This document shows, piece by piece, positions 1-64,000 of a stretch of 64,000 nt of DNA. The stretch lies in assembly GCA_025356475.1 (NCBI GenBank), contig JANXSX010000158.1:3882-67881 (forward strand). Direction: 5' to 3'. Source of the DNA: Isosphaeraceae bacterium (GTDB lineage: Bacteria; Planctomycetota; Planctomycetia; Isosphaerales; Isosphaeraceae). Within the stretch, counting starts at the first letter, position 1. Each line of letters begins with the position of its first letter. The notes under the pieces are model-generated. The model worked only from the letters and a program-made list of their open reading frames with translations, had not been told where the DNA came from and did no database searches. Both the position numbers and the translations under genes were made by a program.

Positions 1-2
1 TC

Positions 3-1346
3 ATGGCATTCACAACCCCACCGCTCGCTGCCTTCTCGTCTTGTGATGCCAAGTTTACGACGACTGCGATGGCCAAGGAGCTGAAAACCCACGCTTTGTT
101 CGGTCCACCGCTCGGGAGGACTTGGGACCCGACAAATTCTCAACGCGATAGCTACCCGGACATCGAGCCACTTGTCGGCAATGACTGGACGGTGCTCACG
201 GCCGAACCCCCTATGGCTCTCGATCCTCAAAGCAAGGCCGCAGTAGACCTGGCCTCAACACCAAGCTCCCATAAGCCGTCTCAAGCCTCAAGCCCGTTGG
301 CAGGCATTCTTCCACCTGCTTGGCACGGGACGATCCTCCCCGCCAGCGATTCTGACATTTGGCTCGCAGCCGCATTTTCCGACTTCGAAAAGATTGTGGC
401 GCTCGAGCGAGCTACATCCTCCACACTTGCCGGCGATGTCGATCGCCGCGAAGTCGCGTTCTTTGTGCCTTGGACTAAGTACATGTTTGCTGTCAAACGA
501 CTTGGGCATGACATCCCTCTCAAGGAAATCCAAGCCGACCTTGCTACCGACGAGTGGCATGACATCGCCGGTGGAAAGGGAGTATTGTTGCTCGCCTCGC
601 TGAGGAATCGACTTGGTGGGACCGAGTTTGATCGCTTCATGGACAAGTTCGGTCGAAGCCACGCGGGGAAGGCGGTTACGAGCGCCGAGTTCTTCACTGC
701 CGCCGCCGCAGCTTCAACAAAGCCACTGGAAAGCTTCTTTGTCGATTGGTTCGAGAAGTCTGGGATCCCCCAAGGTGGCGGTATCCAAGTCATCCATTCG
801 GGTAAGTGGTCGATCGACTCTTTTGAGACCGAGCTCGATCGCACGATCATCGTGTACGGAACGCTCAAGGAGAGGTCGGCACAGAGTGAGGCGGCGGGGC
901 GACTCCAACGCAAGATCATGCGGCGGTGGTCGAATTATGCGATCCCGATCAAGAGCGATAACGACGTCACGGTCGAAGAGTTGAAGTCGCGTCACGTCGT
1001 CTTGATCGGGAGACCCGATACGAATGCGGTTTTTGCGAAGCTCGGGGCCATGATTCCCGTAGGATACGGCCCGAATTCGTTCGTATTCAAGGAACACACT
1101 TACGCCCACCCCTTAAGCGGTGTGATCGCCGCGTCCGAAAATCCTCTCAACTCGCGATACAGTGTCGTAGCCTACTCAGGGTTGAGTGCGACTGGAATCT
1201 GGAACCTCGTCGATAAGCTCGCCGATCGCGACGGTGACGACGCCACCGAAGTTCTGCTGGTTCCTGCAGGGTCATCCCCCATTCGCCAGTCGGCCAAGCC
1301 GATTGTTTGCGAACCTGCGGTTGCAAATCTGAGCCAAGAAAAGTAG
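3..1346 (+). CDS. Partial (5'-truncated at window edge) peptidase-like protein; C-terminal region resembles the post-catalytic helical domain of M1-family aminopeptidases
   Basis: The ORF is open to the left window edge. From memory, the segment KGVLLLASLRNRLGGTEFDRFMDKFGRSHAGKAVTSAEFFTAAAAASTKPLESFFVDWF resembles the conserved stretch after the M1 catalytic domain. Any HEXXH motif would lie upstream of the window, so the function is tentative. Confidence 0.4.
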   Translation: MAFTTPPLAAFSSCDAKFTTTAMAKELKTHALFGPPLGRTWDPTNSQRDSYPDIEPLVGNDWTVLTAEPPMALDPQSKAAVDLASTPSSHKPSQASSPLAGILPPAWHGTILPASDSDIWLAAAFSDFEKIVALERATSSTLAGDVDRREVAFFVPWTKYMFAVKRLGHDIPLKEIQADLATDEWHDIAGGKGVLLLASLRNRLGGTEFDRFMDKFGRSHAGKAVTSAEFFTAAAAASTKPLESFFVDWFEKSGIPQGGGIQVIHSGKWSIDSFETELDRTIIVYGTLKERSAQSEAAGRLQRKIMRRWSNYAIPIKSDNDVTVEELKSRHVVLIGRPDTNAVFAKLGAMIPVGYGPNSFVFKEHTYAHPLSGVIAASENPLNSRYSVVAYSGLSATGIWNLVDKLADRDGDDATEVLLVPAGSSPIRQSAKPIVCEPAVANLSQEK

Positions 1347-1414
1347 CGGTTTCCAGGAGTTGAAACGGCCCATCGACTCGAAAGAATCGATGGGCCGCAA
1401 TGTCTATCTCGAAA

Positions 1415-1487
1415 TGGGCAGAAAGGGGGTCGAACCCTTGACACCAGGATTTTCAGTCCTGTGCTCTACCAACTGAGCTATCTGCCC
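1415..1487 (-). tRNA. tRNA-Phe (anticodon GAA)
   Basis: The reverse complement folds as a cloverleaf. Acceptor stem is GGGCAGA/TCTGCCC and D stem is GCTC/GAGC. Anticodon stem is CAGGA/TCCTG with loop CTGAAAA. T stem is AAGGG/CCCTT with loop TTCGACC, and the discriminator is A. Length is 73 nt and the 3' CCA is not encoded. Confidence 0.95.
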
Positions 1488-1506
1488 GAGAACATGAACT
1501 CGCTAG

Positions 1507-1535
1507 ATCTTAACGTCGTTGCTACGAAGGGTCAA
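1507..1535 (-). promoter_or_regulatory. Candidate sigma70-type promoter for tRNA-Phe
   Basis: The minus strand reads TTGACC, a 17-nt spacer, then TAAGAT. The -10 element ends about 19 nt upstream of the mature tRNA 5' end. Confidence 0.5.
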
Positions 1536-1606
1536 CCGCCCAGCCTGTCGGAAACCGAGTTTCGTGACGCCGGAAGAAAGAAGAGGATGTTCAGGGGGGT
1601 AGGTTG

Positions 1607-1634
1607 TTGACTCTCGCCCTGAAGGCATTAGAAT
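1607..1634 (+). promoter_or_regulatory. Candidate sigma70-type promoter for tRNA-Ile
   Basis: The plus strand reads TTGACT, a 16-nt spacer, then TAGAAT. The -10 element ends 23 nt upstream of the tRNA 5' end. Confidence 0.5.
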
Positions 1635-1657
1635 CTAACTCTCAAGTTGAGGTTTAT

Positions 1658-1731
1658 GGGCGCATAGCTCAGTTGGCTAGAGCGTACCCCTGATAAGGGT
1701 AAGGTCCCAGGTTCGAGTCCTGGTGCGCCCA
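1658..1731 (+). tRNA. tRNA-Ile (anticodon GAT)
   Basis: Cloverleaf fold: acceptor GGGCGCA/TGCGCCC and D stem GCTC/GAGC. Anticodon stem is TACCC/GGGTA with loop CTGATAA. T stem is CCAGG/CCTGG with loop TTCGAGT, and the discriminator is A. Length is 74 nt and CCA is not encoded. A T7 run follows immediately (1732-1738). Confidence 0.95.
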
Positions 1732-1757
1732 TTTTTTTCTGCTAACTCTGCCTGCCA

Positions 1758-2288
1758 TTATTCATCATCGTCGGCTTCTGCTTCATCGTCGCCACCATCC
1801 TCGTCCGCATCTTCCTCGTCATCGTCATTCTCGACGTCATCGTCATCCGCAACCTTAGCGGCTTTGACCATTTCAGCTTCGGCCTCAATGACGATCGGTC
1901 TGGGGAGCGCCGCCCCGATGCCTGGTGCGTTCTCGGGCATCGCTTCCTTCACCTTCTGAACGAAGTGTGTCCCTTTGCCTCGTGCTGTCATTTCAGCAGC
2001 CTTGGTTTCTGCCGCTTCTCGCTGGCTGTACTCGAACGTAGCAACCGGTTTGAAGGCGTCGTTCACCACGGCCCAAACGATGCGTTGACGAGCTGCAGGC
2101 TTTGCAACTTTGACTGCCTTGGGCTTCTTGGTAGCGGCCTTCGCCTTCTTTTTAGGCTTTTTAACAGCCTCTTCGTCATCATCCATGTCCTCCGTCGCAT
2201 CGTCAGACTCATCTTCCATGGGGTCGAGAGGCTCTGCGGCATCGTACTGGCGGCGTAGTTCGTGCCGGTTCTGGGGTTTCCCAGCCAT
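1758..2288 (-). CDS. Hypothetical protein with acidic N-terminal tract, lysine-rich basic centre, small globular segment and poly-acidic C-terminal tail
   Basis: The track ORF is 1758..2372. I place the start at the internal ATG (MAGKPQNRH, 2288). Composition is acidic (MEDESDDATEDMDDDEE), then basic (KKPKKKAKAATKKPKAVKVAKPAA), then a globular part (RIVWAVVNDAFKPVATFEYSQREAAETKAAEM), then an acidic tail (DDDDVENDDDEEDADEDGGDDEAEADDDE). I recognised no family. Confidence 0.6.
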   Translation of the reverse strand: MAGKPQNRHELRRQYDAAEPLDPMEDESDDATEDMDDDEEAVKKPKKKAKAATKKPKAVKVAKPAARQRIVWAVVNDAFKPVATFEYSQREAAETKAAEMTARGKGTHFVQKVKEAMPENAPGIGAALPRPIVIEAEAEMVKAAKVADDDDVENDDDEEDADEDGGDDEAEADDDE

Positions 2289-2486
2289 GCGATCATCCTT
2301 CACGGCAAGAGGCAGTCGAAAGACTCTCCAGCCAACCCGTGGGTTGGCGAATTCTCGATTAAGATTACCCAAAACGGGGGATGTTTGCCAGCGTAGCCAA
2401 CCTTCTCACTCAATAGTTTGGAAGGATGGAAGTCCAATCTCTTCTAGATCCACGCTCTGGATCTGGTCCGGAAGGGTGTAAGACGG

Positions 2487-2912
2487 TCAATCGGTACTGA
2501 CACGGCCAGGGTCGTTGTGCCAAGATCGATCGAACCGGTAACTCACCGTTCGTCCATCTTCTCGGAGAACGTGGTGAGAGAGGCGAGGTGCCCTATCTTC
2601 GTGGGAGAAGGAGAGCCGAGCCAACCATCCGCTTGGTCCCGGACTCACGGAAGTGACCCTCGCGAACCAGCGACGAGTCGTCCATCGGTCGCAGTCACCA
2701 AGTTCAATGGCAAGCCAGACGTGCTCTCCAGGTCCAAGTCGACTTGAGACGCGGACTTCTGCTCCCTCAGTGTCGAGACCGATGACGGTCGCTGTCAAAG
2801 GTTGTGGACGGAATCCGTGGCGGACAAGTTCGAGTCTCACCGGAGCGTTTCGACCTGTCGGCGAGGTATCTCGAAGTTGAATTCTTGCGGTCATACCGAT
2901 TGTTTCCAGCAA
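2487..2912 (-). CDS. Hypothetical protein, weak PilZ-like pattern
   Basis: This is a 141-aa ORF. The segment TATVIGLDTEGAEVRVSSRLGPGEHVWLAIEL resembles the D-x-S-x-x-G strand pattern of PilZ domains, but the RxxxR motif is not canonical (RNAPVR). The start may be the ATG at 2894. Confidence 0.4.
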   Translation of the reverse strand: MLETIGMTARIQLRDTSPTGRNAPVRLELVRHGFRPQPLTATVIGLDTEGAEVRVSSRLGPGEHVWLAIELGDCDRWTTRRWFARVTSVSPGPSGWLARLSFSHEDRAPRLSHHVLREDGRTVSYRFDRSWHNDPGRVSTD

Positions 2913-3033
2913 ATTATCAGGATGCTTGTTCTTCTTGACCGGCAGGTCTGTAGTTGATCATCGCTTGCCAGCGAGCAATCGGCGAGTGTGTACCCCAAAG
3001 GCAACAGTCGAGGTCGAGAATGTGCAACGTCGC

Positions 3034-3255
3034 TTAGGGATTGGAGATGCGTACCGGCTCTGCGGGCTGGGACGGCTGGCGGCTCGCATTCACACCGAGA
3101 GCTTGGCAGAGATACGCGGTCAGAACATGCTTGGTCACATTCAGCCCTAAAATCCCCCAGAGGACACCCTGACGGAACAGCCAGATATTCCCTGCGGCAC
3201 AAGCCACAAGGAGAAGCATCATCGTCAGACTGATCTGGAGTCCGGGATTTTTCAT
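3034..3255 (-). CDS. Possible small two-helix membrane protein
   Basis: This 73-aa ORF has two hydrophobic stretches (LQISLTMMLLLVACAAGNIWLF and GVLWGILGLNVTKHVLTAYLCQALGV). It is the only plausible ORF in the 575-nt gap upstream of nuoBCD. There is no other support. Confidence 0.25.
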   Translation of the reverse strand: MKNPGLQISLTMMLLLVACAAGNIWLFRQGVLWGILGLNVTKHVLTAYLCQALGVNASRQPSQPAEPVRISNP

Positions 3256-3496
3256 AAATTCATTATGTCCAACTAGGATCAGTCCGGACAGATCGTCATC
3301 AGGTGTATCATCCCCGTTCTGATCCAGGTTTCAGACCGGTTTGAGCGAACTGAAGAGTCCGGGGGCTGCCCACTGGCAAGACTTCGGCAATCGGTTTACA
3401 TTACTTCACGTTGCCAAGGTCTCCCGGTTCACTGGCCCTGGGCCTGAATCGAGACCATATTGACCGCCCGGTGTCCATCGATCGAGCTTGCCCACG

Positions 3497-6067
3497 ATGT
3501 CAGCCCCAACGATCACTCGGCCTGAGTGGAGTACGACGATCGACCCAGTCCTTCAGAAGGAACTGGAGCAGCACGTCCTCGTCACGAGCTGGGATCAGCT
3601 ACTTGGGATGGTCGATACGGTATACAACTGGGGGCGACGTTCGAGTTTGTGGCCGCTCGGTTTCGGTCTCGCCTGCTGCGCCATAGAGATGATCTGCACG
3701 GCTTCCAGCCGCTTTGACATCGCTCGCTTCGGTGCCGAGGTTTTTCGCGGCTCTCCTCGCCAGGCCGACGTGATGATCGTTTCTGGCACCGTCACTAAGA
3801 CGATGATGCCGATGATCGCTCGCCTCTACGATCAGATGCCCGAACCCAAGTATGTGATCTCGATGGGGGCATGTGCCTCTGGTGGTGGTCCCTTCAAGGA
3901 GGGTTACAACGTTGTCTCCGGGATTGATAAATATCTCCCAGTCGACGTGTACATTCCCGGTTGTCCGCCCACCCCTCAGGCCCTGCTCAATGGCCTGATC
4001 ATGCTCCAGAAAAAGATAGACGGCGAGCGGATCACTCAGTCACCTTGGTACCGTGGGTCTGTTGAGCGCGATGTCACCGTTCCCGTCCTGGGACCCGATC
4101 TCATCGACCTTCGCATCCTGGAGATCACCGCCGAGAAAACAGCACAGGGTTTGATCGAGGCCCTTGAGGAGAAGCTGGTTAAGCCGACGAAGATCGCGGC
4201 TCCCAAGCCTGATACTGCGGTTGTCAACGAGCCGGAAGCTGAGGTTTCGTCGGCCAAGGGTGCGAAGGCCCCCAAGAAGGTCAAACGGGCTGAAGTGAAG
4301 CCTTCATTGGTCTGGCTCGGTGATGAAAAGTTGGCCCAACTCGATCACCGAATCAATGCAAAGTTCGGGCCCGAGACCTCGCAACTGACCCAGGCTGGCT
4401 TACTTGTGGAGCCAGGTAAACTCCTCGTGGTCGCCAATTACTTGAAGACTGAAGATCAACTCAAGTTCGACTACTTGGTGAGCCTGCAAAGTGTTCACTT
4501 TGAAGATTGCATTGAGGTCAATTACCACCTTGATAGCATCGATCACCCTGGTTCTTTGATTATCCTTCGGGTGCGCACCGACGAAGCGGAAGGGCGGGGC
4601 GAAGTCCCTTCAGTGACTGAGATTTGGCGGGGTGCCGATTTCCAAGAACGCGAAGTTTACGACATGATGGGGGTGAAATTTACCGGTCACCCCGAACTCA
4701 AGCGCATTCTGATGTGGGACGGTTACGCCTACTACCCGCTCCGTAAGGACTTCCTTGAGCCCTATTACGAGGGGCCGACCAAGGTTTTTGACTCGCGGAT
4801 CGAAGAGGGGCATGGCCAGCACTTCCGCGCAGAAGAGATCAATCCTTATGGGTCGAACACAAAGATTCCCAAGGATTTCAAGGGTTGGAATGAGCTCGAC
4901 GCAGCGGACGACACTAAGGGCAAGAACCTGATGCCGACTGGTGTCGATATCAAGGAACTTGATACCGACCAGTTTATCGTCAGCATGGGCCCCCAACACC
5001 CCTCAACCCACGGGGTGTTCCGGATGAACCTTCGGGTGGACGGTGAGACCATTGTCGGGCTCAAACCCGTCATGGGCTACATGCACCGCAACCATGAAAA
5101 GATTGGCGAACGAAATACCTATCTGATGAACTTTCCGTTCACAGATCGGCTCGATTACTTGACGAGCATGGGGAATAACTTTGGTTATGCCCTGGCCGTC
5201 GAGCAATTGATGGGCGACGACGCCAAGGTTCCTGAACGTGCCGAATACATCCGGATCATCATGGCCGAGTTGACTCGCGTCGCAAGTCACATGTGGTCGA
5301 TTGGTTTCTTGCTGAACGACCTGGGGGCCTTTTTCACGCCCGCTCTTTATGCGATTGAGGAGCGAGAGTTGATCCTCGACCTCTTCGAATGGGCCGCCGG
5401 CAGTCGCATGATGTGTAACTACTTCCGTTTCGGCGGAGTTGCCTTCGACTTGCCCAAGGGCTGGGTGGAGCGTTGCTCGGGGATTGTGAACGACCGTCTT
5501 GAAGGCAAGATTGACGAACTCGACCGCTTCCTATCGAAGAATGAAATTCTCCTCGACCGGACCAAGGGTGTCGGTGTTCTCACTGCCGATCAGGCGATCA
5601 ACTTCTCGACGACTGGCCCCGTTCTCCGGGCCTCAGGAGTGAATTACGACATCCGCCGAGTCGCACCTTACGGCATCTACGACCGTTTCGACTTTCGCGT
5701 GATCGTTGGTCGAAATGGCGACCTCTACGACCGGTATTATGTTCGGCTTGAAGAGATGCGAGAGAGTGTCAACATTCTCAAGCAGGCTCTTAACGACCTG
5801 CCCGAAGGGCCGATCCTCCCAGGCAAGAAGAGCTACCAGATCAAAGTCCCCATCGGTGAGGCTTATTCACGAGTCGAAAATCCCAAAGGCGAACTCGGCT
5901 TTTATGTTGTCTCAGATGGCTCGCCGACGGCATATCGTTACCACGTGCGAAGCCCAAGTTTTATTAACCTGACCGCACTGGAGCAGATGTGCCTTGGCCA
6001 CACTGTTGCTGACGTGGTTGGCATCTTGGGTAGTCTCGATATCGTGCTCGGCGAAGTTGATCGATAA
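3497..6067 (+). CDS. nuoBCD: NADH-quinone oxidoreductase, fused subunits B, C and D in a single ORF
   Basis: The NuoB part carries the N2-cluster cysteines ([29 protein letters not shown]). A K/A/P-rich linker follows at about 4040-4300. The NuoC part has [25 protein letters not shown]. The NuoD part begins near 4960 ([32 protein letters not shown]) and runs to the C-terminus [14 protein letters not shown] saw no stop or frame change between parts. The track start is a TTG at 3488, and I prefer the ATG at 3497. Confidence 0.93.
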
Positions 6068-6119
6068 TTGGTCCTCGGAAATTTTGCTTACATCCTTCAT
6101 TCTCGCACCCGAGTGAGTT

Positions 6120-6839
6120 ATGCGATACGGTTTCGGGATGGTCGTTGGACATGCGGTGACACTTCGCCGCTTTGTTCTAACGTTCTGGCGTGACATCCGG
6201 AACGGCAAGGGCTTCTCACGTCGCGGAGGCGGTTATTCGCTGATCGACCTCTGGCCGTGGAAGGCAGACTTCGGTCAAGAGCCGACTGTTCAGCAGGATT
6301 ACAAAACAGATGGCCTTTTCACGGTCGAGTATCCCGACGAGCGACTCCCTGTGTACGAGCGATACCGCATGTTGCCGGTACTCGTCTACGACACCGAGGA
6401 TGGAAACGTACGCTGCACCTCCTGCAATATTTGCGCAAAGGTTTGCCCCCCCCAATGTATCTGGATGAGGCAGGCCAAGAGCCCCAAGGGAACTGTCGTC
6501 CCACTTCCTGAAGACTTCTACATTGACATGGATGTCTGCATGAACTGCGGACTCTGTTCGGAATACTGTCCGTTCGACGCAATTAAAATGGACCAGAATT
6601 TCGAGCTGTCGAATTACGAGCGGCACCAGACACACATTTTTAGCCTTCAGGATTTGCTAGTTTCAAGTGAATACTATGCCAAGACTCATCCCGAGGCTTG
6701 GGCGAGCGAAGATGAGGTGACAGAGCGGGGCAAGGTGGGCAAGAAAAAGGATCAGCGCTTGCAAAAGGCACTCTCCGCCACTCCCAAGCCTGCTGTTAAA
6801 CCAGCAGCGCAACCGGTCGCATTGACAAACCCCTCATGA
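6120..6839 (+). CDS. nuoI: NADH-quinone oxidoreductase subunit I (2x[4Fe-4S]) with K/P-rich C-terminal extension
   Basis: It has two CxxCxxCxxxCP motifs (CTSCNICAKVCP and CMNCGLCSEYCP) and a NuoI-like N-terminus (GHAVTLRRFVLTFW). About 60 extra C-terminal residues end in KALSATPKPAVKPAAQPVALTNPS. Confidence 0.9.
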   Translation: MRYGFGMVVGHAVTLRRFVLTFWRDIRNGKGFSRRGGGYSLIDLWPWKADFGQEPTVQQDYKTDGLFTVEYPDERLPVYERYRMLPVLVYDTEDGNVRCTSCNICAKVCPPQCIWMRQAKSPKGTVVPLPEDFYIDMDVCMNCGLCSEYCPFDAIKMDQNFELSNYERHQTHIFSLQDLLVSSEYYAKTHPEAWASEDEVTERGKVGKKKDQRLQKALSATPKPAVKPAAQPVALTNPS

Positions 6840-7372
6840 CGGATTCAGAACTCATCCGATGGCCAGAAGCCCTCAGGATGCGACTTCCACAACTGATGCG
6901 TTCCGCAATTTGTACGGCTCGGCGAGGTCATTCTCCGTTCGGGTGTGTGATTGCGGATTGGAAGACAGGTTCCGAACTCGTCCAAGCAGCGAACTCTTCA
7001 GAACTGGATCCGACTGCTCACGCTGAGATCAATGGAATACGAGAAGCAACGCGTAGAGGCCTCCATCTCGCCGATCTCCTCCTGATCTCGACGGCCGAGC
7101 CCTGCCCGATGTGTTCGGCAGCGTGTTGGTGGGCTGGATTACGAGGGGTTGTCTATGGAACTTCCATCAAGAGCTTGATCGGATATGGGTTGCAGCAACT
7201 CGATATGCCTGCGGATCAGGTCTTCGCGACCGCTGTCAACCGTGCTTCTCCTTGGATTCTTCGGGGATATTTGGCTTCGGAGACTGATGAACTCTATAAA
7301 CGTCTCCAGGAAATTCGGAAGTTTGAGGTCGGGGACAACAGGCCCCTTGCTCGTGGAGAAGCTGATGATTAG
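6836..7372 (+). CDS. CMP/dCMP-type zinc deaminase (guanine/nucleoside deaminase-like)
   Basis: Motifs are PFGCVI, DPTAHAEINGIREA (the H-A-E zinc ligand and catalytic Glu) and EPCPMCSAACWWAG (PCxxC). The arrangement resembles B. subtilis GuaD-type deaminases. The start overlaps the nuoI stop (ATGA). Confidence 0.8.
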   Translation: MTDSELIRWPEALRMRLPQLMRSAICTARRGHSPFGCVIADWKTGSELVQAANSSELDPTAHAEINGIREATRRGLHLADLLLISTAEPCPMCSAACWWAGLRGVVYGTSIKSLIGYGLQQLDMPADQVFATAVNRASPWILRGYLASETDELYKRLQEIRKFEVGDNRPLARGEADD

Positions 7373-7445
7373 GATGCTTGCACCAAAGTGATACAAGGTC
7401 GAGCCTTCTGGCGGTTCTCTCTGTTCTACTCCTACAGGTCGACCA

Positions 7446-7712
7446 ATGATTCCCACAGCGCCTTCGCCCAGATATGAGCCGGGCACCCGTGTTCGGGTCA
7501 CCCAACGTGTCCGAGTCGGGCACCGGGAGTGGTTGACACATGTGGTTGGCCTTGTTGAACACAATAGCGTTCGACCGGTCGGCGGGATGGAGATGGGTGG
7601 CAAATCATCTTATTGTTATCAACACACACTTCGCCTCCGGAACGAAGACGGTGAAGTGACTGTGGTCACCTTCGACGACGATACACTGGTTGAACCGTTG
7701 ACGCCTCGTTGA
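7446..7712 (+). CDS. Small hypothetical protein (88 aa) inside the nuo cluster
   Basis: This ORF lies on the nuo strand, between the deaminase and nuoA, and has a beta-rich sequence (TRVRVTQRVRVGHREWLTHVVGLVEH ... GEVTVVTFDDDTLVEPL). I recognised no motif. Confidence 0.5.
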   Translation: MIPTAPSPRYEPGTRVRVTQRVRVGHREWLTHVVGLVEHNSVRPVGGMEMGGKSSYCYQHTLRLRNEDGEVTVVTFDDDTLVEPLTPR

Positions 7713-7736
7713 GCACACCCGAGCAAGACTTCGACC

Positions 7737-8096
7737 ATGATCATCATAAACTATGCGTTTGTTGGCATGCTCCTTCTCGCTGCGATCGGCTTTGCACTCG
7801 CTCCCCTCGTTGTTGTAGCGATCGTTGCACCGCGAAAACGTTCGGCAGAGAAGAAAGAGATCTTTGAGTGCGGTCTGCGAACCACTGGGGAGACTTGGGT
7901 TCGATTTCGTATCCAATACTATATCTATGCCCTCATGTTCGTAATCTTTGATATTGAGACGGTGTTTTTATATCCCTGGGCGGTGGCTTATGGCCAACTC
8001 GGCGTCTTCGCACTTGTCGAAATGATCGTGTTTCTGATCGTTCTCGCGATCGGCCTGGCTTATGCTTGGGCCAAAGGTGTGCTCCGGTGGGTCTGA
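7737..8096 (+). CDS. nuoA: NADH-quinone oxidoreductase subunit A
   Basis: At 119 aa with three TM helices, it shows NuoA signatures: FECGL, RFRIQYYIYALMFVIFDIETVFLYPWA. Confidence 0.9.
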   Translation: MIIINYAFVGMLLLAAIGFALAPLVVVAIVAPRKRSAEKKEIFECGLRTTGETWVRFRIQYYIYALMFVIFDIETVFLYPWAVAYGQLGVFALVEMIVFLIVLAIGLAYAWAKGVLRWV

Positions 8097-9369
8097 GTTG
8101 GTTTCTCGTTTCCTCGCTCACACTTCGTCATTCTTGGGAGTTTCGACGTTGACCCCGCTCCTTCAGCCGACCTCTCTTGTCGCAGTTCCATGGTTTCAAT
8201 GGATCCTTGTGATTCTCGTTGTGTTCATCGGGATTTTCCCAGGAATTGTCGCCTACATGGTTTGGGCTGAGCGGAAAATCGCTGCACGGTTCCAGGACAG
8301 AATTGGACCTAACCGGGTCGGACCGTTGGGACTACTGCAACCAATCGCTGATGCAATCAAGTTGATTACCAAAGAGAATATCGTCCCCAAGACTGCGGAT
8401 CACTTTGTCCACTTGCTCGCTCCTGTCATCATGCTTGTCTCGGCGTTTCTAGTTCTAGCAGTTATCCCCTTCGGTGTCGGTCTCGCACCGATCAATCCTC
8501 CTTCTGGACTCTTATACTTAGTCGCGGTTTCGAGCATGTCATCGCTTGGCATTTTTCTCGCAGGCTGGTCCAGCCGCAACAAATATTCCCTCCTCGGTGC
8601 GATGCGAGCAGTCGCACAACTCGTCTCTTATGAAATTCCTCAGGTGCTCTCGACTGTTCCGATCGTGCTGTGGTCCGGAAGTTTGAGCATGGTGACGATC
8701 TTTCATCAACAACTCGAATACGGTTGGTTCATTTTCTCTCCGCCTGGCTTTCTCGCGTTCGTCACAATGTTGATCGCCAATATTGCGGAAGTGAATCGGG
8801 CACCCTTCGACCTTCCCGAAGCGGAGTCTGAGATTATTGCCGGGTATCACACAGAATACTCGGGCATGCGATTCGGGCTTTTCTTTCTGGCAGAATATTT
8901 GAGTGTGTTTGGCGTCAGTTGCATTGCTACCGCGTTGTTCTTGGGTGGTGGGTCGCTGCCGTTCACAGACTTTCCAATGGGCCTTGTCAACCTCGATCTC
9001 TGGTCAGGTTGGTTGATCGTCAATACCGTATTCGTCAGCGTTTTCATGTTGAAGGTGTTTTTCTTCGTCTTCCTGATGTTCTGGGTGAGGGCGACCCTGC
9101 CTCGGATTCGAGTCGATCGGCTCATGAATTTCTCTTGGAAGGTTCTTGTTCCTCTATCGATCTTCAACATTATCGCCGCAGCGATCTGGTACGAATGCGT
9201 ATTCCGTCGCGAAGCCAACTACTTACTGGGCTGGGCGATCACTGGGCCATTGGTCCTATTCGCAGTCTGGCTCACCCTGTTCCTAAATCAGATCGGACGG
9301 ATGAAGGCAGAACGCGACGCCCGTCCTGATCCTATCCGCGTTGGACTGGGTGACTTTCGGGTGGTTTGA
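8062..9369 (+). CDS. nuoH: NADH-quinone oxidoreductase subunit H (start uncertain)
   Basis: NuoH signatures are AERKIAARFQDRIGPNRVGPLGLLQPIADAIKLITKE, APFDLPEAESEIIAGYHTEYSG and MRFGLFFLAEY. The ATG at 8062 overlaps nuoA by 35 nt. An in-frame TTG at 8098, or later TTG codons, may be the real start. Confidence 0.9.
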   Translation: MLGPKVCSGGSELVSRFLAHTSSFLGVSTLTPLLQPTSLVAVPWFQWILVILVVFIGIFPGIVAYMVWAERKIAARFQDRIGPNRVGPLGLLQPIADAIKLITKENIVPKTADHFVHLLAPVIMLVSAFLVLAVIPFGVGLAPINPPSGLLYLVAVSSMSSLGIFLAGWSSRNKYSLLGAMRAVAQLVSYEIPQVLSTVPIVLWSGSLSMVTIFHQQLEYGWFIFSPPGFLAFVTMLIANIAEVNRAPFDLPEAESEIIAGYHTEYSGMRFGLFFLAEYLSVFGVSCIATALFLGGGSLPFTDFPMGLVNLDLWSGWLIVNTVFVSVFMLKVFFFVFLMFWVRATLPRIRVDRLMNFSWKVLVPLSIFNIIAAAIWYECVFRREANYLLGWAITGPLVLFAVWLTLFLNQIGRMKAERDARPDPIRVGLGDFRVV

Positions 9370-9428
9370 TGATCATCCGTGGTGGTTCTTGATCGATCTG
9401 TTCCCTGGCTTCTTGGTCGGAGATAGTC

Positions 9429-10082
9429 GTGCTGCCAGCCCTTTTTTTGCTCATCGCCGCGCTTGGAGTCCTGTCCGCTCTCGGAGTGGTTCTGGCTCGT
9501 AACCTTGTCCATGCCGCGCTCTATCTCGTCGCGTTTTTTTTCCTGGTCGCCTGTTTATTCCTCCTGCTTGAGGCGGAATTCATGGCGGCGATGCAGGTTC
9601 TCATATATATCGGAGCGGTCGCAATTTTGTTGATGTTCGGGATCATGTTGACTCGAAACATTCAAGGAGATGATACGACGATCGCTCGTGGGGCTGCGTT
9701 GATCCCAGGAGGAATCGTTGCCGCTGGACTGATCTTCGTCCTCTGTCTGGGAATTCAAGAGCATCGAGGTACGAAGGCCCGTCCCGCCTGGTCGTCAATT
9801 CAGTCACGTCCTGCCCCTGTTGATACACCTGCCGCCCCCGGATACGGTCGCAGCCTTGCAATCAATGAAATGGGACGATGGGTCGGAATTGAGATGATGA
9901 CCCGGTTCTTGATCCCCTTTGAGGTTGCTGGCCTTTTGTTAACGGCGGCACTTGTGGGTGCAATTTCGCTGGCGCGTAGTGACCGGACCGACACCCTGAG
10001 TCGTTCAGGGCCGATTGAGACCGTGGAAGCTGGGTCGTCAGGCCTCAGTGAAGAAGTGATGCTGACCGGAGCTAAACGATGA
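9429..10082 (+). CDS. nuoJ: NADH-quinone oxidoreductase subunit J
   Basis: It has a GTG start. The NuoJ-like N-terminal half reads ARNLVHAALYLVAFFFLVACLFLLLEAEFMAAMQVLIYIGAVAILLMFGIM, with PFEVAGLLLTAALVGAI further on. Confidence 0.88.
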   Translation: MLPALFLLIAALGVLSALGVVLARNLVHAALYLVAFFFLVACLFLLLEAEFMAAMQVLIYIGAVAILLMFGIMLTRNIQGDDTTIARGAALIPGGIVAAGLIFVLCLGIQEHRGTKARPAWSSIQSRPAPVDTPAAPGYGRSLAINEMGRWVGIEMMTRFLIPFEVAGLLLTAALVGAISLARSDRTDTLSRSGPIETVEAGSSGLSEEVMLTGAKR

Positions 10083-10417
10083 TCGCACCTGGTTACGACA
10101 TTCCCCTGAGCTGGTTCCTCTACTTTACCGCGATCGTCTTCGGTATCGGGCTGTTCGGCGTCTTGATTCGCCGGAATGCGATCGCTGTGTTAATGGCGAT
10201 TGAAATTATGCTCAATGCGGCGAATATCAACTTGATCGCGTTTTGGCGATACACTCCGGGGGCACCTGGTGAAGGGCCTCTCACAGGAGTCATGATGGCC
10301 ATTTTTGTGATCACCATCGCTGCCGCTGAGGTTGCTGTTGGGATCGGCCTGATCCTGCTCTGTTATCGGCGCTGGCAATCTGCTGACGTTGATCGCCTCG
10401 ATACTTTGAGTCACTGA
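10079..10417 (+). CDS. nuoK: NADH-quinone oxidoreductase subunit K
   Basis: At 112 aa with three TM helices, it contains MAIEIMLNAANINLIAF and AAAEVAVGIGLIL. The start overlaps the nuoJ stop (ATGA). Confidence 0.9.
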   Translation: MIAPGYDIPLSWFLYFTAIVFGIGLFGVLIRRNAIAVLMAIEIMLNAANINLIAFWRYTPGAPGEGPLTGVMMAIFVITIAAAEVAVGIGLILLCYRRWQSADVDRLDTLSH

Positions 10418-10466
10418 TCGATCCGACCCACGGCAGAGATTTGCCACGCTCCCGAGGCCCGCGCTG

Positions 10467-12161
10467 ATGTCGCCCACGCTTATTCCGAATATGCCTAGCC
10501 CCCACGAATTACTTGCCCTTCTTCCCGCCATGATTTTGGCGGTTTGGGGCCTTGTGGTGCTGATTGTCGACTTTGGTGTGCTTCGAAGGTCGTCGAGCGA
10601 CCGTCGCCAGAACTTTTTAGGCATCCTCACACTGTTCGGTGTCTTAGTGGCGATGGCTTGCTCGGTCGTACCGATCCTCCATCGAGCGTCCCCGGACCAG
10701 TTCCCTGGCGTCCTGAATGTCAATTCGAGCGAGCCTGACCTCCTGGTTTTCTTCGGGACGATTGCTTCTGACAGTTTGACTGAGTGGGTCAACTTTATCC
10801 TTTTAGGATTGCTCGCTCTGACAGTTGGTTTGTCCTTAAGCTACCACTTCACCGACCAGTGGGGCGAATATTTTGCCCTGATCTTGTGGGCAAGTGTCGG
10901 GATGATGCTGCTTGCGGCCTCAGAGGAGCTACTGACTCTGTTCCTAACGCTCGAAACCATGACGATCTGCTTGTACCTCGCAACTGCGATCGAGAAGGAT
11001 CGAAAGCGTTCCGCAGAAGGGGGCTTGAAGTACTTCGTCTACGGATCGGTCTCGTCGGCGATGTTTCTCTTTGGTTTGAGCCTGGTCTACGGGCTTACAG
11101 GTTCGACGCGACTCGAAGCCATCCAAGTGGCACTCTCAGGATCGGGCACTGTCCTTACCGGGCTTGAAGGCAACGTAGCGGCTGCAGCGGCTGTCCTTCT
11201 GGTCCTCGTCGGTTTTGGGTTTAAGATTGCCGCCGTGCCCTTTCATCAATGGGCACCGGACGCGTATGAGGGAGCCCCCGCCCCCGTCACAGCGTGGGTT
11301 GCGACTGGCTCAAAAATCGCGAGTTTCGTTGCCTTGATCAAAGTTCTCGTCTACGGGTTGGGGACTTGGTCCAGTGAGCCTGGCACGGTTACAGGTCCTG
11401 GCTGGATTGGGATTGTGGCTGTAATCTCGGCCGTTACCATGACTTATGGTAATTTCGCAGCCCTCGCTCAGAAGAATTTCAAACGCATGTTGGCATATTC
11501 TTCAATTGCCCATGCGGGCTATATGTTAGTCGGGGTGCTTGCTGCCAGTGTCTCCACCCATCCCAACGAGGCGGCAGGTACGGTTCTCTTCTATCTTGTT
11601 GTTTATTCGTTCACAAATGTGGGTGCATTTGCCGTCGCAGCTTGGATTGTCCGTGATCGGGGAACCGACGAGATTGCCGACCTCAACGGCCTAGGTCACA
11701 CGTATCCGGGTATGGCGGTCTGTATCGTGCTCTTGATGCTTTCCTTGATTGGGATGCCCCCACTTGGTGGATTTTTTGCCAAGATTGCGATGTTTGCTGA
11801 AGCGATGAACAACGAGAGTTCGCGGGGTCAAGTCGTTCTAACTTGGCTGGTAGCGATCGGTCTCTTCAACAGCGTCGTTTCCGCCTTCTATTACGTTCGC
11901 GTTCTTAAAGCCATGTTCTTGAGAGACGTCCCCGAAGGCGTTCAGCCCCTCGGCCAACCTGGTCGTGCGATCAGTATCCCCATCGTTCTGGGTACTCTCG
12001 TTGCTCTTGGGACTGGGATTTATCCTTCGATCCTACAAAGTAATATGCAGGGTGCCGCAGTCCATATGCTCCATCCGGGTAAGCTGGAAACGAAAACAAC
12101 ATCCTCGTCAGCTCTGCAGTTGGTTGTACCGGCTCAGGTGGCTTTGACCCCGAAGTCTTAA
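10467..12161 (+). CDS. nuoN: NADH-quinone oxidoreductase subunit N (antiporter-like), follows nuoK directly
   Basis: It aligns from memory to E. coli NuoN: LLALLPAMIL; FLTLETMTICLYL...GGLKYFVYGSVSSAMFLFGLSLVYGLTGS; GFGFKIAAVPFHQWAPDAYEGAPAPVTAWVATGSKIA; KRMLAYSSIAHAGYMLVG. Confidence 0.88.
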   Translation: MSPTLIPNMPSPHELLALLPAMILAVWGLVVLIVDFGVLRRSSSDRRQNFLGILTLFGVLVAMACSVVPILHRASPDQFPGVLNVNSSEPDLLVFFGTIASDSLTEWVNFILLGLLALTVGLSLSYHFTDQWGEYFALILWASVGMMLLAASEELLTLFLTLETMTICLYLATAIEKDRKRSAEGGLKYFVYGSVSSAMFLFGLSLVYGLTGSTRLEAIQVALSGSGTVLTGLEGNVAAAAAVLLVLVGFGFKIAAVPFHQWAPDAYEGAPAPVTAWVATGSKIASFVALIKVLVYGLGTWSSEPGTVTGPGWIGIVAVISAVTMTYGNFAALAQKNFKRMLAYSSIAHAGYMLVGVLAASVSTHPNEAAGTVLFYLVVYSFTNVGAFAVAAWIVRDRGTDEIADLNGLGHTYPGMAVCIVLLMLSLIGMPPLGGFFAKIAMFAEAMNNESSRGQVVLTWLVAIGLFNSVVSAFYYVRVLKAMFLRDVPEGVQPLGQPGRAISIPIVLGTLVALGTGIYPSILQSNMQGAAVHMLHPGKLETKTTSSSALQLVVPAQVALTPKS

Positions 12162-12222
12162 TTGATTCGATCGACTGAAGAACAGCACCGCAATCACCGC
12201 ACGCGAGAGCGAGTCGACGCCG

Positions 12223-12633
12223 ATGGCGATCATCAACACCTTTCAGAAATGCCTCGATAGTCCCTATCTGTCCGAGGACAAGGACGCACCGGCTCAGGTC
12301 GGCAGTCTCCTCGCAAAAGCGGGTGATCGCCTTGAAGCCGCCAATAACATCTTTACAAGCGGCCAAGCTGATCTCGCGGATGTGAACTTCCTCGGTTACG
12401 AAGCAATGTTCTGCTGCGTTCGAGCGCTTGTTTATAACAAGGGATATCGCGAGATGGGCCTGAGGTGCCTTCTTCTTGCCGCTGAGAATCTTTACGTGAA
12501 GACCGGCAAGCTCGATGTCACGCATCTCCACGCTTTCGAGCGTGCCCAAGGCCTGAAGCTCAAACCCGAGGAAGTGATTGCGAGCGCTTCAGCGTTTGTG
12601 AAGCGGACTCTCGAGCTTATCGGCGAAGGTTGA
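12223..12633 (+). CDS. Hypothetical helical protein, tentatively HEPN-like
   Basis: This is a 136-aa ORF. The pattern LGYEAMFCCVRALVYNKGYRE...H...ASASAFVKRTLELI resembles four-helix HEPN-type proteins. I saw no clear Rx4-6H motif. Confidence 0.45.
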   Translation: MAIINTFQKCLDSPYLSEDKDAPAQVGSLLAKAGDRLEAANNIFTSGQADLADVNFLGYEAMFCCVRALVYNKGYREMGLRCLLLAAENLYVKTGKLDVTHLHAFERAQGLKLKPEEVIASASAFVKRTLELIGEG

Positions 12634-12641
12634 TTCCGCAA

Positions 12642-14009
12642 TCATGGGTTGGTTCGGCTCATCAACTCACCCACGGACTTGATGATTTTCTCTTCGATAC
12701 CGGCAGCCCAGGGCGCGGGCAGACCGTAGTAGAGCATGGCTCCTCCTCCTTCGTAACCACCCTCTTTGCGGATGCGTTCTGAGGGGATGTATGACATCAC
12801 GTCATTACAGTAGGCAGAGACCCAAGTGTTCGAGCCCAGATTCCGTTTGAGCCTCAGGGAGAAGTCCACAACGACCTCCCCACCGAGAAAGATCCAGGTC
12901 AGCTCGTCGAGCCTCCAAACCTGGACGGGGTAGGGGTAGGTCTGGTCAAGTTTCCCTTGGACGGTGAGCTTCTTCTGCAAGGACTTGGCTCGACTTGATA
13001 CATAGAAATCCTTTGAGAGTGCATCGGTGTCAACTTGCGCCTGTGAGGGCAATTTGTCGAAAAGAACATCCGTTTCCTGATCGGCTGTGCGCATCGAGCC
13101 TTTGATTGATCGCATCGGTTGTAATAGAACTTGTTCAATTGATCCTGCCAATTGTTTGCCGTACAGTTCGGCAAGCTCGGGCCTTCGGCGTGGAGTTGGG
13201 TTCTGATCGGCCCCACATCCGGCGACAAAGAGTGCGGTCGCTCCAGGGTGCGTTTTCTCGAGCTCGATCTGGGCGTGACCGGCGTAGTCACCCGAGAACT
13301 TCTGGCCGTCCAGGACTGTACAGTGGCAGGCATAACCACCAACGACTGCCCGAAGCCTGCCTGACGGGGAATTCACGCGGAGCACAGGTACGTCATGGTC
13401 GACGGGGCCTTCGAGCGAAATGGACTGGCGAAGAGCGGGGACGTCGGCCTCTTTGTTGGCGCGTCGATTGACCGCGAAATGCGCCCGCCCGACGCCCCAT
13501 GATATCTCTGCGGGTGCGAGATCGGCGACTCCCTGCGTGACCGCCTCCAAGATCAGGCCGCCGAGCGCCGCAGCATAGGCATCGACCTTCGCACGTTCCG
13601 CCTCGTCGAGTCTGTACATAGTAATCAGATTGCCACCGACAACTGGACCGCTATGAGTGTGGGAACAGGCGAGTACCACCCGGTCATGGGTGGTACCATT
13701 TTGTGTGGCGATCTTCGACCGGATCGGCTCCGCAAGGTCTCGGCCAATCCCACACAAGTCGAGTGTTACGAGGATTGCCTTCTTGCCGCTCGGGTCTTCG
13801 AGGATCAGAGCTTTTGCCCATAGGTCATGAACAAGCCCTTCGCTCGGCTTGGTGCGAGCACCGTAACCAGCCATCCACATCGAGGTTTTCGGGGTGATCA
13901 CCACCTTGCCGATCCCGGCCTTCCACTCTGAGGCTTGCGACGGGATGGCTGCCGTGAGAATCAGTGTGATGAGTAACAAGCAGATTCGGTTGCGAACTGG
14001 CATTCTCAT
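12642..14009 (-). CDS. Secreted neutral/alkaline ceramidase-like hydrolase
   Basis: It has an N-terminal signal peptide (ICLLLITLILTAAIPSQA). The stretches GKVVITPKTSMWMAGYGARTKPSEGLVHDLWAKALILEDPSGKKAILVTLDLCGI and CSHTHSGP resemble the ceramidase N-terminal domain, from memory. Confidence 0.55.
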   Translation of the reverse strand: MRMPVRNRICLLLITLILTAAIPSQASEWKAGIGKVVITPKTSMWMAGYGARTKPSEGLVHDLWAKALILEDPSGKKAILVTLDLCGIGRDLAEPIRSKIATQNGTTHDRVVLACSHTHSGPVVGGNLITMYRLDEAERAKVDAYAAALGGLILEAVTQGVADLAPAEISWGVGRAHFAVNRRANKEADVPALRQSISLEGPVDHDVPVLRVNSPSGRLRAVVGGYACHCTVLDGQKFSGDYAGHAQIELEKTHPGATALFVAGCGADQNPTPRRRPELAELYGKQLAGSIEQVLLQPMRSIKGSMRTADQETDVLFDKLPSQAQVDTDALSKDFYVSSRAKSLQKKLTVQGKLDQTYPYPVQVWRLDELTWIFLGGEVVVDFSLRLKRNLGSNTWVSAYCNDVMSYIPSERIRKEGGYEGGGAMLYYGLPAPWAAGIEEKIIKSVGELMSRTNP

Positions 14010-14029
14010 TTACTCCTTGCGAAGGGACT

Positions 14030-15445
14030 TCAACCACCACCAATGGTTGAGATCATTTGAATATAGGGCAAGATCACCGCCAGGATAATGAACAAGACGA
14101 TCAGGCCCATCAGAATCATCAGGAAGGGTTGGATCAGACTCCCCAGGTTGCGAATTGTGAATGCAACCCGTTCCTCGTAATCATCACCGAGTTTCTCGAG
14201 CGTCTCGGGCAATTTTCCTGTTTCCTCACCCGACTCGATGATGGCAATTACGTCGGAGGGGAACCGATGAGTATTGGCGAGGGCGACGCTCAGTTCACCG
14301 CCATCCATCACCGAACGCTTGGCGGATCGCACGGCATTTTGGAGCGGAACGAGGTGCAGGGTGTCAGCGGTCAGATCTAGAGATTCGTTGAAATTGACTC
14401 CACTTCCGATGAGTGATGAGAGAGTTCGCGCGAACCGACAGATATCAATTTGCTTGGCGAGTGAGCCAAATACGGGAACGTAGAGGACGGCCGAGTCGAG
14501 CACCGCCTTGCCTGGCTTGGTTCGATAGAATCTCAGAAGGAGGAATGGCCCGCCAAACAACGCAAGAGGAACAGCCCAGTAGCCCATGGTGCGCATGAAC
14601 CTGGAAATCATCATTAATATTTGACTGGGGAGGGGTAAATCACCACCGTTTCGTCCCGCAAAATCTTTCAGCAGATCGGCGAACGTTGGTAGAACAAACA
14701 TGGTGATCAATGCGACCACGCAGGCTGCAATAAACAGGACGATCACGGGATAGATCAATGCGGACCTTGCCTGGCGGATCAGGCTTTGGCGGTTCTCGTA
14801 GTTCTTAGCAAGTCCCCGGAGCGTCTCGGGTACTCCTCCTCGTGCCTCGGCGACTTTCATCATACTCAGGAATTGGGGGTCAAAGACCTGCGGTTCATGG
14901 GAAAGTGCTTCAGCGAGATGATCGCCTTGTTTAATCGCGACCAAGACGCGGCCGATCGCGGGGCCGAGCCCTGTTCGTGAGTATTGCTTCTCTAGGCTCG
15001 TGAGAGTCTTGAGGATGTCGACACCCGCGTCGAGATAGGCAGCGAACTGTCGGCAGAATTGGCCGAGTTGCCCCGAGCTGACCGAGCCAAACAGAATCTT
15101 CTCGAACCACCCTGGCCCCTTGCCAACCACGACTTTGGGCTCGTCCATGTTCCGACCGGTCGTTCGACCCTCTTCCGTCTTGGTCCCCTTCGCGACCGGC
15201 TTCCAAGTTGTTGCGGCCTCGCCAACGCCTGTGTCGGGATTAGTCTTTCGTTTCACAGAACCGCCGGCCGGGGCGCGAGGAGGAAGAGGCAGGTCATCGT
15301 CGTAGAATTCGGTCGTCATGGTCGGCTCCATCTCTCCCGCTCTTGTGTTCGAGTGTCTCTGACAATTATCGTAACCCCCATCGTCGATGGCAACGAGGAC
15401 GGATTGAGTTTGAGAGGAATCCCCTATGATGGAAGTGCTCATCAT
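14030..15445 (-). CDS. Type II secretion / type IV pilus platform protein (GspF/PilC family) with N-terminal extension
   Basis: Two T2SS-F repeats are present. The first is FCRQFAAYLDAGVDILKTLTSL...ALIYPVIVLFIAACVVALITMFVLPTFADLL. The second is FARTLSSLIGSGVNFNESL...GEETGKLPETLEKLGDDYEE...LIQPFLMILMGLIVLFIILAVILP. The start is uncertain: 15445 overlaps the divergent neighbour, and the alternative ATG is at 15331 (MEPTMTTEF). Confidence 0.85.
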   Translation of the reverse strand: MMSTSIIGDSSQTQSVLVAIDDGGYDNCQRHSNTRAGEMEPTMTTEFYDDDLPLPPRAPAGGSVKRKTNPDTGVGEAATTWKPVAKGTKTEEGRTTGRNMDEPKVVVGKGPGWFEKILFGSVSSGQLGQFCRQFAAYLDAGVDILKTLTSLEKQYSRTGLGPAIGRVLVAIKQGDHLAEALSHEPQVFDPQFLSMMKVAEARGGVPETLRGLAKNYENRQSLIRQARSALIYPVIVLFIAACVVALITMFVLPTFADLLKDFAGRNGGDLPLPSQILMMISRFMRTMGYWAVPLALFGGPFLLLRFYRTKPGKAVLDSAVLYVPVFGSLAKQIDICRFARTLSSLIGSGVNFNESLDLTADTLHLVPLQNAVRSAKRSVMDGGELSVALANTHRFPSDVIAIIESGEETGKLPETLEKLGDDYEERVAFTIRNLGSLIQPFLMILMGLIVLFIILAVILPYIQMISTIGGG

Positions 15446-16334
15446 GCTTGCGCTTTTCGATTTGGTCAGTAGCGATGTTCCCGCACGACGCCCAGTGGTG
15501 CTTCTGACCGATTGCGGATCATCGATCGATGATCAATGGGCGTTAACCCACCTCGCACTGGCCCCCGAAGTTGAGTTGAAAGGGATTGTCACAACGCATG
15601 CTCCTCAAAATGCAGGTAGTGAAATAACCGCTGAATCGGCTCGACAGGTTCTCTCGCAACTGCCTCAAACCGTAACCCGACCGCCGGTAATTCCAGGTTC
15701 GAGCCATCCCTTGGGAGGGACGATTGTTCCAGCGAACGATGAGATGGGGGCCGATTTCTTACTCAAACAGTCGAAACCATTTGGGACGAATCATCGACTG
15801 ATCGTAGCCCTCATTGGCCCAGCAACCGACCTGGCCTTAGCCCTCCAGCGGGATCCTACTGTTGCGGACCGAATTACCGTCATCGCGATGGCGTTCGACA
15901 AATGGCCCGAGGGCGGCGACCCGTGGAATGTCAAACTCGATGTTGAGGCCTGGCGCCTGCTTCTACAATCAGCAACGCCCTTGGTAGTGGGAGATGACGC
16001 TGTTTGCCGACGACACCTAAGCCTTAGCTCAAAGAGTGCTCATGAATTGTTCAAGACCAATAAGGACAAAGCCTCAAATCAATTGATCCATGATCTAGAT
16101 CATCGTCTGTCCACTGAGTCCATCGACACCTTTCCGATCTGGGATGAGGTCGTGACGGCATGGGTCCTGGGACTAACCTTAGTCGAAACCCACACACGTC
16201 CCAGACTCCGCACTGATCGAACCTTCGATCAGGAAGGCTCAGAGGGGCATTTAGACTGGATTACCAAGATCGATGAGGCGAAGCTGTGGGATCATCTTCG
16301 CAACAGGTTTGCGGTAAGAGGAGATGCTCCATGA
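15426..16334 (+). CDS. Inosine/uridine-preferring nucleoside hydrolase-like protein
   Basis: The N-terminal VVLLTDCGSSIDDQWALTHLAL resembles the DxDxxxDD Asp cluster of IUNH-family enzymes, and IALIGPATDLALAL also fits. The start is uncertain because of the 20-nt divergent overlap with the GspF ORF. Confidence 0.55.
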   Translation: MMEVLIMLALFDLVSSDVPARRPVVLLTDCGSSIDDQWALTHLALAPEVELKGIVTTHAPQNAGSEITAESARQVLSQLPQTVTRPPVIPGSSHPLGGTIVPANDEMGADFLLKQSKPFGTNHRLIVALIGPATDLALALQRDPTVADRITVIAMAFDKWPEGGDPWNVKLDVEAWRLLLQSATPLVVGDDAVCRRHLSLSSKSAHELFKTNKDKASNQLIHDLDHRLSTESIDTFPIWDEVVTAWVLGLTLVETHTRPRLRTDRTFDQEGSEGHLDWITKIDEAKLWDHLRNRFAVRGDAP

Positions 16335-16516
16335 GGTCCGATCTTACGACTCTCTCCCATCGCTAAATTCCAATCTGCTTATGGTACAGGCTCGCGGTTA
16401 GCAGGAATGTCTCCGCTAACCGGCGGTGTCTAGTGGCGAGGCGCTCCTTCGACTAAAATCGCTTTACATTCGAGATGTAGCTTCGTATCTCGGCCAATCC
16501 TTGCATCCGCCAACTC

Positions 16517-17938
16517 TTGATGATTTCTGACAATCGACCCAACGCGAGACATCGCATGCAGCCGAGAAACGCCGAGATCGAGATCCCAGCCGTGGCGGAT
16601 GAACCTGAGAGTCGTCCCGGTGGGATTCCGCTCTATATCTGGGTAATTCTCGCGGCAGTCGTCGCCCTGCCGCTCGGAATGGCGATGAACGCCAGAGCAA
16701 GTTTCTCGCCTGGGGTCGCCGCGTGGCTCCCTGATCCCAGTTCCTTCGATATCCTGCCGAATTTGATCATCCGCGCCTTGAAAGTCCTCGCGACGCCTCT
16801 CGTCGTTCTGGCGATCTTAAGCGCGATCGTGTCCAACGATATTCGCGGCTGGCAGGGTGCCCGGATGATGCTCTATTACATGATCAATACGATCGTCGCG
16901 ATTACGATCGCACTCGTCCTGGCGAATCTCATTCAGCCTGGGAAGGGAGTTGATGCGATCACCTCAGCGCCGGCCATCCAGGCCTCCGAACCAAAGGGAT
17001 TGATAAAGATTCTTGATGAGCTCATTCCCGAGAGCATTGGTGATGCCTTCGTTCGCAATAACCTGGCGCAGTTGGTGATTGTGGCTTTGGCCCTTGGAAT
17101 TGGGCTGAATCAGATCCGTCGCGAACAGCAAGCTAAGGGCGACACTTCGTATGTTGCGGTTCTCGATTTCGTGACAGTGGGTTTTGAACTTCTTATGAAG
17201 GTGTTGCTCTGGGTTGTTGCTTTGGTGCCGATCGCTGTCTTCGGCGTAGTCGCCTCCAATATTGGTCGACGGGGATTAGGAGTGTTTGCGGAGTTAGGTT
17301 GGTTTATTGCAGTTGTGTTGATTGGTCTTGCATGTCAGATCCTCTGGTATCTAAGCCAGTTGGCAATCTTCGCCCGGATGTCTCCCGTGCGGTTCCTCAA
17401 AGGAGCCTCCAATGTCATGGCGACTTCGTTCAGCACAGCGAGCACGGGCGCGACCATGCCGTTCACCTTGAAGGCGTTGATGGGGCCACTCGGCGTTTCT
17501 CGGCAGTCCAGTCAACTCGCGGCTTGCGTCGGTACGAATTTCAATAATGATGGGACTGCGCTCTATCAGGCGGCGGTCGTGCTGTTCTTCGCGCAAGCCC
17601 TCGATCGTTCTCTATCACTTGGCGATCAGCTCGTGATTGTGGTCACGACCGTGCTTGCCAGTATTGGGGCGGGCTGTATCCCTTCGGGCGGGTTCGTCAC
17701 GCTCCCGTTGATCTTCGCGGCGGTCAAGCTCCCCGCCGATTCACTTCCTTTAATTCTCACAGTTGACTGGTTCCTCGATCGCTGCCGAACGAGCTCGAAT
17801 GTGCTTGGCGACATGACGGTCGCGATCCTCCTTGACCAGACCGCCGACTTAAAAGTCAATGCTCCCGAATCTGAGGAGTATGTTGACATTTCCCTACCAA
17901 CGACTGAGTTGATCGAAGAGGATAGCCTCGACTCATGA
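16517..17938 (+). CDS. Dicarboxylate/amino acid:cation symporter (DAACS / GltP family)
   Basis: This polytopic protein has the family motifs SSSATLP-like FSTASTGATMPF, NFNNDGTALYQAAVVLFFAQA and DRCRTSSNVLGD. The start could be the TTG at 16517, the ATG at 16520 or a later Met. Confidence 0.88.
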   Translation: MMISDNRPNARHRMQPRNAEIEIPAVADEPESRPGGIPLYIWVILAAVVALPLGMAMNARASFSPGVAAWLPDPSSFDILPNLIIRALKVLATPLVVLAILSAIVSNDIRGWQGARMMLYYMINTIVAITIALVLANLIQPGKGVDAITSAPAIQASEPKGLIKILDELIPESIGDAFVRNNLAQLVIVALALGIGLNQIRREQQAKGDTSYVAVLDFVTVGFELLMKVLLWVVALVPIAVFGVVASNIGRRGLGVFAELGWFIAVVLIGLACQILWYLSQLAIFARMSPVRFLKGASNVMATSFSTASTGATMPFTLKALMGPLGVSRQSSQLAACVGTNFNNDGTALYQAAVVLFFAQALDRSLSLGDQLVIVVTTVLASIGAGCIPSGGFVTLPLIFAAVKLPADSLPLILTVDWFLDRCRTSSNVLGDMTVAILLDQTADLKVNAPESEEYVDISLPTTELIEEDSLDS

Positions 17939-18213
17939 TCACCATACGCGGCATTGTCATGTCGGCTGATCTCGTTGAGAATCCACCCGGTAGTGATTCG
18001 ATCGAGATGCATCTGCGTCTGCAAGGCGTCGGGCCGACCGCTCCACGCCGGATTGTGATCCCTTTCTCAATGCTGATTAACGACGAGTCCCTTGAGCCCG
18101 AATCTGTTGCCGCCCACGCCTTCGAGGCCGACATTGAAGAAGTCGAGCCCAAACGGTGGGTGGCCTCAAGAATCACCTTTACCGCGAAGGGGATTCTTAG
18201 ATCATCCGAATAG
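17935..18213 (+). CDS. Small hypothetical protein (92 aa)
   Basis: Its ATG overlaps the transporter stop (ATGA), which suggests translational coupling. I recognised no motif. Confidence 0.45.
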   Translation: MITIRGIVMSADLVENPPGSDSIEMHLRLQGVGPTAPRRIVIPFSMLINDESLEPESVAAHAFEADIEEVEPKRWVASRITFTAKGILRSSE

Positions 18214-18221
18214 CCTTTCGG

Positions 18222-19358
18222 CTAAGTAAGTAAGCGGCGATAGAGTTCGATGTACCGATCGACGACATGGGGTAATGAATACTGCGATTGGACACGTTGG
18301 AGTGAAGCCTGTCCCATGGCGCTCCGTATGTCTACATTATTGAGTAACTCGATCAAAGCGGCTGACCATTCCGAAGAGTTCGCCGCGACCAAGAGGCCCA
18401 CCCCTCCATCAAGGAGGTCAATGTTGCCACCTATGTCCGACGCAATGCAAGGTAATCCTGTGGCCATCGCTTCCAGAAGTGAGTTGCTCATCCCCTCTGC
18501 GACGCTAGGTAATACAAAAACGTCGGCCGCACGAAGGTAGTCGGCCGGATCGTCAACTCGTCCGGTGAAGTGAACGTGTTCTTCGATCTTGAGGTCAAGA
18601 CATCGTTTCTTGAGTCGACCCAGTTCGGGACCGTCCCCGACCAGCATTAGCAGAGCACCGTTGGATTGAACAACTGAAGGCCACGCATCGATCAAGAGGT
18701 CGAGATTCTTTTGGGCGTGAATGCGACCGGTGAAGACCACCTGCAATCGTTTTGGACGCTTATCGCCAATCAGGCTGGGACCAGGGTGGAAGTGGCTGGT
18801 ATCAACACCACTCGCGAGTCGGACGACCCTCTCGGTCGGCCATCCCAACGACTCCCATTGGCCGGCAATGTCGGCGGAAATCGCCACCAGGACCGAATTC
18901 TGGAGGATCAGCCGCCTGAGGAACTTATGGCCCTTCGTCCGGATTAGTTCCTCAGCCTCCCCAAAATATCCGGAGCTTGCGGGCTGCACGATGGTGGGTG
19001 TGCTCCCAAAGAAACGACGACCACAGCCGGTAGAAATTGCTTCCCAGAGTCCTTGATGAGTGTGGATCAGGTCAAATTCCTGGCGAAGTCGCATGAGTGA
19101 TCGGATCACGCTTGCGACAAAGGTCAGCCCAAAGAGGGGGCCAACTCGCACAACATTGATCCACCGATGAATTTGAACCCCTTGGACGACTTCGTCACGG
19201 GGTTGGCCTGCCATGAACTGCGTCACGACGTGGACGATATGGCCACGTCGAACGAGTTCTACCCCTTGAGCTAAGGCTTGTCGTTCCGCTCCGCTCGCTT
19301 TGGGATGATATTGGCTGAGCACCTGGCAGACGCGGAGGGGAGGACCGTCCAAACTCAT
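18222..19358 (-). CDS. Glycosyltransferase family 4 (GT-B)
   Basis: The C-terminal domain carries GRIHAQKNLDLLIDAW and the E-x7-E region VLPSVAEGMSNSLLEAMATGLPCIASDIGGN. Confidence 0.88.
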   Translation of the reverse strand: MSLDGPPLRVCQVLSQYHPKASGAERQALAQGVELVRRGHIVHVVTQFMAGQPRDEVVQGVQIHRWINVVRVGPLFGLTFVASVIRSLMRLRQEFDLIHTHQGLWEAISTGCGRRFFGSTPTIVQPASSGYFGEAEELIRTKGHKFLRRLILQNSVLVAISADIAGQWESLGWPTERVVRLASGVDTSHFHPGPSLIGDKRPKRLQVVFTGRIHAQKNLDLLIDAWPSVVQSNGALLMLVGDGPELGRLKKRCLDLKIEEHVHFTGRVDDPADYLRAADVFVLPSVAEGMSNSLLEAMATGLPCIASDIGGNIDLLDGGVGLLVAANSSEWSAALIELLNNVDIRSAMGQASLQRVQSQYSLPHVVDRYIELYRRLLT

Positions 19359-19380
19359 CGAACGGTCCTCGGTTTCCGGC

Positions 19381-20568
19381 TCATCGACTGATCAATAGGC
19401 CACCAACGGGGCGGTCCTCGCTATCAGTGATCTGACCGCCTGCCACTGTAATTAAGCTCACTTCGTAGAGTCGGCCGCTATTCGAGGTCACTTGAACTCG
19501 CCAGTCGCCATCCGGCAGGCTTAGCCGATAACGGCCGTCAAAATCCGATCGGGCGGTGCGCTCGAACCGACCGAGGCGATCGCTCAGCAAGACATTAACC
19601 CCTTCTAAGGGTTGACGAGTCATCTCAGAGACGACTCGCCCTTCGAGCAGAGTCCGGCCCGCAACCGGCTTCCCTTGACTCACTGTGCTGAAAGACGGCT
19701 TCCGTGAGTCTCGGCGGGTGTATTCTCCGGGACTGTTGGGGTCACCCGACGGAGTTGTAGGGGCTGGCAGGTCGGCACCAGGAAGAGGCGCGGGCCCTTC
19801 GTTCTTAGGAGAAACCGAGCGGGGAAGCGCAGGAGGCACAGGGTCTCCCAGTTTGTCTCGCTCGCTCTCCAGCCCACCTGCTGGTTTCTCAGGTGAAGGG
19901 GGTGAAGCTTCCACAGGCTCGTCGGGGAGTACCTTCTCCGCAGCTTGTGGTGGCGGACTTGTCGTGTACCCGCCAGATGAGGGCTGCGACTTGATCGGAG
20001 TCTTGGCTGCCTTCGCCCTAGCCTGAGTCTCCTTCAAGGAAGGTTCCGGATTTGAGCTTGGGACACTTTCAATCAGCCGCGCTGGTGGCCGTTCTTCGAT
20101 TAATGCCGATTGAGGAGCGGTAGTTGGTGCTCGTGTAAGCTCTGTCGATGTTTCGCAGCAAAGTCCACCCGACATTGAAGTTGTGACGACCGGGATCCCA
20201 TAGGATGTCTCGACGAGTCCTGGACTCATGTAAACCGTGGGGACAATCGTGTTGCTGTAGTAGCGGGTCTCAGTGAACACCGGTCTGCGAGCAAAGTAAC
20301 GGCGTGGACGGACCATGATCGTTGTTGCGGTCGTCGGGACAATGTAAGCGGTCTCAGTGAGCTGGTAATTGCTCGTCGGAAATGCGTAGCTGGTCGGATA
20401 GAGCCGGACCGTAGGCACGACCCGGATCGTCTCTGTGGGTATATAGCCGCGTTCAAGCCAGACTGCTTGGGCGTTGGCGACGGTAAACAGCCCGAAAAGA
20501 GGCACAACGAAGAGAACAGTTCTGTAGTGTGGGCGACGCATTGAAGTCTCTCCGGAGCGGTCGGACAT
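19381..20568 (-). CDS. Secreted protein: signal peptide, x-P-T short-repeat region, Pro-rich linker, C-terminal carboxypeptidase-regulatory-like beta-sandwich
   Basis: The signal-like segment is VLFVVPLFGLFTVANAQA. The C-terminal stretch GRVVSEMTRQPLEGVNVLLSDRLGRFERTARSDFDGRYRLSLPDGDWRVQV matches the CarboxypepD_reg pattern. Confidence 0.7.
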   Translation of the reverse strand: MSDRSGETSMRRPHYRTVLFVVPLFGLFTVANAQAVWLERGYIPTETIRVVPTVRLYPTSYAFPTSNYQLTETAYIVPTTATTIMVRPRRYFARRPVFTETRYYSNTIVPTVYMSPGLVETSYGIPVVTTSMSGGLCCETSTELTRAPTTAPQSALIEERPPARLIESVPSSNPEPSLKETQARAKAAKTPIKSQPSSGGYTTSPPPQAAEKVLPDEPVEASPPSPEKPAGGLESERDKLGDPVPPALPRSVSPKNEGPAPLPGADLPAPTTPSGDPNSPGEYTRRDSRKPSFSTVSQGKPVAGRTLLEGRVVSEMTRQPLEGVNVLLSDRLGRFERTARSDFDGRYRLSLPDGDWRVQVTSNSGRLYEVSLITVAGGQITDSEDRPVGGLLISR

Positions 20569-20766
20569 TAGCCTAGAGTCTCAGCCCAACCGTCAGGTAG
20601 GGCACGATTCCTACAAAGATCATACGCCGGACAACCGACTGGAGCCAGAGTCCGGCACTGATAAGGAGTCCAACAATACGATTTGCATGCCAGACCGACA
20701 TCTGCGAAGATTTATCGAGAGTCGGCCAGTTGCGAGTGGCCGATTCAGCTCTAGAGGATTTGCCCA

Positions 20767-21060
20767 ATGACGCCACGCGACGCCACGAACGTCCTCGATC
20801 GCGACTTCTTGGAAACGAGAGCGAAGATACTCGAGATCGCCGCATCACTGGACCGGCACGATCGAGCTCCGAGTCGGCACGGTGAGAAGCCTGATTACCG
20901 GCTCGCCCAACTTCGCCAAGGAATTGAGGCTCTGCTCGAACCCGGACCAGGTCGAGCCGAGACCGTTCAGCGGCTATTCTCGTTGGAATATCAGCCCACA
21001 TGGCTTGAAGACGCCGGCTTGAAGGTCGAACCTCGAGTTTGCTTTGGGATGAAAGTATAG
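20767..21060 (+). CDS. Hypothetical protein (97 aa)
   Basis: It has an ATG start and a protein-like sequence (DFLETRAKILEIAASLDRHD...LAQLRQGIEALLEPG) with GC-biased third positions. It conflicts with the antisense ORF 20573..21001, which looks less protein-like. Confidence 0.45.
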   Translation: MTPRDATNVLDRDFLETRAKILEIAASLDRHDRAPSRHGEKPDYRLAQLRQGIEALLEPGPGRAETVQRLFSLEYQPTWLEDAGLKVEPRVCFGMKV

Positions 21061-21075
21061 GTGAGATTTCAGTGA

Positions 21076-21618
21076 TTGCTTATTGATGGAGTCCTGTCGG
21101 AGCGCGGAAGACTGTGGATGGATGGCACTGCCATTTTATCGGTTATAGATCGTAAGTTGGCCATTCATCCCGAGGCAATGAGGCGCTACGTGGACAAGAA
21201 GAAACTGCAAAATCTATGTATGGAGAGGCTCGAGGACGTCGAGGCTCTCCTGGAGGCGAGGCGATGGTCAGGAGCTTACTACCTTTGCGGATATGTTATT
21301 GAATGTGCTCTCAAAGCCTGTCTGCTTCGACATCTGGGTGAATCGGGGTCGATATTCGATGATCCGACTTATCTGAAAAAGCTGACAGAATGCTGGAGGC
21401 ACGACCTCACCAAGCTCGAGAAGTTAGCGGGTCTGGAAGCGGAATTTGGATCCGCCCGCAGCTTGAACGAGTCGTTAAGTAACTACTGGCTCGTGACAAA
21501 AGACTGGAAAGCGACATCCCGATATCAAGAAATGACCGAAATCCAGGCGAGAGCATTACACGAAGCCGTCAGCCACCATCCTGATGGGGTGTTCCTATGG
21601 ATACAGTCAGGCTGGTAG
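21076..21618 (+). CDS. HEPN domain protein
   Basis: The core pattern is AYYLCGYVIECALKACLLRHLG ... WRHDLTKLEKLAG ... DWKATSRYQE. This matches the GY-x-x-E-x-x-LKA / HDL-x-x-L / W-x4-RY layout of HEPN proteins. The start is the TTG at 21076 or the ATG at 21118. Confidence 0.7.
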   Translation: MLIDGVLSERGRLWMDGTAILSVIDRKLAIHPEAMRRYVDKKKLQNLCMERLEDVEALLEARRWSGAYYLCGYVIECALKACLLRHLGESGSIFDDPTYLKKLTECWRHDLTKLEKLAGLEAEFGSARSLNESLSNYWLVTKDWKATSRYQEMTEIQARALHEAVSHHPDGVFLWIQSGW

Positions 21619-22304
21619 AGAATCAGATCGACGAAGGGCAGTGGTTGCTTGATCAACTGGAAAAAGGCGGAATCGTTGTCCGTGCGGCCTGCTGGCTAAA
21701 GCCTGTCGCGGAAGACCGTTGGTCGCTTTACATTGCCACCCCGATTGTCGACGACATGGGTCCATTAGGAGCATATCGGCAGGTCACCCCCGCCCTTCGC
21801 TCCTTGGGTTATGACTGGATCACTGGTTCCGACATCATGCTCGTAGGCGAGGAACATCCCATCATCGGGGACGCGTTCGAGATCCTCCGGCGCTTCCCCC
21901 ACGATAAGCCGATCCGTTCCCCTCGCTCGTTGGTTGGAGGCATCTCGGTTGAGGAAGTGTTCGTGTACCCGCTGGGAAAAACGTTTGTGACAATCTATAG
22001 TCTGGAATTCCCAGACGCACCAGATGACATGGCCAGGATGCTGTCGCTGCATGAATTTAGTACCGTTAGGTGTCTTTCGGTGGACGGCAAGGAATACAAA
22101 GGAATGAACGGAAACGATTTGAGAGTGATCGCGCCTCAGGGGGCGAAATTGGAGCAAGTCTCGAGCAAGCAGATGGTGCTCGAATGGGAGCTGCGGGGCA
22201 CTCGGAAGCAGTCTAGCGCCAACGAGGTCTGGAGTCTTGCAAATCTCGGCCTATACGGTTTCAGATTTCTTCGCCAACCCAATCTGACTCTTTCATCTAC
22301 CTGA
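21597..22304 (+). CDS. Hypothetical 235-aa protein overlapping the HEPN gene (candidate cognate partner)
   Basis: Its ATG lies 22 nt inside the HEPN ORF on the same strand. I saw no nucleotidyltransferase (GSxxxG...DxD) motif or any other motif. The N-terminal segment RAACWLKPVAEDRWSLYIATPIVDD is protein-like. Confidence 0.6.
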   Translation: MDTVRLVENQIDEGQWLLDQLEKGGIVVRAACWLKPVAEDRWSLYIATPIVDDMGPLGAYRQVTPALRSLGYDWITGSDIMLVGEEHPIIGDAFEILRRFPHDKPIRSPRSLVGGISVEEVFVYPLGKTFVTIYSLEFPDAPDDMARMLSLHEFSTVRCLSVDGKEYKGMNGNDLRVIAPQGAKLEQVSSKQMVLEWELRGTRKQSSANEVWSLANLGLYGFRFLRQPNLTLSST

Positions 22305-22333
22305 GACTGATCACCGAACTAGAGGTTGCGAGT

Positions 22334-23173
22334 ATGTCCGCTTACATCGACCCCCACATCCACATGGTGAGTCGGACGACCGACGATTATAAGCGCATGG
22401 CTTTGGCCGGGTGCTGTTTGATTAGCGAGCCTGCCTTCTGGGCAGGCTTTGACCGCTCGGGACCGGAAGGTTTTCGCGACTATTTTCGGCAGCTTACCCA
22501 ATATGAAGGGAAACGTGCTCGTGCTTATGGGATCGAGCACAAGACGTGGCTTTGTATTAATGCCAAAGAGGCGGAAAATGTTGCACTCGCCCGAGAGGTC
22601 ATCAAACTCATCCCGGAGTTCCTCGACCAGCCCGACGTGCTCGGCATCGGTGAGATTGGCCTCAACAAGAACACGACGAACGAGGCGACGGTATTTCTCG
22701 AACACCTCGACCTTGCAGCCAAGACCGACGAATTGATCCTGGTCCACACCCCGCACCTGGCGGATAAGTACCAGGGAACGCGGATGATCATCGACATGCT
22801 AAAAGGTGATCACCGTATCACTCCGGGACGGGTCTGCATCGACCATGTCGAGGAACACACGATTCGCCACGCCCTTGATGCGGGCCACTGGTGTGGGATG
22901 ACTTTGTACCCGATCAGCAAGTGTACACCTGCTCGAGCTGTGGACATGATCGAAATGTACGGACCTGAACGAATTATGGTCAATTCCGCAGGGGATTGGG
23001 GCCATAGCGACCCTTTGGCCGTCCCCGAGTTCATCTTCGAGATGCGTCAGCGCGGCCATGCGGAGGCTCTCATCAAGCAGGTGGTGTTTGATAACCCGCT
23101 GATGTTCTTCTCGCAGTGTCCTAGATTCAATTACGTGCCGAGAAGTGTTGGTTCTGAAGCAGGCGGCACTTAA
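22334..23173 (+). CDS. TatD-related metal-dependent hydrolase
   Basis: The N-terminal YIDPHIHM carries the HxH metal site. GIGEIGLN, LILVHTPH and the C-terminal NSAGDWGHSD are typical of the TatD/amidohydrolase fold. Confidence 0.8.
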   Translation: MSAYIDPHIHMVSRTTDDYKRMALAGCCLISEPAFWAGFDRSGPEGFRDYFRQLTQYEGKRARAYGIEHKTWLCINAKEAENVALAREVIKLIPEFLDQPDVLGIGEIGLNKNTTNEATVFLEHLDLAAKTDELILVHTPHLADKYQGTRMIIDMLKGDHRITPGRVCIDHVEEHTIRHALDAGHWCGMTLYPISKCTPARAVDMIEMYGPERIMVNSAGDWGHSDPLAVPEFIFEMRQRGHAEALIKQVVFDNPLMFFSQCPRFNYVPRSVGSEAGGT

Positions 23174-23193
23174 TTACAGGGGTTGGAGTGGTC

Positions 23194-23388
23194 TCACGAT
23201 GTCTGTGATTCGCACTCGCCGTCATAGGGGACTCGGCACCAGCGGCAGATCAAGACTCGTTCGCACTCGGCACAAAAGACACAAACTTCCGCCCAGCCCA
23301 GAGCGTGGTAGTGCTCGAGGCTAGGGGGTAAGTAATTGGTGCCACACGTCTCACAGATGAGCGGAAGTCCACAATAGACGCAATCCAT
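23194..23388 (-). CDS. Cys-rich mini-protein (64 aa, 10 Cys; probable double zinc ribbon)
   Basis: CxxC pairs are CVYC, CETC, CVFCAEC and CRWC. It starts 6 nt downstream of the aminotransferase stop on the same strand. Confidence 0.55.
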   Translation of the reverse strand: MDCVYCGLPLICETCGTNYLPPSLEHYHALGWAEVCVFCAECERVLICRWCRVPYDGECESQTS

Positions 23389-23394
23389 GTCGGC

Positions 23395-24630
23395 TTAGCC
23401 AACCACCCTGTCAGGCTTGAGACAACGTCCAATCTGCCGCGCTGCTTGTCGCAGTCTCTGTTCGTTTTCTACTAGGGCGAGTCGCAAAAATCCTTCACCC
23501 GTTTCACCGAATCCGCGGCCAGGACTAACCGCGACTTCGGCCTCCTCGATCAGCTTCATTGCGAAGTCGAGTGAGCCCATCTTGGTTCGCCAAGGCTCGG
23601 GGATTGCGGTCCAAACGAACATACCGGCCTTGGGGGTTTCCATTTCCCAGCCGATCCGGCGGAGGCTTTCAACCAAAACATCCCTGCGCATCTGGTATTC
23701 CGCGACCTGGGCCTTACGACCTTCCTCGCCATGCCGAAGGGCGACGATCGAGGCGATCTGAACGGCTTGAAACAGGCCGTAATCGTAATAGCCCTTGATG
23801 GCTTTCAAGGCACGGAGCATCGGCTGGTTGCCGGCGGCAAAACCGACCCGCCAACCGGCCATGTTGTACCCTTTGCTCATTGTGGTGAATTCGCAACCGA
23901 CGTCTTTGGCACCCGGCACCGAGAGGAAGCTCGGATGTTCGTGACCGTCGAAACAGATGTCCCCATAGGCAAAGTCATGGATTACGAAGAATTTGTATCG
24001 CTTAGCGAGTGCGACAATCTCTGAGAAAAACGCCTTATCCACCACGACGCCTGTCGGGTTGTGGGGATAATTGATGACTAGAATTTTGGGCTTGGGGAAT
24101 AGGCTCTCACAGACGCGAGCGATGTTCGCCAGAAACACTTGTGGATCGCGGACATCAAGGGTGATGCAGTTCGCGGACGCCAGGGCGATGGCGTGGACGT
24201 GTACCGGGAATGTTGGGGCAGGGGAAAGGACCGTATCACCTGGGCCGAGAAGGGCCAGGCACATATGGCTGAACCCCTCCTTGGAGCCAATGGTGGTAAC
24301 CACTTCATTTTCGGCATCGAGAGTTACGCCGAAGCGGCTCTCGTAACGGGCGGCGACCTCTTTGCGGAGATTGATGACGCCAGCGGCAACGCTATAGCGG
24401 TGGTTCTTGGTCTCGCGAGCTGCCTCGCAGAGCTTGTCAATCACCCACGATTCGGGAGGGTCGGTGGGATTGCCCATCCCCAGGTCGATGATATCAACGC
24501 CCTCGCGTCGCTTGCGGGACTTCAGGTCGTTGATCTTGCCAAACAAGTACGGGGGGAGTGCTCGTACGCGAGGAGCGACGTCAATATCGTAATTGTCCAC
24601 GTGATCTGGGCTGGCCGTATGATCGAGCAT
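23395..24630 (-). CDS. Pyridoxal-phosphate-dependent aminotransferase, class I/II
   Basis: Motifs are [25 protein letters not shown] (the PLP lysine) and RLALVEN. The track ORF extends to a TTG at 24714. I prefer the ATG at 24630 (MLDHTAS), which gives about 411 aa. Confidence 0.9.
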
Positions 24631-24933
24631 CGCGTCCGAATCCTTTAAACGGTAACGGGTCGAGTCGCCCGTCCTCGCTGGGCGACACACGTTGACGATA
24701 ACGCCCTCGCCCAAGATTAGCGACCTGAACTCCTAGTTTTTGCGAACTTCTGAGCCGATCGTGTCGATATGAACTCTTGCCAACCGGACGGCTCGACTCT
24801 GCTGCGAAACACCCTCGACAACTCCTCACGGCCTTACCGTCTGGATTACCATAGATCAGCGAGAAGGGGCCAGGAGAGGGAGTTATCCCAATCCTGGCCC
24901 CTTTTGCTGGTAACGATCAGACCGACTCTAAGG

Positions 24934-26265
24934 TCAGTTTTTAGGTGCGGGTGCAGTCTTGAGGTTCTGCACTCGCTTGACTTCTTCGTCGGGGATTCCG
25001 GCGGCAGAAGACGATGCACCATTGGGCACGCTCTGCACCGCACCGGCAGCCCCAGCGCGTGAGCTAGCGGAAACCCTCTGAGGCATGGCGGCATTGGGAT
25101 CCGACATTAGCCGGCGATCGGTGTCCGGCTTGGAGTCGGGGTCGAGCTCCTCGTTGGCATTCTTGGTTGTACCTGCAAGGCGGTTCTCAATGGACGAGGC
25201 CTTGATCAGATCGCCGTAGTAGTCCGCCATCGCTTCCTTGAGCTTCACGTCGTAGATCAGGTCGTGCATCTGCTTCTTGACGTTCGGACTGTCCAGGGCC
25301 GGCTTCTTCTCCGTTGAAATGATCCCCTCGCGGCGAATGATCAGGTACGAACTTTCGGCAACCTGAATCGGTCCGGTGAAGTCGCCATCCTTTGGCTTGT
25401 GGGAGGGATCTTTGTCGCCGGGTTCGCCATCGACCAACTGACGAAAGGCAGCCTCAGAGACATTTAGAGGGAAGGCATGACGAGTGATCGGCTCGCCGAC
25501 GAGCCCACCAAGTGATGCAGATGACTGGTCGATGGACTGGGTTCGGGCAACCGCTTCGAATCCGTTGGGATTCTTCTTGAGCCCATCCCAGATCTCCTGA
25601 GCCGATCGAAGCTTATCGGTCATGATGATCCGGACTCGGATCTTGTCGCCGTATGTGGCCTCATAGGCGGACTGGATATCCTTGTCAGTCACCTGGGCTC
25701 GGCCGGCAGCGAGCTTGCGGAGGGCGATCGCGGGGAAGATGATGTCGCGAGCGTACTGCTCGGGGCTGATTCCTCGTTCTTTATTCAGGGAGATCAGCCA
25801 AGCTTCGCGGCTTAGCCCAGCCATTCGCCGGGCAACGCTGTCGATTTCATTATTAATTTCTTCGGGGGTCACTTCCAGCTTTGCTCGCCGGACCGCCTGT
25901 TCAAGGAGACGGCGGGCGATCAAAGTCTCAAGGATTTCCGGTCCCTTGCGTGCGATCGCTTCATCAGCAAGCTGGGCTCGCGTGATGACCTCGTTGTTAA
26001 TGATTGCGACCGGGTCGTTGGGGTTCACAGGGATCGCGACTGTCTTGGCAGTTGGCTGCCGGGTCACTTCCGCCTTCGGAGCCGGAGTTGTCTTGGTGGT
26101 TGCCTTGCCCGGTGCGGTTTTCTGGGCCATTGCTGTCGTTGGGAACAGCGACGTCGCCAAGGTCAAGGTGGCCAACGTCCGTGTGGCAAATCGACTGCGA
26201 GTCCTTGCAGCGCTCACGAGACAACTCCTTTTGCGTGGGGTCTGGGTCCCGGTCCGAACTTCCAA
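24934..26265 (-). CDS. SurA-like chaperone / parvulin-type peptidyl-prolyl isomerase, secreted
   Basis: The signal-like segment is LATLTLATSLFPTTAMA. The SurA_N-like part is INNEVITRAQLADEAIARKG...LIARRLLEQAVRRAKLEVTPEEINNEI. The parvulin-like part is IRVRIIMT...LGGLVGEPITRHAF...YLIIRREG. Confidence 0.7.
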   Translation of the reverse strand: MEVRTGTQTPRKRSCLVSAARTRSRFATRTLATLTLATSLFPTTAMAQKTAPGKATTKTTPAPKAEVTRQPTAKTVAIPVNPNDPVAIINNEVITRAQLADEAIARKGPEILETLIARRLLEQAVRRAKLEVTPEEINNEIDSVARRMAGLSREAWLISLNKERGISPEQYARDIIFPAIALRKLAAGRAQVTDKDIQSAYEATYGDKIRVRIIMTDKLRSAQEIWDGLKKNPNGFEAVARTQSIDQSSASLGGLVGEPITRHAFPLNVSEAAFRQLVDGEPGDKDPSHKPKDGDFTGPIQVAESSYLIIRREGIISTEKKPALDSPNVKKQMHDLIYDVKLKEAMADYYGDLIKASSIENRLAGTTKNANEELDPDSKPDTDRRLMSDPNAAMPQRVSASSRAGAAGAVQSVPNGASSSAAGIPDEEVKRVQNLKTAPAPKN

Positions 26266-26398
26266 GATGAATCCATTTACCCCGGGACTGATCGAGCGAG
26301 ACTTTAGGATTTCCCAAGAAATCGGTCAACGCCAACATCTCGGGCGTCTCGCCTGCTAAATTGAACTTTTCTGCCCAAGCCTAAAGATTTGAGGATCG

Positions 26399-28129
26399 AT
26401 GATGAGGCTCTTTTGTTACGCCAGTGCTTTGGCCACTTTGTGGTTCACAAACTCGGTAAATGGGCAGATTTTCGACAAGCATGTCGTTGTCTGCCAGCAG
26501 GAGGACGCTGCACTCGCGGGTCGCGAGGTTCTTCGTGCTGGTGGTAATGCCATCGACGCAGCCATCGCGACCGCGCTCGGCTTAGCCGTTACCCACCCCG
26601 CAGCGGGAAATTTGGGTGGTGGAGGTTTTCTGGTTGTCTACCTCGCCGACCGTAAGCTGGTGAAGACGATCGACTTCCGAGAGGCCGCGCCGCTGGCTTC
26701 GACCGAACGGATGTACCTGGATGACAAGGGGAAGATCCTTCCCAAACACCGCGCCGGGGCACGTGCTGCGGGAGTGCCCGGCACCGTCGCGGGGCTCGCA
26801 CTTGCACACAAGGAGTTCGGCAAGCTCCCGTGGGGGATGGTTGTTGCCCCCGCTCAGAAGCTAGCTCGGGAAGGATTTGTGATCTCGTCAACTCTGGCAA
26901 GCTCATTGAATCAGCAATTGGGGATGGGGAAGGAAGTGGGGGTCGATGAGGATCTCGGACCCGACGGTGAGAAACTTGGCGATTTCGCTTCATCCGTCGC
27001 TGTTTTCAAGAAGCCGGGAGGTGAAGTCTGGAATAAAGGCGATCGGCTCGTTCAACCTGACCTGGCCAACACACTCGACCGGATTGCAGCCGAGGGGGCG
27101 GATGGCTTCTACAAAGGAAGAACCGCAACACTAATCGCTGATTATATGACAAAAGAGGGGGGCCTGGTGACTCTTGAGGATCTGGCATCTTATCGCGCCG
27201 AGATCAAGTCGCCTTTGCATGGGACTTTTCGGAACCATGACATCTATGGGGCGGCTCCACCTTCCTCCGGTGGTGTGGTCATCTTGCAAGCTCTCAATAT
27301 CCTCGAACGATTCGACCTCAAGGCCGACGGACCTCACTCTCCCGTGACGCTCCACCGGGTGACCGAGGCGATGCGTCGTGCATTTCATACTCGTGCAGCG
27401 TCTATTGGCGATCCTGACTTTGTGCAGATTCCGGTCGAGCGGCTGATCTCTAAGCCTTACGCTGAGTTCCTTGCCCGGACGATTGCCCCGGCTTTTGCCA
27501 CCCCGAGCGTCATGCTCACTTCTAGCACCGTCGAGGGAGCGGAACCTAATCATACCACCCACCTATCCACGATCGATCAGGAGGGCTCGGCAGTCGCACT
27601 TACCTACACACTAGAGGAAGGATACGGCTCGAAGGCGGTCGTGGCAGGTGCGGGATTCCTGCTCAACAATGAGATGGGGGACTTCAACCTCACTCCAGGC
27701 TTAACCGACGCCACGGGAAGAATTGGCTTCGAAGCGAATCGAATCGTTCCCAGAAAACGAATGTTGAGTTCGCAATCACCCACAATCGTGATGAAGGGGG
27801 GAAGGGTCAAGCTGGTGACCGGCTCCCCGGGTGGAAGAACGATCCCAAACACAACCCTCTGGGTGATCCTGAACGTGATCGAGTTCGAGTTGCAGCCCCG
27901 CGCTTCGGTCGATGCCGCTCGAACTCATCACCAATGGTTCCCCGACATCTTGAAGTTGGAGGGGAAGAAGTGGGAGGTGGCAACCGTTGAGCGCCTGAGA
28001 CAGATGGGACATGTGGTGAAGGTTGGTGGCATCCAGGGAGACGCTCATTCGATTGTTGTTGACGAACAAGGGAAGAGACACGGCGTCGCAGATCAACGTC
28101 GAAAGACATCGACCGCAGCAGGTGACTGA
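26399..28129 (+). CDS. ggt: Gamma-glutamyltranspeptidase
   Basis: It has a signal peptide. GGNAIDAAIATALGLAVTHPAAGNLGGGGF is present, as is the autoprocessing and catalytic Thr region NHTTHLSTIDQEGSAVALTYTLEEGYGS. GSPGGRTIPNT is also present. Confidence 0.93.
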   Translation: MMRLFCYASALATLWFTNSVNGQIFDKHVVVCQQEDAALAGREVLRAGGNAIDAAIATALGLAVTHPAAGNLGGGGFLVVYLADRKLVKTIDFREAAPLASTERMYLDDKGKILPKHRAGARAAGVPGTVAGLALAHKEFGKLPWGMVVAPAQKLAREGFVISSTLASSLNQQLGMGKEVGVDEDLGPDGEKLGDFASSVAVFKKPGGEVWNKGDRLVQPDLANTLDRIAAEGADGFYKGRTATLIADYMTKEGGLVTLEDLASYRAEIKSPLHGTFRNHDIYGAAPPSSGGVVILQALNILERFDLKADGPHSPVTLHRVTEAMRRAFHTRAASIGDPDFVQIPVERLISKPYAEFLARTIAPAFATPSVMLTSSTVEGAEPNHTTHLSTIDQEGSAVALTYTLEEGYGSKAVVAGAGFLLNNEMGDFNLTPGLTDATGRIGFEANRIVPRKRMLSSQSPTIVMKGGRVKLVTGSPGGRTIPNTTLWVILNVIEFELQPRASVDAARTHHQWFPDILKLEGKKWEVATVERLRQMGHVVKVGGIQGDAHSIVVDEQGKRHGVADQRRKTSTAAGD

Positions 28130-28191
28130 AACCGCCGGGTGTCTCTCTCACAACAAGTTCTCAGATCCGTGAGAAATCACTACGAAAACGC

Positions 28192-28503
28192 GTGGATGTG
28201 GGCCAGAGCCGCTTCTTCGGAACGGTTGTGGCCTACGATTTCGACAGTGGGGACCAACGAAGCGTCTGGGAAGTCCACTCGGTGGAGCCCGACACCAGCA
28301 CCAGGTCAAACACCATGAGCCCGACAATTTTGCTGAGAATTACGGACGGAATTGTCCACATGCATCGCTCGTTCACAGATTTCGATCAGGCTCAGAGGAG
28401 CGCCGAGGCGTTTGCGGGGGCTGGATTTAGTGTGGCGATGATCTCGGCGACGGGTCGGTTTCTGATGAACTTTGAGGCGGCCTCGAAGCGTAACGCAGGG
28501 TGA
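28192..28503 (+). CDS. Small hypothetical protein
   Basis: This is a 103-aa ORF with a GTG start. An alternative ATG gives a 62-aa product (MSPTILLRITDG...). I recognised no motif. Confidence 0.35.
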   Translation: MDVGQSRFFGTVVAYDFDSGDQRSVWEVHSVEPDTSTRSNTMSPTILLRITDGIVHMHRSFTDFDQAQRSAEAFAGAGFSVAMISATGRFLMNFEAASKRNAG

Positions 28504-28716
28504 TTTTGGGAACTTTTGAGGGCTCACCCAGGAAAATTGCAAAAAATCGGCGGAAAAATGGGACGAAGTGATGGAAATTGCGATTTTTTCTGTATCTTTA
28601 GGTGAGACGAGTCGAAATCAACTCGCAGAGGCCATTGCCGCTGACTCTTCGTTGGAGTTCGGGCTGTGGATCGAACAAGGCACGTTCCCCACTTAATTCA
28701 GGAGGCCACGTCTCCC

Positions 28717-29091
28717 ATGGCCAAGAAAGCCGCTCCGAAAGCAGCCCCCGCGAAGCCCGCTCCGGCCCCCAAGGCGCCCGCACCCAAGGTGAAGGCCGCG
28801 ACAAAGGGCGAGATCTACACCAAGCTGTCTGAAAAGACGGGCCTCTCCAAGAAAGACATCTCAAGTGTCTTTGATTCGCTCAGTGAGTTGATCAGCACAC
28901 ACCTCGGCAAGAAAGGCCCCGGCCTCTTCATCATCCCTGGCCTTTTGAAGTTGAAGGTCGTCCAGAAGGAAGCCACCAAAGAGAAGCAGGGGATTAACCC
29001 CTTCACCAAAGAGCCCATGGTCATCAAGGCCAAGCCCGCTCGCAAGGCCATCAAGGCACTTCCGCTCAAGGCCCTCAAAGATCTGGTTTGA
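28717..29091 (+). CDS. hup: HU/IHF-family DNA-binding protein with N-terminal Ala/Lys/Pro-rich tail
   Basis: The ATG at 28717 is preceded by GGAGG (28701-28705). The tail is MAKKAAPKAAPAKPAPAPKAPAPKVKAATKG. The HU fold then follows: EIYTKLSEKTGLSKKDISSVFDSLSELI ... GLLKLKVVQKEATKEKQGINPFTKEPMVIKAKPARKAIKALPLKALKD. Confidence 0.85.
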   Translation: MAKKAAPKAAPAKPAPAPKAPAPKVKAATKGEIYTKLSEKTGLSKKDISSVFDSLSELISTHLGKKGPGLFIIPGLLKLKVVQKEATKEKQGINPFTKEPMVIKAKPARKAIKALPLKALKDLV

Positions 29092-29282
29092 CCCACCCGA
29101 TCTCGTCCTCAAGTTCGACCGATCTGACGCCCTAGCTAAATCAACCCGATTTGGCTGGGGCGTTGCTCGTATCCTGATCCCTGCACGACCTATTCGGCAA
29201 GGATTCAATATCATGGGTGGATCGGCCATGATATAAGCCGTTAACTTTTCCTCCAGAGTCTTACCCCTACGAGTACGAAATC

Positions 29283-30047
29283 ATGGTTCAAACCCCACGT
29301 CGGCAGCGCACCCCTCTTCTGAGTTTGTTGCTCGGCCTCTCGATGGTGTCCGTCGGCTCCAGCTTTCAAGCCGATCTCGGTGGGACTGCGACGAAGCCTG
29401 AGGCTCGGGCTGACGAGTGGTGGCAGAACTTACACCAGTCTTTTCTCGAACGCGCCAAGAGGCCCATGGATGTCCTCTTCCTCGGTGATTCGATCACACA
29501 GGGTTGGGGAGAGAACGCTGTCTGGAAAGAGTTCTACGCCAAGCGGAACCCTGCGAACTTTGGGATCGGTGGTGATCGAACTCAGCACGTCCTCTGGCGG
29601 CTGAGTCATGACGAGATCAAGGGAGTTAGCCCGAAGATCGTCGTCCTGATGATCGGCACAAATAACGTGGGAGTAAACACCTCGGCCGAGATCGCGGAAG
29701 GTGTCCGGGAGATCGTCGCGACTCTGCGTAAGAGACTGCCAACCACCAAGGTGCTACTTCTTGGGGTCTTCCCTCGAGGAGAGAATCTCTCTCGGGAGTA
29801 TCGAGATGCAAACGAGACCGCGAAGCTCGCGACTCAGCCCGCCGAGATTAACGCGCTAATTGCTAAGCTCGACGACGGGAAAATGGTTCGCTACTTGGAC
29901 GTCAGTCTCAAGTTTGTCAGTGGAGATGGAACGCTCCCCAAAGAGCTCATGCCTGACTTCATCCACCTCTCCGTGCAGGGCTATCGGATTTGGGCCGAGG
30001 CCATGGAGCCCCTCGTCGCCGAGTTGATCGGTGAGTCTAGGTCGTGA
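29283..30047 (+). CDS. SGNH/GDSL-family hydrolase (PAF-acetylhydrolase-like), secreted
   Basis: The four SGNH blocks are present: FLGDSITQGWG, GIGGDRTQHVLWRL, VLMIGTNN and DFIHLS. It also has an N-terminal signal peptide. Confidence 0.88.
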   Translation: MVQTPRRQRTPLLSLLLGLSMVSVGSSFQADLGGTATKPEARADEWWQNLHQSFLERAKRPMDVLFLGDSITQGWGENAVWKEFYAKRNPANFGIGGDRTQHVLWRLSHDEIKGVSPKIVVLMIGTNNVGVNTSAEIAEGVREIVATLRKRLPTTKVLLLGVFPRGENLSREYRDANETAKLATQPAEINALIAKLDDGKMVRYLDVSLKFVSGDGTLPKELMPDFIHLSVQGYRIWAEAMEPLVAELIGESRS

Positions 30048-30074
30048 GGGTTGGAACGGTCGAGGGATAATACG

Positions 30075-31088
30075 TCACGATGAGTTTCGTCCCTCTTCCG
30101 ACTGCCGGACTTCACCGAGGAGGTACGTCGTCTTGTGTTGCGACTCGTAATACGTGCGCATGATCATCTCGGCCAGCACCCCCATCATGATGCTGAGTAT
30201 TCCCGCGAGAAAGAACATCGCGGTCAGGCTGGGTAGCGGCGTTTGGACGAAATCCTTCTTCTCATTGCCAGTGAGCGGGGCGTGGAGGAACTTGAAGTAG
30301 ATCATCACGGCGAACGTAAAGATGCTCAGAGCGATCGACCACAGGCCGATCCGCCCGAACAGATGGATTGGCCTCTGAGCGTAGCGCTGGAAGAAACGGA
30401 TCAGGATCAGGTCCAGCACAACATTGAAGGTCCGGCCCAGCCCATACTTGGTCTTTCCTGCGGTTCGAGCGCGATGGTGGACCTCCATCTCAGTGACCTT
30501 GGCCCCTTGCCAGGTGGCAAACACCGGAATGAATCTGTGCATCTCACCGTAGAGCCGGACCCCCTCCAAGACTTTTCGCCGATAGGCTTTCATCGTGCAG
30601 CCGAAGTCGTGGAGTTCGACCCCCGAAAGCCGAGCGACGATTCTGTTGGCGATCAATGAGGGAATCCGTCGCGTGAGGAACTTATCCTGCCTCTGTCTTC
30701 TCCAACCGGAGACAACGTCGAAACCCTCGTTGAGTTTCGTTAAGAGCTTGGGGATATCTGCTGGGTCGTTCTGTCGGTCTCCGTCCATGGGTATGAGGAC
30801 ATCACCCCTGGCCAGGTCCAGAGCAGCGGAGAGGGCGGCGGTCTGCCCGCAGTTCCTTCGTAAGAATGCGACCCGGACATGATCGGGATCGCAATCTTGG
30901 ATTGCCTCCAGTTTCTTGATCGTCCCATCACTCGACCCGTCATCTACGAAAATAATTTCGTAAACAAGTCCAATCCCCTTCAAGGTGGTGTCTAATTCTT
31001 GGTGGAGAGGACCTACGTTTTCAACCTCGTTAAAAACGGGAATCAGAATCGAAAGGTCGCATTTGCCAGTCGGCATAACAAGACTCAC
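30075..31088 (-). CDS. Glycosyltransferase family 2, polyprenyl-phosphate glycosyltransferase-like (two C-terminal TM helices)
   Basis: Motifs are LSILIPVFNE, EIIFVDDGSSDGT, MDGDRQNDP (the DxD motif) and VSGWRRQRQD, followed by C-terminal hydrophobic helices. Confidence 0.88.
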   Translation of the reverse strand: MSLVMPTGKCDLSILIPVFNEVENVGPLHQELDTTLKGIGLVYEIIFVDDGSSDGTIKKLEAIQDCDPDHVRVAFLRRNCGQTAALSAALDLARGDVLIPMDGDRQNDPADIPKLLTKLNEGFDVVSGWRRQRQDKFLTRRIPSLIANRIVARLSGVELHDFGCTMKAYRRKVLEGVRLYGEMHRFIPVFATWQGAKVTEMEVHHRARTAGKTKYGLGRTFNVVLDLILIRFFQRYAQRPIHLFGRIGLWSIALSIFTFAVMIYFKFLHAPLTGNEKKDFVQTPLPSLTAMFFLAGILSIMMGVLAEMIMRTYYESQHKTTYLLGEVRQSEEGRNSS

Positions 31089-31094
31089 TTTCCA

Positions 31095-32012
31095 TCAACC
31101 GATCATATATTGAATCAAATGCCGACGTGAAATAACGAGCGATTCTTTACGTTTAGCGAGCGATCCCTCGAACGCTCGGTCTTCCACCTCAATGGCGACG
31201 GCCCCGTCATATCCAGTATCAGCCAATGCTCCCAGAAATTGTCCCCAGTTGACATCGCCGAGTCCCGGAAGCTTCGGTGTATGCCAGAGTTTGGGGTAAG
31301 ACAGCACACCGTGCTGATTCAAAGCCGAGTGGTCAATTCTCGCATCCTTGGCATGAATGTGGATCAGACGATCCTTGAACTCGCTCAGAGGTGAGATATA
31401 GTCCATCTGTTGCCAGATGAAGTGGGAAGGATCGAAATTCAGGCCGAAATGGGAGGAGGGAATCGCATCGAACATGCGTCGCCAGATGGCGGGGCAGGTT
31501 GCGAGATTCTTACCTCCTGGCCATTCATCTTCTGAGAACAGCATCGGGCAATTTTCAATGCCGATTCGCACCTGTTTCATTTCCGCATGCGTGATTATTG
31601 TACGCCATGTTGCCATGAAGTGTGGCCAGTTGGCCTCGATGCTAAGGCTGGGGTCCCGCCCGACGAAGCTATTCACCACGCCAATCCCTAGAGCTGATGC
31701 CGCGTCGATCACCTTCATCAAATGGGAGACAGCGACTTTCGACTCCTCATTGTTTGGACTCAAAGGATTGGGATAATACCCGAGTCCAGAGATATTCACT
31801 CCGTATTTGTCGAGGAGAGCCCGAACTCCGTCGAGCTTCGTCTCTGAGAGGTCCGTGGCATCGAGATGGGTGACGCCTGCGTATCTGCGTTCCGCCTTTC
31901 CCGGTGGCCAGCACATGACCTCAACTGATGAGAATCCTGCCTCTGAAGCGAAGATCAACACTTCTTCCAAGGAGAGATCAGGAAAAATCGCAGTCACGAA
32001 CCCGATGTTCAT
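31095..32012 (-). CDS. Sugar phosphate isomerase/epimerase (xylose isomerase-like TIM barrel)
   Basis: The family-typical layout is present: [10 protein letters not shown]..., [28 protein letters not shown] and AIEVED. The track ORF extends to 32057, and I prefer the ATG at 32012. Confidence 0.85.
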
Positions 32013-32191
32013 CGCATTTGCCTCGACCGTCATTACGCTTAAGGAGTCGGGTGCCAACCCGAGTCATGTGTCGTCGAGAACATTGGCCAGTCTAGCAAGC
32101 AAACCCGGGGACCATCCTGGTCACCGGGTCTTGGAACAACTCAAGTCGGTCCGAACACCGCATCCCATGCTATGTTCCTAGGCTCAACGAA

Positions 32192-33256
32192 TCAATGATG
32201 GGGATGACCGTGAACTGCAGAGGCGTGAGGAGTGTCGATCGGCCCTTCAGGTCCATTGACCGCATTCGAGTACATGAACTGAATTGGGACGGTTCCACTC
32301 CCATCAGCGAGTGGGACCTCTTTGAAGACAAGGGTCAACGGGTTGGCCTCGAAGACTGGGAAGTCGCCAATTTCTTCACCTTGGGCAGAAGTCCAGCCCA
32401 GAAATCGAGCACCATTAGGGTCGTTTCCCGCCTTAATGGCATCCTCGACATCCGCGTCGGTACGTGCTTCCTGGAGCTCATGGTAGAACGTGGCCACCAC
32501 GTTCTTCCAGGGCTGGTCGAAGACCGGAATCCCGTTCCGAGTTCCGTCTGGCAGTACCTGAGAGAAGACCCCTACCGCATAGTAGAGAGTCTTACCACCG
32601 ACATGGACCGATCCATGGTACCCTCCTAGGCCATTCGTCGAATCTTCGGCATCGGCATGAACAGGGTTTACACCCGCCGCAGGATGTGCGCCGTGGGCGG
32701 CTTGCGCATGGGCAATAACTGACATTGTGCGGTTCAGGTCGGTATTGAGAACAGTGCCGGGCGGGAGCATGAGATTGAAAACGGTGGCACCCAAATCAAA
32801 ACCCGTCAATTTGCCTTGATTGAAGAGGTCGGCGATCATCGCCTCTGTATCCCCCTGGGTGAACGCCGCCGGTGCAGGCACAGGGACTTTTCTCGACGGC
32901 TTAAAGTGATTGGCGAGCACCTGGTTGGGGAAGTACTGGGCCATCACGTTATTCAATCGTCGGTCCGACATTGCCGCGCTGAGGGCATTGTCGATGTTCT
33001 GCATGTCCGCTGCAGCCCACGCGGTGTCGCCCGCAATATAGAAATTCGTAAACGTCAGTGATGCGAGCGTTTTGCCCCCATGAAAAATCAGATTGTGGGC
33101 AGCCGTGCGTGGCAAACCGGGGGCGAGGACTTCAGGGGTGAGGACCGGGACACCCGGCAATCCTCCACGCGTTCTTGCACCATGAGCGGCCGCAGTCCCA
33201 TGGGAGGCGGCGACATTCATCGGACGTCCCAACGACTTCACTGGCTGATTCGACAT
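32192..33256 (-). CDS. Hypothetical protein with His-rich C-terminus
   Basis: The track ORF runs to 33484, but its first 76 codons look non-protein-like. I prefer the ATG at 33256 (MSNQPVKS), which has AAGGGA upstream. Notable stretches are LIFHGGKTL, GGYHGSVHVGG, FYHELQEARTD and the C-terminal HASAVHGHPHH. I recognised no family. Confidence 0.6.
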   Translation of the reverse strand: MSNQPVKSLGRPMNVAASHGTAAAHGARTRGGLPGVPVLTPEVLAPGLPRTAAHNLIFHGGKTLASLTFTNFYIAGDTAWAAADMQNIDNALSAAMSDRRLNNVMAQYFPNQVLANHFKPSRKVPVPAPAAFTQGDTEAMIADLFNQGKLTGFDLGATVFNLMLPPGTVLNTDLNRTMSVIAHAQAAHGAHPAAGVNPVHADAEDSTNGLGGYHGSVHVGGKTLYYAVGVFSQVLPDGTRNGIPVFDQPWKNVVATFYHELQEARTDADVEDAIKAGNDPNGARFLGWTSAQGEEIGDFPVFEANPLTLVFKEVPLADGSGTVPIQFMYSNAVNGPEGPIDTPHASAVHGHPHH

Positions 33257-33522
33257 CACAATTCCCTTTCGACTTTTACGCCCGCCGTGAAATATCAACG
33301 ACAGGCACCTTTTGCTTACCCACCACGACCGATCAGCCAGGATAGGAACTGGCTTGACCGAGAGGGAGGTGACAACGCACCTCACTCGGCTCTCATCATG
33401 GACCTTCGGTGGGCGGATGTCACGCAAAATCCAGAAACCATAACTTTCGACGTTGGGCTGACGAGAGTCCTGGGACAAAAACATTCGATATATTATATGA
33501 ACAAGTGATATTTTCTAAAAAT

Positions 33523-34689
33523 TCAAGAAAGGCTCACCCAACGCTCTTCGCGATGGCTCGACGCAATTGCCTCACACAGAAGCAGTTCCCGATGGCCATC
33601 GGCGAATGAGGGGTAGGTTGGATTCTGAAGTTGTTGGTTCGCGATGCGTTGGTAGACATCAAGGAAGAGCTGCTTGAACGTGTCTGGAAATCCTTCTGCG
33701 TGACCTCCCGGGTAATGGGTGGCGTTCGCGGCTGCCGTTGAGAGTAACGCGGGGTCGCGTTCGAAACGTTCGTTGGGCCGGTCGCGATAACCGATCCAGA
33801 GTTGATTCGGTTCCTGACTATCCCACGCCATTGAGCCTTCGGTCCCGCCGATCTCCAACCAAAGCCGGTTCTTCCGTCCTGCGAATACCTGCGAGACCTG
33901 AAAGGCTCCGCGCGCACCGCCGCCAAGTCTCAAGAGCACAGAACCCTGGTCCTCGGTCGACACTTTTACCGGGACTGTAGGCCTCTCCCCGCCCCAGCCG
34001 CCGAAGGTCTCGGAGGGGCCAGCGGGACATCTTCGTGTCTGGTGAACGATCGAGAGGTCTGCAAAAACGGCCTCAATCCGGAGGCCGCTCACCCACTGGG
34101 CAAGATCCATCCAATGGGTACCGATGTCCGCGATTGCCCGGAGGTTGGAGCCGCCATCGGGCTCGATTCTCCAGTTGAAGTCGCGAGGACTGAGCAGCCA
34201 ATCTTGAGTGTACGAGCCACTCACGTTGATCACACGGCCGAGGTCGCCCTTGGCTATGCGAGCCTTCATCTCCATGCAAAGCGGGTAGTACCGAATATTG
34301 TAATTGACCGCCGCAGCCAGTTCTGGCTTCGAGCTGGCCAACTGGACCAGGCTCGCTGTCTCAAAGGATCGGACACCAAGAGGCTTCTCACAGATCACGT
34401 GCCGGCCAGATTCGAGAAGCTGGTGAACCTGCTCGAAGTGGAGCGAATTTGGCGAAGCAACATGCACAATCTGAACACTGGGGTCGCCGAGAAGTTGGTC
34501 GAGATCTTGGTAGATCGTGACATTGCCCAAACTTTGAGCGAATGGCTTCGCCCGATCGGGGCTGGAACCGAGGACGCCGACGACCTCAACACCGATACGC
34601 CGCAGCGCTTCGGCATGGACAGGACCAATGAATCCACCGCCCAGAATTGCTGCCTTCGGCGCGGGGCTGAGGACGTGTGGGGCCGGCAT
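33523..34689 (-). CDS. Gfo/Idh/MocA-family NAD(P)-dependent oxidoreductase
   Basis: The N-terminal Rossmann segment is AAILGGGFIGPVHAEAL. VASPNSLHFEQV and ICEKPL are also present. Confidence 0.88.
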   Translation of the reverse strand: MPAPHVLSPAPKAAILGGGFIGPVHAEALRRIGVEVVGVLGSSPDRAKPFAQSLGNVTIYQDLDQLLGDPSVQIVHVASPNSLHFEQVHQLLESGRHVICEKPLGVRSFETASLVQLASSKPELAAAVNYNIRYYPLCMEMKARIAKGDLGRVINVSGSYTQDWLLSPRDFNWRIEPDGGSNLRAIADIGTHWMDLAQWVSGLRIEAVFADLSIVHQTRRCPAGPSETFGGWGGERPTVPVKVSTEDQGSVLLRLGGGARGAFQVSQVFAGRKNRLWLEIGGTEGSMAWDSQEPNQLWIGYRDRPNERFERDPALLSTAAANATHYPGGHAEGFPDTFKQLFLDVYQRIANQQLQNPTYPSFADGHRELLLCEAIASSHREERWVSLS

Positions 34690-34713
34690 GTGCGAGGTAC
34701 TCGTGTTTTGGCT

Positions 34714-35604
34714 TCAAACGCGACATGCGGCGAAAATCATTCCGACCGCCAACCCACTAAAGTGTGCGGCGTTGGCTATGGGGCCCATCCGGCCTGATGC
34801 GCAAAGGGCAAGGAAGATCAGGAAGTAGAGGACCTGATTCTGGCTGAGCCGGAACCCCGAACTTGGGTCGTTGCGTCCTGTGATCCAGACATAACCAAAC
34901 AAAGCACAGATCACACCCGACATTCCCCCGAATGGTCCGGGGCCGTTCCAGGCAACTTGCCCCACGTTGGAAACGACAGCAGATACGAACGACAAGATCA
35001 ACATGATTCGCGTGGGTTTGCGTCGCTCGATCAAGCCACCGAGCTGCCATAAGCTTGTCATGTTGAAGAGTAAGTGCATCGCGGAGAAGTGGATGAAGAT
35101 CGGCGTGATCAACCTCCAGATCTGTCCCTGCTGCAAGGCTCCCAAGCCCCAAAGTTCCTGGCCGGTGGGGCTGAGCGTCGGGTTCGCGAGCATGAGGGAA
35201 ACTTCGAACGTTTCGTTTGTGCTCCCAATCATGGTCATCGCCGCGACGATCAAGCTTAGGCCAAGCAAGGCGGCAGTTACGGGTCGACCTCGTGCCGAGG
35301 ATGTGGTCGTTGCCCACGAGCCATTCAAACTCTTGGTGTTCTTGAGGTGCTCGCGTGTCTTGCGAACTTCCTCTTGGCGAATCGCTTCAGCACCTGATCG
35401 GGCATCGCCATATTTGGGGTCGTTGGCATTGGCCACGAAAGCGTTCAGCTCGTTGGCTGCAAGCACACGTTGGTCTTCGTGAACGACCCAAAGACTCCAC
35501 CCATCGGACTCTGGGAGGACTTTGGTCGGGATTTCGAGAGTCAACAGGTAGTCGGCCAGCCGACGCACCTCGGACTCGACAGGCAAGGTGCCGATTTGCC
35601 GCAT
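34714..35604 (-). CDS. Rhomboid-family intramembrane serine protease with cytoplasmic N-terminal domain
   Basis: Rhomboid motifs are HFSAMHLLFNMTSLWQLGGLIE and GGMSGVICALFGY (the catalytic GxSG). The catalytic His is in NAAHFSGLAVG. Confidence 0.88.
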   Translation of the reverse strand: MRQIGTLPVESEVRRLADYLLTLEIPTKVLPESDGWSLWVVHEDQRVLAANELNAFVANANDPKYGDARSGAEAIRQEEVRKTREHLKNTKSLNGSWATTTSSARGRPVTAALLGLSLIVAAMTMIGSTNETFEVSLMLANPTLSPTGQELWGLGALQQGQIWRLITPIFIHFSAMHLLFNMTSLWQLGGLIERRKPTRIMLILSFVSAVVSNVGQVAWNGPGPFGGMSGVICALFGYVWITGRNDPSSGFRLSQNQVLYFLIFLALCASGRMGPIANAAHFSGLAVGMIFAACRV

Positions 35605-35685
35605 GAAACACCTGACCCGCTGGGCCCCTGAAACAGGTCATTAACTCAGCCCTGATCTTACCATAAATCGGTGATGTCGGAATGC

Positions 35686-37317
35686 TCAGGCGTTCAACCG
35701 TTGCGGGACAGTTCTCCCCTTCTCGGCGGTTGCTTCCTCGTGATATTCGGCATCGGTATTCACGCACCAGGGGTCGAATGGACCTTGGCCGAGGATATTT
35801 CTTGCCGCCAAGAGCGCAGTCATCATCGAATGATCTTGATTGTTATACTTGTGCATCCCGTTCCGACCGGCGAGCGTCAGGTTCTTGAGTCCGGCCAACC
35901 AATCTCTCACGGTCTGGACATGCCGTTGGTAGGCATCGTCGTAAACCGGATAGGCCTTAGGCATCCGGACCACACAGCCATCGATCACGTCGCCCGCCTT
36001 TACCAGGCCGATTTGATCGATCTCTCGACGTCCGAGAGCGATCAGGTCGGCGTCGGCCATTTGCCAGAGATCGTCCCCTTCGAAGCAGAAGTATTCCAGG
36101 CCCAAGCTCGTTTTCGAGGAGTCCGGCACCAGGTCTGGCGACCAATTCTTGAAGTTCTGGATACGGCCGAGTTTAACGTCGGGCTCGTGGATATAGATCC
36201 AGTTGTCGGGAAAGGTCTCTGCCTTGTCCACGATCAAGACCACAGTGAGGAAGTCGCGGTATTTGAGCGAATTTGCCGCGTCAATCACGTCTTGAGGGGC
36301 GGGTGGGTCCATGGCCTGGATCAGAGCCCGGATCGGGAGCGTCGAAAGGAAGTTCTCACCTTGGTAGCGGACGAGCCGACCTTGTCCATCTCGAGCCAGC
36401 ATGGAAGTCACCTGCTCGCCCTCGTGCTCGATCTTGATCACTTGCTTATCGAGGTGGACCGAGCCTCCCTGGCGGCGAATGTGGTCACGAGCGACTTCCC
36501 ACATCTGGCCTGGTCCCAGACGAGGGTACTGAAAGCTATCGATCAGTGTCTTGATCACTTCGCCTTTTTTACCGCTTCGTTTGCCGAAGAAGGCATTCCA
36601 AACCGCACCAACAAGGCTGAGCCCTTTGATCCGCTGAGCGGCCCAATCGGCGGAGATCTCGTTGGTCGGCATCCCCCAGACCTTCTCGGTGTAGGTCTTA
36701 AAGAAAATTTCGAACAGAAGCCGACCGAACCGGTTGACAGTCCAATCCTCGAAGCTTCGCTCGGGGGCGATCGGTTTTAGCCGGACTTTCACATAGCTCG
36801 CAACGATCCGCAACGCGGTGAATGGGCCGAGTTGCGTGAGTGCATTGACTGGTTTGAGCGGATAGTGGAAGAATCGACGATTGTAGTAAATCCTGCTCAT
36901 TCGAGACCGAGTGATTAACTGATCCCCAAGGATTTCTCGCCAGATTCGGTTGACCTCGTCGCTCTTGCTAAAGAAACGATGGCCGCCAATATCGAACCGA
37001 TAGCCCTTGTACTCATCGGTCCGACTGATTCCGCCGACTAGCTTTGGGTCCGCTTCGAGCACAACGCACGATCGACCATGCTTTGTGAGTTCATAAGCCG
37101 CTGTCAGGCCGGCGGGACCTCCACCGGCGATGACTGTCGCGTGCGAGGCGACGACTCCAACCTCGCTATGCTCTTCAACCCGGGTCCAGCGGTGCGGAGG
37201 CAAGGGGTGGCCTTGACCTGTGCGGATGGACTCAGGGCGACTCGATTCGATGCCCATCCTGGGGCTCTCCCTCTGTCCATCCATCCGTGGCGGATTCGTG
37301 AGAACTCGACCAGTCAA
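35686..37317 (-). CDS. FAD/NAD(P)-binding oxidoreductase (amine-oxidase / desaturase-like fold)
   Basis: The dinucleotide-binding motif VIAGGGPAGLTAAYEL is followed by VLEA. The long C-terminal domain ends in GRNGMHKYNNQDHSMMTA. The N-terminal roughly 60 aa may not be translated, so the start is uncertain. Confidence 0.8.
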   Translation of the reverse strand: MTGRVLTNPPRMDGQRESPRMGIESSRPESIRTGQGHPLPPHRWTRVEEHSEVGVVASHATVIAGGGPAGLTAAYELTKHGRSCVVLEADPKLVGGISRTDEYKGYRFDIGGHRFFSKSDEVNRIWREILGDQLITRSRMSRIYYNRRFFHYPLKPVNALTQLGPFTALRIVASYVKVRLKPIAPERSFEDWTVNRFGRLLFEIFFKTYTEKVWGMPTNEISADWAAQRIKGLSLVGAVWNAFFGKRSGKKGEVIKTLIDSFQYPRLGPGQMWEVARDHIRRQGGSVHLDKQVIKIEHEGEQVTSMLARDGQGRLVRYQGENFLSTLPIRALIQAMDPPAPQDVIDAANSLKYRDFLTVVLIVDKAETFPDNWIYIHEPDVKLGRIQNFKNWSPDLVPDSSKTSLGLEYFCFEGDDLWQMADADLIALGRREIDQIGLVKAGDVIDGCVVRMPKAYPVYDDAYQRHVQTVRDWLAGLKNLTLAGRNGMHKYNNQDHSMMTALLAARNILGQGPFDPWCVNTDAEYHEEATAEKGRTVPQRLNA

Positions 37318-37389
37318 TCATGATCGATCAAGCCATAACGAATATCGGCAATCTGCGCACAGGAGTTGTGTCAGAAATGCGGATGATGG

Positions 37390-37845
37390 TCAACCCCGCC
37401 CTGACTCGGCTTCGGCGGCTTGCTTAAGGCTCTTAAACATTTTGTCAAGCTGTCTGCCACCCATGATCGTGAAGAGGGGCGAGAGGAGTTTGTGAAACCA
37501 GCCTTGAATCTCCATTTTCGCCTCATATTCCAAACGACATGAACCCCCAAGATCGGTGAGACGATAATCGACATACATGACCATATTGCCCAAATTGCCG
37601 CCTGACATCGTAATCGCAACGTGTCGGGGAGGGTCATAGCTTATAGTTTCGACCCTGTACTCCCTAACGTTCGACCCTTCCCTCATGGTCATCATCGTGA
37701 CGTTTCCCACCCCGTCGGGCGAATCGTCTAAAGATTTTTCCGAGACGAGGCCCTTCATCCATGCCTTATGCTTCTCGGCGAGGTGGATGTAGGAAAAGAC
37801 GACCTCAGGGGGTGCCTGAAAGTCACATGTGCGAGTCATCCGCAT
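37390..37845 (-). CDS. SRPBCC (START/polyketide-cyclase-like) family protein
   Basis: The size and pattern fit the family: TRTCDFQAPPEVVFSYIHLAEKHKAWMKGL. The track ORF extends to 37959, and I prefer the ATG at 37845. Confidence 0.55.
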   Translation of the reverse strand: MRMTRTCDFQAPPEVVFSYIHLAEKHKAWMKGLVSEKSLDDSPDGVGNVTMMTMREGSNVREYRVETISYDPPRHVAITMSGGNLGNMVMYVDYRLTDLGGSCRLEYEAKMEIQGWFHKLLSPLFTIMGGRQLDKMFKSLKQAAEAESGRG

Positions 37846-37978
37846 AAAGTCACACCCCCATTCATGCCAATCACGAACGCCACCCAAGTAGCTTACTCGG
37901 GCGGTGTGTGTGGAGAAAGGGGCGACCATTATCTGGCGGAGTCCAACGACCCTGGCCAAAAGTCCCCCTAATAGTGTC

Positions 37979-40219
37979 TCACTTTTTCGCCAAATTCACT
38001 TGATAGACCTTGCCGTCGAGATTTACAACAACTTCATCCTCAAAGGTCAAGAACTGGTTGTTGGTCGCCGACTGCGAACGAGCCAGCGTGAAATAGGCTT
38101 CGGAAAACTGTTCGACAACAATCGCCTTGGCCTCCTCGTCAGCCTTCACGTCAACGTCGATCCATCGATTATTCCTCTTGAAGAAGGTCTTGGCTCCGAC
38201 CTGTCGAACCGTGGGCTGAATCGGACCTCCACCATTTGGCGATGTCATCATCCCTCCCTTCGTCACCGGTCCCGCAGCCATCATTCCCCCTGATCCTGAA
38301 CCTTGAAGTCCGTATCGGGTTGAGCCACCGCTTGAAATTGAGGAAGGAGCTGCATTCTGAGCTTGGTTGAATGACTGCTTGATTCCTCGTTGTGAGACCC
38401 CGTCCCGACCTGAGACAACCGAGAGCCGACTAAGGCTCTCCATTGCCCGGCCTCGATTGTCTGCCTTGGCATGAAGATTCACGGTTTCATCGGCAAGGAA
38501 TGAGGTATAGGGAGTCAGGATTCCGTGCTTGGTGGAAAGAGCCACCAGTTCATCAGTCAACTCCTTATTATTCCCTTGCAGGTCGATCTGGTCGATGATG
38601 TCGCCGATCCGTCGGATGGCCCAGAGCTTCTCGACAAATTGATAGCCTGACGACCGATCCGAGCTCGCGAGTTCGGCGGGAAACTCAAACGAACGGGTCT
38701 CGGTGCCGACCTTCCCAGCCAGCCGGAGCTTGGTCTGACCCGACTGGCGGTATCGACCAACCCAGACGACCTGACCCCCATCGAAGAGGTCAGGGATATC
38801 GCGAGGGTACGTACGGTTGAGATCGGTTCCAGAAAGTTCAACCTTCAAGTCGGCAAGGGCCGGCGAGGTCAGCTTGGCCGAGAACCGACCGAGCGACCGC
38901 TCGAGATCCTCGTCGGGTTTGACGTATTCCGAGACCCCGGCGTTGCCGCCGCTCAGCCTATCGAGAAGTCGAGCGTTAACGTCAAACCCAACCCCGAAAG
39001 CGAAGAGTCTTGCCTTGTATCGGTTCGCATCTTTTGCATTCTTGGCAATTGCAATCTCCCGCAACTCGCCGGCGGTCGGTAAACCATCGGTCAAAAAGAG
39101 AACATAGTTGGGGCGATCATTGTTCGAGAGCATGCCCAAGGCCGTTTTCAAAGCCCCGTCGATGTTGGTGCTGCCCCCTTCTCGGATGTTGGCGACATAC
39201 CGTTGGGCCTCAGCACGCGATTCGCTGGAGTAACGCTGGAGTTCGGGCTTGAAGGACTCGATTCGGTCGTCGTAAACAACAATGTTGAACAGGTCATCAT
39301 CGCGAAGGTTGTTCAGTAGTCCAACCAGAGCGTTTCGCGCCTGTTCGATCTTCTTGCCTGACATCGAGCCCGACCGGTCGAGCACGAACACAACCGTTTT
39401 GGAACGGGGACGGGCATCGCTGGCCTTGACCTCCGGACTCGCCAGCACGAGGAAGTAACCATCCTCACTCGACTCAGGCCGGTAGCTTAGAACCGTCGCA
39501 CCAAGGGCACCCTCGGAAAGGGTATAAACGAGCCGGAAGTCCTTGTCGGGCCTTATGTCGCGACGTTCATACGTGACGATCACTTCATGGTCGTCACGCT
39601 TGCGAATCTCCGCGTCATCGGTCGGGCAATAGACGCTTTTGATCGGCTCCTTCGAGCGGATCTCAAGGTTGAGTTTGAGTTTTCCAACAGGCTTGGCAGT
39701 GAACTTTTGGGTCCCGAAGGGATAAACAAACTCAATCACCTCGTGGTTGCGTTTGCAGAGCTGGGTGTATCGCAAGGTCACCTTACGATCAGCACCAGGA
39801 GGGATCGGAAAGACGCTGGTTCGATACAGGCCCCGACCCATATATTCGACGAGGGCCGGGTCGCGCCGGGAGCGGACGATCTCCTCGTAGATCTTGCGAG
39901 CTTCGTCTTTCGGGAGCAGTCGGCCTGGCATTTCCTTGCCATCGACCATGAGAACCATGTTTTCGATCGCCCCTTCTTCGGGAAGGGGGAAGAGGTATTC
40001 GGCCTCGATCGTACCGGAACCTGAGTTGTGGAATGTCTGCGAGACGCGTACCTCAGCAACCTGGTCGCGGAGTTGGGCATCGACCATAACCTCGCGGATC
40101 TCGTAGTTGCGACCGGGTGGGGCGGTCGGTCGCCGATCGATGATCAGCCCCTGAGCGCTCAGATCGGGCGTCAAACTCAGCGCAACCAAACCGAGCCAGA
40201 TGCCCTGATGAATCTTCAT
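37979..40219 (-). CDS. Secreted VIT domain + von Willebrand factor A domain protein
   Basis: It has a signal peptide. The VIT pattern is VSQTFHNSGSGTIEAEYLFPLPEEGAIENMVLMVDGKEMPG. The vWA MIDAS is VVFVLDRSGSMSGKKIEQARNAL, GGSTNIDGAL and FLTDGLPT. Confidence 0.88.
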   Translation of the reverse strand: MKIHQGIWLGLVALSLTPDLSAQGLIIDRRPTAPPGRNYEIREVMVDAQLRDQVAEVRVSQTFHNSGSGTIEAEYLFPLPEEGAIENMVLMVDGKEMPGRLLPKDEARKIYEEIVRSRRDPALVEYMGRGLYRTSVFPIPPGADRKVTLRYTQLCKRNHEVIEFVYPFGTQKFTAKPVGKLKLNLEIRSKEPIKSVYCPTDDAEIRKRDDHEVIVTYERRDIRPDKDFRLVYTLSEGALGATVLSYRPESSEDGYFLVLASPEVKASDARPRSKTVVFVLDRSGSMSGKKIEQARNALVGLLNNLRDDDLFNIVVYDDRIESFKPELQRYSSESRAEAQRYVANIREGGSTNIDGALKTALGMLSNNDRPNYVLFLTDGLPTAGELREIAIAKNAKDANRYKARLFAFGVGFDVNARLLDRLSGGNAGVSEYVKPDEDLERSLGRFSAKLTSPALADLKVELSGTDLNRTYPRDIPDLFDGGQVVWVGRYRQSGQTKLRLAGKVGTETRSFEFPAELASSDRSSGYQFVEKLWAIRRIGDIIDQIDLQGNNKELTDELVALSTKHGILTPYTSFLADETVNLHAKADNRGRAMESLSRLSVVSGRDGVSQRGIKQSFNQAQNAAPSSISSGGSTRYGLQGSGSGGMMAAGPVTKGGMMTSPNGGGPIQPTVRQVGAKTFFKRNNRWIDVDVKADEEAKAIVVEQFSEAYFTLARSQSATNNQFLTFEDEVVVNLDGKVYQVNLAKK

Positions 40220-40518
40220 CGGTGACCCTCCGTTGGAAGAGCGGAGCGAGTCGAGTGGACTCGCGTCCTTGTCTCTCTTTCAAGGTTAACGCATCAGAGC
40301 ACCAAATCTTGGGAGAAGTTTTCGAAGGCAGCGAAAATCCTTGCGCTTCGGGGTCGGGCTTGAGGTGGTTGGCAGGTCAGATGCTTCGAACAAAAAGTTG
40401 CCCTGGGAACGATCGGTCAGATCGCGCCCAGGGCAAATCGGCATTTCTATCGATTTTATGGCGTGTTGGAACACACGCCCGGAAGGGCCGAACTGGCCAA
40501 CGGCTTCCTCAAGCTCGA

Positions 40519-42729
40519 TCAATAACGCTTCTTGGTCGGCAACTGAGCCACCAAGGTCGCGGTGTAATCAGAGCCTGGCCCGTTGACGGTCAAAGCGTTC
40601 AGGGCAGTGCCGTTGGCATCGGTCACGCCCCCCGCTCCGGCATTGATCCGGAACTGGAACAGTTGATTGGACCTAAGTCCAGCTCCAATTGTGAGATCGG
40701 CGACGTGTGTACCGGCGGTATAAACGACGGATGTCACAGGGAACGTTCGTCCCATCACGTATTTCCGACCGACACGGCCCCCTGGCAGACTCAGCGTATA
40801 GTTCCCTGGATTCTGAGCCGGACCTTGGGCAACGTCTCCATCAAATGTGAGCTTTAGTCCCTGAACGCGACCTCGGCTGATCTTGGCACTGACACCGGAA
40901 ACATGGCGTGTCGAGAAGCTGCTGGTCGCCAGGATTGGGGTCGCGACGACCACGACCGGGGTCGTCGTGATGAACTTTGGTGGGGTCGGAGCGGGTGCGG
41001 GGGTCGGCGTGATTGGCGTCGGTGTTGTCGGAGTCGGCGTGGGCGTCGGAGTCGGTGCCGGTGCCGTTACAATCGGGGTGGGAGGCGGGGTGATCACAAC
41101 GGGAGGTGTCGGGGCGGCGACTTGTACGTAGAAGATCTTCGAGTCGCTGAGAGCTGGCACCCCGTTATCGGTCACATTGACGACAAATGCCAATTTCGCG
41201 GGGCCAGCCGTGGGAGTAAACCGGATCTGGCCGGTGTCGGGGTTGATGGTCGCCGCCCCAGGGCTGCCGGGCGCGAGTGAGTAATGGAGAAGTTGTCCAT
41301 TATCTGCGTCAGTCGCGTGCGCCTGAGCCGTGAAGAGTTGCCCAATTGTGGCTGTTCCGTCCGGAGGTGTATCGAGTTTGGGGGCCTGATTCGGACTCGA
41401 GTCGGCGATCAGGAGTGGTACAACCGCGTTAGAGCCCAGGGTTGCTCCCATGCTCGGGCCGGTCAAGACCAGGGAAATCGCCCGGTATCCCAGATTCTTG
41501 CCATCGTCGGCCACCGGAACTGTGAAGGTCATGGAAGTCTGTCCCGGGGCAAATGTCAGTGTCCCACTGGTTGGCGTATAGTTCACACTTGGCTGGGCAG
41601 AACCGACGAATCCGATCGGATTGGCGACCGAGTCGGACGTTTTGTAACCAACAGTGTCCGTGCCTGTGGTCGCTCCGACTCGGGTCACAGTAATCGTAGC
41701 AACGCCTGCATTTCCAGGTACGACATAAGTCGGCCGGGCGATACTCGGATACACGGCCGGTGTCGGAAGTGGGCTCGCACTCGTCCCGGCGAACTGGAAT
41801 TTCGCCGGAACCTGGACATTCCAGCCGGTATCGCTGAGGCTTGCATAGTCGAGCGAACTGAGGGCGATCCGCGAACCCGTGGTCAAGGCACTGCTTACGC
41901 CAGCACTCGAATCGAGCAAGTCGCGAGAGCCGTCGGAGACGACATCGTTCTTGAAGCTGAATCCTTCCGGCCCGATTGGGACAGGAAGACCCCCGTTCGC
42001 TGCTTTGGTCGCGGGGCCGGCGTAGACTCCGTGGATCTGGTCGGGGGTCTCAAGTCCTGCGACGAATCGCTGCCAGCTCGGCGCGGTTCCAACTCCTAAG
42101 ACATGGGTTAACTCTCGAGTCGCGATCGTGGTGAAATCGACGTTTCCGGCCGCGATGGAGTCAGGCCCCCCCCCAAACGACCACTTGGTGCTCGATGTAT
42201 CGAACGAGATCGAGCCTCCCCAAGGGGCGAACGATGTGGGAGCAATGCCGGTTGCACCGACTTTGCCTCGTCCAGCAACCAGGTCCTTCCATGTTTGGTC
42301 GCCGAGTGCCGTGGATGTTGCGGGCGAGCTGGTTGCATAGGTGTTGCCCGAGAGTCCACGTCCACCTGCGTACACGATGATCGTGTTGTTCGCGACGTTG
42401 AGGTCGTTGATCCGTTTCACCCCGCCCGTCGAGGGGTCGAGGATGGTCCCTGTCCAGCTCTTGCCGGTGGCGGGAGTGATCGCGGCCAGCGAGTCGTTCA
42501 GTGAACTGGCCACATTGTTGGCGACTTGTTGAAGAGCGTCGCGCTTCGCCTGAGTGTTGAAAAACCCGGTCGTGTCGAAGTCGTAGCGAACGTCGATTGT
42601 GACGCTGAGAACCTCACGGGTTTCGAGACGGAGCAGGTCGGGACGAAGGGTCCGCTTGGCGCGACGAACCTGGGATTCGTCGCGTCCATTACCAGTCAGC
42701 CATCGTGTCATCGCCGTGTTCATGGTCAT
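40519..42729 (-). CDS. Large secreted/surface protein with Calx-beta-like and cadherin/Ig-like segments and a Pro/Thr linker
   Basis: The Calx-beta-like segment is ATITVTRVGATTGTDTVGYKTSD...YTPTSGTLTFAPGQTSMTFTVPVADDG. The cadherin-like segment is ATDADNGQLLHYSLAPGSPGAATINPDTGQIRFTP. The P/T linker is PAPTPTPTPTPTTPTPITPTPAPAPTP. Confidence 0.7.
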   Translation of the reverse strand: MTMNTAMTRWLTGNGRDESQVRRAKRTLRPDLLRLETREVLSVTIDVRYDFDTTGFFNTQAKRDALQQVANNVASSLNDSLAAITPATGKSWTGTILDPSTGGVKRINDLNVANNTIIVYAGGRGLSGNTYATSSPATSTALGDQTWKDLVAGRGKVGATGIAPTSFAPWGGSISFDTSSTKWSFGGGPDSIAAGNVDFTTIATRELTHVLGVGTAPSWQRFVAGLETPDQIHGVYAGPATKAANGGLPVPIGPEGFSFKNDVVSDGSRDLLDSSAGVSSALTTGSRIALSSLDYASLSDTGWNVQVPAKFQFAGTSASPLPTPAVYPSIARPTYVVPGNAGVATITVTRVGATTGTDTVGYKTSDSVANPIGFVGSAQPSVNYTPTSGTLTFAPGQTSMTFTVPVADDGKNLGYRAISLVLTGPSMGATLGSNAVVPLLIADSSPNQAPKLDTPPDGTATIGQLFTAQAHATDADNGQLLHYSLAPGSPGAATINPDTGQIRFTPTAGPAKLAFVVNVTDNGVPALSDSKIFYVQVAAPTPPVVITPPPTPIVTAPAPTPTPTPTPTTPTPITPTPAPAPTPPKFITTTPVVVVATPILATSSFSTRHVSGVSAKISRGRVQGLKLTFDGDVAQGPAQNPGNYTLSLPGGRVGRKYVMGRTFPVTSVVYTAGTHVADLTIGAGLRSNQLFQFRINAGAGGVTDANGTALNALTVNGPGSDYTATLVAQLPTKKRY
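40976..41112 (-). repeat. Low-complexity Pro/Thr-rich coding tract within the 736-aa surface protein
   Basis: The minus-strand translation is PTPPVVITPPPTPIVTAPAPTPTPTPTPTTPTPITPTPAPAPTPPKF. The DNA shows imperfect ACN-CCN periodicity. Confidence 0.85.
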
Positions 42730-43070
42730 TCCTCGCGGTCAAGCCGATATGCCCGACCAGTTCAGCCGTTAGAATCGATCTGATCTTTACAATCGGCAAA
42801 CTCACGACGTGCGCTCACTCTAGCGTTGCAAGTTCTCAGCGGATTAGAATAAAGCCGTTGCAGGAGCGAAGATCCGGCAAGAGAATTACACCGGCTCCCC
42901 AGGACGGCCTGGACCGAGTCGATCTCGCCTTGATTGCCAAGCTTGCCAGGTCGGGTTCAACGGCAATGCGATCAACCATAGTTTCTGGGCTCGATATCGA
43001 GCGAAGACTGCCTCTCTCTGATTAAGGGTAAACGCATCGCACCGGGCCGCAAATTTCGGGAGAGCACGAC

Positions 43071-44741
43071 GTGAGCGACAGCTTGAAGCGGGTCTATGGG
43101 ATCGACCTGGGGACGACCTACTCAGCCATTGCTTATGTCGACGAGCACGGCAAACCTGTCATCGTCCCCAACCAAGAGAGCGAGCGAATCACCCCCTCGG
43201 TCGTTCTGTTCGACGGCGAGAACATCATTGTCGGCAATACCGCCAAAGAAAGCGCAAAAGTCGAAGCGGATCGAGTGATCGGTCGCGTCAAGCAGCAGAT
43301 GGGCGACCCTAACTTCGTATTCGAGCACGACGGCCAGGCCTATTCACCCGAGGATATCAGCTCATTTATCCTCCGGAAGGTTGTTGGTGACGCTCAGATT
43401 GCGCTTGCACTCGATGAGCCGATCACGGATGTCGTCATTACGTGCCCTGCTTATTTCGGCACGGACGAGCGTGAAGCGACGGCGAATGCCGGGCGTCTTG
43501 CCGGGTTGAATGTCCGCGCCATCCTGAACGAACCAACCGCCGCCGCCATCGCTTACGGGCTCGAACAAGGTGAAGACCAGACGGTGCTGGTTTATGACCT
43601 TGGCGGTGGTACTTTTGACGTGACCATGATCGAGATCAAGAATCGCCTGATCCGGGTCGTCTGCACGGGAGGCGATCATCGGCTCGGCGGAGCACTCTGG
43701 GACGAGGCGATCGTCGTTCACCTTGCAGAAGACTTTCGGACCCAGACCGGGCTCGAATCCGACCCGATGGACGACCCCGAGGTCCTCAACGACCTCTTCC
43801 TCCAAGCCGAGCGCGGTAAGAAGACCCTCTCCCAGCGCGAGAAAGCCCCCTTCCGAGTCACCCATTCCGGCCAACAAGCACGGGTGGAACTCGATCGCCC
43901 CAAGTTCGATGAGATTACTAAGCACCTGCTCGATCGGACCGTGGAACTGACGCGAGAGATGCTGGCGGATGCAGCCGCTAAGGGAGTCACGAAGTTCGAC
44001 AAGATCATCCTCGTTGGTGGAGCGACGCGGATGCCGCAGGTCCGCGACCGACTCGTCGCCGAGTTCGGTGGCGACCCCGAAAGCTACGATCCTGACGAAG
44101 CAGTGGCCAAAGGAGCTGCGCTTTATGGGCTCAAAGAGTCGCTCCAAGATGAGGTCATGGCTGTTCTGACTCCGACCAACCCGAACGCGGAAGGGGCAGG
44201 AGGAGTGCTCGATCTCGCTGCCGTCAGCGAGGCCGAAGTCTCTGCGGCGCTCGACAAGATCGAACGCGAGATCGGCTTCACCCTCACCGGACCGGTTCGG
44301 GAGTTGGTCAGTACTCGGATCGTCAATGTTCTCTCAAAGAGTCTTGGTGTCATCGCTAAAGACGATGCGAACAAGTCCGTTGTTGTTTATCTGCTCAAAC
44401 GCAACGGCGAGGTTCCCATGGAGCACTCGGCGGAATTCGGCACCGATTCCGCGAATCAGGCAGGGGTCGACATTCAAGTCATGGCGGGCGAGCGGGATAG
44501 CACCGAGCCCACCGATTGTAAAGATGTCGGCACGGCGACCCTCAACCTGCCGACGGGACTCCCCATGCGGAGCCCGATCAGGGTCAAGTTCTCCATCAGT
44601 AAAGACGGTCGACTGAGTGTGACTGCGACGGATTTGACGGGTGGTGGCTCGATCGATGTCGAGTTTGAAACCGAAGCCGTGATGAACGCAGATGATGTCT
44701 CCGAACGCTCAAGCTCACTTCGGCTCCTGAACGTCTCGTAA
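43071..44741 (+). CDS. Non-canonical Hsp70-family ATPase, lidless (556 aa)
   Basis: It has a GTG start. All NBD motifs are present: YGIDLGTTYSAIA, NEPTAAAIAYG, VYDLGGGTFDVT, IILVGGATRMPQV and DPDEAVAKGAALYG. A beta-sandwich substrate-binding region follows (DIQVMAGERD...IRVKFSISKDGRLSVTATD). There is no helical lid and no EEVD tail. Confidence 0.9.
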   Translation: MSDSLKRVYGIDLGTTYSAIAYVDEHGKPVIVPNQESERITPSVVLFDGENIIVGNTAKESAKVEADRVIGRVKQQMGDPNFVFEHDGQAYSPEDISSFILRKVVGDAQIALALDEPITDVVITCPAYFGTDEREATANAGRLAGLNVRAILNEPTAAAIAYGLEQGEDQTVLVYDLGGGTFDVTMIEIKNRLIRVVCTGGDHRLGGALWDEAIVVHLAEDFRTQTGLESDPMDDPEVLNDLFLQAERGKKTLSQREKAPFRVTHSGQQARVELDRPKFDEITKHLLDRTVELTREMLADAAAKGVTKFDKIILVGGATRMPQVRDRLVAEFGGDPESYDPDEAVAKGAALYGLKESLQDEVMAVLTPTNPNAEGAGGVLDLAAVSEAEVSAALDKIEREIGFTLTGPVRELVSTRIVNVLSKSLGVIAKDDANKSVVVYLLKRNGEVPMEHSAEFGTDSANQAGVDIQVMAGERDSTEPTDCKDVGTATLNLPTGLPMRSPIRVKFSISKDGRLSVTATDLTGGGSIDVEFETEAVMNADDVSERSSSLRLLNVS

Positions 44742-44778
44742 AGCGACTTGAAGAGATTGTTCAAAAGGAGTTGTGCTC

Positions 44779-46842
44779 ATGTCCATTGCCGTTGGGATCG
44801 ACCTTGGGACAACAAACTCTGTTGTGGCTTACCGCAACAGCTACGGTCGTCCTGAGGTCATCCCCAACCGAGACGGACATCCTATCACCCCGTCGGTTGT
44901 CTACTTTGGAACGAATCCTCCCGCGATCGGCCAGGAAGCGAAGGAGTACGCACGGCTGGGGACCGAGGAAGTCGCCAGCTTCTTTAAGCCACATATGGGC
45001 AGCAACCTCTACCAACTGAACTTCGGAAACCAGCTTTACGACGCAACAACTCTCTCCGCGTTGGTCCTGAAACGTTTAAAAGAAGATGCCCAGGCCAAGC
45101 TCGGCCAGGTCGTCGATCGCGCAGTGATCACGGTCCCCGCCTATTTCGGAGACCCCCAACGTAAGGCAACACTCGACGCCGGCCAGCTTGCAGGCCTCAA
45201 TGTCCTGAGAATCATCAACGAACCGACTGCCGCCGCACTTGCCTATGGTCTCCAGAAAACAGGTTTAAGTGAAACAGTTCTTATTTATGACCTAGGTGGT
45301 GGTACCTTCGACGTGACCGTTGCCCGGATCACCTCCGAGGAAATCATAGTCCTGTCCACGGTCGGCGATCATGACCTGGGCGGTAAGAACTTTGACGATC
45401 GAATCGCCACCTTCCTCGCTGAGAAGTTTCGCGCGGATACGGGTCTTGACCCACTCGACGACCCCGTGGCGCTCAACGAGGTTCTCGTCCGGAGCGAGCA
45501 AGCGAAGTGGCAACTCTCCGAGCGGAGTTCGACACGCATCAGCTTGCAACTTGGCTCTGAACGTCGTAGTTATGACCTCTCGCGTCCCGAATTCGAGGCC
45601 ATGACTTCAGCTCTGATGGATCGGACTCGAAGCCTCACCGAAGAGGCTCTCGCGGAAGCAAAACTCGACTGGACCAGGTTGAGCGGAGTCCTACTCGTAG
45701 GGGGCTCGACCCGCATGCCGATGGTTCGCCACTTCGTCCGCGAGATGTCTGGCCAGGATCCTCGGGCCGGGGTCAATGTCGACGAAGTGGTTGCACTGGG
45801 AGCCGCGATCCAGGCGGCGATGGATTCTGGACTCCCGACCAGCGATGCGACCCCTCAGTTTTCACTCGCAGGTGCGCGTCGGGTTGTCGACGTGATGTCC
45901 CATAGTCTCGGCGTCGTGGCTCGCAGCCCCGACAATTCCGCCTACATCAATGAGATCATCGTTCGCCGCAACCAACCGATCCCGGCAGACGACTCAAAGT
46001 CCTATCTGCACTCAACGTATGGTGGTGCCAACGACCGACTGGAAATCTATCTGACCCAAGGCGAAAGTGAACGCCCACTCGATTGCACCGTGCTTGGTAA
46101 ATACGTTTTTACCGGAATTTCGGCGACTGATGCAGAAGTGCAGGTTGATGTCAAAATGTCTTACGATATCAACGGTGTCGTGCAGGTCGGTGCCCTCCAG
46201 CGTGATACGGGACATCGACTCGCAATGACCGTAGAGAAGGTGCCCAACGATCTCTCCTGGTTGGGCCGTCCGCCGCAGAGTGCACAGATTGGCCAAGAAG
46301 CCGATCCCACCTCGATCTATTTATTGATCGACGTCTCTTCGAGCATGGCTGGCCCCCCACTTGAGGAAGCGCAAGCCGCAGCTCGTGCGTTCCTGGAAAA
46401 GTGCGATTTCACAAGAGCCGAGGTTGGGCTAATCTCGTTCTCGAATCAGGTCACACTCGAAGCTGAGGCCACGGACAACCCACGCCGAGTCCAAGCCGGC
46501 ATCGGTCGCCTGGAAGCTGACGGGACGACGAACCTGACCGACGCCTTAGAATTAGCACACGTGAAGCTCACCCTATCCGCGCGACGTAAGTATGTCGTGC
46601 TCTTGACCGACGGCTATCCCGACGCGCCCGAGAGTGCCGTCCAGCAGGCTGTCCAGTCGCGAGAGGCGGGTATCGAAATCATTGCGATAGGGACTGGGGA
46701 CGCCGACCGGGATTATCTGCGACGCCTTGCCAGCACAGACGAGGGCTCGATCTTTGCACCCAGTGGCGAACTTGTTCATACCTTCGGGCATATTGCTCGT
46801 GCGATCGCTCAAGGGGGCCGTGGGTTGCGGAAGATGCCATGA
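44779..46842 (+). CDS. Hsp70-family ATPase fused to a C-terminal von Willebrand factor A domain
   Basis: AAGGAG lies 8 nt upstream of the ATG at 44779. NBD motifs are GIDLGTTNSVVA, NEPTAAALAYG, IYDLGGGTFDVT, LLVGGSTRMPMV and NVDEVVALGAAIQA. The SBD-beta-like part is LEIYLTQGESE...VKMSYDINGVVQVGA. From about 46315 there is a vWA domain with a complete MIDAS: YLLIDVSSSMAG, DGTTNLTDAL and VVLLTDGYPD. Confidence 0.9.
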   Translation: MSIAVGIDLGTTNSVVAYRNSYGRPEVIPNRDGHPITPSVVYFGTNPPAIGQEAKEYARLGTEEVASFFKPHMGSNLYQLNFGNQLYDATTLSALVLKRLKEDAQAKLGQVVDRAVITVPAYFGDPQRKATLDAGQLAGLNVLRIINEPTAAALAYGLQKTGLSETVLIYDLGGGTFDVTVARITSEEIIVLSTVGDHDLGGKNFDDRIATFLAEKFRADTGLDPLDDPVALNEVLVRSEQAKWQLSERSSTRISLQLGSERRSYDLSRPEFEAMTSALMDRTRSLTEEALAEAKLDWTRLSGVLLVGGSTRMPMVRHFVREMSGQDPRAGVNVDEVVALGAAIQAAMDSGLPTSDATPQFSLAGARRVVDVMSHSLGVVARSPDNSAYINEIIVRRNQPIPADDSKSYLHSTYGGANDRLEIYLTQGESERPLDCTVLGKYVFTGISATDAEVQVDVKMSYDINGVVQVGALQRDTGHRLAMTVEKVPNDLSWLGRPPQSAQIGQEADPTSIYLLIDVSSSMAGPPLEEAQAAARAFLEKCDFTRAEVGLISFSNQVTLEAEATDNPRRVQAGIGRLEADGTTNLTDALELAHVKLTLSARRKYVVLLTDGYPDAPESAVQQAVQSREAGIEIIAIGTGDADRDYLRRLASTDEGSIFAPSGELVHTFGHIARAIAQGGRGLRKMP

Positions 46843-47687
46843 ATGCGAATCTCAAGCAAATGAAAGAGCTTGGGCTCGCTGGTGCCTTGGGTGCGGTCTT
46901 CGGCCTCTACCTCTTCGTTGAGTTAGTCCAGACCGACTCCATCTGGCTCCGTGACGTTCTGGCGGGAGTCGCGATTGGAGGCTCGATCGGGTTCTTCCTG
47001 AATGGTTCGACCCCTCTTCGGGACAGCGCCTACCTCGGCTTCTCGCGGGCCGCGAGTTTGGGCACGCTCGCTGGTGCGGTGGGTGGAGCGGTCGGCTTGC
47101 TCGTTGGCGAGCTAATCTTGGGAACATTTCAAGGCGGATTGGTTGGGCGAGCGGTCTCGTGGTCGGTCCTCGGCCTCGGTATCGGTACAAGTCAGGGAGT
47201 CGCCAGTAAATCAGGTGCAAAACTCACCTTTGGCGTGATCGGCGGTACGATCGGTGGGTTTGTGGGCGGGTTCCTCTTTGAAGCGATCCGGGACCTCTTC
47301 GGCAACCGTTACGACCTTGGACAGGGGCTCGGAGCTGTCGTCTTGGGCGCAGGACTTGGGATCTGTCTTGCGTTGGTGGAACAGGTTCTCCGTCGCGCAT
47401 GGATCGAGGTTAAGAGTGGCCGTCAGGAAGGACGGACTTATCTCATCGACCACAAATCTTGTACCCTTGGTCTCGACGAACATGTCGAAATCGGTCTTTT
47501 CGGCGACCTCTCCGTGGCCAGGAAGCATGCCATGATCGAGTCGACCGCGACCGGTTACTACCTAAAGAACGAATCCGTTTCTGGGGAAACCCGGGTCAAC
47601 GGCGGTCCCATCCAAGGTCCGAAATTGCTTGTGAATGGTGATATGATCGAACTTGGCAAGACACGACTCGTTTTTCGGAGTCGCTAA
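46839..47687 (+). CDS. Glycine-zipper polytopic membrane protein with C-terminal FHA domain
   Basis: The start overlaps the upstream stop (ATGA). The N-terminal roughly 190 aa carry repeated GxxxG-rich hydrophobic segments (GALGAVFG, GVAIGGSIGFF, GTLAGAVGGAVGLLVG, GVIGGTIGGFVGGFLF, GAVVLGAGLGICLA). The C-terminal FHA pattern is CTLGLDEHVEIGLFGDLSVARKHAMIE...YYLKNESVSGETRVNGGPI...LLVNGDMIELGKTRLVFR. Confidence 0.85.
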   Translation: MNANLKQMKELGLAGALGAVFGLYLFVELVQTDSIWLRDVLAGVAIGGSIGFFLNGSTPLRDSAYLGFSRAASLGTLAGAVGGAVGLLVGELILGTFQGGLVGRAVSWSVLGLGIGTSQGVASKSGAKLTFGVIGGTIGGFVGGFLFEAIRDLFGNRYDLGQGLGAVVLGAGLGICLALVEQVLRRAWIEVKSGRQEGRTYLIDHKSCTLGLDEHVEIGLFGDLSVARKHAMIESTATGYYLKNESVSGETRVNGGPIQGPKLLVNGDMIELGKTRLVFRSR

Positions 47688-47705
47688 CGCAAGCGAGGAA
47701 CCCGA

Positions 47706-49094
47706 GTGCCCCAGGTTGCGAAAGGCTGGAGTCTGATCATCGAACGTGGCCGCGAGCCCGGGCGTAGATACGCGTTGAAGGGATCTTCAGTAGTCCTGGG
47801 TGCTTCGCCCGAGCCAAGCGAAGGGCTTGCGCTGATGGACCAGGAGGGAAATTCACCCAAGCGAATGGCCCCGCGTCAGGCGCTTCTCGAAGCTCAGGGG
47901 GACACGTGGACCTTGCGTGACCTCGATAGCGCTGGCGGCACTTTCGTCAATCGTCAACGGGTTCTCTCAGGGCAGGCTCGGCTCCTTTCCGATGGTGACG
48001 TCATCCAGCTCGGCTCGGTCCACCTCAAGTTGAATTCTACAAGTGAACTTCCAAGCATCCCGAACGTTCCCAAAACCGAATGCCATTGGCCATTGCTTAT
48101 CGGTGGCGGGATGAGCTGTCGTAGCTTTGATGAGATTTTGCCGGTCTCAGCACAGCGGTGGACTCTGCTTCGAGACGAACTCGTGAAAGGCGAACTCGCC
48201 ACGAAGCTGGTCGCTTTCGGTCGCCCCGACCTTGCGCCCAGAGCCAATCACCCAGGTTCCGCCGACGAGCGGCTCGATGCCTGGCTTTCCTCACTACCGA
48301 CGACAAAACCGGCCCAAGCTGAGATCGAGGTTCATCCCCAGCGGCTAGTGATCGCGAGCGCGCCAGGTTCCGCTCATCGCCGGACCCTGCAAATCAGCAA
48401 CGTCGGTTTTGGTCTCCTCAGAATCAAGGCCCGGGTCGAGCCCGCCTCGGCGGCTTGGCTCAAGGTCATTCCTCCCTGGAATACGGAGACACATGTTGTC
48501 GATGCATTCACAGGAAGCATTGAAGTGATCGCCCCCGACTCGTTTACGAAGCCAGTCCAAGCCACTCTCGTGCTTGAGACTCGGGAACGGACTTGTCGAG
48601 TCGAAGTCGTTCTGGAACCGACAACGAAACGAACGGCACCAGGCCCATCAACGATTGCGGGTACGCAGGCATTAGGAATATTCGATCGATGGCAAGAGTT
48701 TCCCCTTGGCACACGATTGTTCACCACAGCCATAGTCGCAGCAATGTTGCGACTCCTCATAGGACTGGCCAATCTTCTGATAGGTGACTCGCCGACGGAT
48801 TTGCGTGGTCCGATCCTCGTGTTCGCGGGTCTGGGGGCAATCTTAGGTCTGGCCACATTGCGCTCAAGAGCAAGGGGCTTGGATCTCGCGTTTGTCGCGA
48901 CCGCCGGGGCGGGTGTTGGTCTGATCTTGGCCGTCATGATTGTCGCCGTGGCCCGCGCGGGCGAACCAATCCTGGGGTCTTTGAGCACCGTGTTGCCAGT
49001 CGTCGTCCTCGTCTGGGGGCTAGTCGCTCTACCTGTAAGCTTGATGACATCTCATGGTCCGAATCGATCCAAAGATAAGGGAAAGATTGCATGA
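47706..49094 (+). CDS. N-terminal FHA domain protein with beta-sandwich-like middle region and C-terminal transmembrane cluster
   Basis: It has a GTG start. The FHA pattern is RRYALKGSSVVLGAS...RQALLEAQGDTWTLRDLDSAGGTFVNRQRV...LLSDGDVIQLGSVHLKL. The middle segment IEVHPQRLVIASAPGSAHRRTLQISNVGFGLLRIKARV looks like a PapD/ASH-type Ig fold. Three to four hydrophobic helices lie at the C-terminus. Confidence 0.85.
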   Translation: MPQVAKGWSLIIERGREPGRRYALKGSSVVLGASPEPSEGLALMDQEGNSPKRMAPRQALLEAQGDTWTLRDLDSAGGTFVNRQRVLSGQARLLSDGDVIQLGSVHLKLNSTSELPSIPNVPKTECHWPLLIGGGMSCRSFDEILPVSAQRWTLLRDELVKGELATKLVAFGRPDLAPRANHPGSADERLDAWLSSLPTTKPAQAEIEVHPQRLVIASAPGSAHRRTLQISNVGFGLLRIKARVEPASAAWLKVIPPWNTETHVVDAFTGSIEVIAPDSFTKPVQATLVLETRERTCRVEVVLEPTTKRTAPGPSTIAGTQALGIFDRWQEFPLGTRLFTTAIVAAMLRLLIGLANLLIGDSPTDLRGPILVFAGLGAILGLATLRSRARGLDLAFVATAGAGVGLILAVMIVAVARAGEPILGSLSTVLPVVVLVWGLVALPVSLMTSHGPNRSKDKGKIA

Positions 49095-50086
49095 GCATGC
49101 GATTACTTATTCTGGTCTTTCTGGCGATTTCCGGAACTTTACTGGCACAGGACCGTTCGGTCGTGGTCACCCAAGTCGACGAGAAGGGTTTCCCCGAGGT
49201 CAACCTGGAACTTGAGGTTCGGAACATTGATGGGACGTTTCTGCTCGACGCCTCTCGCGAATCGTTCCGAGTGACGGAGTACGATCGCAACGTCGAGATC
49301 CTCAAGTTCAACGCACCCCAGTCGCTCCAGCGCAAGCCGACAACAATCGTTTTAGTCGTAGATCATAGCGGCAGTATGCGGGCTGAGGATCGGATCGGCG
49401 GGATGAAACGTGCGGTTGCATCGTTTCTAGAAGGTCTGCCCGAGGGGTCACGAGTGGCGGTGATCGGGTTTAGCTCTCAGGTGCGAGTGATCTGCCCTTT
49501 CACGGAGTCTTTCAATGATGTTCAAGCCGCCGTTGATGGACTCTCTCCGATGGGTGGGACTCGGTTTTACGATGCTGTGGCCGAAGCGCTTAGGCTCATC
49601 GGTGAGGAGCCAGGGCGTCGGTCGGTTCTTGCCCTGACCGACGGGATCGACACCGAGAGTCGCGAAGCGTCGATCGAAAGTGTCGTCAAACTCGCCCGAA
49701 AATTGGGTTTGCCCGTCCATACGCTGGGACTTGGAAACGAAGCCTTGATCGCCTCCGACGGCATGCGCGTCATGGCCGAGTCGACACGAGGCCAATATTA
49801 TCCCGCAGTCGATGCCGCGAAGCTCAAATCGATTTATGAAGAAATCGCCCTTCGTCTCCGGTCAAGCTACAGCCTAACCTATCGGACCGATCGACCGCTC
49901 CAGGACGGGACCCTCCGGCCCGTGAAGGTCTACTTTGAAGGGATCACCAAGGCCGCTGAAGCTGCTGTGTATGTGCGCGGAATGGTCGTGCCCGCCAGAG
50001 GATGGTCATGGCTGTTTGTGGTCTTGGTCTCAGGGCTGGCAATTGCCCACTGGCTTCCATGGGGTCGCGTCTCAACGCCAACATGA
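49091..50086 (+). CDS. Membrane-anchored von Willebrand factor A domain protein (signal peptide + C-terminal TM)
   Basis: The start overlaps the upstream stop (ATGA). The signal segment is LLILVFLAISGTLLAQD. The vWA MIDAS is IVLVVDHSGSMRAEDR, MGGTRFYDAV and VLALTDGIDTES. The C-terminal helix is WSWLFVVLVSGLAIAHWL. Confidence 0.88.
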   Translation: MSMRLLILVFLAISGTLLAQDRSVVVTQVDEKGFPEVNLELEVRNIDGTFLLDASRESFRVTEYDRNVEILKFNAPQSLQRKPTTIVLVVDHSGSMRAEDRIGGMKRAVASFLEGLPEGSRVAVIGFSSQVRVICPFTESFNDVQAAVDGLSPMGGTRFYDAVAEALRLIGEEPGRRSVLALTDGIDTESREASIESVVKLARKLGLPVHTLGLGNEALIASDGMRVMAESTRGQYYPAVDAAKLKSIYEEIALRLRSSYSLTYRTDRPLQDGTLRPVKVYFEGITKAAEAAVYVRGMVVPARGWSWLFVVLVSGLAIAHWLPWGRVSTPT

Positions 50087-50982
50087 CACCACCTGCGATC
50101 CGTTACCCTCTGCCTGCCCTTGCACTCTTGGTGCTACTCGGCCTGGTCACTTGGCGTGGCGCAGATGGCGTGCAGGCGATTCGCAGCGACCTGACATCAA
50201 GGTGGGCGAAGCTCACCGAGCGACCGGCTGTCCCATTCCCTGCCTCCACCGATCCGCTGGTCCTGGCAGGTGCGATCCATGAGCGTGTTCTGATCCTTGA
50301 GGATGAAGTTCCCTACTCATCGCAGCCTGACGGACCGACGATTGGGTTTATTCGACATCGAGAGTTCGCGGACTTTTATGATCGTTGGCCGATCAAGGGA
50401 GATGCGACTCACATTCGGGTCGGGAATCGTCGGCCACTCGGCTGGGTGGAAATTGGAAAGGCCATTTCTTGGACGACGCGACTCGTGTTGTTACCATCAG
50501 AGGATCATGCGTCGATCTTGACTGAGAGCGGGGCGAGCTTCGATCTGAAAGGGAGCCCGAAACCGATCCTCGGGCAGAATCCCAACCAACTCCACATCCA
50601 TAACTGGGGAGAGACTGGCGCGTGGCACGTCGGCGGGCAGGGGGTTGTGCTCAAGGCCGACACAGTCCCAGCGAACTGCTGGGGGGTCTGGTTGACCCGA
50701 TCCGAGTTGCTGGCCCTCATTGGTCGGGATCGGTCACAGTTGAACACATCTACGAGCAGGCCTAACCTTGTGATCAGGGCGTTGCTCGGTCTGCCGATTA
50801 ACGACCGACCGCTCTCCAGTGAAGAGACGGGGATGGCGCTGACATTGCTTGGACCGGCTGTCTCCCAAGAAGGTGTGACAACCAAGCTCGATGCACTCGC
50901 CAGATTGAACGAAGAGTGGAAGCCCGATGCCGTCTGGGGTGGTGTCGAATACCGTGGAGTGCGACTTATTGATATCCCATGA
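50083..50982 (+). CDS. N-terminally anchored protein of unknown function, last gene of the Hsp70/vWA/FHA operon
   Basis: The ATG at 50083 overlaps the upstream stop (ATGA). The N-terminal hydrophobic helix is PLPALALLVLLGLVTW, followed by about 270 aa in which I recognised no motif. Confidence 0.7.
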   Translation: MTPPAIRYPLPALALLVLLGLVTWRGADGVQAIRSDLTSRWAKLTERPAVPFPASTDPLVLAGAIHERVLILEDEVPYSSQPDGPTIGFIRHREFADFYDRWPIKGDATHIRVGNRRPLGWVEIGKAISWTTRLVLLPSEDHASILTESGASFDLKGSPKPILGQNPNQLHIHNWGETGAWHVGGQGVVLKADTVPANCWGVWLTRSELLALIGRDRSQLNTSTSRPNLVIRALLGLPINDRPLSSEETGMALTLLGPAVSQEGVTTKLDALARLNEEWKPDAVWGGVEYRGVRLIDIP

Positions 50983-51211
50983 GTGCAAAGATCTAAGTGG
51001 ATTGAGCCTCGCTTCGAACCCCGAAAACGGCCTGGCACGTAAATGCACCAATGGTGGTGAAGGCCATCCCGAAGATTGTCTGGAGCACTTTCTCGGCGTG
51101 GATTTGACGCATCTGGATCGATAGAGGGGTACCCGGGAGCTGGGGACGGGGTCTTCCCGCTGCCGCGAGCAGGTCAGGGTCTGCCCAGCGAAGGATCCAA
51201 TCGCTGGCGTC

Positions 51212-51520
51212 TTAAGATAAGAGAATGATAGGGTTGCCGATCATTCGATCGGTCTGATCGTGGAAACTGTAGTAGAAGAACGCCCAGCCGAAGAGCGCAA
51301 AACCCATCCAGAATGCTCGGGCTGGTCCACGGCGCAAGACTGCCCCAACGGTTGCAAAGCAGATTGAACCCAGATAGATCAGAAACATCACTGAGAACCA
51401 AAGCCGGTTCGCGTTGATCAGGGAAGTCAGACCGATCGCGATGAACATGACATACGCCAGCAAGCCGGCAATCGACATCGAACTACGCTCAGGTGTTCTC
51501 ATTCTAAGGTCTCTCAACAT
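51212..51520 (-). CDS. Small three-helix membrane protein
   Basis: This 102-aa ORF has three hydrophobic segments. Its start overlaps the end of gluQ by 7 nt on the same strand. Confidence 0.5.
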   Translation of the reverse strand: MLRDLRMRTPERSSMSIAGLLAYVMFIAIGLTSLINANRLWFSVMFLIYLGSICFATVGAVLRRGPARAFWMGFALFGWAFFYYSFHDQTDRMIGNPIILLS

Positions 51521-52467
51521 TTGAGGATCTCGCCTAAGATTTCCTGGGTCAACTTCCAGGGCTCGTCCGGCAACGTTAGTGAAGCCGACAGACCTAACAG
51601 ATCGATCGGAAGGCCTCCGATCACCGGAACTGGCCAGCCGCAGGAGCGAGCCAAGATCCCTATCAATCGCCGAGGATGCACACCTTGGTCTCGCAGACTC
51701 GCCAGCTTGATCGAATGTTCACGCTTAGCGAGCCGTCGACCGTCGGTTCCGACCACAAGTGGGATATGGGCGAAGCTAGGAGGATCGAGCTTGAGGGCAT
51801 CATAAAGCAAGAGTTGGCGGGGCGTGCTGGAAACCAGGTCGTCGCCACGGACGACTTGGGTGATTCCCATCGCCGCATCGTCAACGACAACGGCCAACTG
51901 ATAAGAGATTGCCCCATCGGATCGAGCAACCACGAAGTCGCCGCCGGTCCTGGTAGGGTTGATTGAGACGATTCCTTTGACCTCGTCGGTCCAAGTTACG
52001 AGCTTGGCGGGGACCCGGAACCGCCAGGCGAATGGCTGATCGATTTTGACAGCATCGTCGGCCTGCCGCCACGCACAAGTGCCAGGATAGGCAGGACCTT
52101 CGTCTTCTTCGTGTGGGGCAGAGACGGCTCGGGCAATATCCGACCGCGTACAGGTACACCGGTAGACGAGGTTACGCCGACGCAAGACGTCCAAAGCAAG
52201 CCGGTACGTTTCTATACGCAAGGATTGGACGTAAGGACCTTCATCCCAGGTCAGGCCGAGCCATTGCAGGTCATTGTAAATGCCTTCGATCGCGTCTGCT
52301 CGGACCCGACCGGCGTCCAAGTCCTCGACTCGGAGGACAATTTTCCCCGCCGCCGTTTTGGCCGCCACCCATGCGGCCAAGAACGTGCGAGCATGTCCCA
52401 GGTGCAGACCACCCGTTGGCGACGGGGCCATTCGACCAGTCGGTGGGCGGGGATTTTTGAATGTCAT
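51514..52467 (-). CDS. gluQ: Glutamyl-Q tRNA(Asp) synthetase (truncated GluRS paralog)
   Basis: It has the class I HIGH region GRMAPSPTGGLHLGHARTFLAAW. At about 317 aa, it is catalytic-domain only, with no anticodon-binding domain. A Zn-cluster-like CTCTR...YPGTC is present. Confidence 0.85.
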   Translation of the reverse strand: MTFKNPRPPTGRMAPSPTGGLHLGHARTFLAAWVAAKTAAGKIVLRVEDLDAGRVRADAIEGIYNDLQWLGLTWDEGPYVQSLRIETYRLALDVLRRRNLVYRCTCTRSDIARAVSAPHEEDEGPAYPGTCAWRQADDAVKIDQPFAWRFRVPAKLVTWTDEVKGIVSINPTRTGGDFVVARSDGAISYQLAVVVDDAAMGITQVVRGDDLVSSTPRQLLLYDALKLDPPSFAHIPLVVGTDGRRLAKREHSIKLASLRDQGVHPRRLIGILARSCGWPVPVIGGLPIDLLGLSASLTLPDEPWKLTQEILGEILKC

Positions 52468-52548
52468 CGCAGTTCGACTGGTGAATTACCGTGGGTTTGG
52501 GTTTAATAGCAACTTGCCTGAATTTACACTGACTGGATGGAGCTTGCG

Positions 52549-53653
52549 ATGGACATCGAATTGAAGCGGTCGGCAAAGGCTGTGATTGAGCAGATCGTTC
52601 AACTTCGAGACTCTCTTTGACTTGGGCGACAAGCAAGAGCGCCGCGATGAACTCAACGAAATCATGGCGGGGTCTGACTTCTGGAACGATCAGGAGAAGG
52701 CGAAGGCCGTTATCGCAGAGCTAAAACTGCTCAACGATGTTCTCAAGCCATTCGAGGCCCTAGTCGCCCAATCGGACGACCTGACGGCGCTCGTCGAACT
52801 GGCCGATGAGATCGGGGATGAATCGTTCGACGAGGAACTCCGCGCTGCGGTCGGGAAAGGTAAGGGGGACTTCGAGGCTTTCGAACTCCGGTCGATGCTG
52901 AGTGGCCCCAATGATCACTGCCACGTTTTCCTCACGGTTCACGCTGGCGCGGGGGGTACCGAAGCTTGCGACTGGGCAGAAATGCTCTTGCGCATGTATC
53001 TGATGTGGGCGGAGACCAAGGGCTTCGCAACCCAGATCACGGACCGCGAAGATGGTGGGGCCGCAGGAATCCAAACGGCTACGATCCACATTAAAGGTGA
53101 ATACGCCTACGGCTACCTCCGCTGCGAAAGCGGCGTGCATCGTCTGGTCCGGATCAGCCCATACGACTCCGCAGGGCGACGTCAGACCTCGTTCGCATCG
53201 GTCGATGTTCTCCCCGAGATCGACGACTCCATCGATATCGTCTTGCGTGACGATGAACTCAAGCGAGACGTATTTCGGTCGGGAGGGCCTGGTGGCCAAC
53301 ACCAGAACAAGACCGAGTCGGGGGTGAGATATACTCACTTGCCAACGGGTGTCGCTGCTGAGAGTCGCTCCGAGCGTTCCCAACATAAGAACGACGCGAA
53401 TGCCCTGGTCCAACTCAAGGCTAAGCTCGTTCGACTTGAGGAACAAAAACGCGAAGCCGATTTTGCCAAAGTCTACGACGAAAAAGGTGAGATCAGCTTC
53501 GGTAGTCAAATTCGCTCTTACGTGTTGCAACCCTACCAGCTTGTCAAGGACATGAGGACCGATCATGAGGTCGGCAATCCTCGCGCTGTTCTTGACGGCG
53601 GGCTCGATGGGTTCATCAATTCCTACTTGCGTATGAAGCTTGCCAAAGGCTAG
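52549..53653 (+). CDS. prfB: Peptide chain release factor 2, requires programmed +1 ribosomal frameshift: join(52549..52617,52619..53653)
   Basis: Frame 0 reads MDIELKRSAKAVIEQIVQLRDSL then TGA (52618-52620), in the context CTT TGA C. The +1 frame continues as DLGDKQERRDELN, which aligns with E. coli LRGYL/DYDAKKERLEEVN. The GGQ motif (GPGGQHQN) and the SPF-equivalent motif (SPY) are present. An alternative in-frame ATG lies at 52537. Confidence 0.93.
52615..52621 (+). other. prfB: Programmed +1 frameshift (recoding) site of prfB: CTT TGA C
   Basis: The heptamer CTTTGAC is identical to the classical RF2 autoregulatory shift site. The ORF track shows only the downstream +1 frame ORF (52586..53653). 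Confidence 0.9.
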
Positions 53654-53664
53654 GCCAGCGAGAA

Positions 53665-54279
53665 GTGAGCACGATGTCCGCCTTCACACTTGAAACTCAG
53701 ACCGACGTTCGAACAATTCGCGCTCCTGGGAGCACATGGACCTTTCGGCACCGCGCTGATCGGTGGCTCCATGAGTTCGGTTTCGGAGCTGGCGATCCGT
53801 TCGCTTCTAGCGTGGAGGCCGACCCCGCCACGCCCGACGCTAACCCTGCCGAGATCTTGAGCCCGACATTCCAGGAAATCCAGTGGCATCCTGAAATCGC
53901 ACCCAAGGCCCGCGCTCTTCTGACCGGACAGGCGACCTATCATCACTTCTCCGCAGTTGTTGCGGCGGTCATTCGCCCCGATGGTCTGTTGGAGTGGGAG
54001 ATTGATGTCGCCGACCGTTGCCGAGGCGAGATTTCTGTCCTAACATCCACGTACCTGCTGAACGCTTCGTCCTCCGACCTGATCGACGCCTCACCGGATC
54101 GGATCGCCTGGAACCACCCCAAGGGACGGATCGATCTGAACGTCAGCTTGGGCGCAACCCTTGCGTTGACCGAGGCTGGGCGGAGGACGACTCGCCTACA
54201 GATCATGGCCAAGATCGATCCTCGGTCGAACACCCAGCGCTATATCTACCGATGGCGATGGACCCCGACCAGCATCTAA
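53665..54279 (+). CDS. Hypothetical protein (204 aa)
   Basis: This ORF lies between prfB and glyA on the same strand, 11 nt after the prfB stop. I recognised no motif. Confidence 0.5.
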
Positions 54280-54304
54280 GACTCGACCGATCCTGGAGCA
54301 TCGC

Positions 54305-55564
54305 ATGGACTTTTTGAAAGACTCTGACCCGAGCGTCTTTGAGGCCATTTGTCTCGAAGAAGAACGCCAGCGAGACGAACTCGAACTGATCGCCTCCGAG
54401 AACTACACCAGTCCCGCCGTCATGGAGGCGGTCGGATCGGTGTTAACCAACAAGTACGCCGAGGGCTTGCCCGGCAGGCGTTACTACGGCGGTTGCACGC
54501 ATGTCGATACGGTTGAGCGTCTGGCGATCGAACGGGCCAAGCAGTTGTTTGGTGCCGATCACGTCAACGTCCAGCCGCACGCGGGGGCGACCGCCAATCA
54601 GGCCGTCTACTACGCGGCGTTGGAGATCGGCGATAAGGTCCTCGGCATGGATCTCGCCCAAGGTGGCCACCTCACTCACGGGATGAAGCTCAACTTTTCG
54701 GGTCGGTGGTACCCCACGATCAGCTACGGACTTGATCCCAAGACGGAGCGGATCGATTACGACGGAATCGTTCGGCTGGCGCGCGAGCATAAGCCGAAGT
54801 TGATCCTCGCCGGTGCGAGCGCTCATCCCCGAATCATTGACTTCGCACGTATTGCCGAAGTTGCTCGCGAAGTCGGTTCGATCTTCATGGTCGACATGGC
54901 CCACATTGCAGGACTCGTCGCTGGCGGGCACCACCCGAATCCGGTTCCGGTCGCCGACTTCGTGACGACGACAACGCACAAAACGTTGCGGGGTCCTCGC
55001 GGTGGAATCGCGATGTGCAGAGCCGATTGGGCCAAAAAGCTCGATTCGGCGGTCTTCCCTGGTCTTCAGGGGGGGCCATTAATGCATGTGATCGCTGGCA
55101 AGGCGGTTTGTTTCGGGGAAGCCCTCCGCCCAGACTTCAAGGCTTATGGCGCTCAGGTGATCGCCAACGCCAAGGTGCTTGCCGAAGAACTCATGTCTGC
55201 CGGATTCCGGCTTGTGAGTGGTGGTACCGACAATCACTTGATCCTCATCGACATGACGTCCAAGGGATTGACTGGTAAAATCGCCGAAGTGGCACTCGGT
55301 CGCGCGGGGATCACAGTCAATAAAAATCTCATACCGTTCGACACCCGGAAGCCCTTGGATCCGAGCGGAATCCGCATGGGAACCGCCGCGTTAACCACTC
55401 GCGGACTCCGTGAAGATGCCTTCAAGCAAGTCGCTTCTTGGATTGTTCGGATCCTCGACGCCGCCGACGATAAGGTCTTGGCAGAACGAACTAGGCTTGA
55501 GATCGTCGAATTTGCCCGCTATTATCCTGTGCCTGCCGATGCCCTTAGCGGTATAGGCTCCTGA
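54305..55564 (+). CDS. glyA: Serine hydroxymethyltransferase
   Basis: Motifs are [46 protein letters not shown] and [14 protein letters not shown] (the PLP lysine). Confidence 0.95.
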
Positions 55565-55619
55565 GTTTCGACCGATTTGATTCCCTGGCGAGTTCGAATC
55601 TTAGCGGATTCGCAATGGA

Positions 55620-57491
55620 TCAAGACGAAGACTTCACCACCTGGTAAACCCCGTACTGGCCTTCGCGATGGATCAGTTGCAAGGGATTCGCTGAGTCCGT
55701 TGGTCCACGCGACTGCCAGGTTGCAATCACATACTCAGCTCCTTGCCTTCGGGCGAGGTTTGCAAGTTTCTGGTCCGACATGGCCTCATATCTCGACTCA
55801 AAGCCATGTCGATCGGACTGGTAAGCTTTCACGAACTGACTAGTTGAGCCGACGAAGCCGACATGGTCGCGGTATCGACCTGCCCAGTCCGCAAGTCCAG
55901 ACGCGTGATAGGGGCTACCCGCTCGATTAAATGCCAGGCTCCGTTCGGACCAAAGTCGGAACGTCTTGGGTCCGGGCGGACCGACGAACAAGGCATCTTT
56001 GGAGGTATGTTCACGGCACCACACGGCCAGGCGTTCGATATCGTCGACCGGAATAGCCGCGAACCGCCATCGGAAGGCAAGCGGATCCGCCAGTTTGGCC
56101 GGTAGGATCGGGGCGAGTAGGGCCAGGACAGGTGCAGCCCAAGCTGAGATCATGGCAAGCCGCAATCGCCGAGGGGTCCAGTCGATCGAGTGCCGAAGAA
56201 TCGTGAAATGCGCCACGACGGTGAGTGCGATCGCTGCAAGAATTGGCCAGTGGGCCGACTCTGTGTCGTTGAGTGAGAGGAAGAAGAGTCCCCAGGCAAA
56301 GGCCGCCACGCCCAGCCAATCGGATTGAACGAGTCGAAGGGCGAAGACGACCTCGACACAGGCGGTGACTGCCATCGCCCGATCGCCCATGAGGCCGGCT
56401 GCCAACAATACCGCTCGCCCTCGGGGAATCAACTCTCTTGTCTGCCAGAGGTCATACACATGTCCAGATATCAGTACGATCGCGAGTCCTCGAGCGAGGG
56501 TCGCCATCCGAAACGGTTGAAAGATGGTGAGTCGAAGGTCGTGAATCTGTTCGATACCAATGTAGGCCAGCAAGAGCCAGGCAAGGGTGACGGCGATCAA
56601 TGCCAAGAGTCGTTGCTTCGGGCCACTCGTAGGCTCGTGTTGACTGACTTTGTCTAACGATGGGCTGAACCAAGCAACCCCTGCAACTACGAAGTAAGCA
56701 ACCCACGCATACCATTGGGGTGCTCGCCAGAGATGAGGCATCATATGCTGTGGACTCTGCAAATCAACGCTGACCATCCGAAATTCTTCGACGGACATCC
56801 CTTGCATAAGTGTTGCTGACGACCCTCCGAAGTAGAGCAGTGTCGGGATGAGTGCCAGACTTAGGGTGAACAGACCAAGTACGCACGACCGGCGTGAGCA
56901 GAGCCCCGCCATCGCCCATACGAGCCAGCACATGGCGAGATTGGCCGCGAATTGGAAGCCGAGCGAAGGGTGAATCAGCCCGGCCAGCCCGATCCAAGCG
57001 GCTGCCGACCAGGCAGAGCGAGGGGGATTCTCGACCATGTCGGCGATCGCTGTCCACCCAAGTGCGAAGGCCATCAGGCGGTCGAGGAGCATAGCCTCAA
57101 AGAGGTGATTGGTGCCGATATTCCCGGCTTTGGCGAAGAGCAAGAGGCTAACAGCGAGCCATCCCACCCCATTACGATCTGGCCACACGCAGCGTGTCAG
57201 GCGATCGACGCCGAGGCAAGTCCCAGCAAATGTCAATGTGAAGAGCGCAAAGAGTCCGACAGATATCCCGAGTGGACGGCTCGCCAAACCCAAGAGGGCG
57301 AGGCTTCCTTTGTGGGGATTAAACGTGTCGAACGCCTTCACAAAGGGGTCGACCGCGTAGAGAGTAGGGTCCTGTTGATGGAGCAACAGGGGGAGCCGGT
57401 GCGCTTGGTCACCGTCCCGACTATGGTAGCCGCGTAAGGTCAGATAAAGCCCGAAAATCAGCAGTAGGACAAGCGGTCGAGACACTCGCAT
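55620..57491 (-). CDS. Large polytopic membrane protein with C-terminal soluble domain (function unknown; GT-C-like topology possible)
   Basis: This 623-aa protein has more than 10 hydrophobic helices over about 430 aa. A soluble tail follows (VDDIERLAVWCREHTSKDALFVGPPGPKTFRLWSERSLAFNRAGSPY...). I recognised no catalytic motif. Confidence 0.6.
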   Translation of the reverse strand: MRVSRPLVLLLIFGLYLTLRGYHSRDGDQAHRLPLLLHQQDPTLYAVDPFVKAFDTFNPHKGSLALLGLASRPLGISVGLFALFTLTFAGTCLGVDRLTRCVWPDRNGVGWLAVSLLLFAKAGNIGTNHLFEAMLLDRLMAFALGWTAIADMVENPPRSAWSAAAWIGLAGLIHPSLGFQFAANLAMCWLVWAMAGLCSRRSCVLGLFTLSLALIPTLLYFGGSSATLMQGMSVEEFRMVSVDLQSPQHMMPHLWRAPQWYAWVAYFVVAGVAWFSPSLDKVSQHEPTSGPKQRLLALIAVTLAWLLLAYIGIEQIHDLRLTIFQPFRMATLARGLAIVLISGHVYDLWQTRELIPRGRAVLLAAGLMGDRAMAVTACVEVVFALRLVQSDWLGVAAFAWGLFFLSLNDTESAHWPILAAIALTVVAHFTILRHSIDWTPRRLRLAMISAWAAPVLALLAPILPAKLADPLAFRWRFAAIPVDDIERLAVWCREHTSKDALFVGPPGPKTFRLWSERSLAFNRAGSPYHASGLADWAGRYRDHVGFVGSTSQFVKAYQSDRHGFESRYEAMSDQKLANLARRQGAEYVIATWQSRGPTDSANPLQLIHREGQYGVYQVVKSSS

Positions 57492-57565
57492 GAATGGGGA
57501 CTCCGGTCTTCTGGGAAATTAGTATATCCCAGGGGTTGCGAGTCTGCCCACTTTCTCAGTGATGG

Positions 57566-58300
57566 TCAACGCGATTCGGGTTTGATGAAACCCTCTAGTT
57601 GTTGGCGGACCTCGCGAAGCTCCTCGGCTAGCTTATCTTCATCGCTCTTACTGGGGATCGCCAGTCGGGGTGCGTCTTCACCTGCCCGAGCCGTTTCGGT
57701 GTCAGCCTTCAGGGTCGCTCCTTCAACGTCGGTCGGACGCGAACCGCCAGGTGGCCTCAGACCGCGTGTCTGAACCCGTTCCACTAAGATTTGGACAGGC
57801 TGAGAGTTCCAGATTTTGGTTGCTGGATGATATTGCTCGTTCAAGGCCAATGCCTGAGACGATTTTACTTGCTCGTCAGCCCAGTCAACTCCTTTTGCCC
57901 ATCCTGACCCGTAGTCATTGATACCGGCGGTTAGGAAGGCGACAGTGATCGCCCCTTTGGCCCCACCGAGCAGGAAGCCGCCGAACTGATCTGCCCGGCT
58001 CGGCTCGAATTCACCAAACGAACGACGCCTGGACATCTTGATCGCGAGTGAAGCGAGCCCCACCATGATGAGGTAGGAGCTGATCGCGGAGGTCCACCAG
58101 AGCAGGCGATCGAGGAAGATCGGGGGGATGCTTCCGAGATGTTTAGCGACGTAAGGCTTTGCCAGGTCACGGACTGGGTCAGCCAGGTAAATTCCTCCGA
58201 CGAGGCCGCCTAGACGAACCGCCTGAAGGATAAAGCCACGCATCCAGCCTCGCGTGGCGGAAATCAGGATCATGATGCCGAGCGCGATGTCCAATCCCAT
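57566..58300 (-). CDS. cvpA: CvpA-family membrane protein
   Basis: The N-terminus DIALGIMILISATRGWMRGFILQAVRLGGLVGGIYLA matches the CvpA pattern. It has four TM helices and then a charged C-terminal tail. Confidence 0.7.
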   Translation of the reverse strand: MGLDIALGIMILISATRGWMRGFILQAVRLGGLVGGIYLADPVRDLAKPYVAKHLGSIPPIFLDRLLWWTSAISSYLIMVGLASLAIKMSRRRSFGEFEPSRADQFGGFLLGGAKGAITVAFLTAGINDYGSGWAKGVDWADEQVKSSQALALNEQYHPATKIWNSQPVQILVERVQTRGLRPPGGSRPTDVEGATLKADTETARAGEDAPRLAIPSKSDEDKLAEELREVRQQLEGFIKPESR

Positions 58301-58527
58301 GACCAGTGCCCCTCAACAGTCGACCGCGACGACTTTATCATGTTGCCTAGCTCGTGATTCGCTGACCGAAGTGGATTCTTGGCCAAAATCGCCCATTCGT
58401 ATCCAACTCATCGACACGGGGAGACGAGAACTTGAGCCAACCCCTGATTTGTGCCAAACAGCCATGACTTGAATTTCTAATAACGATTCAGTTCGCGTAG
58501 GGCTAAAGTAAGCCGGACGCCCAAGTA

Positions 58528-59367
58528 TTAACTGTAGCCACAGGCTTTCAAGTGAGCCACACTCCGCGCAACACGGTCGTGTCTTGCCCTGAGCCCCGGT
58601 TCGTCTTCACCACCAATCCCCTCGATCTCGATCGTATATGCCCCTTGATAGCCGACATCATCAAGGATGGTCCGGATTTCGACGAAGTCCACAGCTCCAC
58701 CTTCACCTAACGCTGGGAAGTACCAATCTTCAAGACCGCCTCGATTGTCTTTGACATGAACATTCTTGACAAAGTGCTTAACCTGCTTGAGCTGATCAAC
58801 TGGATCGACACCTTGATTGTAGTAGGCGATGTTTCCGGTGTCAAAGTTGAGTTGCACTGAGGGATGATCAAGTTCTGCCATGAGGGCCAGCATCGCCGCC
58901 GCATTCTGTGTCGGACCCTTATGGGTCTCGAGTGCAATCACAAGGTCAAGCGATGCCGCGAGATCACCGAGCCTCTTCAGGTGCTGAATCACAGTGTTCC
59001 GTTCTTGAAGAGTCTCAGGTTGGCCCGCACCCGAGACAACCAACCCAATACCAAACCACTTCTTGGCGAATCGTATCCTGCGCTCGGTCAGTTCCACACC
59101 TTCAATGGTGCGGATATCCGCGCCGCCTACATTGCATCCACTGATCTTGACATCGTGCTTCTTGAGTAGAGCGATAAACGCGGAGGCAGTCGCATCGTCG
59201 GCCTTCTCCGTAATCACGGCTGATTCCGGGATGACGAGTCCGCCGTAGTTGTGTCCACGCAGAGCCAGTTCCAGGTGATCAATGCCCGCAGAACGAATGT
59301 GCTCAACCGCCGCACGAACGCCTTCCGGACCATAACAGTTCGTGAAACAACTGATGATCCGGCTCAT
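58528..59367 (-). CDS. Sugar phosphate isomerase/epimerase (xylose isomerase-like TIM barrel)
   Basis: The family layout is present: GIDHLEL, IALETHKG, NFDTGN, VHVKD and TIEIEG. The start overlaps the rnd stop (ATGA). Confidence 0.85.
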   Translation of the reverse strand: MSRIISCFTNCYGPEGVRAAVEHIRSAGIDHLELALRGHNYGGLVIPESAVITEKADDATASAFIALLKKHDVKISGCNVGGADIRTIEGVELTERRIRFAKKWFGIGLVVSGAGQPETLQERNTVIQHLKRLGDLAASLDLVIALETHKGPTQNAAAMLALMAELDHPSVQLNFDTGNIAYYNQGVDPVDQLKQVKHFVKNVHVKDNRGGLEDWYFPALGEGGAVDFVEIRTILDDVGYQGAYTIEIEGIGGEDEPGLRARHDRVARSVAHLKACGYS

Positions 59368-60575
59368 GACTTTGACTCCACATTTGTGATCGGGTCGAGT
59401 GCGACCGGGACATCGGCCTCTGGATCGACCACGCGGAGCGATCGCTTGCCCGAAAGAACATCCAGCAAGGTCTTCCCACAGACTTCCGCTCGCCAGTCGG
59501 TCAGGATTCGGGGCAGGTGATCTTGATTCTCGCAGTCAATGTGCCAACGGACGAGTTCCTTCAGATCACTACTTGTCCCAACCATCGAGACCGCGATCTT
59601 ATGCTCGATGGCACATCGCGAAAGCGTGGCTGCGAGCAGGCTGATGACCATGGCCAGCCCAGGCCCTTCTTCGTGCCGTTCCGCATGTTCCGGAAGTTGA
59701 TCGGCAGGCACCGCCTGTGCCTCCTCGATCAGGCTCAGGAAGTCTTCGGAGCGGGCGATCAGGTGAGGGCGATTGAAGTCGCGGAGCGCTTCGAGGTCTC
59801 GTCTCGAGGTCGGCTGGCGCTTCGCAATCGCAACGAGTAGGTCATCACGCAAGAGGTTGCGAAGCGGGCGGTTCGTCCGTTTTGCATCATGTTGACGCCA
59901 CTCCGCAATCCGCCGTGCGATCTCCAGACCGCGTCTGTTGAGCGTATGAAGGCCTGAGAGTTTCCGCCAACGATCATCCTCATTACGGGAGGCAATATCG
60001 CCGAGAAACGACGCGAGCTCGGTTTCGGCCCAAGCTTCACGCCCCATCTGCTTGAGCTGTTCTTTGAGTTGATCGGCAATGTCTAGGAGGTATCGAACGT
60101 CGTCGAGTGCGTACCGAAGCTGTCCAGAACTGAGTGGGCGCCGCCGCCAATCGGTCCGCGTCTCGCCACCACTCAGGATCGCCTGAACCGTCTGGGCCGC
60201 GAGGTTTCCCAGTGAGAGCGGATAGCTGAATCCGACCAGCCCGGCAACGATCTGCACGTCAAAGATCTTGGCCGGGACGCGCCCTGTCTGAAATCGACAG
60301 ATCCTCAAATCTTCTCCCGCAGCGTGCATCACGACTTCGATCGCAGGGTCGGTCACGACATCCCAGAACGGATTCATGTCGTGGATCGCCAGCGGGTCGA
60401 TCACCGCAAGTTGCTCATCGGTGGCAACCTGGACGAGGCAGAGAACGGGCTCGTAGGTATCTTCGGAGACGAACTCGGTGTCGAAGGCGAATCGACCTCG
60501 TGAGCGAACGTGAGCCATCAAATGGTCAAGTTCAACCGATGTTGTGACCAGCGGAATTTGGAAGTCATCGGACAT
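59364..60575 (-). CDS. rnd: Ribonuclease D (DEDD 3'-5' exonuclease + HRDC)
   Basis: The exonuclease motifs are FAFDTEFVSEDTYEPVLCLVQVA, VMHAAGEDL and YALDDVRYL. An HRDC-like region lies downstream. The track ORF starts at a TTG at 60602, and I prefer the ATG at 60575 (MSDDFQIP). Confidence 0.88.
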   Translation of the reverse strand: MSDDFQIPLVTTSVELDHLMAHVRSRGRFAFDTEFVSEDTYEPVLCLVQVATDEQLAVIDPLAIHDMNPFWDVVTDPAIEVVMHAAGEDLRICRFQTGRVPAKIFDVQIVAGLVGFSYPLSLGNLAAQTVQAILSGGETRTDWRRRPLSSGQLRYALDDVRYLLDIADQLKEQLKQMGREAWAETELASFLGDIASRNEDDRWRKLSGLHTLNRRGLEIARRIAEWRQHDAKRTNRPLRNLLRDDLLVAIAKRQPTSRRDLEALRDFNRPHLIARSEDFLSLIEEAQAVPADQLPEHAERHEEGPGLAMVISLLAATLSRCAIEHKIAVSMVGTSSDLKELVRWHIDCENQDHLPRILTDWRAEVCGKTLLDVLSGKRSLRVVDPEADVPVALDPITNVESKS

Positions 60576-60677
60576 CGTGGATCCGCCTGAGACGAGAATC
60601 AAGGGTACATGGGATTATGTGCCATGATTCCGAATCAAGCAAGGCGCAGACCCAAACTCCCCATAACTCAGCCGGCC

Positions 60678-63600
60678 TCAGGGACTTCCATATAAGACAT
60701 ATCCTGCCCAGTGGACAGGGTCGGCAAACTTCGGGTTCCTAGCCAGTGTCTCTCTCGCGTTGACGAGGGATTCGCCTGGGCGAAGTCCCTCGATCAGTCC
60801 GCGTTGAAGTTCGTCGATCATGATGGGGGCGGACGCGTCCGGCGGCTTCCAAAGCGGGAGGACGACCGCCGCAGAGCCCGTAAGAATCGCTCCGTGGGCG
60901 AATTGCTCCAGAGACCGGCCGGACGTGAGTTCGCCCCGAGAAGGATCAACCCCGGCGACGATCAGAGTTCGCGTTCTGATGGCTCGATCGTTGAAGCTGC
61001 CCGATCGGAGTTGAACGGACTCCGTCCCAGATTCGGATGAGTTGAGGACCGAATTTCGACCCATGAATGCAGAAAGGGTCGTCGACTCCAGTGATCCAGC
61101 CTCGACCCGCAGCCCATTTGTCCCCGCGAGTTCCTTCCAAGCTGCCATTGTCGATCGATCTATCCCTGGGACGGACGAGTCATCGTTGGGTAGGCCCACC
61201 GATTTGCTGGGAATCATAGGCCTAGGCCGAGTGAGGAGGAGGTCAAGCGACGTTGCGCGTGAGAGTTCGTACCGTCGATAGAGGCGTCGTTCCCTCCCGG
61301 TGACTTCGACCGGCATGGCACTCAGCGACTCGTCCAGAACCAGGGTCAGCCGAGAGACCCCGATCAATCCCGCATTGAATCGACTGATCAGCACATCGTC
61401 GAGCAGGGACTCCCAACTATAGGGTAAACCCGGAGGTTTTGGCCCTGCTCCCGTGAGTTCGGGTTCAGGCGCTAGCGGCCCAAGCGGGAGGTCATCCGCA
61501 GGAGACCGGTAATCGGCGAGGCCCCGACCTCCGTCTCCGAGTCTGCTTCGCCAGGTCCGGACGATCCGATCGAGTTCTAGGCGTCCGAGCGTAATTCGAC
61601 CCACTTCGAGTGGCTGACCGCCTCGAATCAAGAAACCAACGAGTGATGTGTTACTCACAACAGTGAACGCCAAAATCGCCTCGGTCGGCCCGAGCTTGAA
61701 CTCGCTCGGATCGAGACCAACGTGTGGGTCGGGCCGATGGGTGGCCACGGCCAGAGCGTGAAGGGGCCGGTTCGCTGCGAGTTCGATGCGGATCAAGCCC
61801 CGCTCCGTCCTTGCGACAACTGCAGGCTGGTTGCTTTGCATCGCAGCTCGGTACGCTTTCGTGGCCTCGGCGGTCAGGTCGAGCTTCTCCAAAATTTCGG
61901 CACGTTCCAGGTTGGCAAGGGCCGCTAGGTTGATGTTTCCGGCGTGACGGTGAAGGTCGGCGGCTCGAAGGAGAGGTTCGATCGCCAGTCGGCGGTTTGT
62001 CCCGGTGGCGAGCCTTCGGCCTTCGGAATGAGGGTCGTCACTCGGTTCGACGACCAGGTTGGCTCGGCTACGGACCGTGACGCGGGCGAGGTTCCATTCA
62101 GCGTCTCCTGGTCGAGCTCGATCCAGAGCCTCAATTGCGGACGACCAATCTCCCGAGGACGCGGCGGCCACCGCAATCCGAAGTCGGTTGGATCGAGCAA
62201 GGTTCTTGTGTTCACCAGTTGGGATGTGATTGAGGACAGCGAGCGCCTTTTGCTGGGCTTCACCAAGGTTGCCGCGAGCCAGAGCCACTTGCGATTGGAG
62301 ATTGAGCCAATCCAGCGACTCCGCTATCACAGGATCGGAATTTGCGAGCCCAATGATCCGCTCGAGACGTTGCTCCGCCTGGGTGATCTTACCCTCCGCT
62401 AGATCATTGGCAATGAGCAGTGCCTGGGCAATCAACCGAGTCCGCGTTGCATGCGTAGAGGTGTTCATCGTCGCTAGGAACTCATCAATCACAATGCGTG
62501 CGCGGGTGGGGTCGCCTGTTCGATTGGTGTCGGGATCAGGGGTCAGCAACACGGCTTTCCAAAGCATGATGTCGGCTGATCTGTCGTGCAGGCCAACGAT
62601 TTCGAAGCTCGCCTGGGCGCTGTCGAGCGTCTTGATTACGGTCTCAATAGACCGCCCTGCATTTTGTTCGCTACTCGCTCGAAGTGCGGCCACTTCGGCG
62701 GCAGCGTGTCGGTCCAAGCCTGGGTCGGCTTCAAGGATTCTGATCAGTCCAGTGAGATCGGTAGTCGGGTCGCGATCAAGGCGCTTGCGAGCCTCGTCAA
62801 GTTTCCGGGCCAAGGCTTCGGGGAACTCCGCCTCGGTGGACTCGACCCGTGGACGATAAAGACGCCGCCAGGGTCGGAATGCAAGCTCAGCCGCATCGTC
62901 GAGTGAAAACTTCAGTGATCGTCTGATCAAACCCTCAGCATCAAGAACCTCAATGCGTCCTGAGTCGTCGGCGATCGCAAGGCGACGCCCCTCGGGATCG
63001 ACCGGATCAACAGAGACCACTGCCGATGTGAGAGGGAGTTCCTGCCAGAGCGAAACTGGCTTTGCCCCGTGCTCGGAACAGGGAATGATCAACAGCCGAG
63101 TCGGCAGAGCGACCGCAAGTTGACCGCCCGCTGACAGCCAGTCAAGGCCGAGAGGGCAGCCGGGAAGGGCCCAACGTCTCGGGGGCACGCGACCTGGTCG
63201 TCCTGCAATTTCGACGGATGCCTCACCTCTGGCACGTGCCAACCCTCCCTGAGGATTGATCTTCACCAGAGCATCGGTCGATGGCTTCAAGTCCGATTCG
63301 AGCTTGATCCGTTGATGATTCGCCAGGGTGACGACCCAGCCTCGATCACTGCCGACTCGGTGGATAGCAACCACACCCTGCTCTGCATTGCTCGCCTTGG
63401 CCGTTGCGGTTGGTCCGATGAGTTGGTCGGTGCCCATGAGCACATATCGGTTGATCTGCCCATTCGCATAACCCACGAGTAGTGGGCCACCCGATTCGTG
63501 ACCAGGGGCGAGGGCAGTCACATTCCCGTCCTTGTGCTGGGACAGGATCCTAGCCACGCCGTCACCGAGTTCCCAAAAAGTCAGACCCTGCAAATCGCCC

Positions 63601-63929
63601 GTGATCGGTAGGCCCGGCGGTGTGAGTGCCAGAGCTTGGACGGTCACCCCAGGAGGGGAAACCGTGACCGGTTCAGGCGTACGATCTGGCCAGTAGATGG
63701 CGAATCGACCATCTGCGAACCGAACACCTAGACGCCGCGATGAGACCGGACCTCCCCAGGCAATTTCGACCACAGCGGCCGACCAGCCTTCAGGACGAGT
63801 GAGGGTCAAACCATCGGTGAGCTCAACGGGTCGCATCAACACAACAGGTCGTGGCGTGGCGACCTGAGAATCACAACCGACCGCGACCACACATAGGGTC
63901 GCGAACAACGCCCGAAGGAGCCGGCTCAC
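60678..63929 (-). CDS. Lipoprotein with beta-propeller-like N-terminal region, TPR-like helical repeats and C-terminal CHAT domain (catalytic dyad apparently degenerate)
   Basis: It has a GTG start. The lipobox is LCVVAVGC. The CHAT C-terminal signature is GSAAVVLPLWKPPDASAPIMIDEL...DPVHWAGYVLYG. The expected His (HxxxHG) and Cys (LSAC) positions read NSVLNSSESG and LIVAGVD. Confidence 0.75.
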   Translation of the reverse strand: MSRLLRALFATLCVVAVGCDSQVATPRPVVLMRPVELTDGLTLTRPEGWSAAVVEIAWGGPVSSRRLGVRFADGRFAIYWPDRTPEPVTVSPPGVTVQALALTPPGLPITGDLQGLTFWELGDGVARILSQHKDGNVTALAPGHESGGPLLVGYANGQINRYVLMGTDQLIGPTATAKASNAEQGVVAIHRVGSDRGWVVTLANHQRIKLESDLKPSTDALVKINPQGGLARARGEASVEIAGRPGRVPPRRWALPGCPLGLDWLSAGGQLAVALPTRLLIIPCSEHGAKPVSLWQELPLTSAVVSVDPVDPEGRRLAIADDSGRIEVLDAEGLIRRSLKFSLDDAAELAFRPWRRLYRPRVESTEAEFPEALARKLDEARKRLDRDPTTDLTGLIRILEADPGLDRHAAAEVAALRASSEQNAGRSIETVIKTLDSAQASFEIVGLHDRSADIMLWKAVLLTPDPDTNRTGDPTRARIVIDEFLATMNTSTHATRTRLIAQALLIANDLAEGKITQAEQRLERIIGLANSDPVIAESLDWLNLQSQVALARGNLGEAQQKALAVLNHIPTGEHKNLARSNRLRIAVAAASSGDWSSAIEALDRARPGDAEWNLARVTVRSRANLVVEPSDDPHSEGRRLATGTNRRLAIEPLLRAADLHRHAGNINLAALANLERAEILEKLDLTAEATKAYRAAMQSNQPAVVARTERGLIRIELAANRPLHALAVATHRPDPHVGLDPSEFKLGPTEAILAFTVVSNTSLVGFLIRGGQPLEVGRITLGRLELDRIVRTWRSRLGDGGRGLADYRSPADDLPLGPLAPEPELTGAGPKPPGLPYSWESLLDDVLISRFNAGLIGVSRLTLVLDESLSAMPVEVTGRERRLYRRYELSRATSLDLLLTRPRPMIPSKSVGLPNDDSSVPGIDRSTMAAWKELAGTNGLRVEAGSLESTTLSAFMGRNSVLNSSESGTESVQLRSGSFNDRAIRTRTLIVAGVDPSRGELTSGRSLEQFAHGAILTGSAAVVLPLWKPPDASAPIMIDELQRGLIEGLRPGESLVNARETLARNPKFADPVHWAGYVLYGSP

Positions 63930-64000
63930 GCGAGTCGCCCAAGAAAGGCACTAATCGCCGCATTCGTTGCGTCAGGGTTTTCCAGCGGAGAGAGATGTCC
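63926..64000 (-). CDS. 3' end of an alpha/beta-hydrolase-like gene (partial, continues beyond window)
   Basis: The minus-strand translation from the window edge is GHLSPLENPDATNAAISAFLGRLA followed by a stop. This is the typical alpha/beta-hydrolase C-terminus, containing the catalytic His. Its TGA overlaps the GTG start of the CHAT gene (GTGA). Confidence 0.6.
   Translation of the reverse strand, partial: GHLSPLENPDATNAAISAFLGRLA

Follow-up and report, generated by a model that had tools for sequence, protein, structure and literature searches.

Six adjacent genes in the genome of an Isosphaeraceae bacterium (g1 to g6; Table 1) combine two Hsp70 paralogues with FHA, vWA and transmembrane proteins. 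This raises the question of whether they act as one unit and, if so, whether that unit is a new system or the derivative of one already predicted. We addressed it computationally, using the 64-kb stretch of DNA around the genes (64,000 nucleotides; the window) and two sets of related loci. Type B loci are the 33 from Isosphaeraceae/Planctomycetota with the g1-g2 pair of this operon; type A loci are about 43, from at least nine phyla including archaea, in which an Hsp70 and Hsp70-vWA pair lies beside GTPase/GAP1 genes.

A conserved operon of the Isosphaeraceae

An ORF check bore out the layout given in a preliminary description of the locus, with six ORFs at the same coordinates (43071-50982) on one strand. 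ATGA start/stop overlaps of 4 nt join g2/g3, g4/g5 and g5/g6, and the remaining spacers are 31 nt for g1-g2, counted to the GTG at 44773 (an alternative ATG at 44779 would give a g2 product of 687 aa), and 18 nt for g3-g4.

Table 1. Features of the six-gene operon and its divergent upstream neighbour
Feature	Position	Strand	Length	Evidence
Secreted VIT-vWA protein	37979..40219	-	746 aa	Pfam VIT + VWA; signal-peptide-like N-terminus
g1, lidless Hsp70 paralogue	43071..44741	+	556 aa	Pfam HSP70 E = 6e-108
g2, Hsp70 (NBD + SBD-beta, without lid) + C-terminal vWA	44773..46842	+	689 aa	Pfam HSP70 E = 3e-122, VWA E = 6e-20
vWA domain of g2, residues ~515-689	46315..46839	+		Pfam VWA match 515-661
g3, membrane protein	46839..47687	+	282 aa	Pfam FHA / Yop-YscD_cpl at C-terminus; hydropathy
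g4, FHA + transmembrane protein	47706..49094	+	462 aa	Pfam FHA E = 1.6e-11; AF2 model pLDDT 86
g5, exported vWA protein	49091..50086	+	331 aa	Pfam VWA_2 / VWA; NCBIfam TIGR03436
g6, N-terminally anchored, family without database match	50083..50982	+	299 aa	hydropathy

The proposal that these genes constitute one conserved unit is likewise upheld by comparative genomics. The g1-g5 block is collinear and on the same strand in 22 of the 22 Isosphaeraceae/Planctomycetota genomes whose contigs cover the operon. It recurs across the family, in genera such as Singulisphaera, Tundrisphaera, Tautonia and Paludisphaera and also in many MAGs, and this order stays although the flanking genes vary between genera; such collinearity implies that it is not a product of chance. 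The sixth gene is accessory, being present in 10 of the 33 type B loci: it follows g5 in nine (L006, L116, L119, L120, L132, L142, L144, L145, L149) and lies directly after g2 in a MAG (L154), where g3-g5 are absent and a TM-TPR protein is found instead. The arrangement in this MAG suggests that the downstream modules may be swappable. It could also be read, together with the tolerated insertions that separate g1 from g2 in Tundrisphaera (a Uma2 gene) and Tautonia (a 221-aa ORF), as a sign that g1-g6 are mere neighbours without a joint function. However, the three start/stop overlaps and the constant order and strand in genera with differing flanks make this highly improbable. Hence g1-g6 are a real six-gene operon, conserved within a single planctomycete family. 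The further expectation that the six-gene order would recur across phyla failed, as g1-g2 alone recurs, with different partners elsewhere.

Median identities to the type B orthologues fall from 79% (g1) and 71% (g2) through 59% (g3) and 56.5% (g5) to 37.5% (g4) and 36.7% (g6), a gradient that would fit a conserved engine, g1/g2, combined with diversifying membrane and outer parts.

The Hsp70 pair

As read in the preliminary description, both Hsp70 paralogues possess the ATP-binding motifs of the NBD and an SBD-beta (Pfam; alignment to the DnaK of PDB 2v7y), and the Hsp70 motifs are conserved across 100 members of the fusion family. The DnaK alignment delineates in g1 an NBD (residues 6-380), an insert of approximately 60 aa and a divergent SBD-beta (440-535). 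Since the DnaK profile matches of both proteins stop near position 495 of 599-625, they lack the helical lid. Scores against the NCBIfam DnaK models are 357 bits for g1 and 402 bits for g2, as against an equivalog cut-off of 648. The C-terminal vWA domain of g2 has the complete MIDAS ascribed to it (DVSSS at 520-524, the Thr of GTTN and the Asp of LTDG), with these columns invariant across the fusion family. Members of this Hsp70-vWA family also display a signature, DVxxHSLG, at the start of the SBD in place of the DVTPLSLG of DnaK. More than 120 clusters of g2 at 70% identity or above were recovered from Isosphaeraceae, and full-length Hsp70-vWA fusions from outside the family form at least 100 clusters (50% identity).

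Derivation from the GAP1-N2-type DO-GTPase systems

Kaur, Burroughs, Iyer and Aravind (eLife 2020) predicted by computation a set of GAP1-N2 GTPase-centric systems that include an HSP70/GrpE theme, and our type A neighbourhoods agree with their description. These come from Bacteroidota, Bacillota, Acidobacteriota, Chloroflexota, Gammaproteobacteria, Verrucomicrobiota and methanogenic archaea, and show the order GrpE, Hsp70, Hsp70-vWA, ZnR/TPR/FN3 protein (about 1000 aa; an FNIII protein is found in 43 type A loci), DO-GTPase2, GAP1-N2 and TM-GTPase. The partner families are DO-GTPase2 (PF19993), GAP1-N2 and GAP1-M (PF20013, PF20014) and TM-DO-GTPase2. In comparisons restricted to the NBD, g1 is 51.7% identical to the g1-like and 42.4% to the g2-like proteins of type A, and g2 48.6% to the g2-like and 42.4% to the g1-like ones, such that each best matches its own type A paralogue within a system-specific HSP70 clade. 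Type A and type B furthermore have the fusion architecture and the DVxxHSLG signature in common. These sequence relationships identify g1 and g2 as orthologues of the Hsp70/Hsp70-vWA pair in the GAP1-N2-type DO-GTPase systems, and the pair is far older and more widely spread than the six-gene operon.

The remaining components of the parent system are missing from the window. A DO-GTPase2 profile HMM built from 40 sequences and searched against all ORFs of the 64 kb gave no match at E <= 10, a GrpE profile HMM retrieved nothing across the same span, and no FNIII-repeat protein (fused to ZnR, TPR or DnaJ) was matched in it. GAP1 domains (GAP1-N2, GAP1-M, GAP1-C) are absent from the window and from all 33 type B loci, none of which has the FN3/ZnR/TPR protein or the TM-GTPase either; g3-g5 stand in type B loci where GAP1, the FN3 protein and the TM-GTPase stand in type A. 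The preliminary description had reported no J-domain protein, GrpE, MoxR ATPase, kinase or PP2C phosphatase, and Pfam searches agree for the operon and the flanking genes tested. The lack of GrpE is nevertheless particular to this window, as at least nine Isosphaeraceae relatives keep a dedicated GrpE together with DO-GTPase2 on the same strand a few kb upstream (L006, L116, L119, L120, L130, L131, L149, L153, L154). As no DO-GTPase2, GAP1 or GrpE gene occurs within 64 kb, the operon is tied to the GTPase systems by ancestry and need not be tied to them by function in this case.

Degenerate FHA domains in the membrane proteins g3 and g4

Pfam and hydropathy substantiate the mirror-image order described for these proteins, transmembrane segments preceding the FHA domain in g3 and following it in g4. 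Residues 1-188 of g3 form a glycine-zipper-rich region (20.5% Gly, 18 GxxxG) with multiple transmembrane segments, hydropathy indicating 4-6 hydrophobic stretches, ahead of a cytoplasmic FHA fold (189-282). The AF2 model of g4 comprises an FHA fold (1-112), a hairpin plus helical domain (125-196), an ASH/PapD-like Ig sandwich (207-305) and four transmembrane helices (334-449); Foldseek matched it to the GarA/OdhI FHA domains (TM 0.8-0.89) and to the PapD-like domains of HYDIN/OCRL. The beta-sandwich fold of the FHA domain is additionally supported by the alignment of the two domains with each other (hhalign probability 97.8).

The FHA fold ascribed to both proteins is thus present, but the pThr-contacting Gly-Arg, Ser-x-x-His and Asn-Gly motifs that would make them phosphothreonine readers are not intact in either. 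In g3 the Arg, Ser and Asn are replaced (R->L, giving GL for GR; S->A; N->G), a pattern conserved in 32 orthologues, and the g4 family conserves the replacements R->A/N, S->A, H->Q and N->G. We accordingly regard the phospho-dependent docking envisaged in the preliminary description as unlikely, both pockets being degenerate. In that scenario g3 and g4 would read pThr deposited by unlinked Ser/Thr kinases, many of which are encoded by planctomycetes, and recruit the Hsp70-vWA machinery to the membrane. Besides the fold itself, it could appeal to the His of SxxH retained in g3 and to the Ser retained in one orthologue (L131). The conserved loss of the phosphate-contacting Arg, Ser and Asn speaks against it, as does the lack of a kinase or PP2C phosphatase in the operon, in the tested flanks or recurrently among the genes adjoining the 33 type B operons. 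Furthermore, g3 and g4 each have a Pfam match to Yop-YscD_cpl as well, a phospho-independent model, and we consider this scenario improbable.

Exported components and genomic setting

The fifth protein scores 91.6 bits against TIGR03436 (cut-off 81.25) and consists of a beta-rich N-domain, a vWA domain with its own MIDAS (DHSGS at 91-95, GGTR, LTDG) and a single C-terminal transmembrane anchor. It had been described as anchored at both ends; the vWA domain and the C-terminal anchor stand, but its N-terminal hydrophobic segment (MSMRLLILVFLAISGTLLA, followed by QD) resembles a cleavable signal peptide in hydropathy and motifs, and we therefore interpret g5 as an exported vWA protein with one anchor. 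The anchored product of g6, in which no motif had been recognised, indeed shows no Pfam, NCBIfam, PADLOC or PDB sequence match, and its family alignment contains many invariant residues; its AF2 model has low confidence (pLDDT 61.5), and Foldseek returned weak SH3b-like matches alone for it. A divergently oriented gene upstream encodes a secreted VIT-vWA protein that is kept as a neighbour in several genera (L116, L119, L120, L131, L149, L151, L153, L154; median identity 62.5%) and is a possible accessory of the operon.

Housekeeping genes (nuo, prf, glyA, rnd) surround the operon, which seems to occur in a single copy and to be passed on vertically inside one family, and which was not found on plasmids. 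A check for known defence systems returned no PADLOC-DB v2 match for g1-g6 at E <= 0.01, and chance-level matches alone for the components of a type A locus (L098) and the Tautonia DO-GTPase2 (L006). Such a pattern is compatible with a cell-biological role and with one in conflict alike. It raises the possibility of a lineage-specific module that maintains the envelope or cell surface, comparable to MoxR-vWA/Bat systems, with no part in phage or invader conflict, in which the Hsp70 pair assembles or repairs a membrane complex anchoring the exported vWA proteins. The strong conservation of g1/g2 (71-79%) over the whole family, the exported vWA proteins, among them the conserved VIT-vWA neighbour, weak BatA/BatB matches of g5 (NCBIfam) and the TM-TPR protein of L154, of a kind also present in Bat operons, are all in keeping with such a role. 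However, the ATPase pair has its orthologues in patchy, cross-domain systems with variable partners, which are more typical of conflict systems, and g4 and g6 diverge fast (about 37% identity). A maintenance role is thus a credible minority reading.

A proposed Hsp70-driven membrane complex

We somewhat favor the explanation that the operon is an Isosphaeraceae-specific derivative of the HSP70/GrpE theme that forms an Hsp70-driven membrane complex. The gene and domain comparisons show its derivation from the GAP1-N2-type DO-GTPase systems, with apparently vertical inheritance in the family, and the membrane complex is the function that we infer. The two lidless Hsp70s would hydrolyze ATP, with nucleotide exchange aided by the dedicated GrpE kept upstream in relatives, and the SBD-beta clamp would join the MIDAS in the vWA part of g2 in holding the cytoplasmic parts of g3 and g4, whose degenerate FHA domains might be phosphorylation-independent docking platforms, as in YscD-type scaffolds. 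The ATPase cycle would in turn gate how glycine-zipper-rich g3 and four-helix g4 assemble into a membrane complex, or which conformation that complex adopts, and the complex would be coupled on the outside to ligand-binding modules (the vWA domain of g5, g6 and possibly the neighbouring VIT-vWA protein). Such a complex would answer an extracytoplasmic cue, or one from an invader, with a thresholded response at the membrane, in line with what has been proposed for the parent systems.

Several observations count against this mechanism: no toxic or effector domain is recognisable in the operon, no J-domain partner was identified for the Hsp70 pair, the neighbours are housekeeping genes, and DO-GTPase2, GAP1 and GrpE are lacking in the window.

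Comparison with known systems

FHA-fold membrane scaffolds are found in several secretion systems, namely the cytoplasmic domain of YscD/EscD/PrgH in T3SS, Fha/TagH in T6SS and EssC in T7SS, and the YscD-type domains have no pThr-binding residues. Like these, g3 and g4 join an FHA fold to transmembrane segments and match Yop-YscD_cpl; they differ in the glycine-zipper multi-TM region of g3, the four helices of g4 and the absence of adjacent secretion-system genes. We know of no Hsp70 partner for the T3SS, T6SS or T7SS scaffolds. The TerY-P triad and the T6SS PpkA-PppA-Fha module also have vWA and FHA domains in one neighbourhood, whereas our operon lacks the kinase and PP2C, has degenerate FHA pockets and gave no PADLOC TerY-P match. 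With the canonical DnaK-DnaJ-GrpE machinery it shares the NBD with ATPase motifs, SBD-beta and, in relatives of the window, GrpE; unlike that machinery, g1 and g2 lack the lid and fall below the DnaK equivalog cut-offs, and the operon has no J-protein and no CIRCE element was found for it.

The preliminary comparison with MoxR-vWA systems, as a chaperone ATPase with a vWA adaptor, is in line with the classification of related systems by Kaur et al. (2020). The ternary MoxR-vWA systems, RavA-ViaA and the Bat operon likewise combine an NTPase chaperone with a MIDAS vWA adaptor and membrane-anchored vWA proteins in the proposed remodelling of a dedicated complex. In our operon, however, the ATPase has the actin-like Hsp70 fold rather than AAA+ and is fused to the vWA domain, and neither a MoxR-type AAA+ nor a DUF58 gene occurs in the operon or flanking genes.

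The GAP1-N2 DO-GTPase systems, which are also found in planctomycetes, are similarly membrane-proximal and have extracytoplasmic vWA proteins and possibly SH3b-like modules. The partners here are instead the membrane proteins g3 and g4 with their degenerate FHA domains, the anchored vWA protein g5, and g6, none of which is described as a partner in the text of Kaur et al. (2020), where a vWA domain fused to Hsp70 is not mentioned either. The assertion that no characterised system has this composition holds in that we found no experimental study of an HSP70/GrpE-theme system or of the six-gene operon. It does not extend to prediction, and the operon is not a wholly new system, because its Hsp70 ATPases belong to an already predicted GTPase/Hsp70 conflict system. 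What is known, by computation, is the system of the Hsp70 pair; what is new is its rewiring to the membrane partners g3-g5.

Organization of the operon and its Hsp70 pair

The six co-directional ORFs (g1 to g6) that the preliminary description had proposed are present at the coordinates claimed for them, with 4-nt ATGA overlaps at the g2/g3, g4/g5 and g5/g6 junctions and gaps of 31 nt between g1 and g2 and 18 nt between g3 and g4. Its domain calls were likewise borne out by Pfam and NCBIfam: g1 is an Hsp70, g2 an Hsp70 with a C-terminal vWA domain and g5 a vWA protein, hydrophobic segments precede the FHA domain in g3 and come after it in g4, and g6 matches no model in either collection. The MIDAS metal sites of g2 and g5 are complete, and the lid is absent from both Hsp70s, whose alignment to DnaK ends with the substrate-binding beta-sandwich (SBD-beta). 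In g1 this alignment additionally reveals an insert of about 60 residues ahead of a divergent SBD-beta. The nucleotide-binding domains (NBDs) of g1 and g2 are 43.7% identical, and the scores of the two proteins against the NCBIfam DnaK equivalog (357 and 402 bits) are far under its cut-off of 648. From their sequences both look like ATPase-competent lidless Hsp70s.

No CIRCE heat-shock operator was found in the window, and a scan of the operon for sigma-70 promoters and terminators gave matches at or below shuffle expectation. A 24-nt near-palindrome (TCTGGGCTCGATATCGAGCGAAGA), some 65 nt before the start of g1, is a candidate operator. Other genera carry an unrelated gene between g1 and g2, namely a Uma2-family gene in Tundrisphaera and one for a 221-aa protein with two transmembrane segments in Tautonia, indicating that the g1-g2 junction, originally taken to be part of a coupled unit, is not strictly coupled.

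Several other features of the window deserve mention. An 859-aa ORF unites the NuoB (20 kDa), NuoC (30 kDa) and NuoD (49 kDa) domains of complex I in an unusual triple fusion, and the dip in AT skew at 8-12 kb coincides with the genes for the membrane subunits NuoH and NuoL/M. The operon end faces a convergent gene, preceded by a small hydrophobic ORF, for a 317-aa protein that consists of nothing but the catalytic domain of a class I Glu/Gln tRNA synthetase and resembles a paralogue of the GluQRS/YadB type. About 10 kb downstream of the operon a 1083-aa protein carries a C-terminal caspase-like CHAT domain, a domain common in conflict or signalling proteins.

Positions of the operon genes and other features in the window (nucleotides, except where residues are stated), and of features in comparison loci
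Feature	Position	Strand	Description
g1	43071-44741	+	Hsp70
g2	44773-46842	+	Hsp70-vWA
g3	46839-47687	+	TM-FHA protein
g4	47706-49094	+	FHA-TM protein
g4 anatomy	residues 1-112; 125-196; 207-305		FHA; hairpin + helical domain; ASH/PapD-like Ig sandwich; also four transmembrane helices
g5	49091-50086	+	exported vWA protein
g6	50083-50982	+	family of no known match
VIT-vWA gene	37979-40219	-	secreted protein; divergent from operon
Near-palindrome	42984-43007		candidate operator
Nuo triple fusion	3488-6067	+	859 aa
Small hydrophobic ORF	51212-51520		102 aa
tRNA-synthetase-like gene	51514-52467	-	317 aa
CHAT protein gene	60678-63929	-	1083 aa
Tundrisphaera insertion (L005)	9314-9997		Uma2 family
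Tautonia insertion (L006)	9282-9947		221 aa
Metabacillus litoralis gene (L098)	297-4187		1296 aa
Isosphaeraceae MAG variant (L154)	CAZRGV010000057.1, 6047-13332		DO-GTPase2, GrpE, VIT-vWA (-), g1, g2, g6, TM-TPR protein; no g3-g5

Conservation in Isosphaeraceae

More than 120 clusters of g2 homologues at 70% identity or above are all Hsp70-vWA proteins, and the named ones belong to Isosphaeraceae (Tundrisphaera, Singulisphaera, Tautonia and strain EP7); Tundrisphaera lichenicola and Tautonia rosea share the g1-g5 order of the window. We scanned one genome per species with the family-specific SBD motif DVxxHSLG as seed and analysed the best 80 of 322 relatives. Loci of the window's kind (type B) account for 33 of these 80, all from Isosphaeraceae-like Planctomycetota. 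The operon is a conserved unit: g1-g5 are collinear in all 22 type B loci containing them, most of the remainder being cut by contig ends. The recurrence anticipated for the full six-gene order extends less far, as g6 follows the operon in 10 loci.

A search with g2 (tblastn) of 72,556 plasmids recovered no fusion, the matches being ordinary DnaK and HscA only, and universal Hsp70-motif patterns run against viral contigs yielded giant-virus Hsp70s only among the matches listed. This lack of plasmid copies, the vertical inheritance in one family and the housekeeping gene neighbourhood all favour a role in envelope maintenance, which the operon may have. The alternative, that it may act in conflict with invaders, draws on the steep fall in conservation across the operon genes (median identity of window proteins to type B orthologues: g1 79%, g2 71%, g3 59%, g5 56.5%, g4 37.5% and g6 36.7%). 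A variant from an Isosphaeraceae MAG (L154) suggests that the Hsp70 pair can be followed by interchangeable gene modules, with an assembly artefact being possible in this case.

Origin of the Hsp70 pair

Outside this family, a search of 1.84 billion representatives recovered full-length Hsp70-vWA fusions in at least 100 clusters (50% identity) with 35-48% identity to g2, in which the ATPase and MIDAS columns are conserved. About 43 of the best 80 loci contain an operon of different composition but equally stereotyped (type A), ordered as GrpE, a g1-like Hsp70, a g2-like Hsp70-vWA, a protein of about 1000 aa with a double zinc ribbon, TPR and FN3, DO-GTPase2 (PF19993), GAP1-N2/GAP1-M (PF20013, PF20014) and a membrane DO-GTPase2. 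It occurs in Bacteroidales, Bacillota, Thiotrichaceae, Aminicenantes, Zixibacteria, Acidobacteriota, Gemmatimonadota, Ktedonobacteria, Verrucomicrobium, Planctomycetaceae, Methanosarcina and Methanomassiliicoccales; a cyanobacterial locus from Aetokthonos has GrpE and the two Hsp70 genes but lacks the rest of the type A set. Upstream of the type A system in Metabacillus litoralis is a gene for a 1296-aa protein with DUF11, TSP3 repeats, vWA and a lipase-3-like region, which may serve that system as an extracellular vWA/effector component. The type A operon matches the HSP70/GrpE theme described for GAP1-N2 systems, in which HSP70 and GrpE are joined by an FNIII protein and optionally by a second HSP70; these were predicted to be conflict systems that depend on NTP and work close to the membrane (Kaur et al., eLife 2020).

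The g1 NBD is 51.7% identical to the type A g1-like NBD versus 42.4% to the g2-like one, and the g2 NBD 48.6% identical to the g2-like versus 42.4% to the g1-like one. By these identities each of the two window genes is the orthologue of the matching type A paralogue, implying that the duplication behind g1 and g2 is older than the split between type A and type B, and the pair in the window is, on the same comparison, a descendant of the Hsp70 pair of GAP1-N2 systems.

Relics of the parent system were found in Isosphaeraceae itself. Tautonia, Singulisphaera acidiphila, two further Singulisphaera strains and several MAGs have a GrpE gene in the same orientation as g1 and a few kb ahead of it, with DO-GTPase2 upstream of GrpE in four of these loci (L006, L116, L149 and L154); type B GrpEs match that of the Metabacillus system with E = 1e-27 to 1e-32. 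GAP1 and the FN3 protein are found in no type B locus, and profile HMMs for GrpE, DO-GTPase2, GAP1 and the FN3 protein have no match in the 64-kb window even at E <= 10. Orthology to the parent systems, whose occurrence is patchy across the domains of life and whose partners vary, is a further point for a role in conflict.

The Hsp70 pair, with one member fused to vWA, thus constitutes an ancient portable module, present in at least nine bacterial phyla and methanogenic archaea and wired to different partners: GTPases, GAP1 and the FN3 protein in most lineages, and FHA-fold membrane proteins and exported vWA proteins in one planctomycete family.

Membrane and exported partners

A phosphothreonine-reader role had been assigned to the FHA domains, and this now looks unlikely. 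The fold of these cytoplasmic domains is retained: the AF2 model of g4 (pLDDT 86) superimposes on GarA/OdhI with Foldseek TM-scores of 0.8-0.89, and the g3 FHA is homologous to that of g4 (hhalign probability 97.8). In FHA domains an Arg and a Ser contact the phosphate directly. Alignment of the two domains with the canonical phosphothreonine reader GarA shows that in g4 the Gly-Arg of the pocket is replaced by Gly-Ala (family consensus Gly-Asn), Ser-x-x-His by Ala-x-x-Gln and Asn-Gly by Gly-Gly; in g3 Arg, Ser and Asn are replaced by Leu, Ala and Gly, and the sole residue kept is His. These substitutions are conserved in 33 g4 homologues and 32 g3 orthologues. Each of the two proteins is also matched by Pfam Yop-YscD_cpl, the model for the FHA-like domain that works independently of phosphorylation in T3SS basal bodies. 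The loss of phosphothreonine chemistry would account for the lack of a kinase or phosphatase beside the operon, which adds a clear bacterial example of FHA domains that gave up phosphothreonine recognition.

The Ig sandwich of g4 finds HYDIN and OCRL PapD-like domains in Foldseek, and the membrane region of g3 is glycine-zipper-like (20.5% glycine, 18 GxxxG motifs). That g3 and g4 are circular permutations of each other was rejected, as their transmembrane parts show no detectable relationship (hhalign probability 6%).

The g5 protein, which scores over the TIGR03436 cut-off, had been thought to be anchored at both ends; its N-terminus looks like a typical signal peptide and the single C-terminal hydrophobic anchor stands, placing the vWA domain outside the cytoplasm. 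The g6 proteins are a small but genuine family whose members share an invariant PPIRYPLP motif at the N-terminus as well as a transmembrane anchor. A sequence search of the PDB gave no match for g6, and its poor AF2 model (pLDDT 61.5) bears a weak resemblance in Foldseek to tandem SH3b cell-wall-binding domains (whole-model TM-scores of about 0.2), a hint only that g6 may be SH3b-like. An early view that g6 is unlinked to the system, based on a homologue beside DUF190 genes on a short contig, was rejected given its position directly downstream of the operon in the 10 loci. That homologue (P0004, 41% identity; JGI metagenome 3300047160, 3.6-kb contig) directly follows two DUF190 genes rather than a vWA gene, indicating that the family also occurs outside the operon context.

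The divergent VIT-vWA gene, which often lies between GrpE and g1, is a conserved upstream neighbour in this position in at least eight Isosphaeraceae loci, and its product may be an unrecognised accessory of the system.

Proposed mechanism

We propose that the Hsp70 pair would act as an energy-consuming regulator, whose SBD-beta clamp and fused vWA domain would grip the cytoplasmic parts of g3 and g4, with the FHA domains of both these proteins serving as docking platforms independent of phosphorylation. ATP cycling, with GrpE where present, could gate the assembly or conformation of a glycine-zipper membrane complex, while g5, g6 and perhaps the VIT-vWA protein would bind extracytoplasmic ligands, the output being a thresholded membrane response.

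A bolder version, which we consider unlikely, makes the Hsp70 pair the sole motor of an autonomous trans-envelope machine in Isosphaeraceae, clearest in the window, where GTPase and GrpE are not nearby. Ligands captured by the exported vWA and SH3b-like proteins would be the signal, and the two lidless Hsp70s, one of them carrying its own vWA adaptor, would answer it by driving a glycine-zipper channel or scaffold by way of FHA docking domains that work independently of phosphorylation. If true, no dedicated device for membrane signalling or effector action would have been known before to run on Hsp70 and not on AAA+ ATPases or GTPases. The operon is in any event a reduced, stably inherited version of its parent systems and a place to test the role of the Hsp70-vWA pair; having fewer parts, it offers a possible simpler entry to the role of the predicted Hsp70/GTPase "conflict" systems.

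Comparison with known systems

PADLOC gave no significant match for the six operon proteins, in keeping with the novelty first suggested, and nothing significant for the components of the Metabacillus type A locus or the Tautonia DO-GTPase2. The missing match for the operon, like the lack of a recognisable toxin domain, favours envelope maintenance over conflict. The operon differs from the canonical DnaK system in having no lid, scores under the cut-offs, no J-protein and no CIRCE, and is of neither the MoxR-vWA nor the TerY-P type; its FHA domains fall outside the group defined by a phosphothreonine pocket. It shares with the GAP1-N2 DO-GTPase system the specific Hsp70 pair of the latter, but cannot be counted as a member because the window is without GTPase, GAP1, FN3 protein and GrpE.

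In the full-text literature we found no experimental characterisation of DO-GTPase/GAP1/Hsp70 systems and no description of the FHA-TM plus vWA-TM variant; the supplementary material of Kaur et al. that was searched has no Singulisphaera or HSP70 entries. The kind of system with an Hsp70 pair is one already predicted computationally, and what is new is its FHA-TM and vWA-TM partners.

Follow-up and report, generated by a model that had tools for sequence, protein, structure and literature searches.

A lidless Hsp70-vWA fusion and its lidless Hsp70 paralogue in an Isosphaeraceae operon encoding membrane FHA-like proteins

The window, the 64-kb stretch of Isosphaeraceae DNA analysed here, carries hspV (44779..46842, plus strand), one open reading frame encoding a 687-aa fusion of an Hsp70 with a vWA domain. 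An AGGAG ribosome-binding site (44766..44770, plus strand) lies 8 nt 5' of the ATG, and a length of 687 aa is also what gene callers assigned on independent contigs; therefore, translation is unlikely to begin at the alternative GTG at 44773. HspV consists of an Hsp70 NBD, a complete SBD-beta and a vWA domain with an intact MIDAS, and has no helical lid. The Pfam HSP70 match (E 2.6e-122) stops at position 498 of the 599 in the profile, where the lid starts. Residues 513-659 match Pfam VWA (E 6e-20), with additional matches to VWA_2 and VWA_3, and the JGI label for the C-terminus is "YegL". The AF2 model (pLDDT 86.8) places the NBD at residues 1-350, the SBD-beta at 367-486 and the vWA domain at 511-680; the helical lid is absent from it, and one 4-residue helix (493-496) is followed directly by the vWA domain. 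Both Pfam and AF2 thus agree with an earlier note on this DNA, which had described a single polypeptide with a C-terminal vWA domain in the place of the lid. All of the motifs it quoted are present, namely GIDLGTTNS (6-14), DLGGGTFDV (171-179) and LVGGSTRMP (306-314) in the Hsp70 part and DVSSS (518-522), TTNLTD (583-588) and LLTDG (608-612) in the vWA domain. However, the SBD-beta, which the note had called short, is of full length, since the model has all eight strands at residues 367-486.

The fusion is genuine. An identical 687-aa HspV is encoded on 10 contigs from separate assemblies, with no frameshift or stop between the SBD and the vWA domain, and the full-length architecture is common to hundreds of relatives, with at least 120 clusters in the range of 70-85% identity and over 100 representatives in that of 35-48%. 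A conserved connector motif also bridges the junction between the two parts. An assembly or frameshift artefact that fused separate Hsp70 and vWA genes, in favour of which nothing was found, is refuted by the independent contigs and the many full-length relatives, and can be dismissed for practical purposes. The two signs that, according to the earlier note, would count against the finding, a frameshift or stop at the junction and an unconserved MIDAS, are both absent because the fusion is genuine and the MIDAS is conserved, as detailed below.

The Hsp70 part of HspV aligns to DnaK up to DnaK residue ~507, with 36-38% identity over the NBD and SBD-beta. In the NBD (44779..45828), the catalytic set D8, K70, E148, D171, T176 and D178 maps onto D8, K70, E171, D194, T199 and D201 of E. 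coli DnaK, and is invariant in alignments of 78 and 125 sequences. The AF2 model fits BiP and DnaK structures of the ATP type, with their domains docked, at an rmsd of 2.3-4.5 A over ~520 columns. The SBD-beta (45877..46236) has a longer loop L1,2, replaced arch residues, and the family motifs SHSLG, D-x-S-x-Y and PLDC; the remodelling of the arch and L1,2 is conserved and specific to the family. In place of lid helix A, alignments and the model indicate a connector (residues 487-510; 46237..46308), where the near-invariant motif VPxDLSWLxxPP is found, and where the short helix at 493-496 precedes a flexible segment at 503-507.

The vWA domain (46309..46818) adopts a Rossmann-like fold in the AF2 model and has a complete predicted MIDAS metal site, formed by D518 (46330-46332), S520 (46336-46338), S522 (46342-46344), T584 (46528-46530) and D611 (46609-46611), all on the plus strand. 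T584 falls on the MIDAS Thr in PDB alignments to 8s05 and CMG2. In 120 clusters of the Isosphaeraceae type, conservation of the five residues is 100%, and the DxSxS motif and final Asp are conserved at 96% or more in 229 more distant relatives; these counts bear out the earlier view of an intact MIDAS and show it to be conserved. In 69% of the same 229 relatives, the Thr position is Gly, and the MIDAS Thr is a trait of one clade and not of the whole family.

Immediately upstream, hspA (43071..44741, plus strand; Pfam HSP70, E 6e-108) encodes a 556-aa lidless Hsp70 with an NBD, an insert of ~50 aa and an SBD-beta, which aligns with HspV through the SBD-beta. It has no fused domain, as previously noted. 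Both proteins keep the catalytic and allosteric residues of the NBD without variation. In a neighbor-joining tree with YegD as the outgroup, HspA and HspV are each monophyletic and are mutual sisters outside DnaK, HscA, HscC and YegD; the phylogeny against DnaK, HscA and HscC that the earlier note had proposed thus gives the two paralogues a branch of their own. HspV also scores below the NCBIfam cut-offs for DnaK and HscA (402 versus 648 bits for NF001413, 389 versus 823 bits for TIGR02350, and 339 versus 709 bits for TIGR01991). HspA matches the ~550-aa Hsp70 that adjoins Hsp70-vWA proteins in distant phyla with 450-560 bits, versus 270-340 bits for the other paralogue, and HspA and HspV are the orthologues of the two Hsp70s in the canonical systems described below. 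Among 33 distant loci, about 27 have their genes side by side, as do nearly all of the Isosphaeraceae loci whose flanks are long enough to tell. The idea that the paralogues are a pair, which was raised in the earlier note, gains support from this adjacency and from the separate orthologous clades, and the two proteins may form a heteromer. Tandem Hsp70-Hsp70 ORFs were considered as a "Rosetta stone" for a heterodimer and were dropped, since only one contig gave a clear HspA-HspV example.

At a threshold of 50% identity, Hsp70-vWA proteins make up over 100 clusters, distributed among Planctomycetota, Bacteroidota, Bacillota, Desulfobacterota and Acidobacteriota, and are annotated only as "Hsp70 family protein". 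Judging from these clusters, they constitute a large multi-phylum family and not an oddity of one locus. Outside Isosphaeraceae, the genes almost always found together encode GrpE, HspA, HspV, a ~1000-aa zinc-ribbon/Fn3 (DZR/Fn3) protein, DO-GTPase2 and GAP1-N2. This order was seen in Pfam-labelled contigs (Neobacillus, Bacteroidales, Saprospiraceae and others) and in ~25 metagenome loci, and a DO-GTPase is present in all canonical relatives. By gene content, it corresponds to the HSP70+GrpE theme of the GAP1-N2 DO-GTPase systems of Kaur, Burroughs, Iyer and Aravind (Kaur et al. 2020, eLife, PMC7159879). The earlier note had missed both the family and this correspondence. Kaur et al. 2020 was the sole relevant work found in the literature on Hsp70-vWA, Hsp70+vWA+FHA and DO-GTPase/GAP1-N2. 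The passages of that paper concerned with these "GTPase-centric" systems describe them as computationally predicted, membrane-associated conflict systems, which are predicted to threshold the response to invaders (PMC7159879). According to the same passages, the second HSP70 of the system has no peptide-binding domain; HspA, in contrast, does have an SBD-beta. A vWA domain fused to HSP70 is mentioned neither in the HSP70 passages nor in one supplementary text, figures aside, and that supplementary text mentions neither HSP70 nor GrpE. The locus in the window resembles the published systems in being membrane-proximal and in having extra vWA proteins, and differs from them in having no DO-GTPase, GAP1-N2, FNIII-repeat protein or GrpE. 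The Pfam name "Fn3_SaeA", followed as a lead, returned only the unrelated alarmone synthetase SaEAS and noise.

The Hsp70-vWA family is already listed within the GTPase-centred conflict systems, and the Isosphaeraceae operon with membrane FHA-like proteins is lineage-specific. The order hspA-hspV-fha1-fha2-vwa-unk is kept in ~65 Isosphaeraceae loci, and the locus was found in every genus of the family sampled. DO-GTPase2 and GrpE are still located upstream in at least 6 of the ~65 loci, and a DO-GTPase lies upstream in the related loci L016, L011 and L001. Both Hsp70 genes are orthologous to the canonical ones, and GrpE, which is missing from the window, is present in sister genomes. GAP1-N2 was found neither in the window nor in any Isosphaeraceae-type locus examined. 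The products of fha1, fha2, vwa and unk gave hhalign probabilities below 1% against DZR/Fn3 proteins, DO-GTPases, GAP1-N2 and GrpE. In the window and throughout Isosphaeraceae, Fha1, Fha2, a secreted vWA protein and Unk have replaced the Fn3 and GAP1 partners.

The four downstream genes are all on the plus strand and are tightly packed, with 4-nt overlaps at the hspV/fha1 (ATGA), fha2/vwa and vwa/unk junctions, where the start of the downstream gene overlaps the upstream stop. Fha1 (46839..47687, 282 aa) has a six-helix glycine-rich membrane domain (residues 2-184) and a C-terminal FHA fold (187-281), with Yop-YscD_cpl as the top Pfam match and FHA also matching. In its AF2 model (pLDDT 89, pTM 0.85), the FHA part superposes on GarA and OdhI with an rmsd of 1.4-1.6 A, so the fold is kept. 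Among the 50 best PDB matches listed, none covers the membrane domain, and only the FHA part is matched. Of 438 sequence matches to Fha1, the best 120 all proved to be orthologues of the Isosphaeraceae type (59-68% identity), and they do not indicate its origin. Fha2 (47706..49094, 462 aa) has an N-terminal FHA-like domain (Pfam FHA first, Yop-YscD_cpl second), an unassigned middle region and, according to hydropathy, four C-terminal transmembrane helices. The two FHA domains are homologous (hhalign 97%), and both have lost the phosphothreonine-binding residues. Compared with GarA across ~25 orthologues, the binding positions read GL, AxxH and Gly in Fha1 and GA (GN in relatives), AxxQ and Gly in Fha2; in Fha2, Arg is changed to Ala or Asn, Ser to Ala and Asn to Gly, and a conserved acidic insert, D-Q-E-G, is present. 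All Fha1 and Fha2 orthologues examined have lost the phosphothreonine-binding Arg, and almost all have lost the Ser as well; the Asn change was read from the GarA alignments. Both FHA domains look unable to bind phosphothreonine. The vwa gene (49091..50086) encodes a 331-aa protein with a signal peptide, a MIDAS-type vWA domain (DHSGS, GGT, TDG; Pfam VWA_2 and VWA) and, from hydropathy, a C-terminal transmembrane anchor; it exceeds the cut-off of TIGR03436 and is predicted to be periplasmic. The last gene, unk (50083..50982), called likewise on independent contigs, encodes a 299-aa protein with an N-terminal signal or anchor, no Pfam match and no recognisable domain, and ~36% identity across Isosphaeraceae loci.

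HspV could be a specialised but ordinary folding chaperone, a DnaK paralogue whose vWA domain only directs its location or brings in clients that are secreted or rich in vWA domains, for instance the products of the VIT-vWA and vWA neighbours, with no dedicated machine. Its identity to DnaK over the NBD and SBD-beta, the full catalytic set and the three other vWA proteins encoded nearby fit this reading, as does one HspV orthologue that is isolated among housekeeping genes. However, HspV has its own clade and a fixed partner in its paralogue, its arch and L1,2 are remodelled in a conserved, family-specific manner, its operon partners are strict across phyla, no DnaJ is present, and hspV is translationally coupled to the membrane FHA proteins. 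We therefore regard an ordinary chaperone as distinctly unlikely.

The operon may instead be an anti-invader system of the abortive-infection type, in which the Hsp70 pair sets a threshold and the glycine-zipper Fha1 is a membrane-damaging effector. The parent systems are predicted conflict systems in the relevant passages of the source paper (PMC7159879), one related locus carries TIR_2, and mobile Uma2 and PIN genes are inserted inside the locus in relatives. The six glycine-rich helices of Fha1, which are not covered by any structure among the 50 best PDB matches, would suit such an effector. On the other hand, PADLOC-DB 2.0 has no model matching the 8 locus proteins, and the operon in the window encodes no recognisable nuclease, protease or TIR effector. 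The Isosphaeraceae locus also looks vertically inherited and not like an island because it is syntenic, flanked by housekeeping genes and strongly conserved (HspA 74-88% and HspV 65-85% identity). An anti-invader role is possible but rather unlikely.

Planctomycetes of this group divide by budding and lack FtsZ, and HspA and HspV might form an FtsA- or MreB-like polymer or scaffold for envelope growth or budding, anchored by the FHA membrane proteins. The actin-fold NBD, weak Pfam MreB_Mbl matches, the presence of the locus with strong conservation in every Isosphaeraceae genus sampled, and the membrane anchors and periplasmic partners are consistent with a scaffold, and cytoskeleton-like assemblies were suggested for these systems in passages of the paper on the parent systems (PMC7159879). 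Nevertheless, the MreB matches are those that any Hsp70 gives, a chaperone cycle is suggested by the full SBD-beta and the association with GrpE, and relatives are also found in FtsZ-containing bacteria. We consider a polymer very improbable.

We lean, with modest confidence, towards HspA and HspV being a dedicated lidless Hsp70 pair with a MIDAS-tethered partner, which acts at a transmembrane complex in Isosphaeraceae. The pair, which forms its own branch of the Hsp70 family, would be ancient and co-inherited, and in most bacteria would serve as the chaperone module of GAP1-N2/DO-GTPase systems with their own GrpE and zinc-ribbon/Fn3 partner. Both proteins are probably active, allosterically coupled ATPases, and their beta-domain clefts may have been remodelled for a dedicated client instead of general unfolded protein. 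In HspV, a cytoplasmic vWA domain replaces the lid, and its MIDAS metal would coordinate an acidic residue of a specific partner. As the MIDAS would hold the partner, the ATP-driven cycle in which the SBD docks on the NBD and undocks again would serve to move, load or release the tethered partner. In Isosphaeraceae, four proteins of one tightly coupled operon take the place of the Fn3 and GAP1 partners. Since these are two inner-membrane FHA proteins, a periplasmic vWA protein and an exported Unk, the Hsp70 pair would act at a transmembrane complex, from its cytoplasmic side. Speculatively, a candidate MIDAS ligand is the D-Q-E-G loop of Fha2, which is acidic and conserved. In a more specific scenario, which we think improbable, a conflict-system Hsp70 pair has been domesticated in Isosphaeraceae into a vertically inherited, kinase-independent transmembrane machine, where the MIDAS grips the Fha2 loop and the Hsp70 ATP cycle passes force or a signal via the FHA proteins to the periplasmic vWA protein as an integrin-like inside-out link, possibly for envelope remodelling in these budding bacteria without FtsZ.

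Several observations count against the proposed mechanism. Most family members lack the MIDAS Thr, and in the AF2 model the low-confidence linker at 503-507 does not fix the placement of the vWA domain relative to the SBD. The interdomain linker of HspV is RRVVDV versus VLLLDV in DnaK, so that its hydrophobicity is only partly kept. No GrpE, DO-GTPase, GAP1 or Fn3 partner is encoded anywhere in the 64-kb window; therefore, nucleotide exchange and ATPase stimulation are unaccounted for here. A J-domain was not detected in any partner; the canonical Fn3 partner begins with a region of J-like appearance, but this region has no significant Pfam J-domain match (best E 0.07). In loci L119 and L072, hspV lies without an adjacent hspA or without any partner.

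Like DnaK, HscA and HscC, HspV has the NBD catalytic and allosteric residues, an SBD-beta and a predicted docked, ATP-type conformation. It differs from them in the missing lid, the less hydrophobic linker, the remodelled arch and L1,2, and its separate branch. Precedents for an ATPase coupled to a vWA domain are the MoxR AAA+/vWA chaperone-co-chaperone pairs, subunit D of Mg-chelatase, and the MIDAS domain of midasin/Rea1. As in these systems, an NTPase motor would be coupled to a MIDAS vWA domain that holds a client or partner, and the vWA domain of HspV would have the role of the separate vWA co-chaperone of MoxR ATPases. Unlike in MoxR/vWA systems, the motor is an actin-fold Hsp70 and not an AAA+ ring, and a scan of ~45 of the 49 larger window ORFs revealed no AAA+ or MoxR domain. 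The likeness is best read as an analogy and not as homology of the ATPases. As such, the MoxR-vWA parallel drawn in the earlier note is reasonable, and the same framing is used for the parent systems in the corresponding passages of the literature (PMC7159879).

In E. coli, yegD (HSP70 family) lies beside yegI (Ser/Thr kinase), pphC (PP2C) and yegL (vWA), and an Hsp70-like gene thus neighbours a vWA gene there as well. Whereas phospho-Ser/Thr signalling genes adjoin yegD, no kinase or phosphatase was found in ~45 of the 49 larger window ORFs, and the locus is not of the TerY-P triad or YegI-PphC-YegL type. YegD itself is distant and SBD-less, and HspV scores only 53 bits against the YegD NCBIfam model. 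Fha1 and Fha2 resemble YscD/PscD of type III secretion systems in carrying a cytoplasmic FHA fold without phosphothreonine-binding residues on an inner-membrane protein; unlike in YscD/PscD, the locus has no secretion-system context, and the membrane domains differ.

To our knowledge, the mechanism of Hsp70 is known almost wholly from lid-bearing proteins. Here, a large natural family has swapped the lid for a ligand-binding MIDAS module and kept a second lidless paralogue; therefore, it offers a ready-made test of lid function and of Hsp70 allostery as a tethered actuator versus a folding clamp. With HspA and HspV-vWA, the predicted GAP1-N2 GTPase systems gain a concrete chaperone core that is conserved. 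As the Isosphaeraceae case shows, such a core can be connected to membrane partners of quite another kind, which bears on the movement of modules between conflict and housekeeping roles. Divergent from the operon, the 746-aa VIT-vWA protein, a possible member of the hspV system, is encoded on the minus strand (37979..40219); in several Isosphaeraceae, its gene and the operon are found in synteny.

The hspV gene is an uninterrupted ORF on the + strand (44779–46842) encoding the 687-residue Hsp70-vWA fusion protein HspV, in which all the sequence motifs quoted in the earlier note are found at the expected positions. ATG at 44779 was chosen as the start codon because AGGAG lies 8 nt upstream; GTG at 44773 was rejected as too near AGGAG. 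The Pfam HSP70 match (E 2.6e-122) stops at the onset of the lid (profile position 498 of 599), and Pfam VWA matches residues 513–659 (E 6e-20). The AlphaFold2 model, built from 125 sequences (pLDDT 86.8, pTM 0.70), comprises an NBD (residues 1–350), a low-confidence NBD/SBD linker, a complete eight-stranded SBD-β (367–486), a four-residue helix (493–496), a flexible stretch (503–507), and a Rossmann-type vWA domain (511–680). It contains no helical lid, which, together with the end point of the Pfam match, bears out the proposal that a vWA domain has replaced the lid in the domain order. The modelled NBD and SBD-β fit domain-docked, ATP-type BiP, DnaK, and Ssb (rmsd 2.3–4.5 Å, approximately 520 columns), and undocked ADP-state structures gave no superposition with them. 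SBD-β and vWA are bridged by a connector motif, VPxDLSWLxxPP (residues 487–510; window 46237–46308), which is near-invariant from Planctomycetota to Bacillota and modelled with high confidence. This connector may be a functional remnant of lid helix A.

The identical 687-residue protein was called on 10 contigs of separate assemblies, and at least 120 clusters at 70–85% identity share its length and Pfam architecture. The fusion is thus genuine, and the reading that it is an assembly or frameshift artefact has a vanishingly small probability. Well over 100 full-length relatives at 35–48% identity were also present in an exhaustive search of 50%-identity representatives. The MIDAS residues D518, S520, S522, T584, and D611 show no variation across the 120 close clusters (100% conservation). 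Conservation of DxSxS and the final Asp is still at least 96% across 229 distant relatives, and Gly replaces the Thr in 69% of these; the Thr is thus a feature of one clade and not of the whole family. Two types of loop occur: most relatives have "VGYGN" plus an insertion, and HspV shares "DGTTN" with a minority of them. Given the conserved MIDAS and the recurrent full-length architecture, neither an interruption between the SBD and the vWA domain nor a general loss of the metal site was found.

The window derives from an Isosphaeraceae planctomycete; among named relatives, Singulisphaera, Tundrisphaera, and Tautonia are the closest. The Hsp70-vWA architecture is common in databases and occurs in many phyla. 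Named carriers belong to Saprospiraceae/Lewinella, Bacteroidales, Neobacillus, Sutcliffiella, Lachnospiraceae, Desulfobacterales, and Aminicenantes, and their proteins are all annotated merely as "Hsp70 family protein" or "VWA domain-containing protein". HspV belongs to this large family, which is catalogued but uncharacterised, and scores under the curated DnaK and HscA cut-offs. In a rough neighbour-joining tree (distance-based, 468 NBD and SBD columns, without support values), HspV and HspA, the lidless unfused paralogue encoded upstream (43071–44741), are each monophyletic and group as sisters, with DnaK, HscA, HscC, and YegD falling outside both clades. HspA is the orthologue of the ~550-residue Hsp70 adjoining the HspV gene in distant bacteria, with scores of 450–560 bits against these proteins and 270–340 bits across paralogues. 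We regard the orthology of both proteins and their gene context as nearly certain.

HspA consists of an NBD, an insert of approximately 50 residues, SBD-β, and then its C-terminal end. The catalytic and allosteric residues of the NBD are preserved in both clades, and almost every HspV sequence, unlike HspA, retains the equivalent of the J-contact Arg167. The hydrophobic interdomain linker is weakened (RRVVDV in HspV), and family-specific conserved motifs stand in for the substrate arch and loop L1,2. Judged from these residues, the pattern is that expected for working ATPases with a dedicated, not a general, client; a role as a plain folding chaperone is accordingly given a low probability. 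Co-occurrence and a lone fused ORF are consistent with an HspA-HspV heterodimer. In that ORF (P0273, an ENA metagenome contig, 953 residues), a complete HspA-like protein (5–545) runs in frame into the N-terminal ~390 residues of an HspV-like one; if real, this one sequence from one contig would support physical association of the paralogues. A few HspV genes have no adjacent hspA or no partner at all. One such gene, for a planctomycete orthologue with 63% identity over its C-terminal half (L072:7431-9563), is isolated amid CutC and SMR-type genes, with no hspA, GrpE, FHA, or GTPase gene within 7–10 kb.

Outside Isosphaeraceae, the gene order is remarkably constant and, based on Pfam-labelled contigs (a few of which show only part of it) and approximately 25 metagenome loci, is GrpE, HspA, HspV, a ~1000-residue zinc-ribbon/Fn3-repeat protein, DO-GTPase2, GAP1-N2, and DO-GTPase2; one relative additionally carries TIR_2 and ABC/FtsX genes. 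The zinc-ribbon/Fn3 partner has a J-domain-like start ("ENYFILLxLDP...") without HPD (L125:12063-12668, L126:3989-5173, and L034:11064-11423), where the Pfam DnaJ match was not significant (best E 0.07). This parent system has already been predicted computationally: Kaur et al. (2020, PMC7159879) described, in their passages on HSP70, a theme of HSP70 plus GrpE in GAP1-N2 DO-GTPase systems, with a second HSP70 in some. Neither those passages nor one supplementary file refers to a vWA domain on HSP70, and our literature search found no other paper mentioning these systems.

The window and approximately 65 Isosphaeraceae-type loci share the order hspA, a variable insert of 0–4 kb, hspV, fha1, fha2, vwa, and unk. 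Fn3 and GAP1 genes were never found in any of them, and DO-GTPase2 and GrpE genes are likewise absent from the entire 64-kb window. At least six relatives (among them S. acidiphila, Tautonia, and several MAGs) retain DO-GTPase2 and/or GrpE upstream, past a divergent VIT-vWA gene. Compared with the GAP1-N2 system, the window operon thus keeps the Hsp70 pair without GAP1, Fn3, and, locally, the GTPase and GrpE, and the pair is rewired to degenerate-FHA membrane proteins. Because it lacks the features that define GAP1-N2 systems, we class it as a derivative sharing the chaperone core, not as a member; it is a variant beyond those in the portions of PMC7159879 cited here. Such rewiring to other membrane partners is unusual, and the lid-to-vWA swap offers a good handle on Hsp70 mechanism.

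The hspA-hspV gap is only 37 nt in the window. In relatives it holds up to 3–4 tandem genes for Uma2-family putative endonucleases (PF05685; L005:7287-7994, L007:7239-7916, L013:5023-7954, and 11 further Isosphaeraceae-type loci), or, in L036, a PIN gene and two unknown genes instead. Upstream and divergent from the operon lies a gene for a VIT-vWA protein (37979–40219, −; TIGR03788-like, below cut-off), syntenic with the operon in several Isosphaeraceae. A Calx-beta protein gene (40519–42729, −) separates it from hspA in the window species only.

The hspV stop codon overlaps the fha1 start, as at the fha2/vwa and vwa/unk junctions, and the overlap is also present in relatives. None of the four products has detectable homology to the canonical partners. 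Fha1 joins a six-helix, glycine-rich membrane domain to an FHA fold in a confident model; its 120 best matches are all Isosphaeraceae-type orthologues, and none of the 50 best PDB matches covers the membrane domain. In Fha2, an N-terminal FHA domain precedes an unassigned middle stretch and four transmembrane helices. Alignment to GarA shows that the phosphate-binding Arg and Ser are missing from both FHA domains and that Gly takes the place of the Asn. None of the orthologues examined retains the Arg, and almost all of approximately 25 have lost the Ser as well; in Fha2, the loop where the Ser would usually lie carries a conserved acidic insert (D-Q-E-G). A scan of ~45 of the 49 larger window ORFs detected neither a kinase nor a phosphatase, which, with the residue losses, argues that the FHA domains are YscD-like modules that would not read phosphothreonine. 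E. coli K-12 (NC_000913.3, 2147674–2153128) offers a separate example of an Hsp70-like ATPase gene with vWA and phospho-signalling neighbours: yegD (HSP70 family) adjoins yegI (Ser/Thr kinase), pphC (PP2C), and yegL (vWA). The vwa product (331 residues) combines an intact MIDAS with a signal peptide and a C-terminal anchor, and that of unk has an export signal or anchor; HspA and HspV contain no hydrophobic segments. In L036 (14432–16528), the downstream vWA protein is 698 residues long, with an N-terminal squalene-hopene-cyclase-like repeat region absent from the window protein.

A conserved lidless Hsp70 pair, one member with a MIDAS vWA domain, is thus predicted to share a transcript and translational coupling with membrane proteins whose FHA-like domains would face the cytoplasm and whose vWA and unknown domains would face the periplasm. 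On balance, we favour an ATP-cycling Hsp70 pair with a MIDAS-tethered membrane partner. The pair would cycle ATP, and the vWA domain in the lid's place would use its metal site to hold a particular partner by an acidic residue; nucleotide-driven SBD docking would then move or release that partner, as the vWA co-chaperone does with MoxR ATPases. We consider the tether itself as apt to be wrong as right. The partner is probably the Fn3 protein in canonical systems, with output gated by the GTPases, and probably Fha1 or Fha2 in Isosphaeraceae. An abortive-infection system with Fha1 as membrane effector would overlap the tether explanation in role, but is unlikely because the locus is free of island features, syntenic, and strongly conserved, and gave zero PADLOC matches. 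A cytoskeletal or division role seems highly improbable, more so than plain folding.

The operon is flanked by housekeeping genes (nuo, glyA, prfB-like, GluQ-RS-like, RNase D, and others). At the window edge, a 1083-residue protein (60678–63929, −) has a C-terminal CHAT (caspase-like) domain and no Pfam match in its remainder. An 859-residue ORF (3488–6067, +) is a NuoB-NuoC-NuoD fusion (20-kDa, 30-kDa, and 49-kDa complex I subunit domains), followed by nuoI-, nuoH-, nuoJ-, and nuoL/M/N-like genes. The strong negative AT skew at 8001–12000 (−0.24 to −0.29) overlaps genes whose products are highly hydrophobic membrane subunits of complex I and is therefore a codon and amino-acid bias, not a special element.
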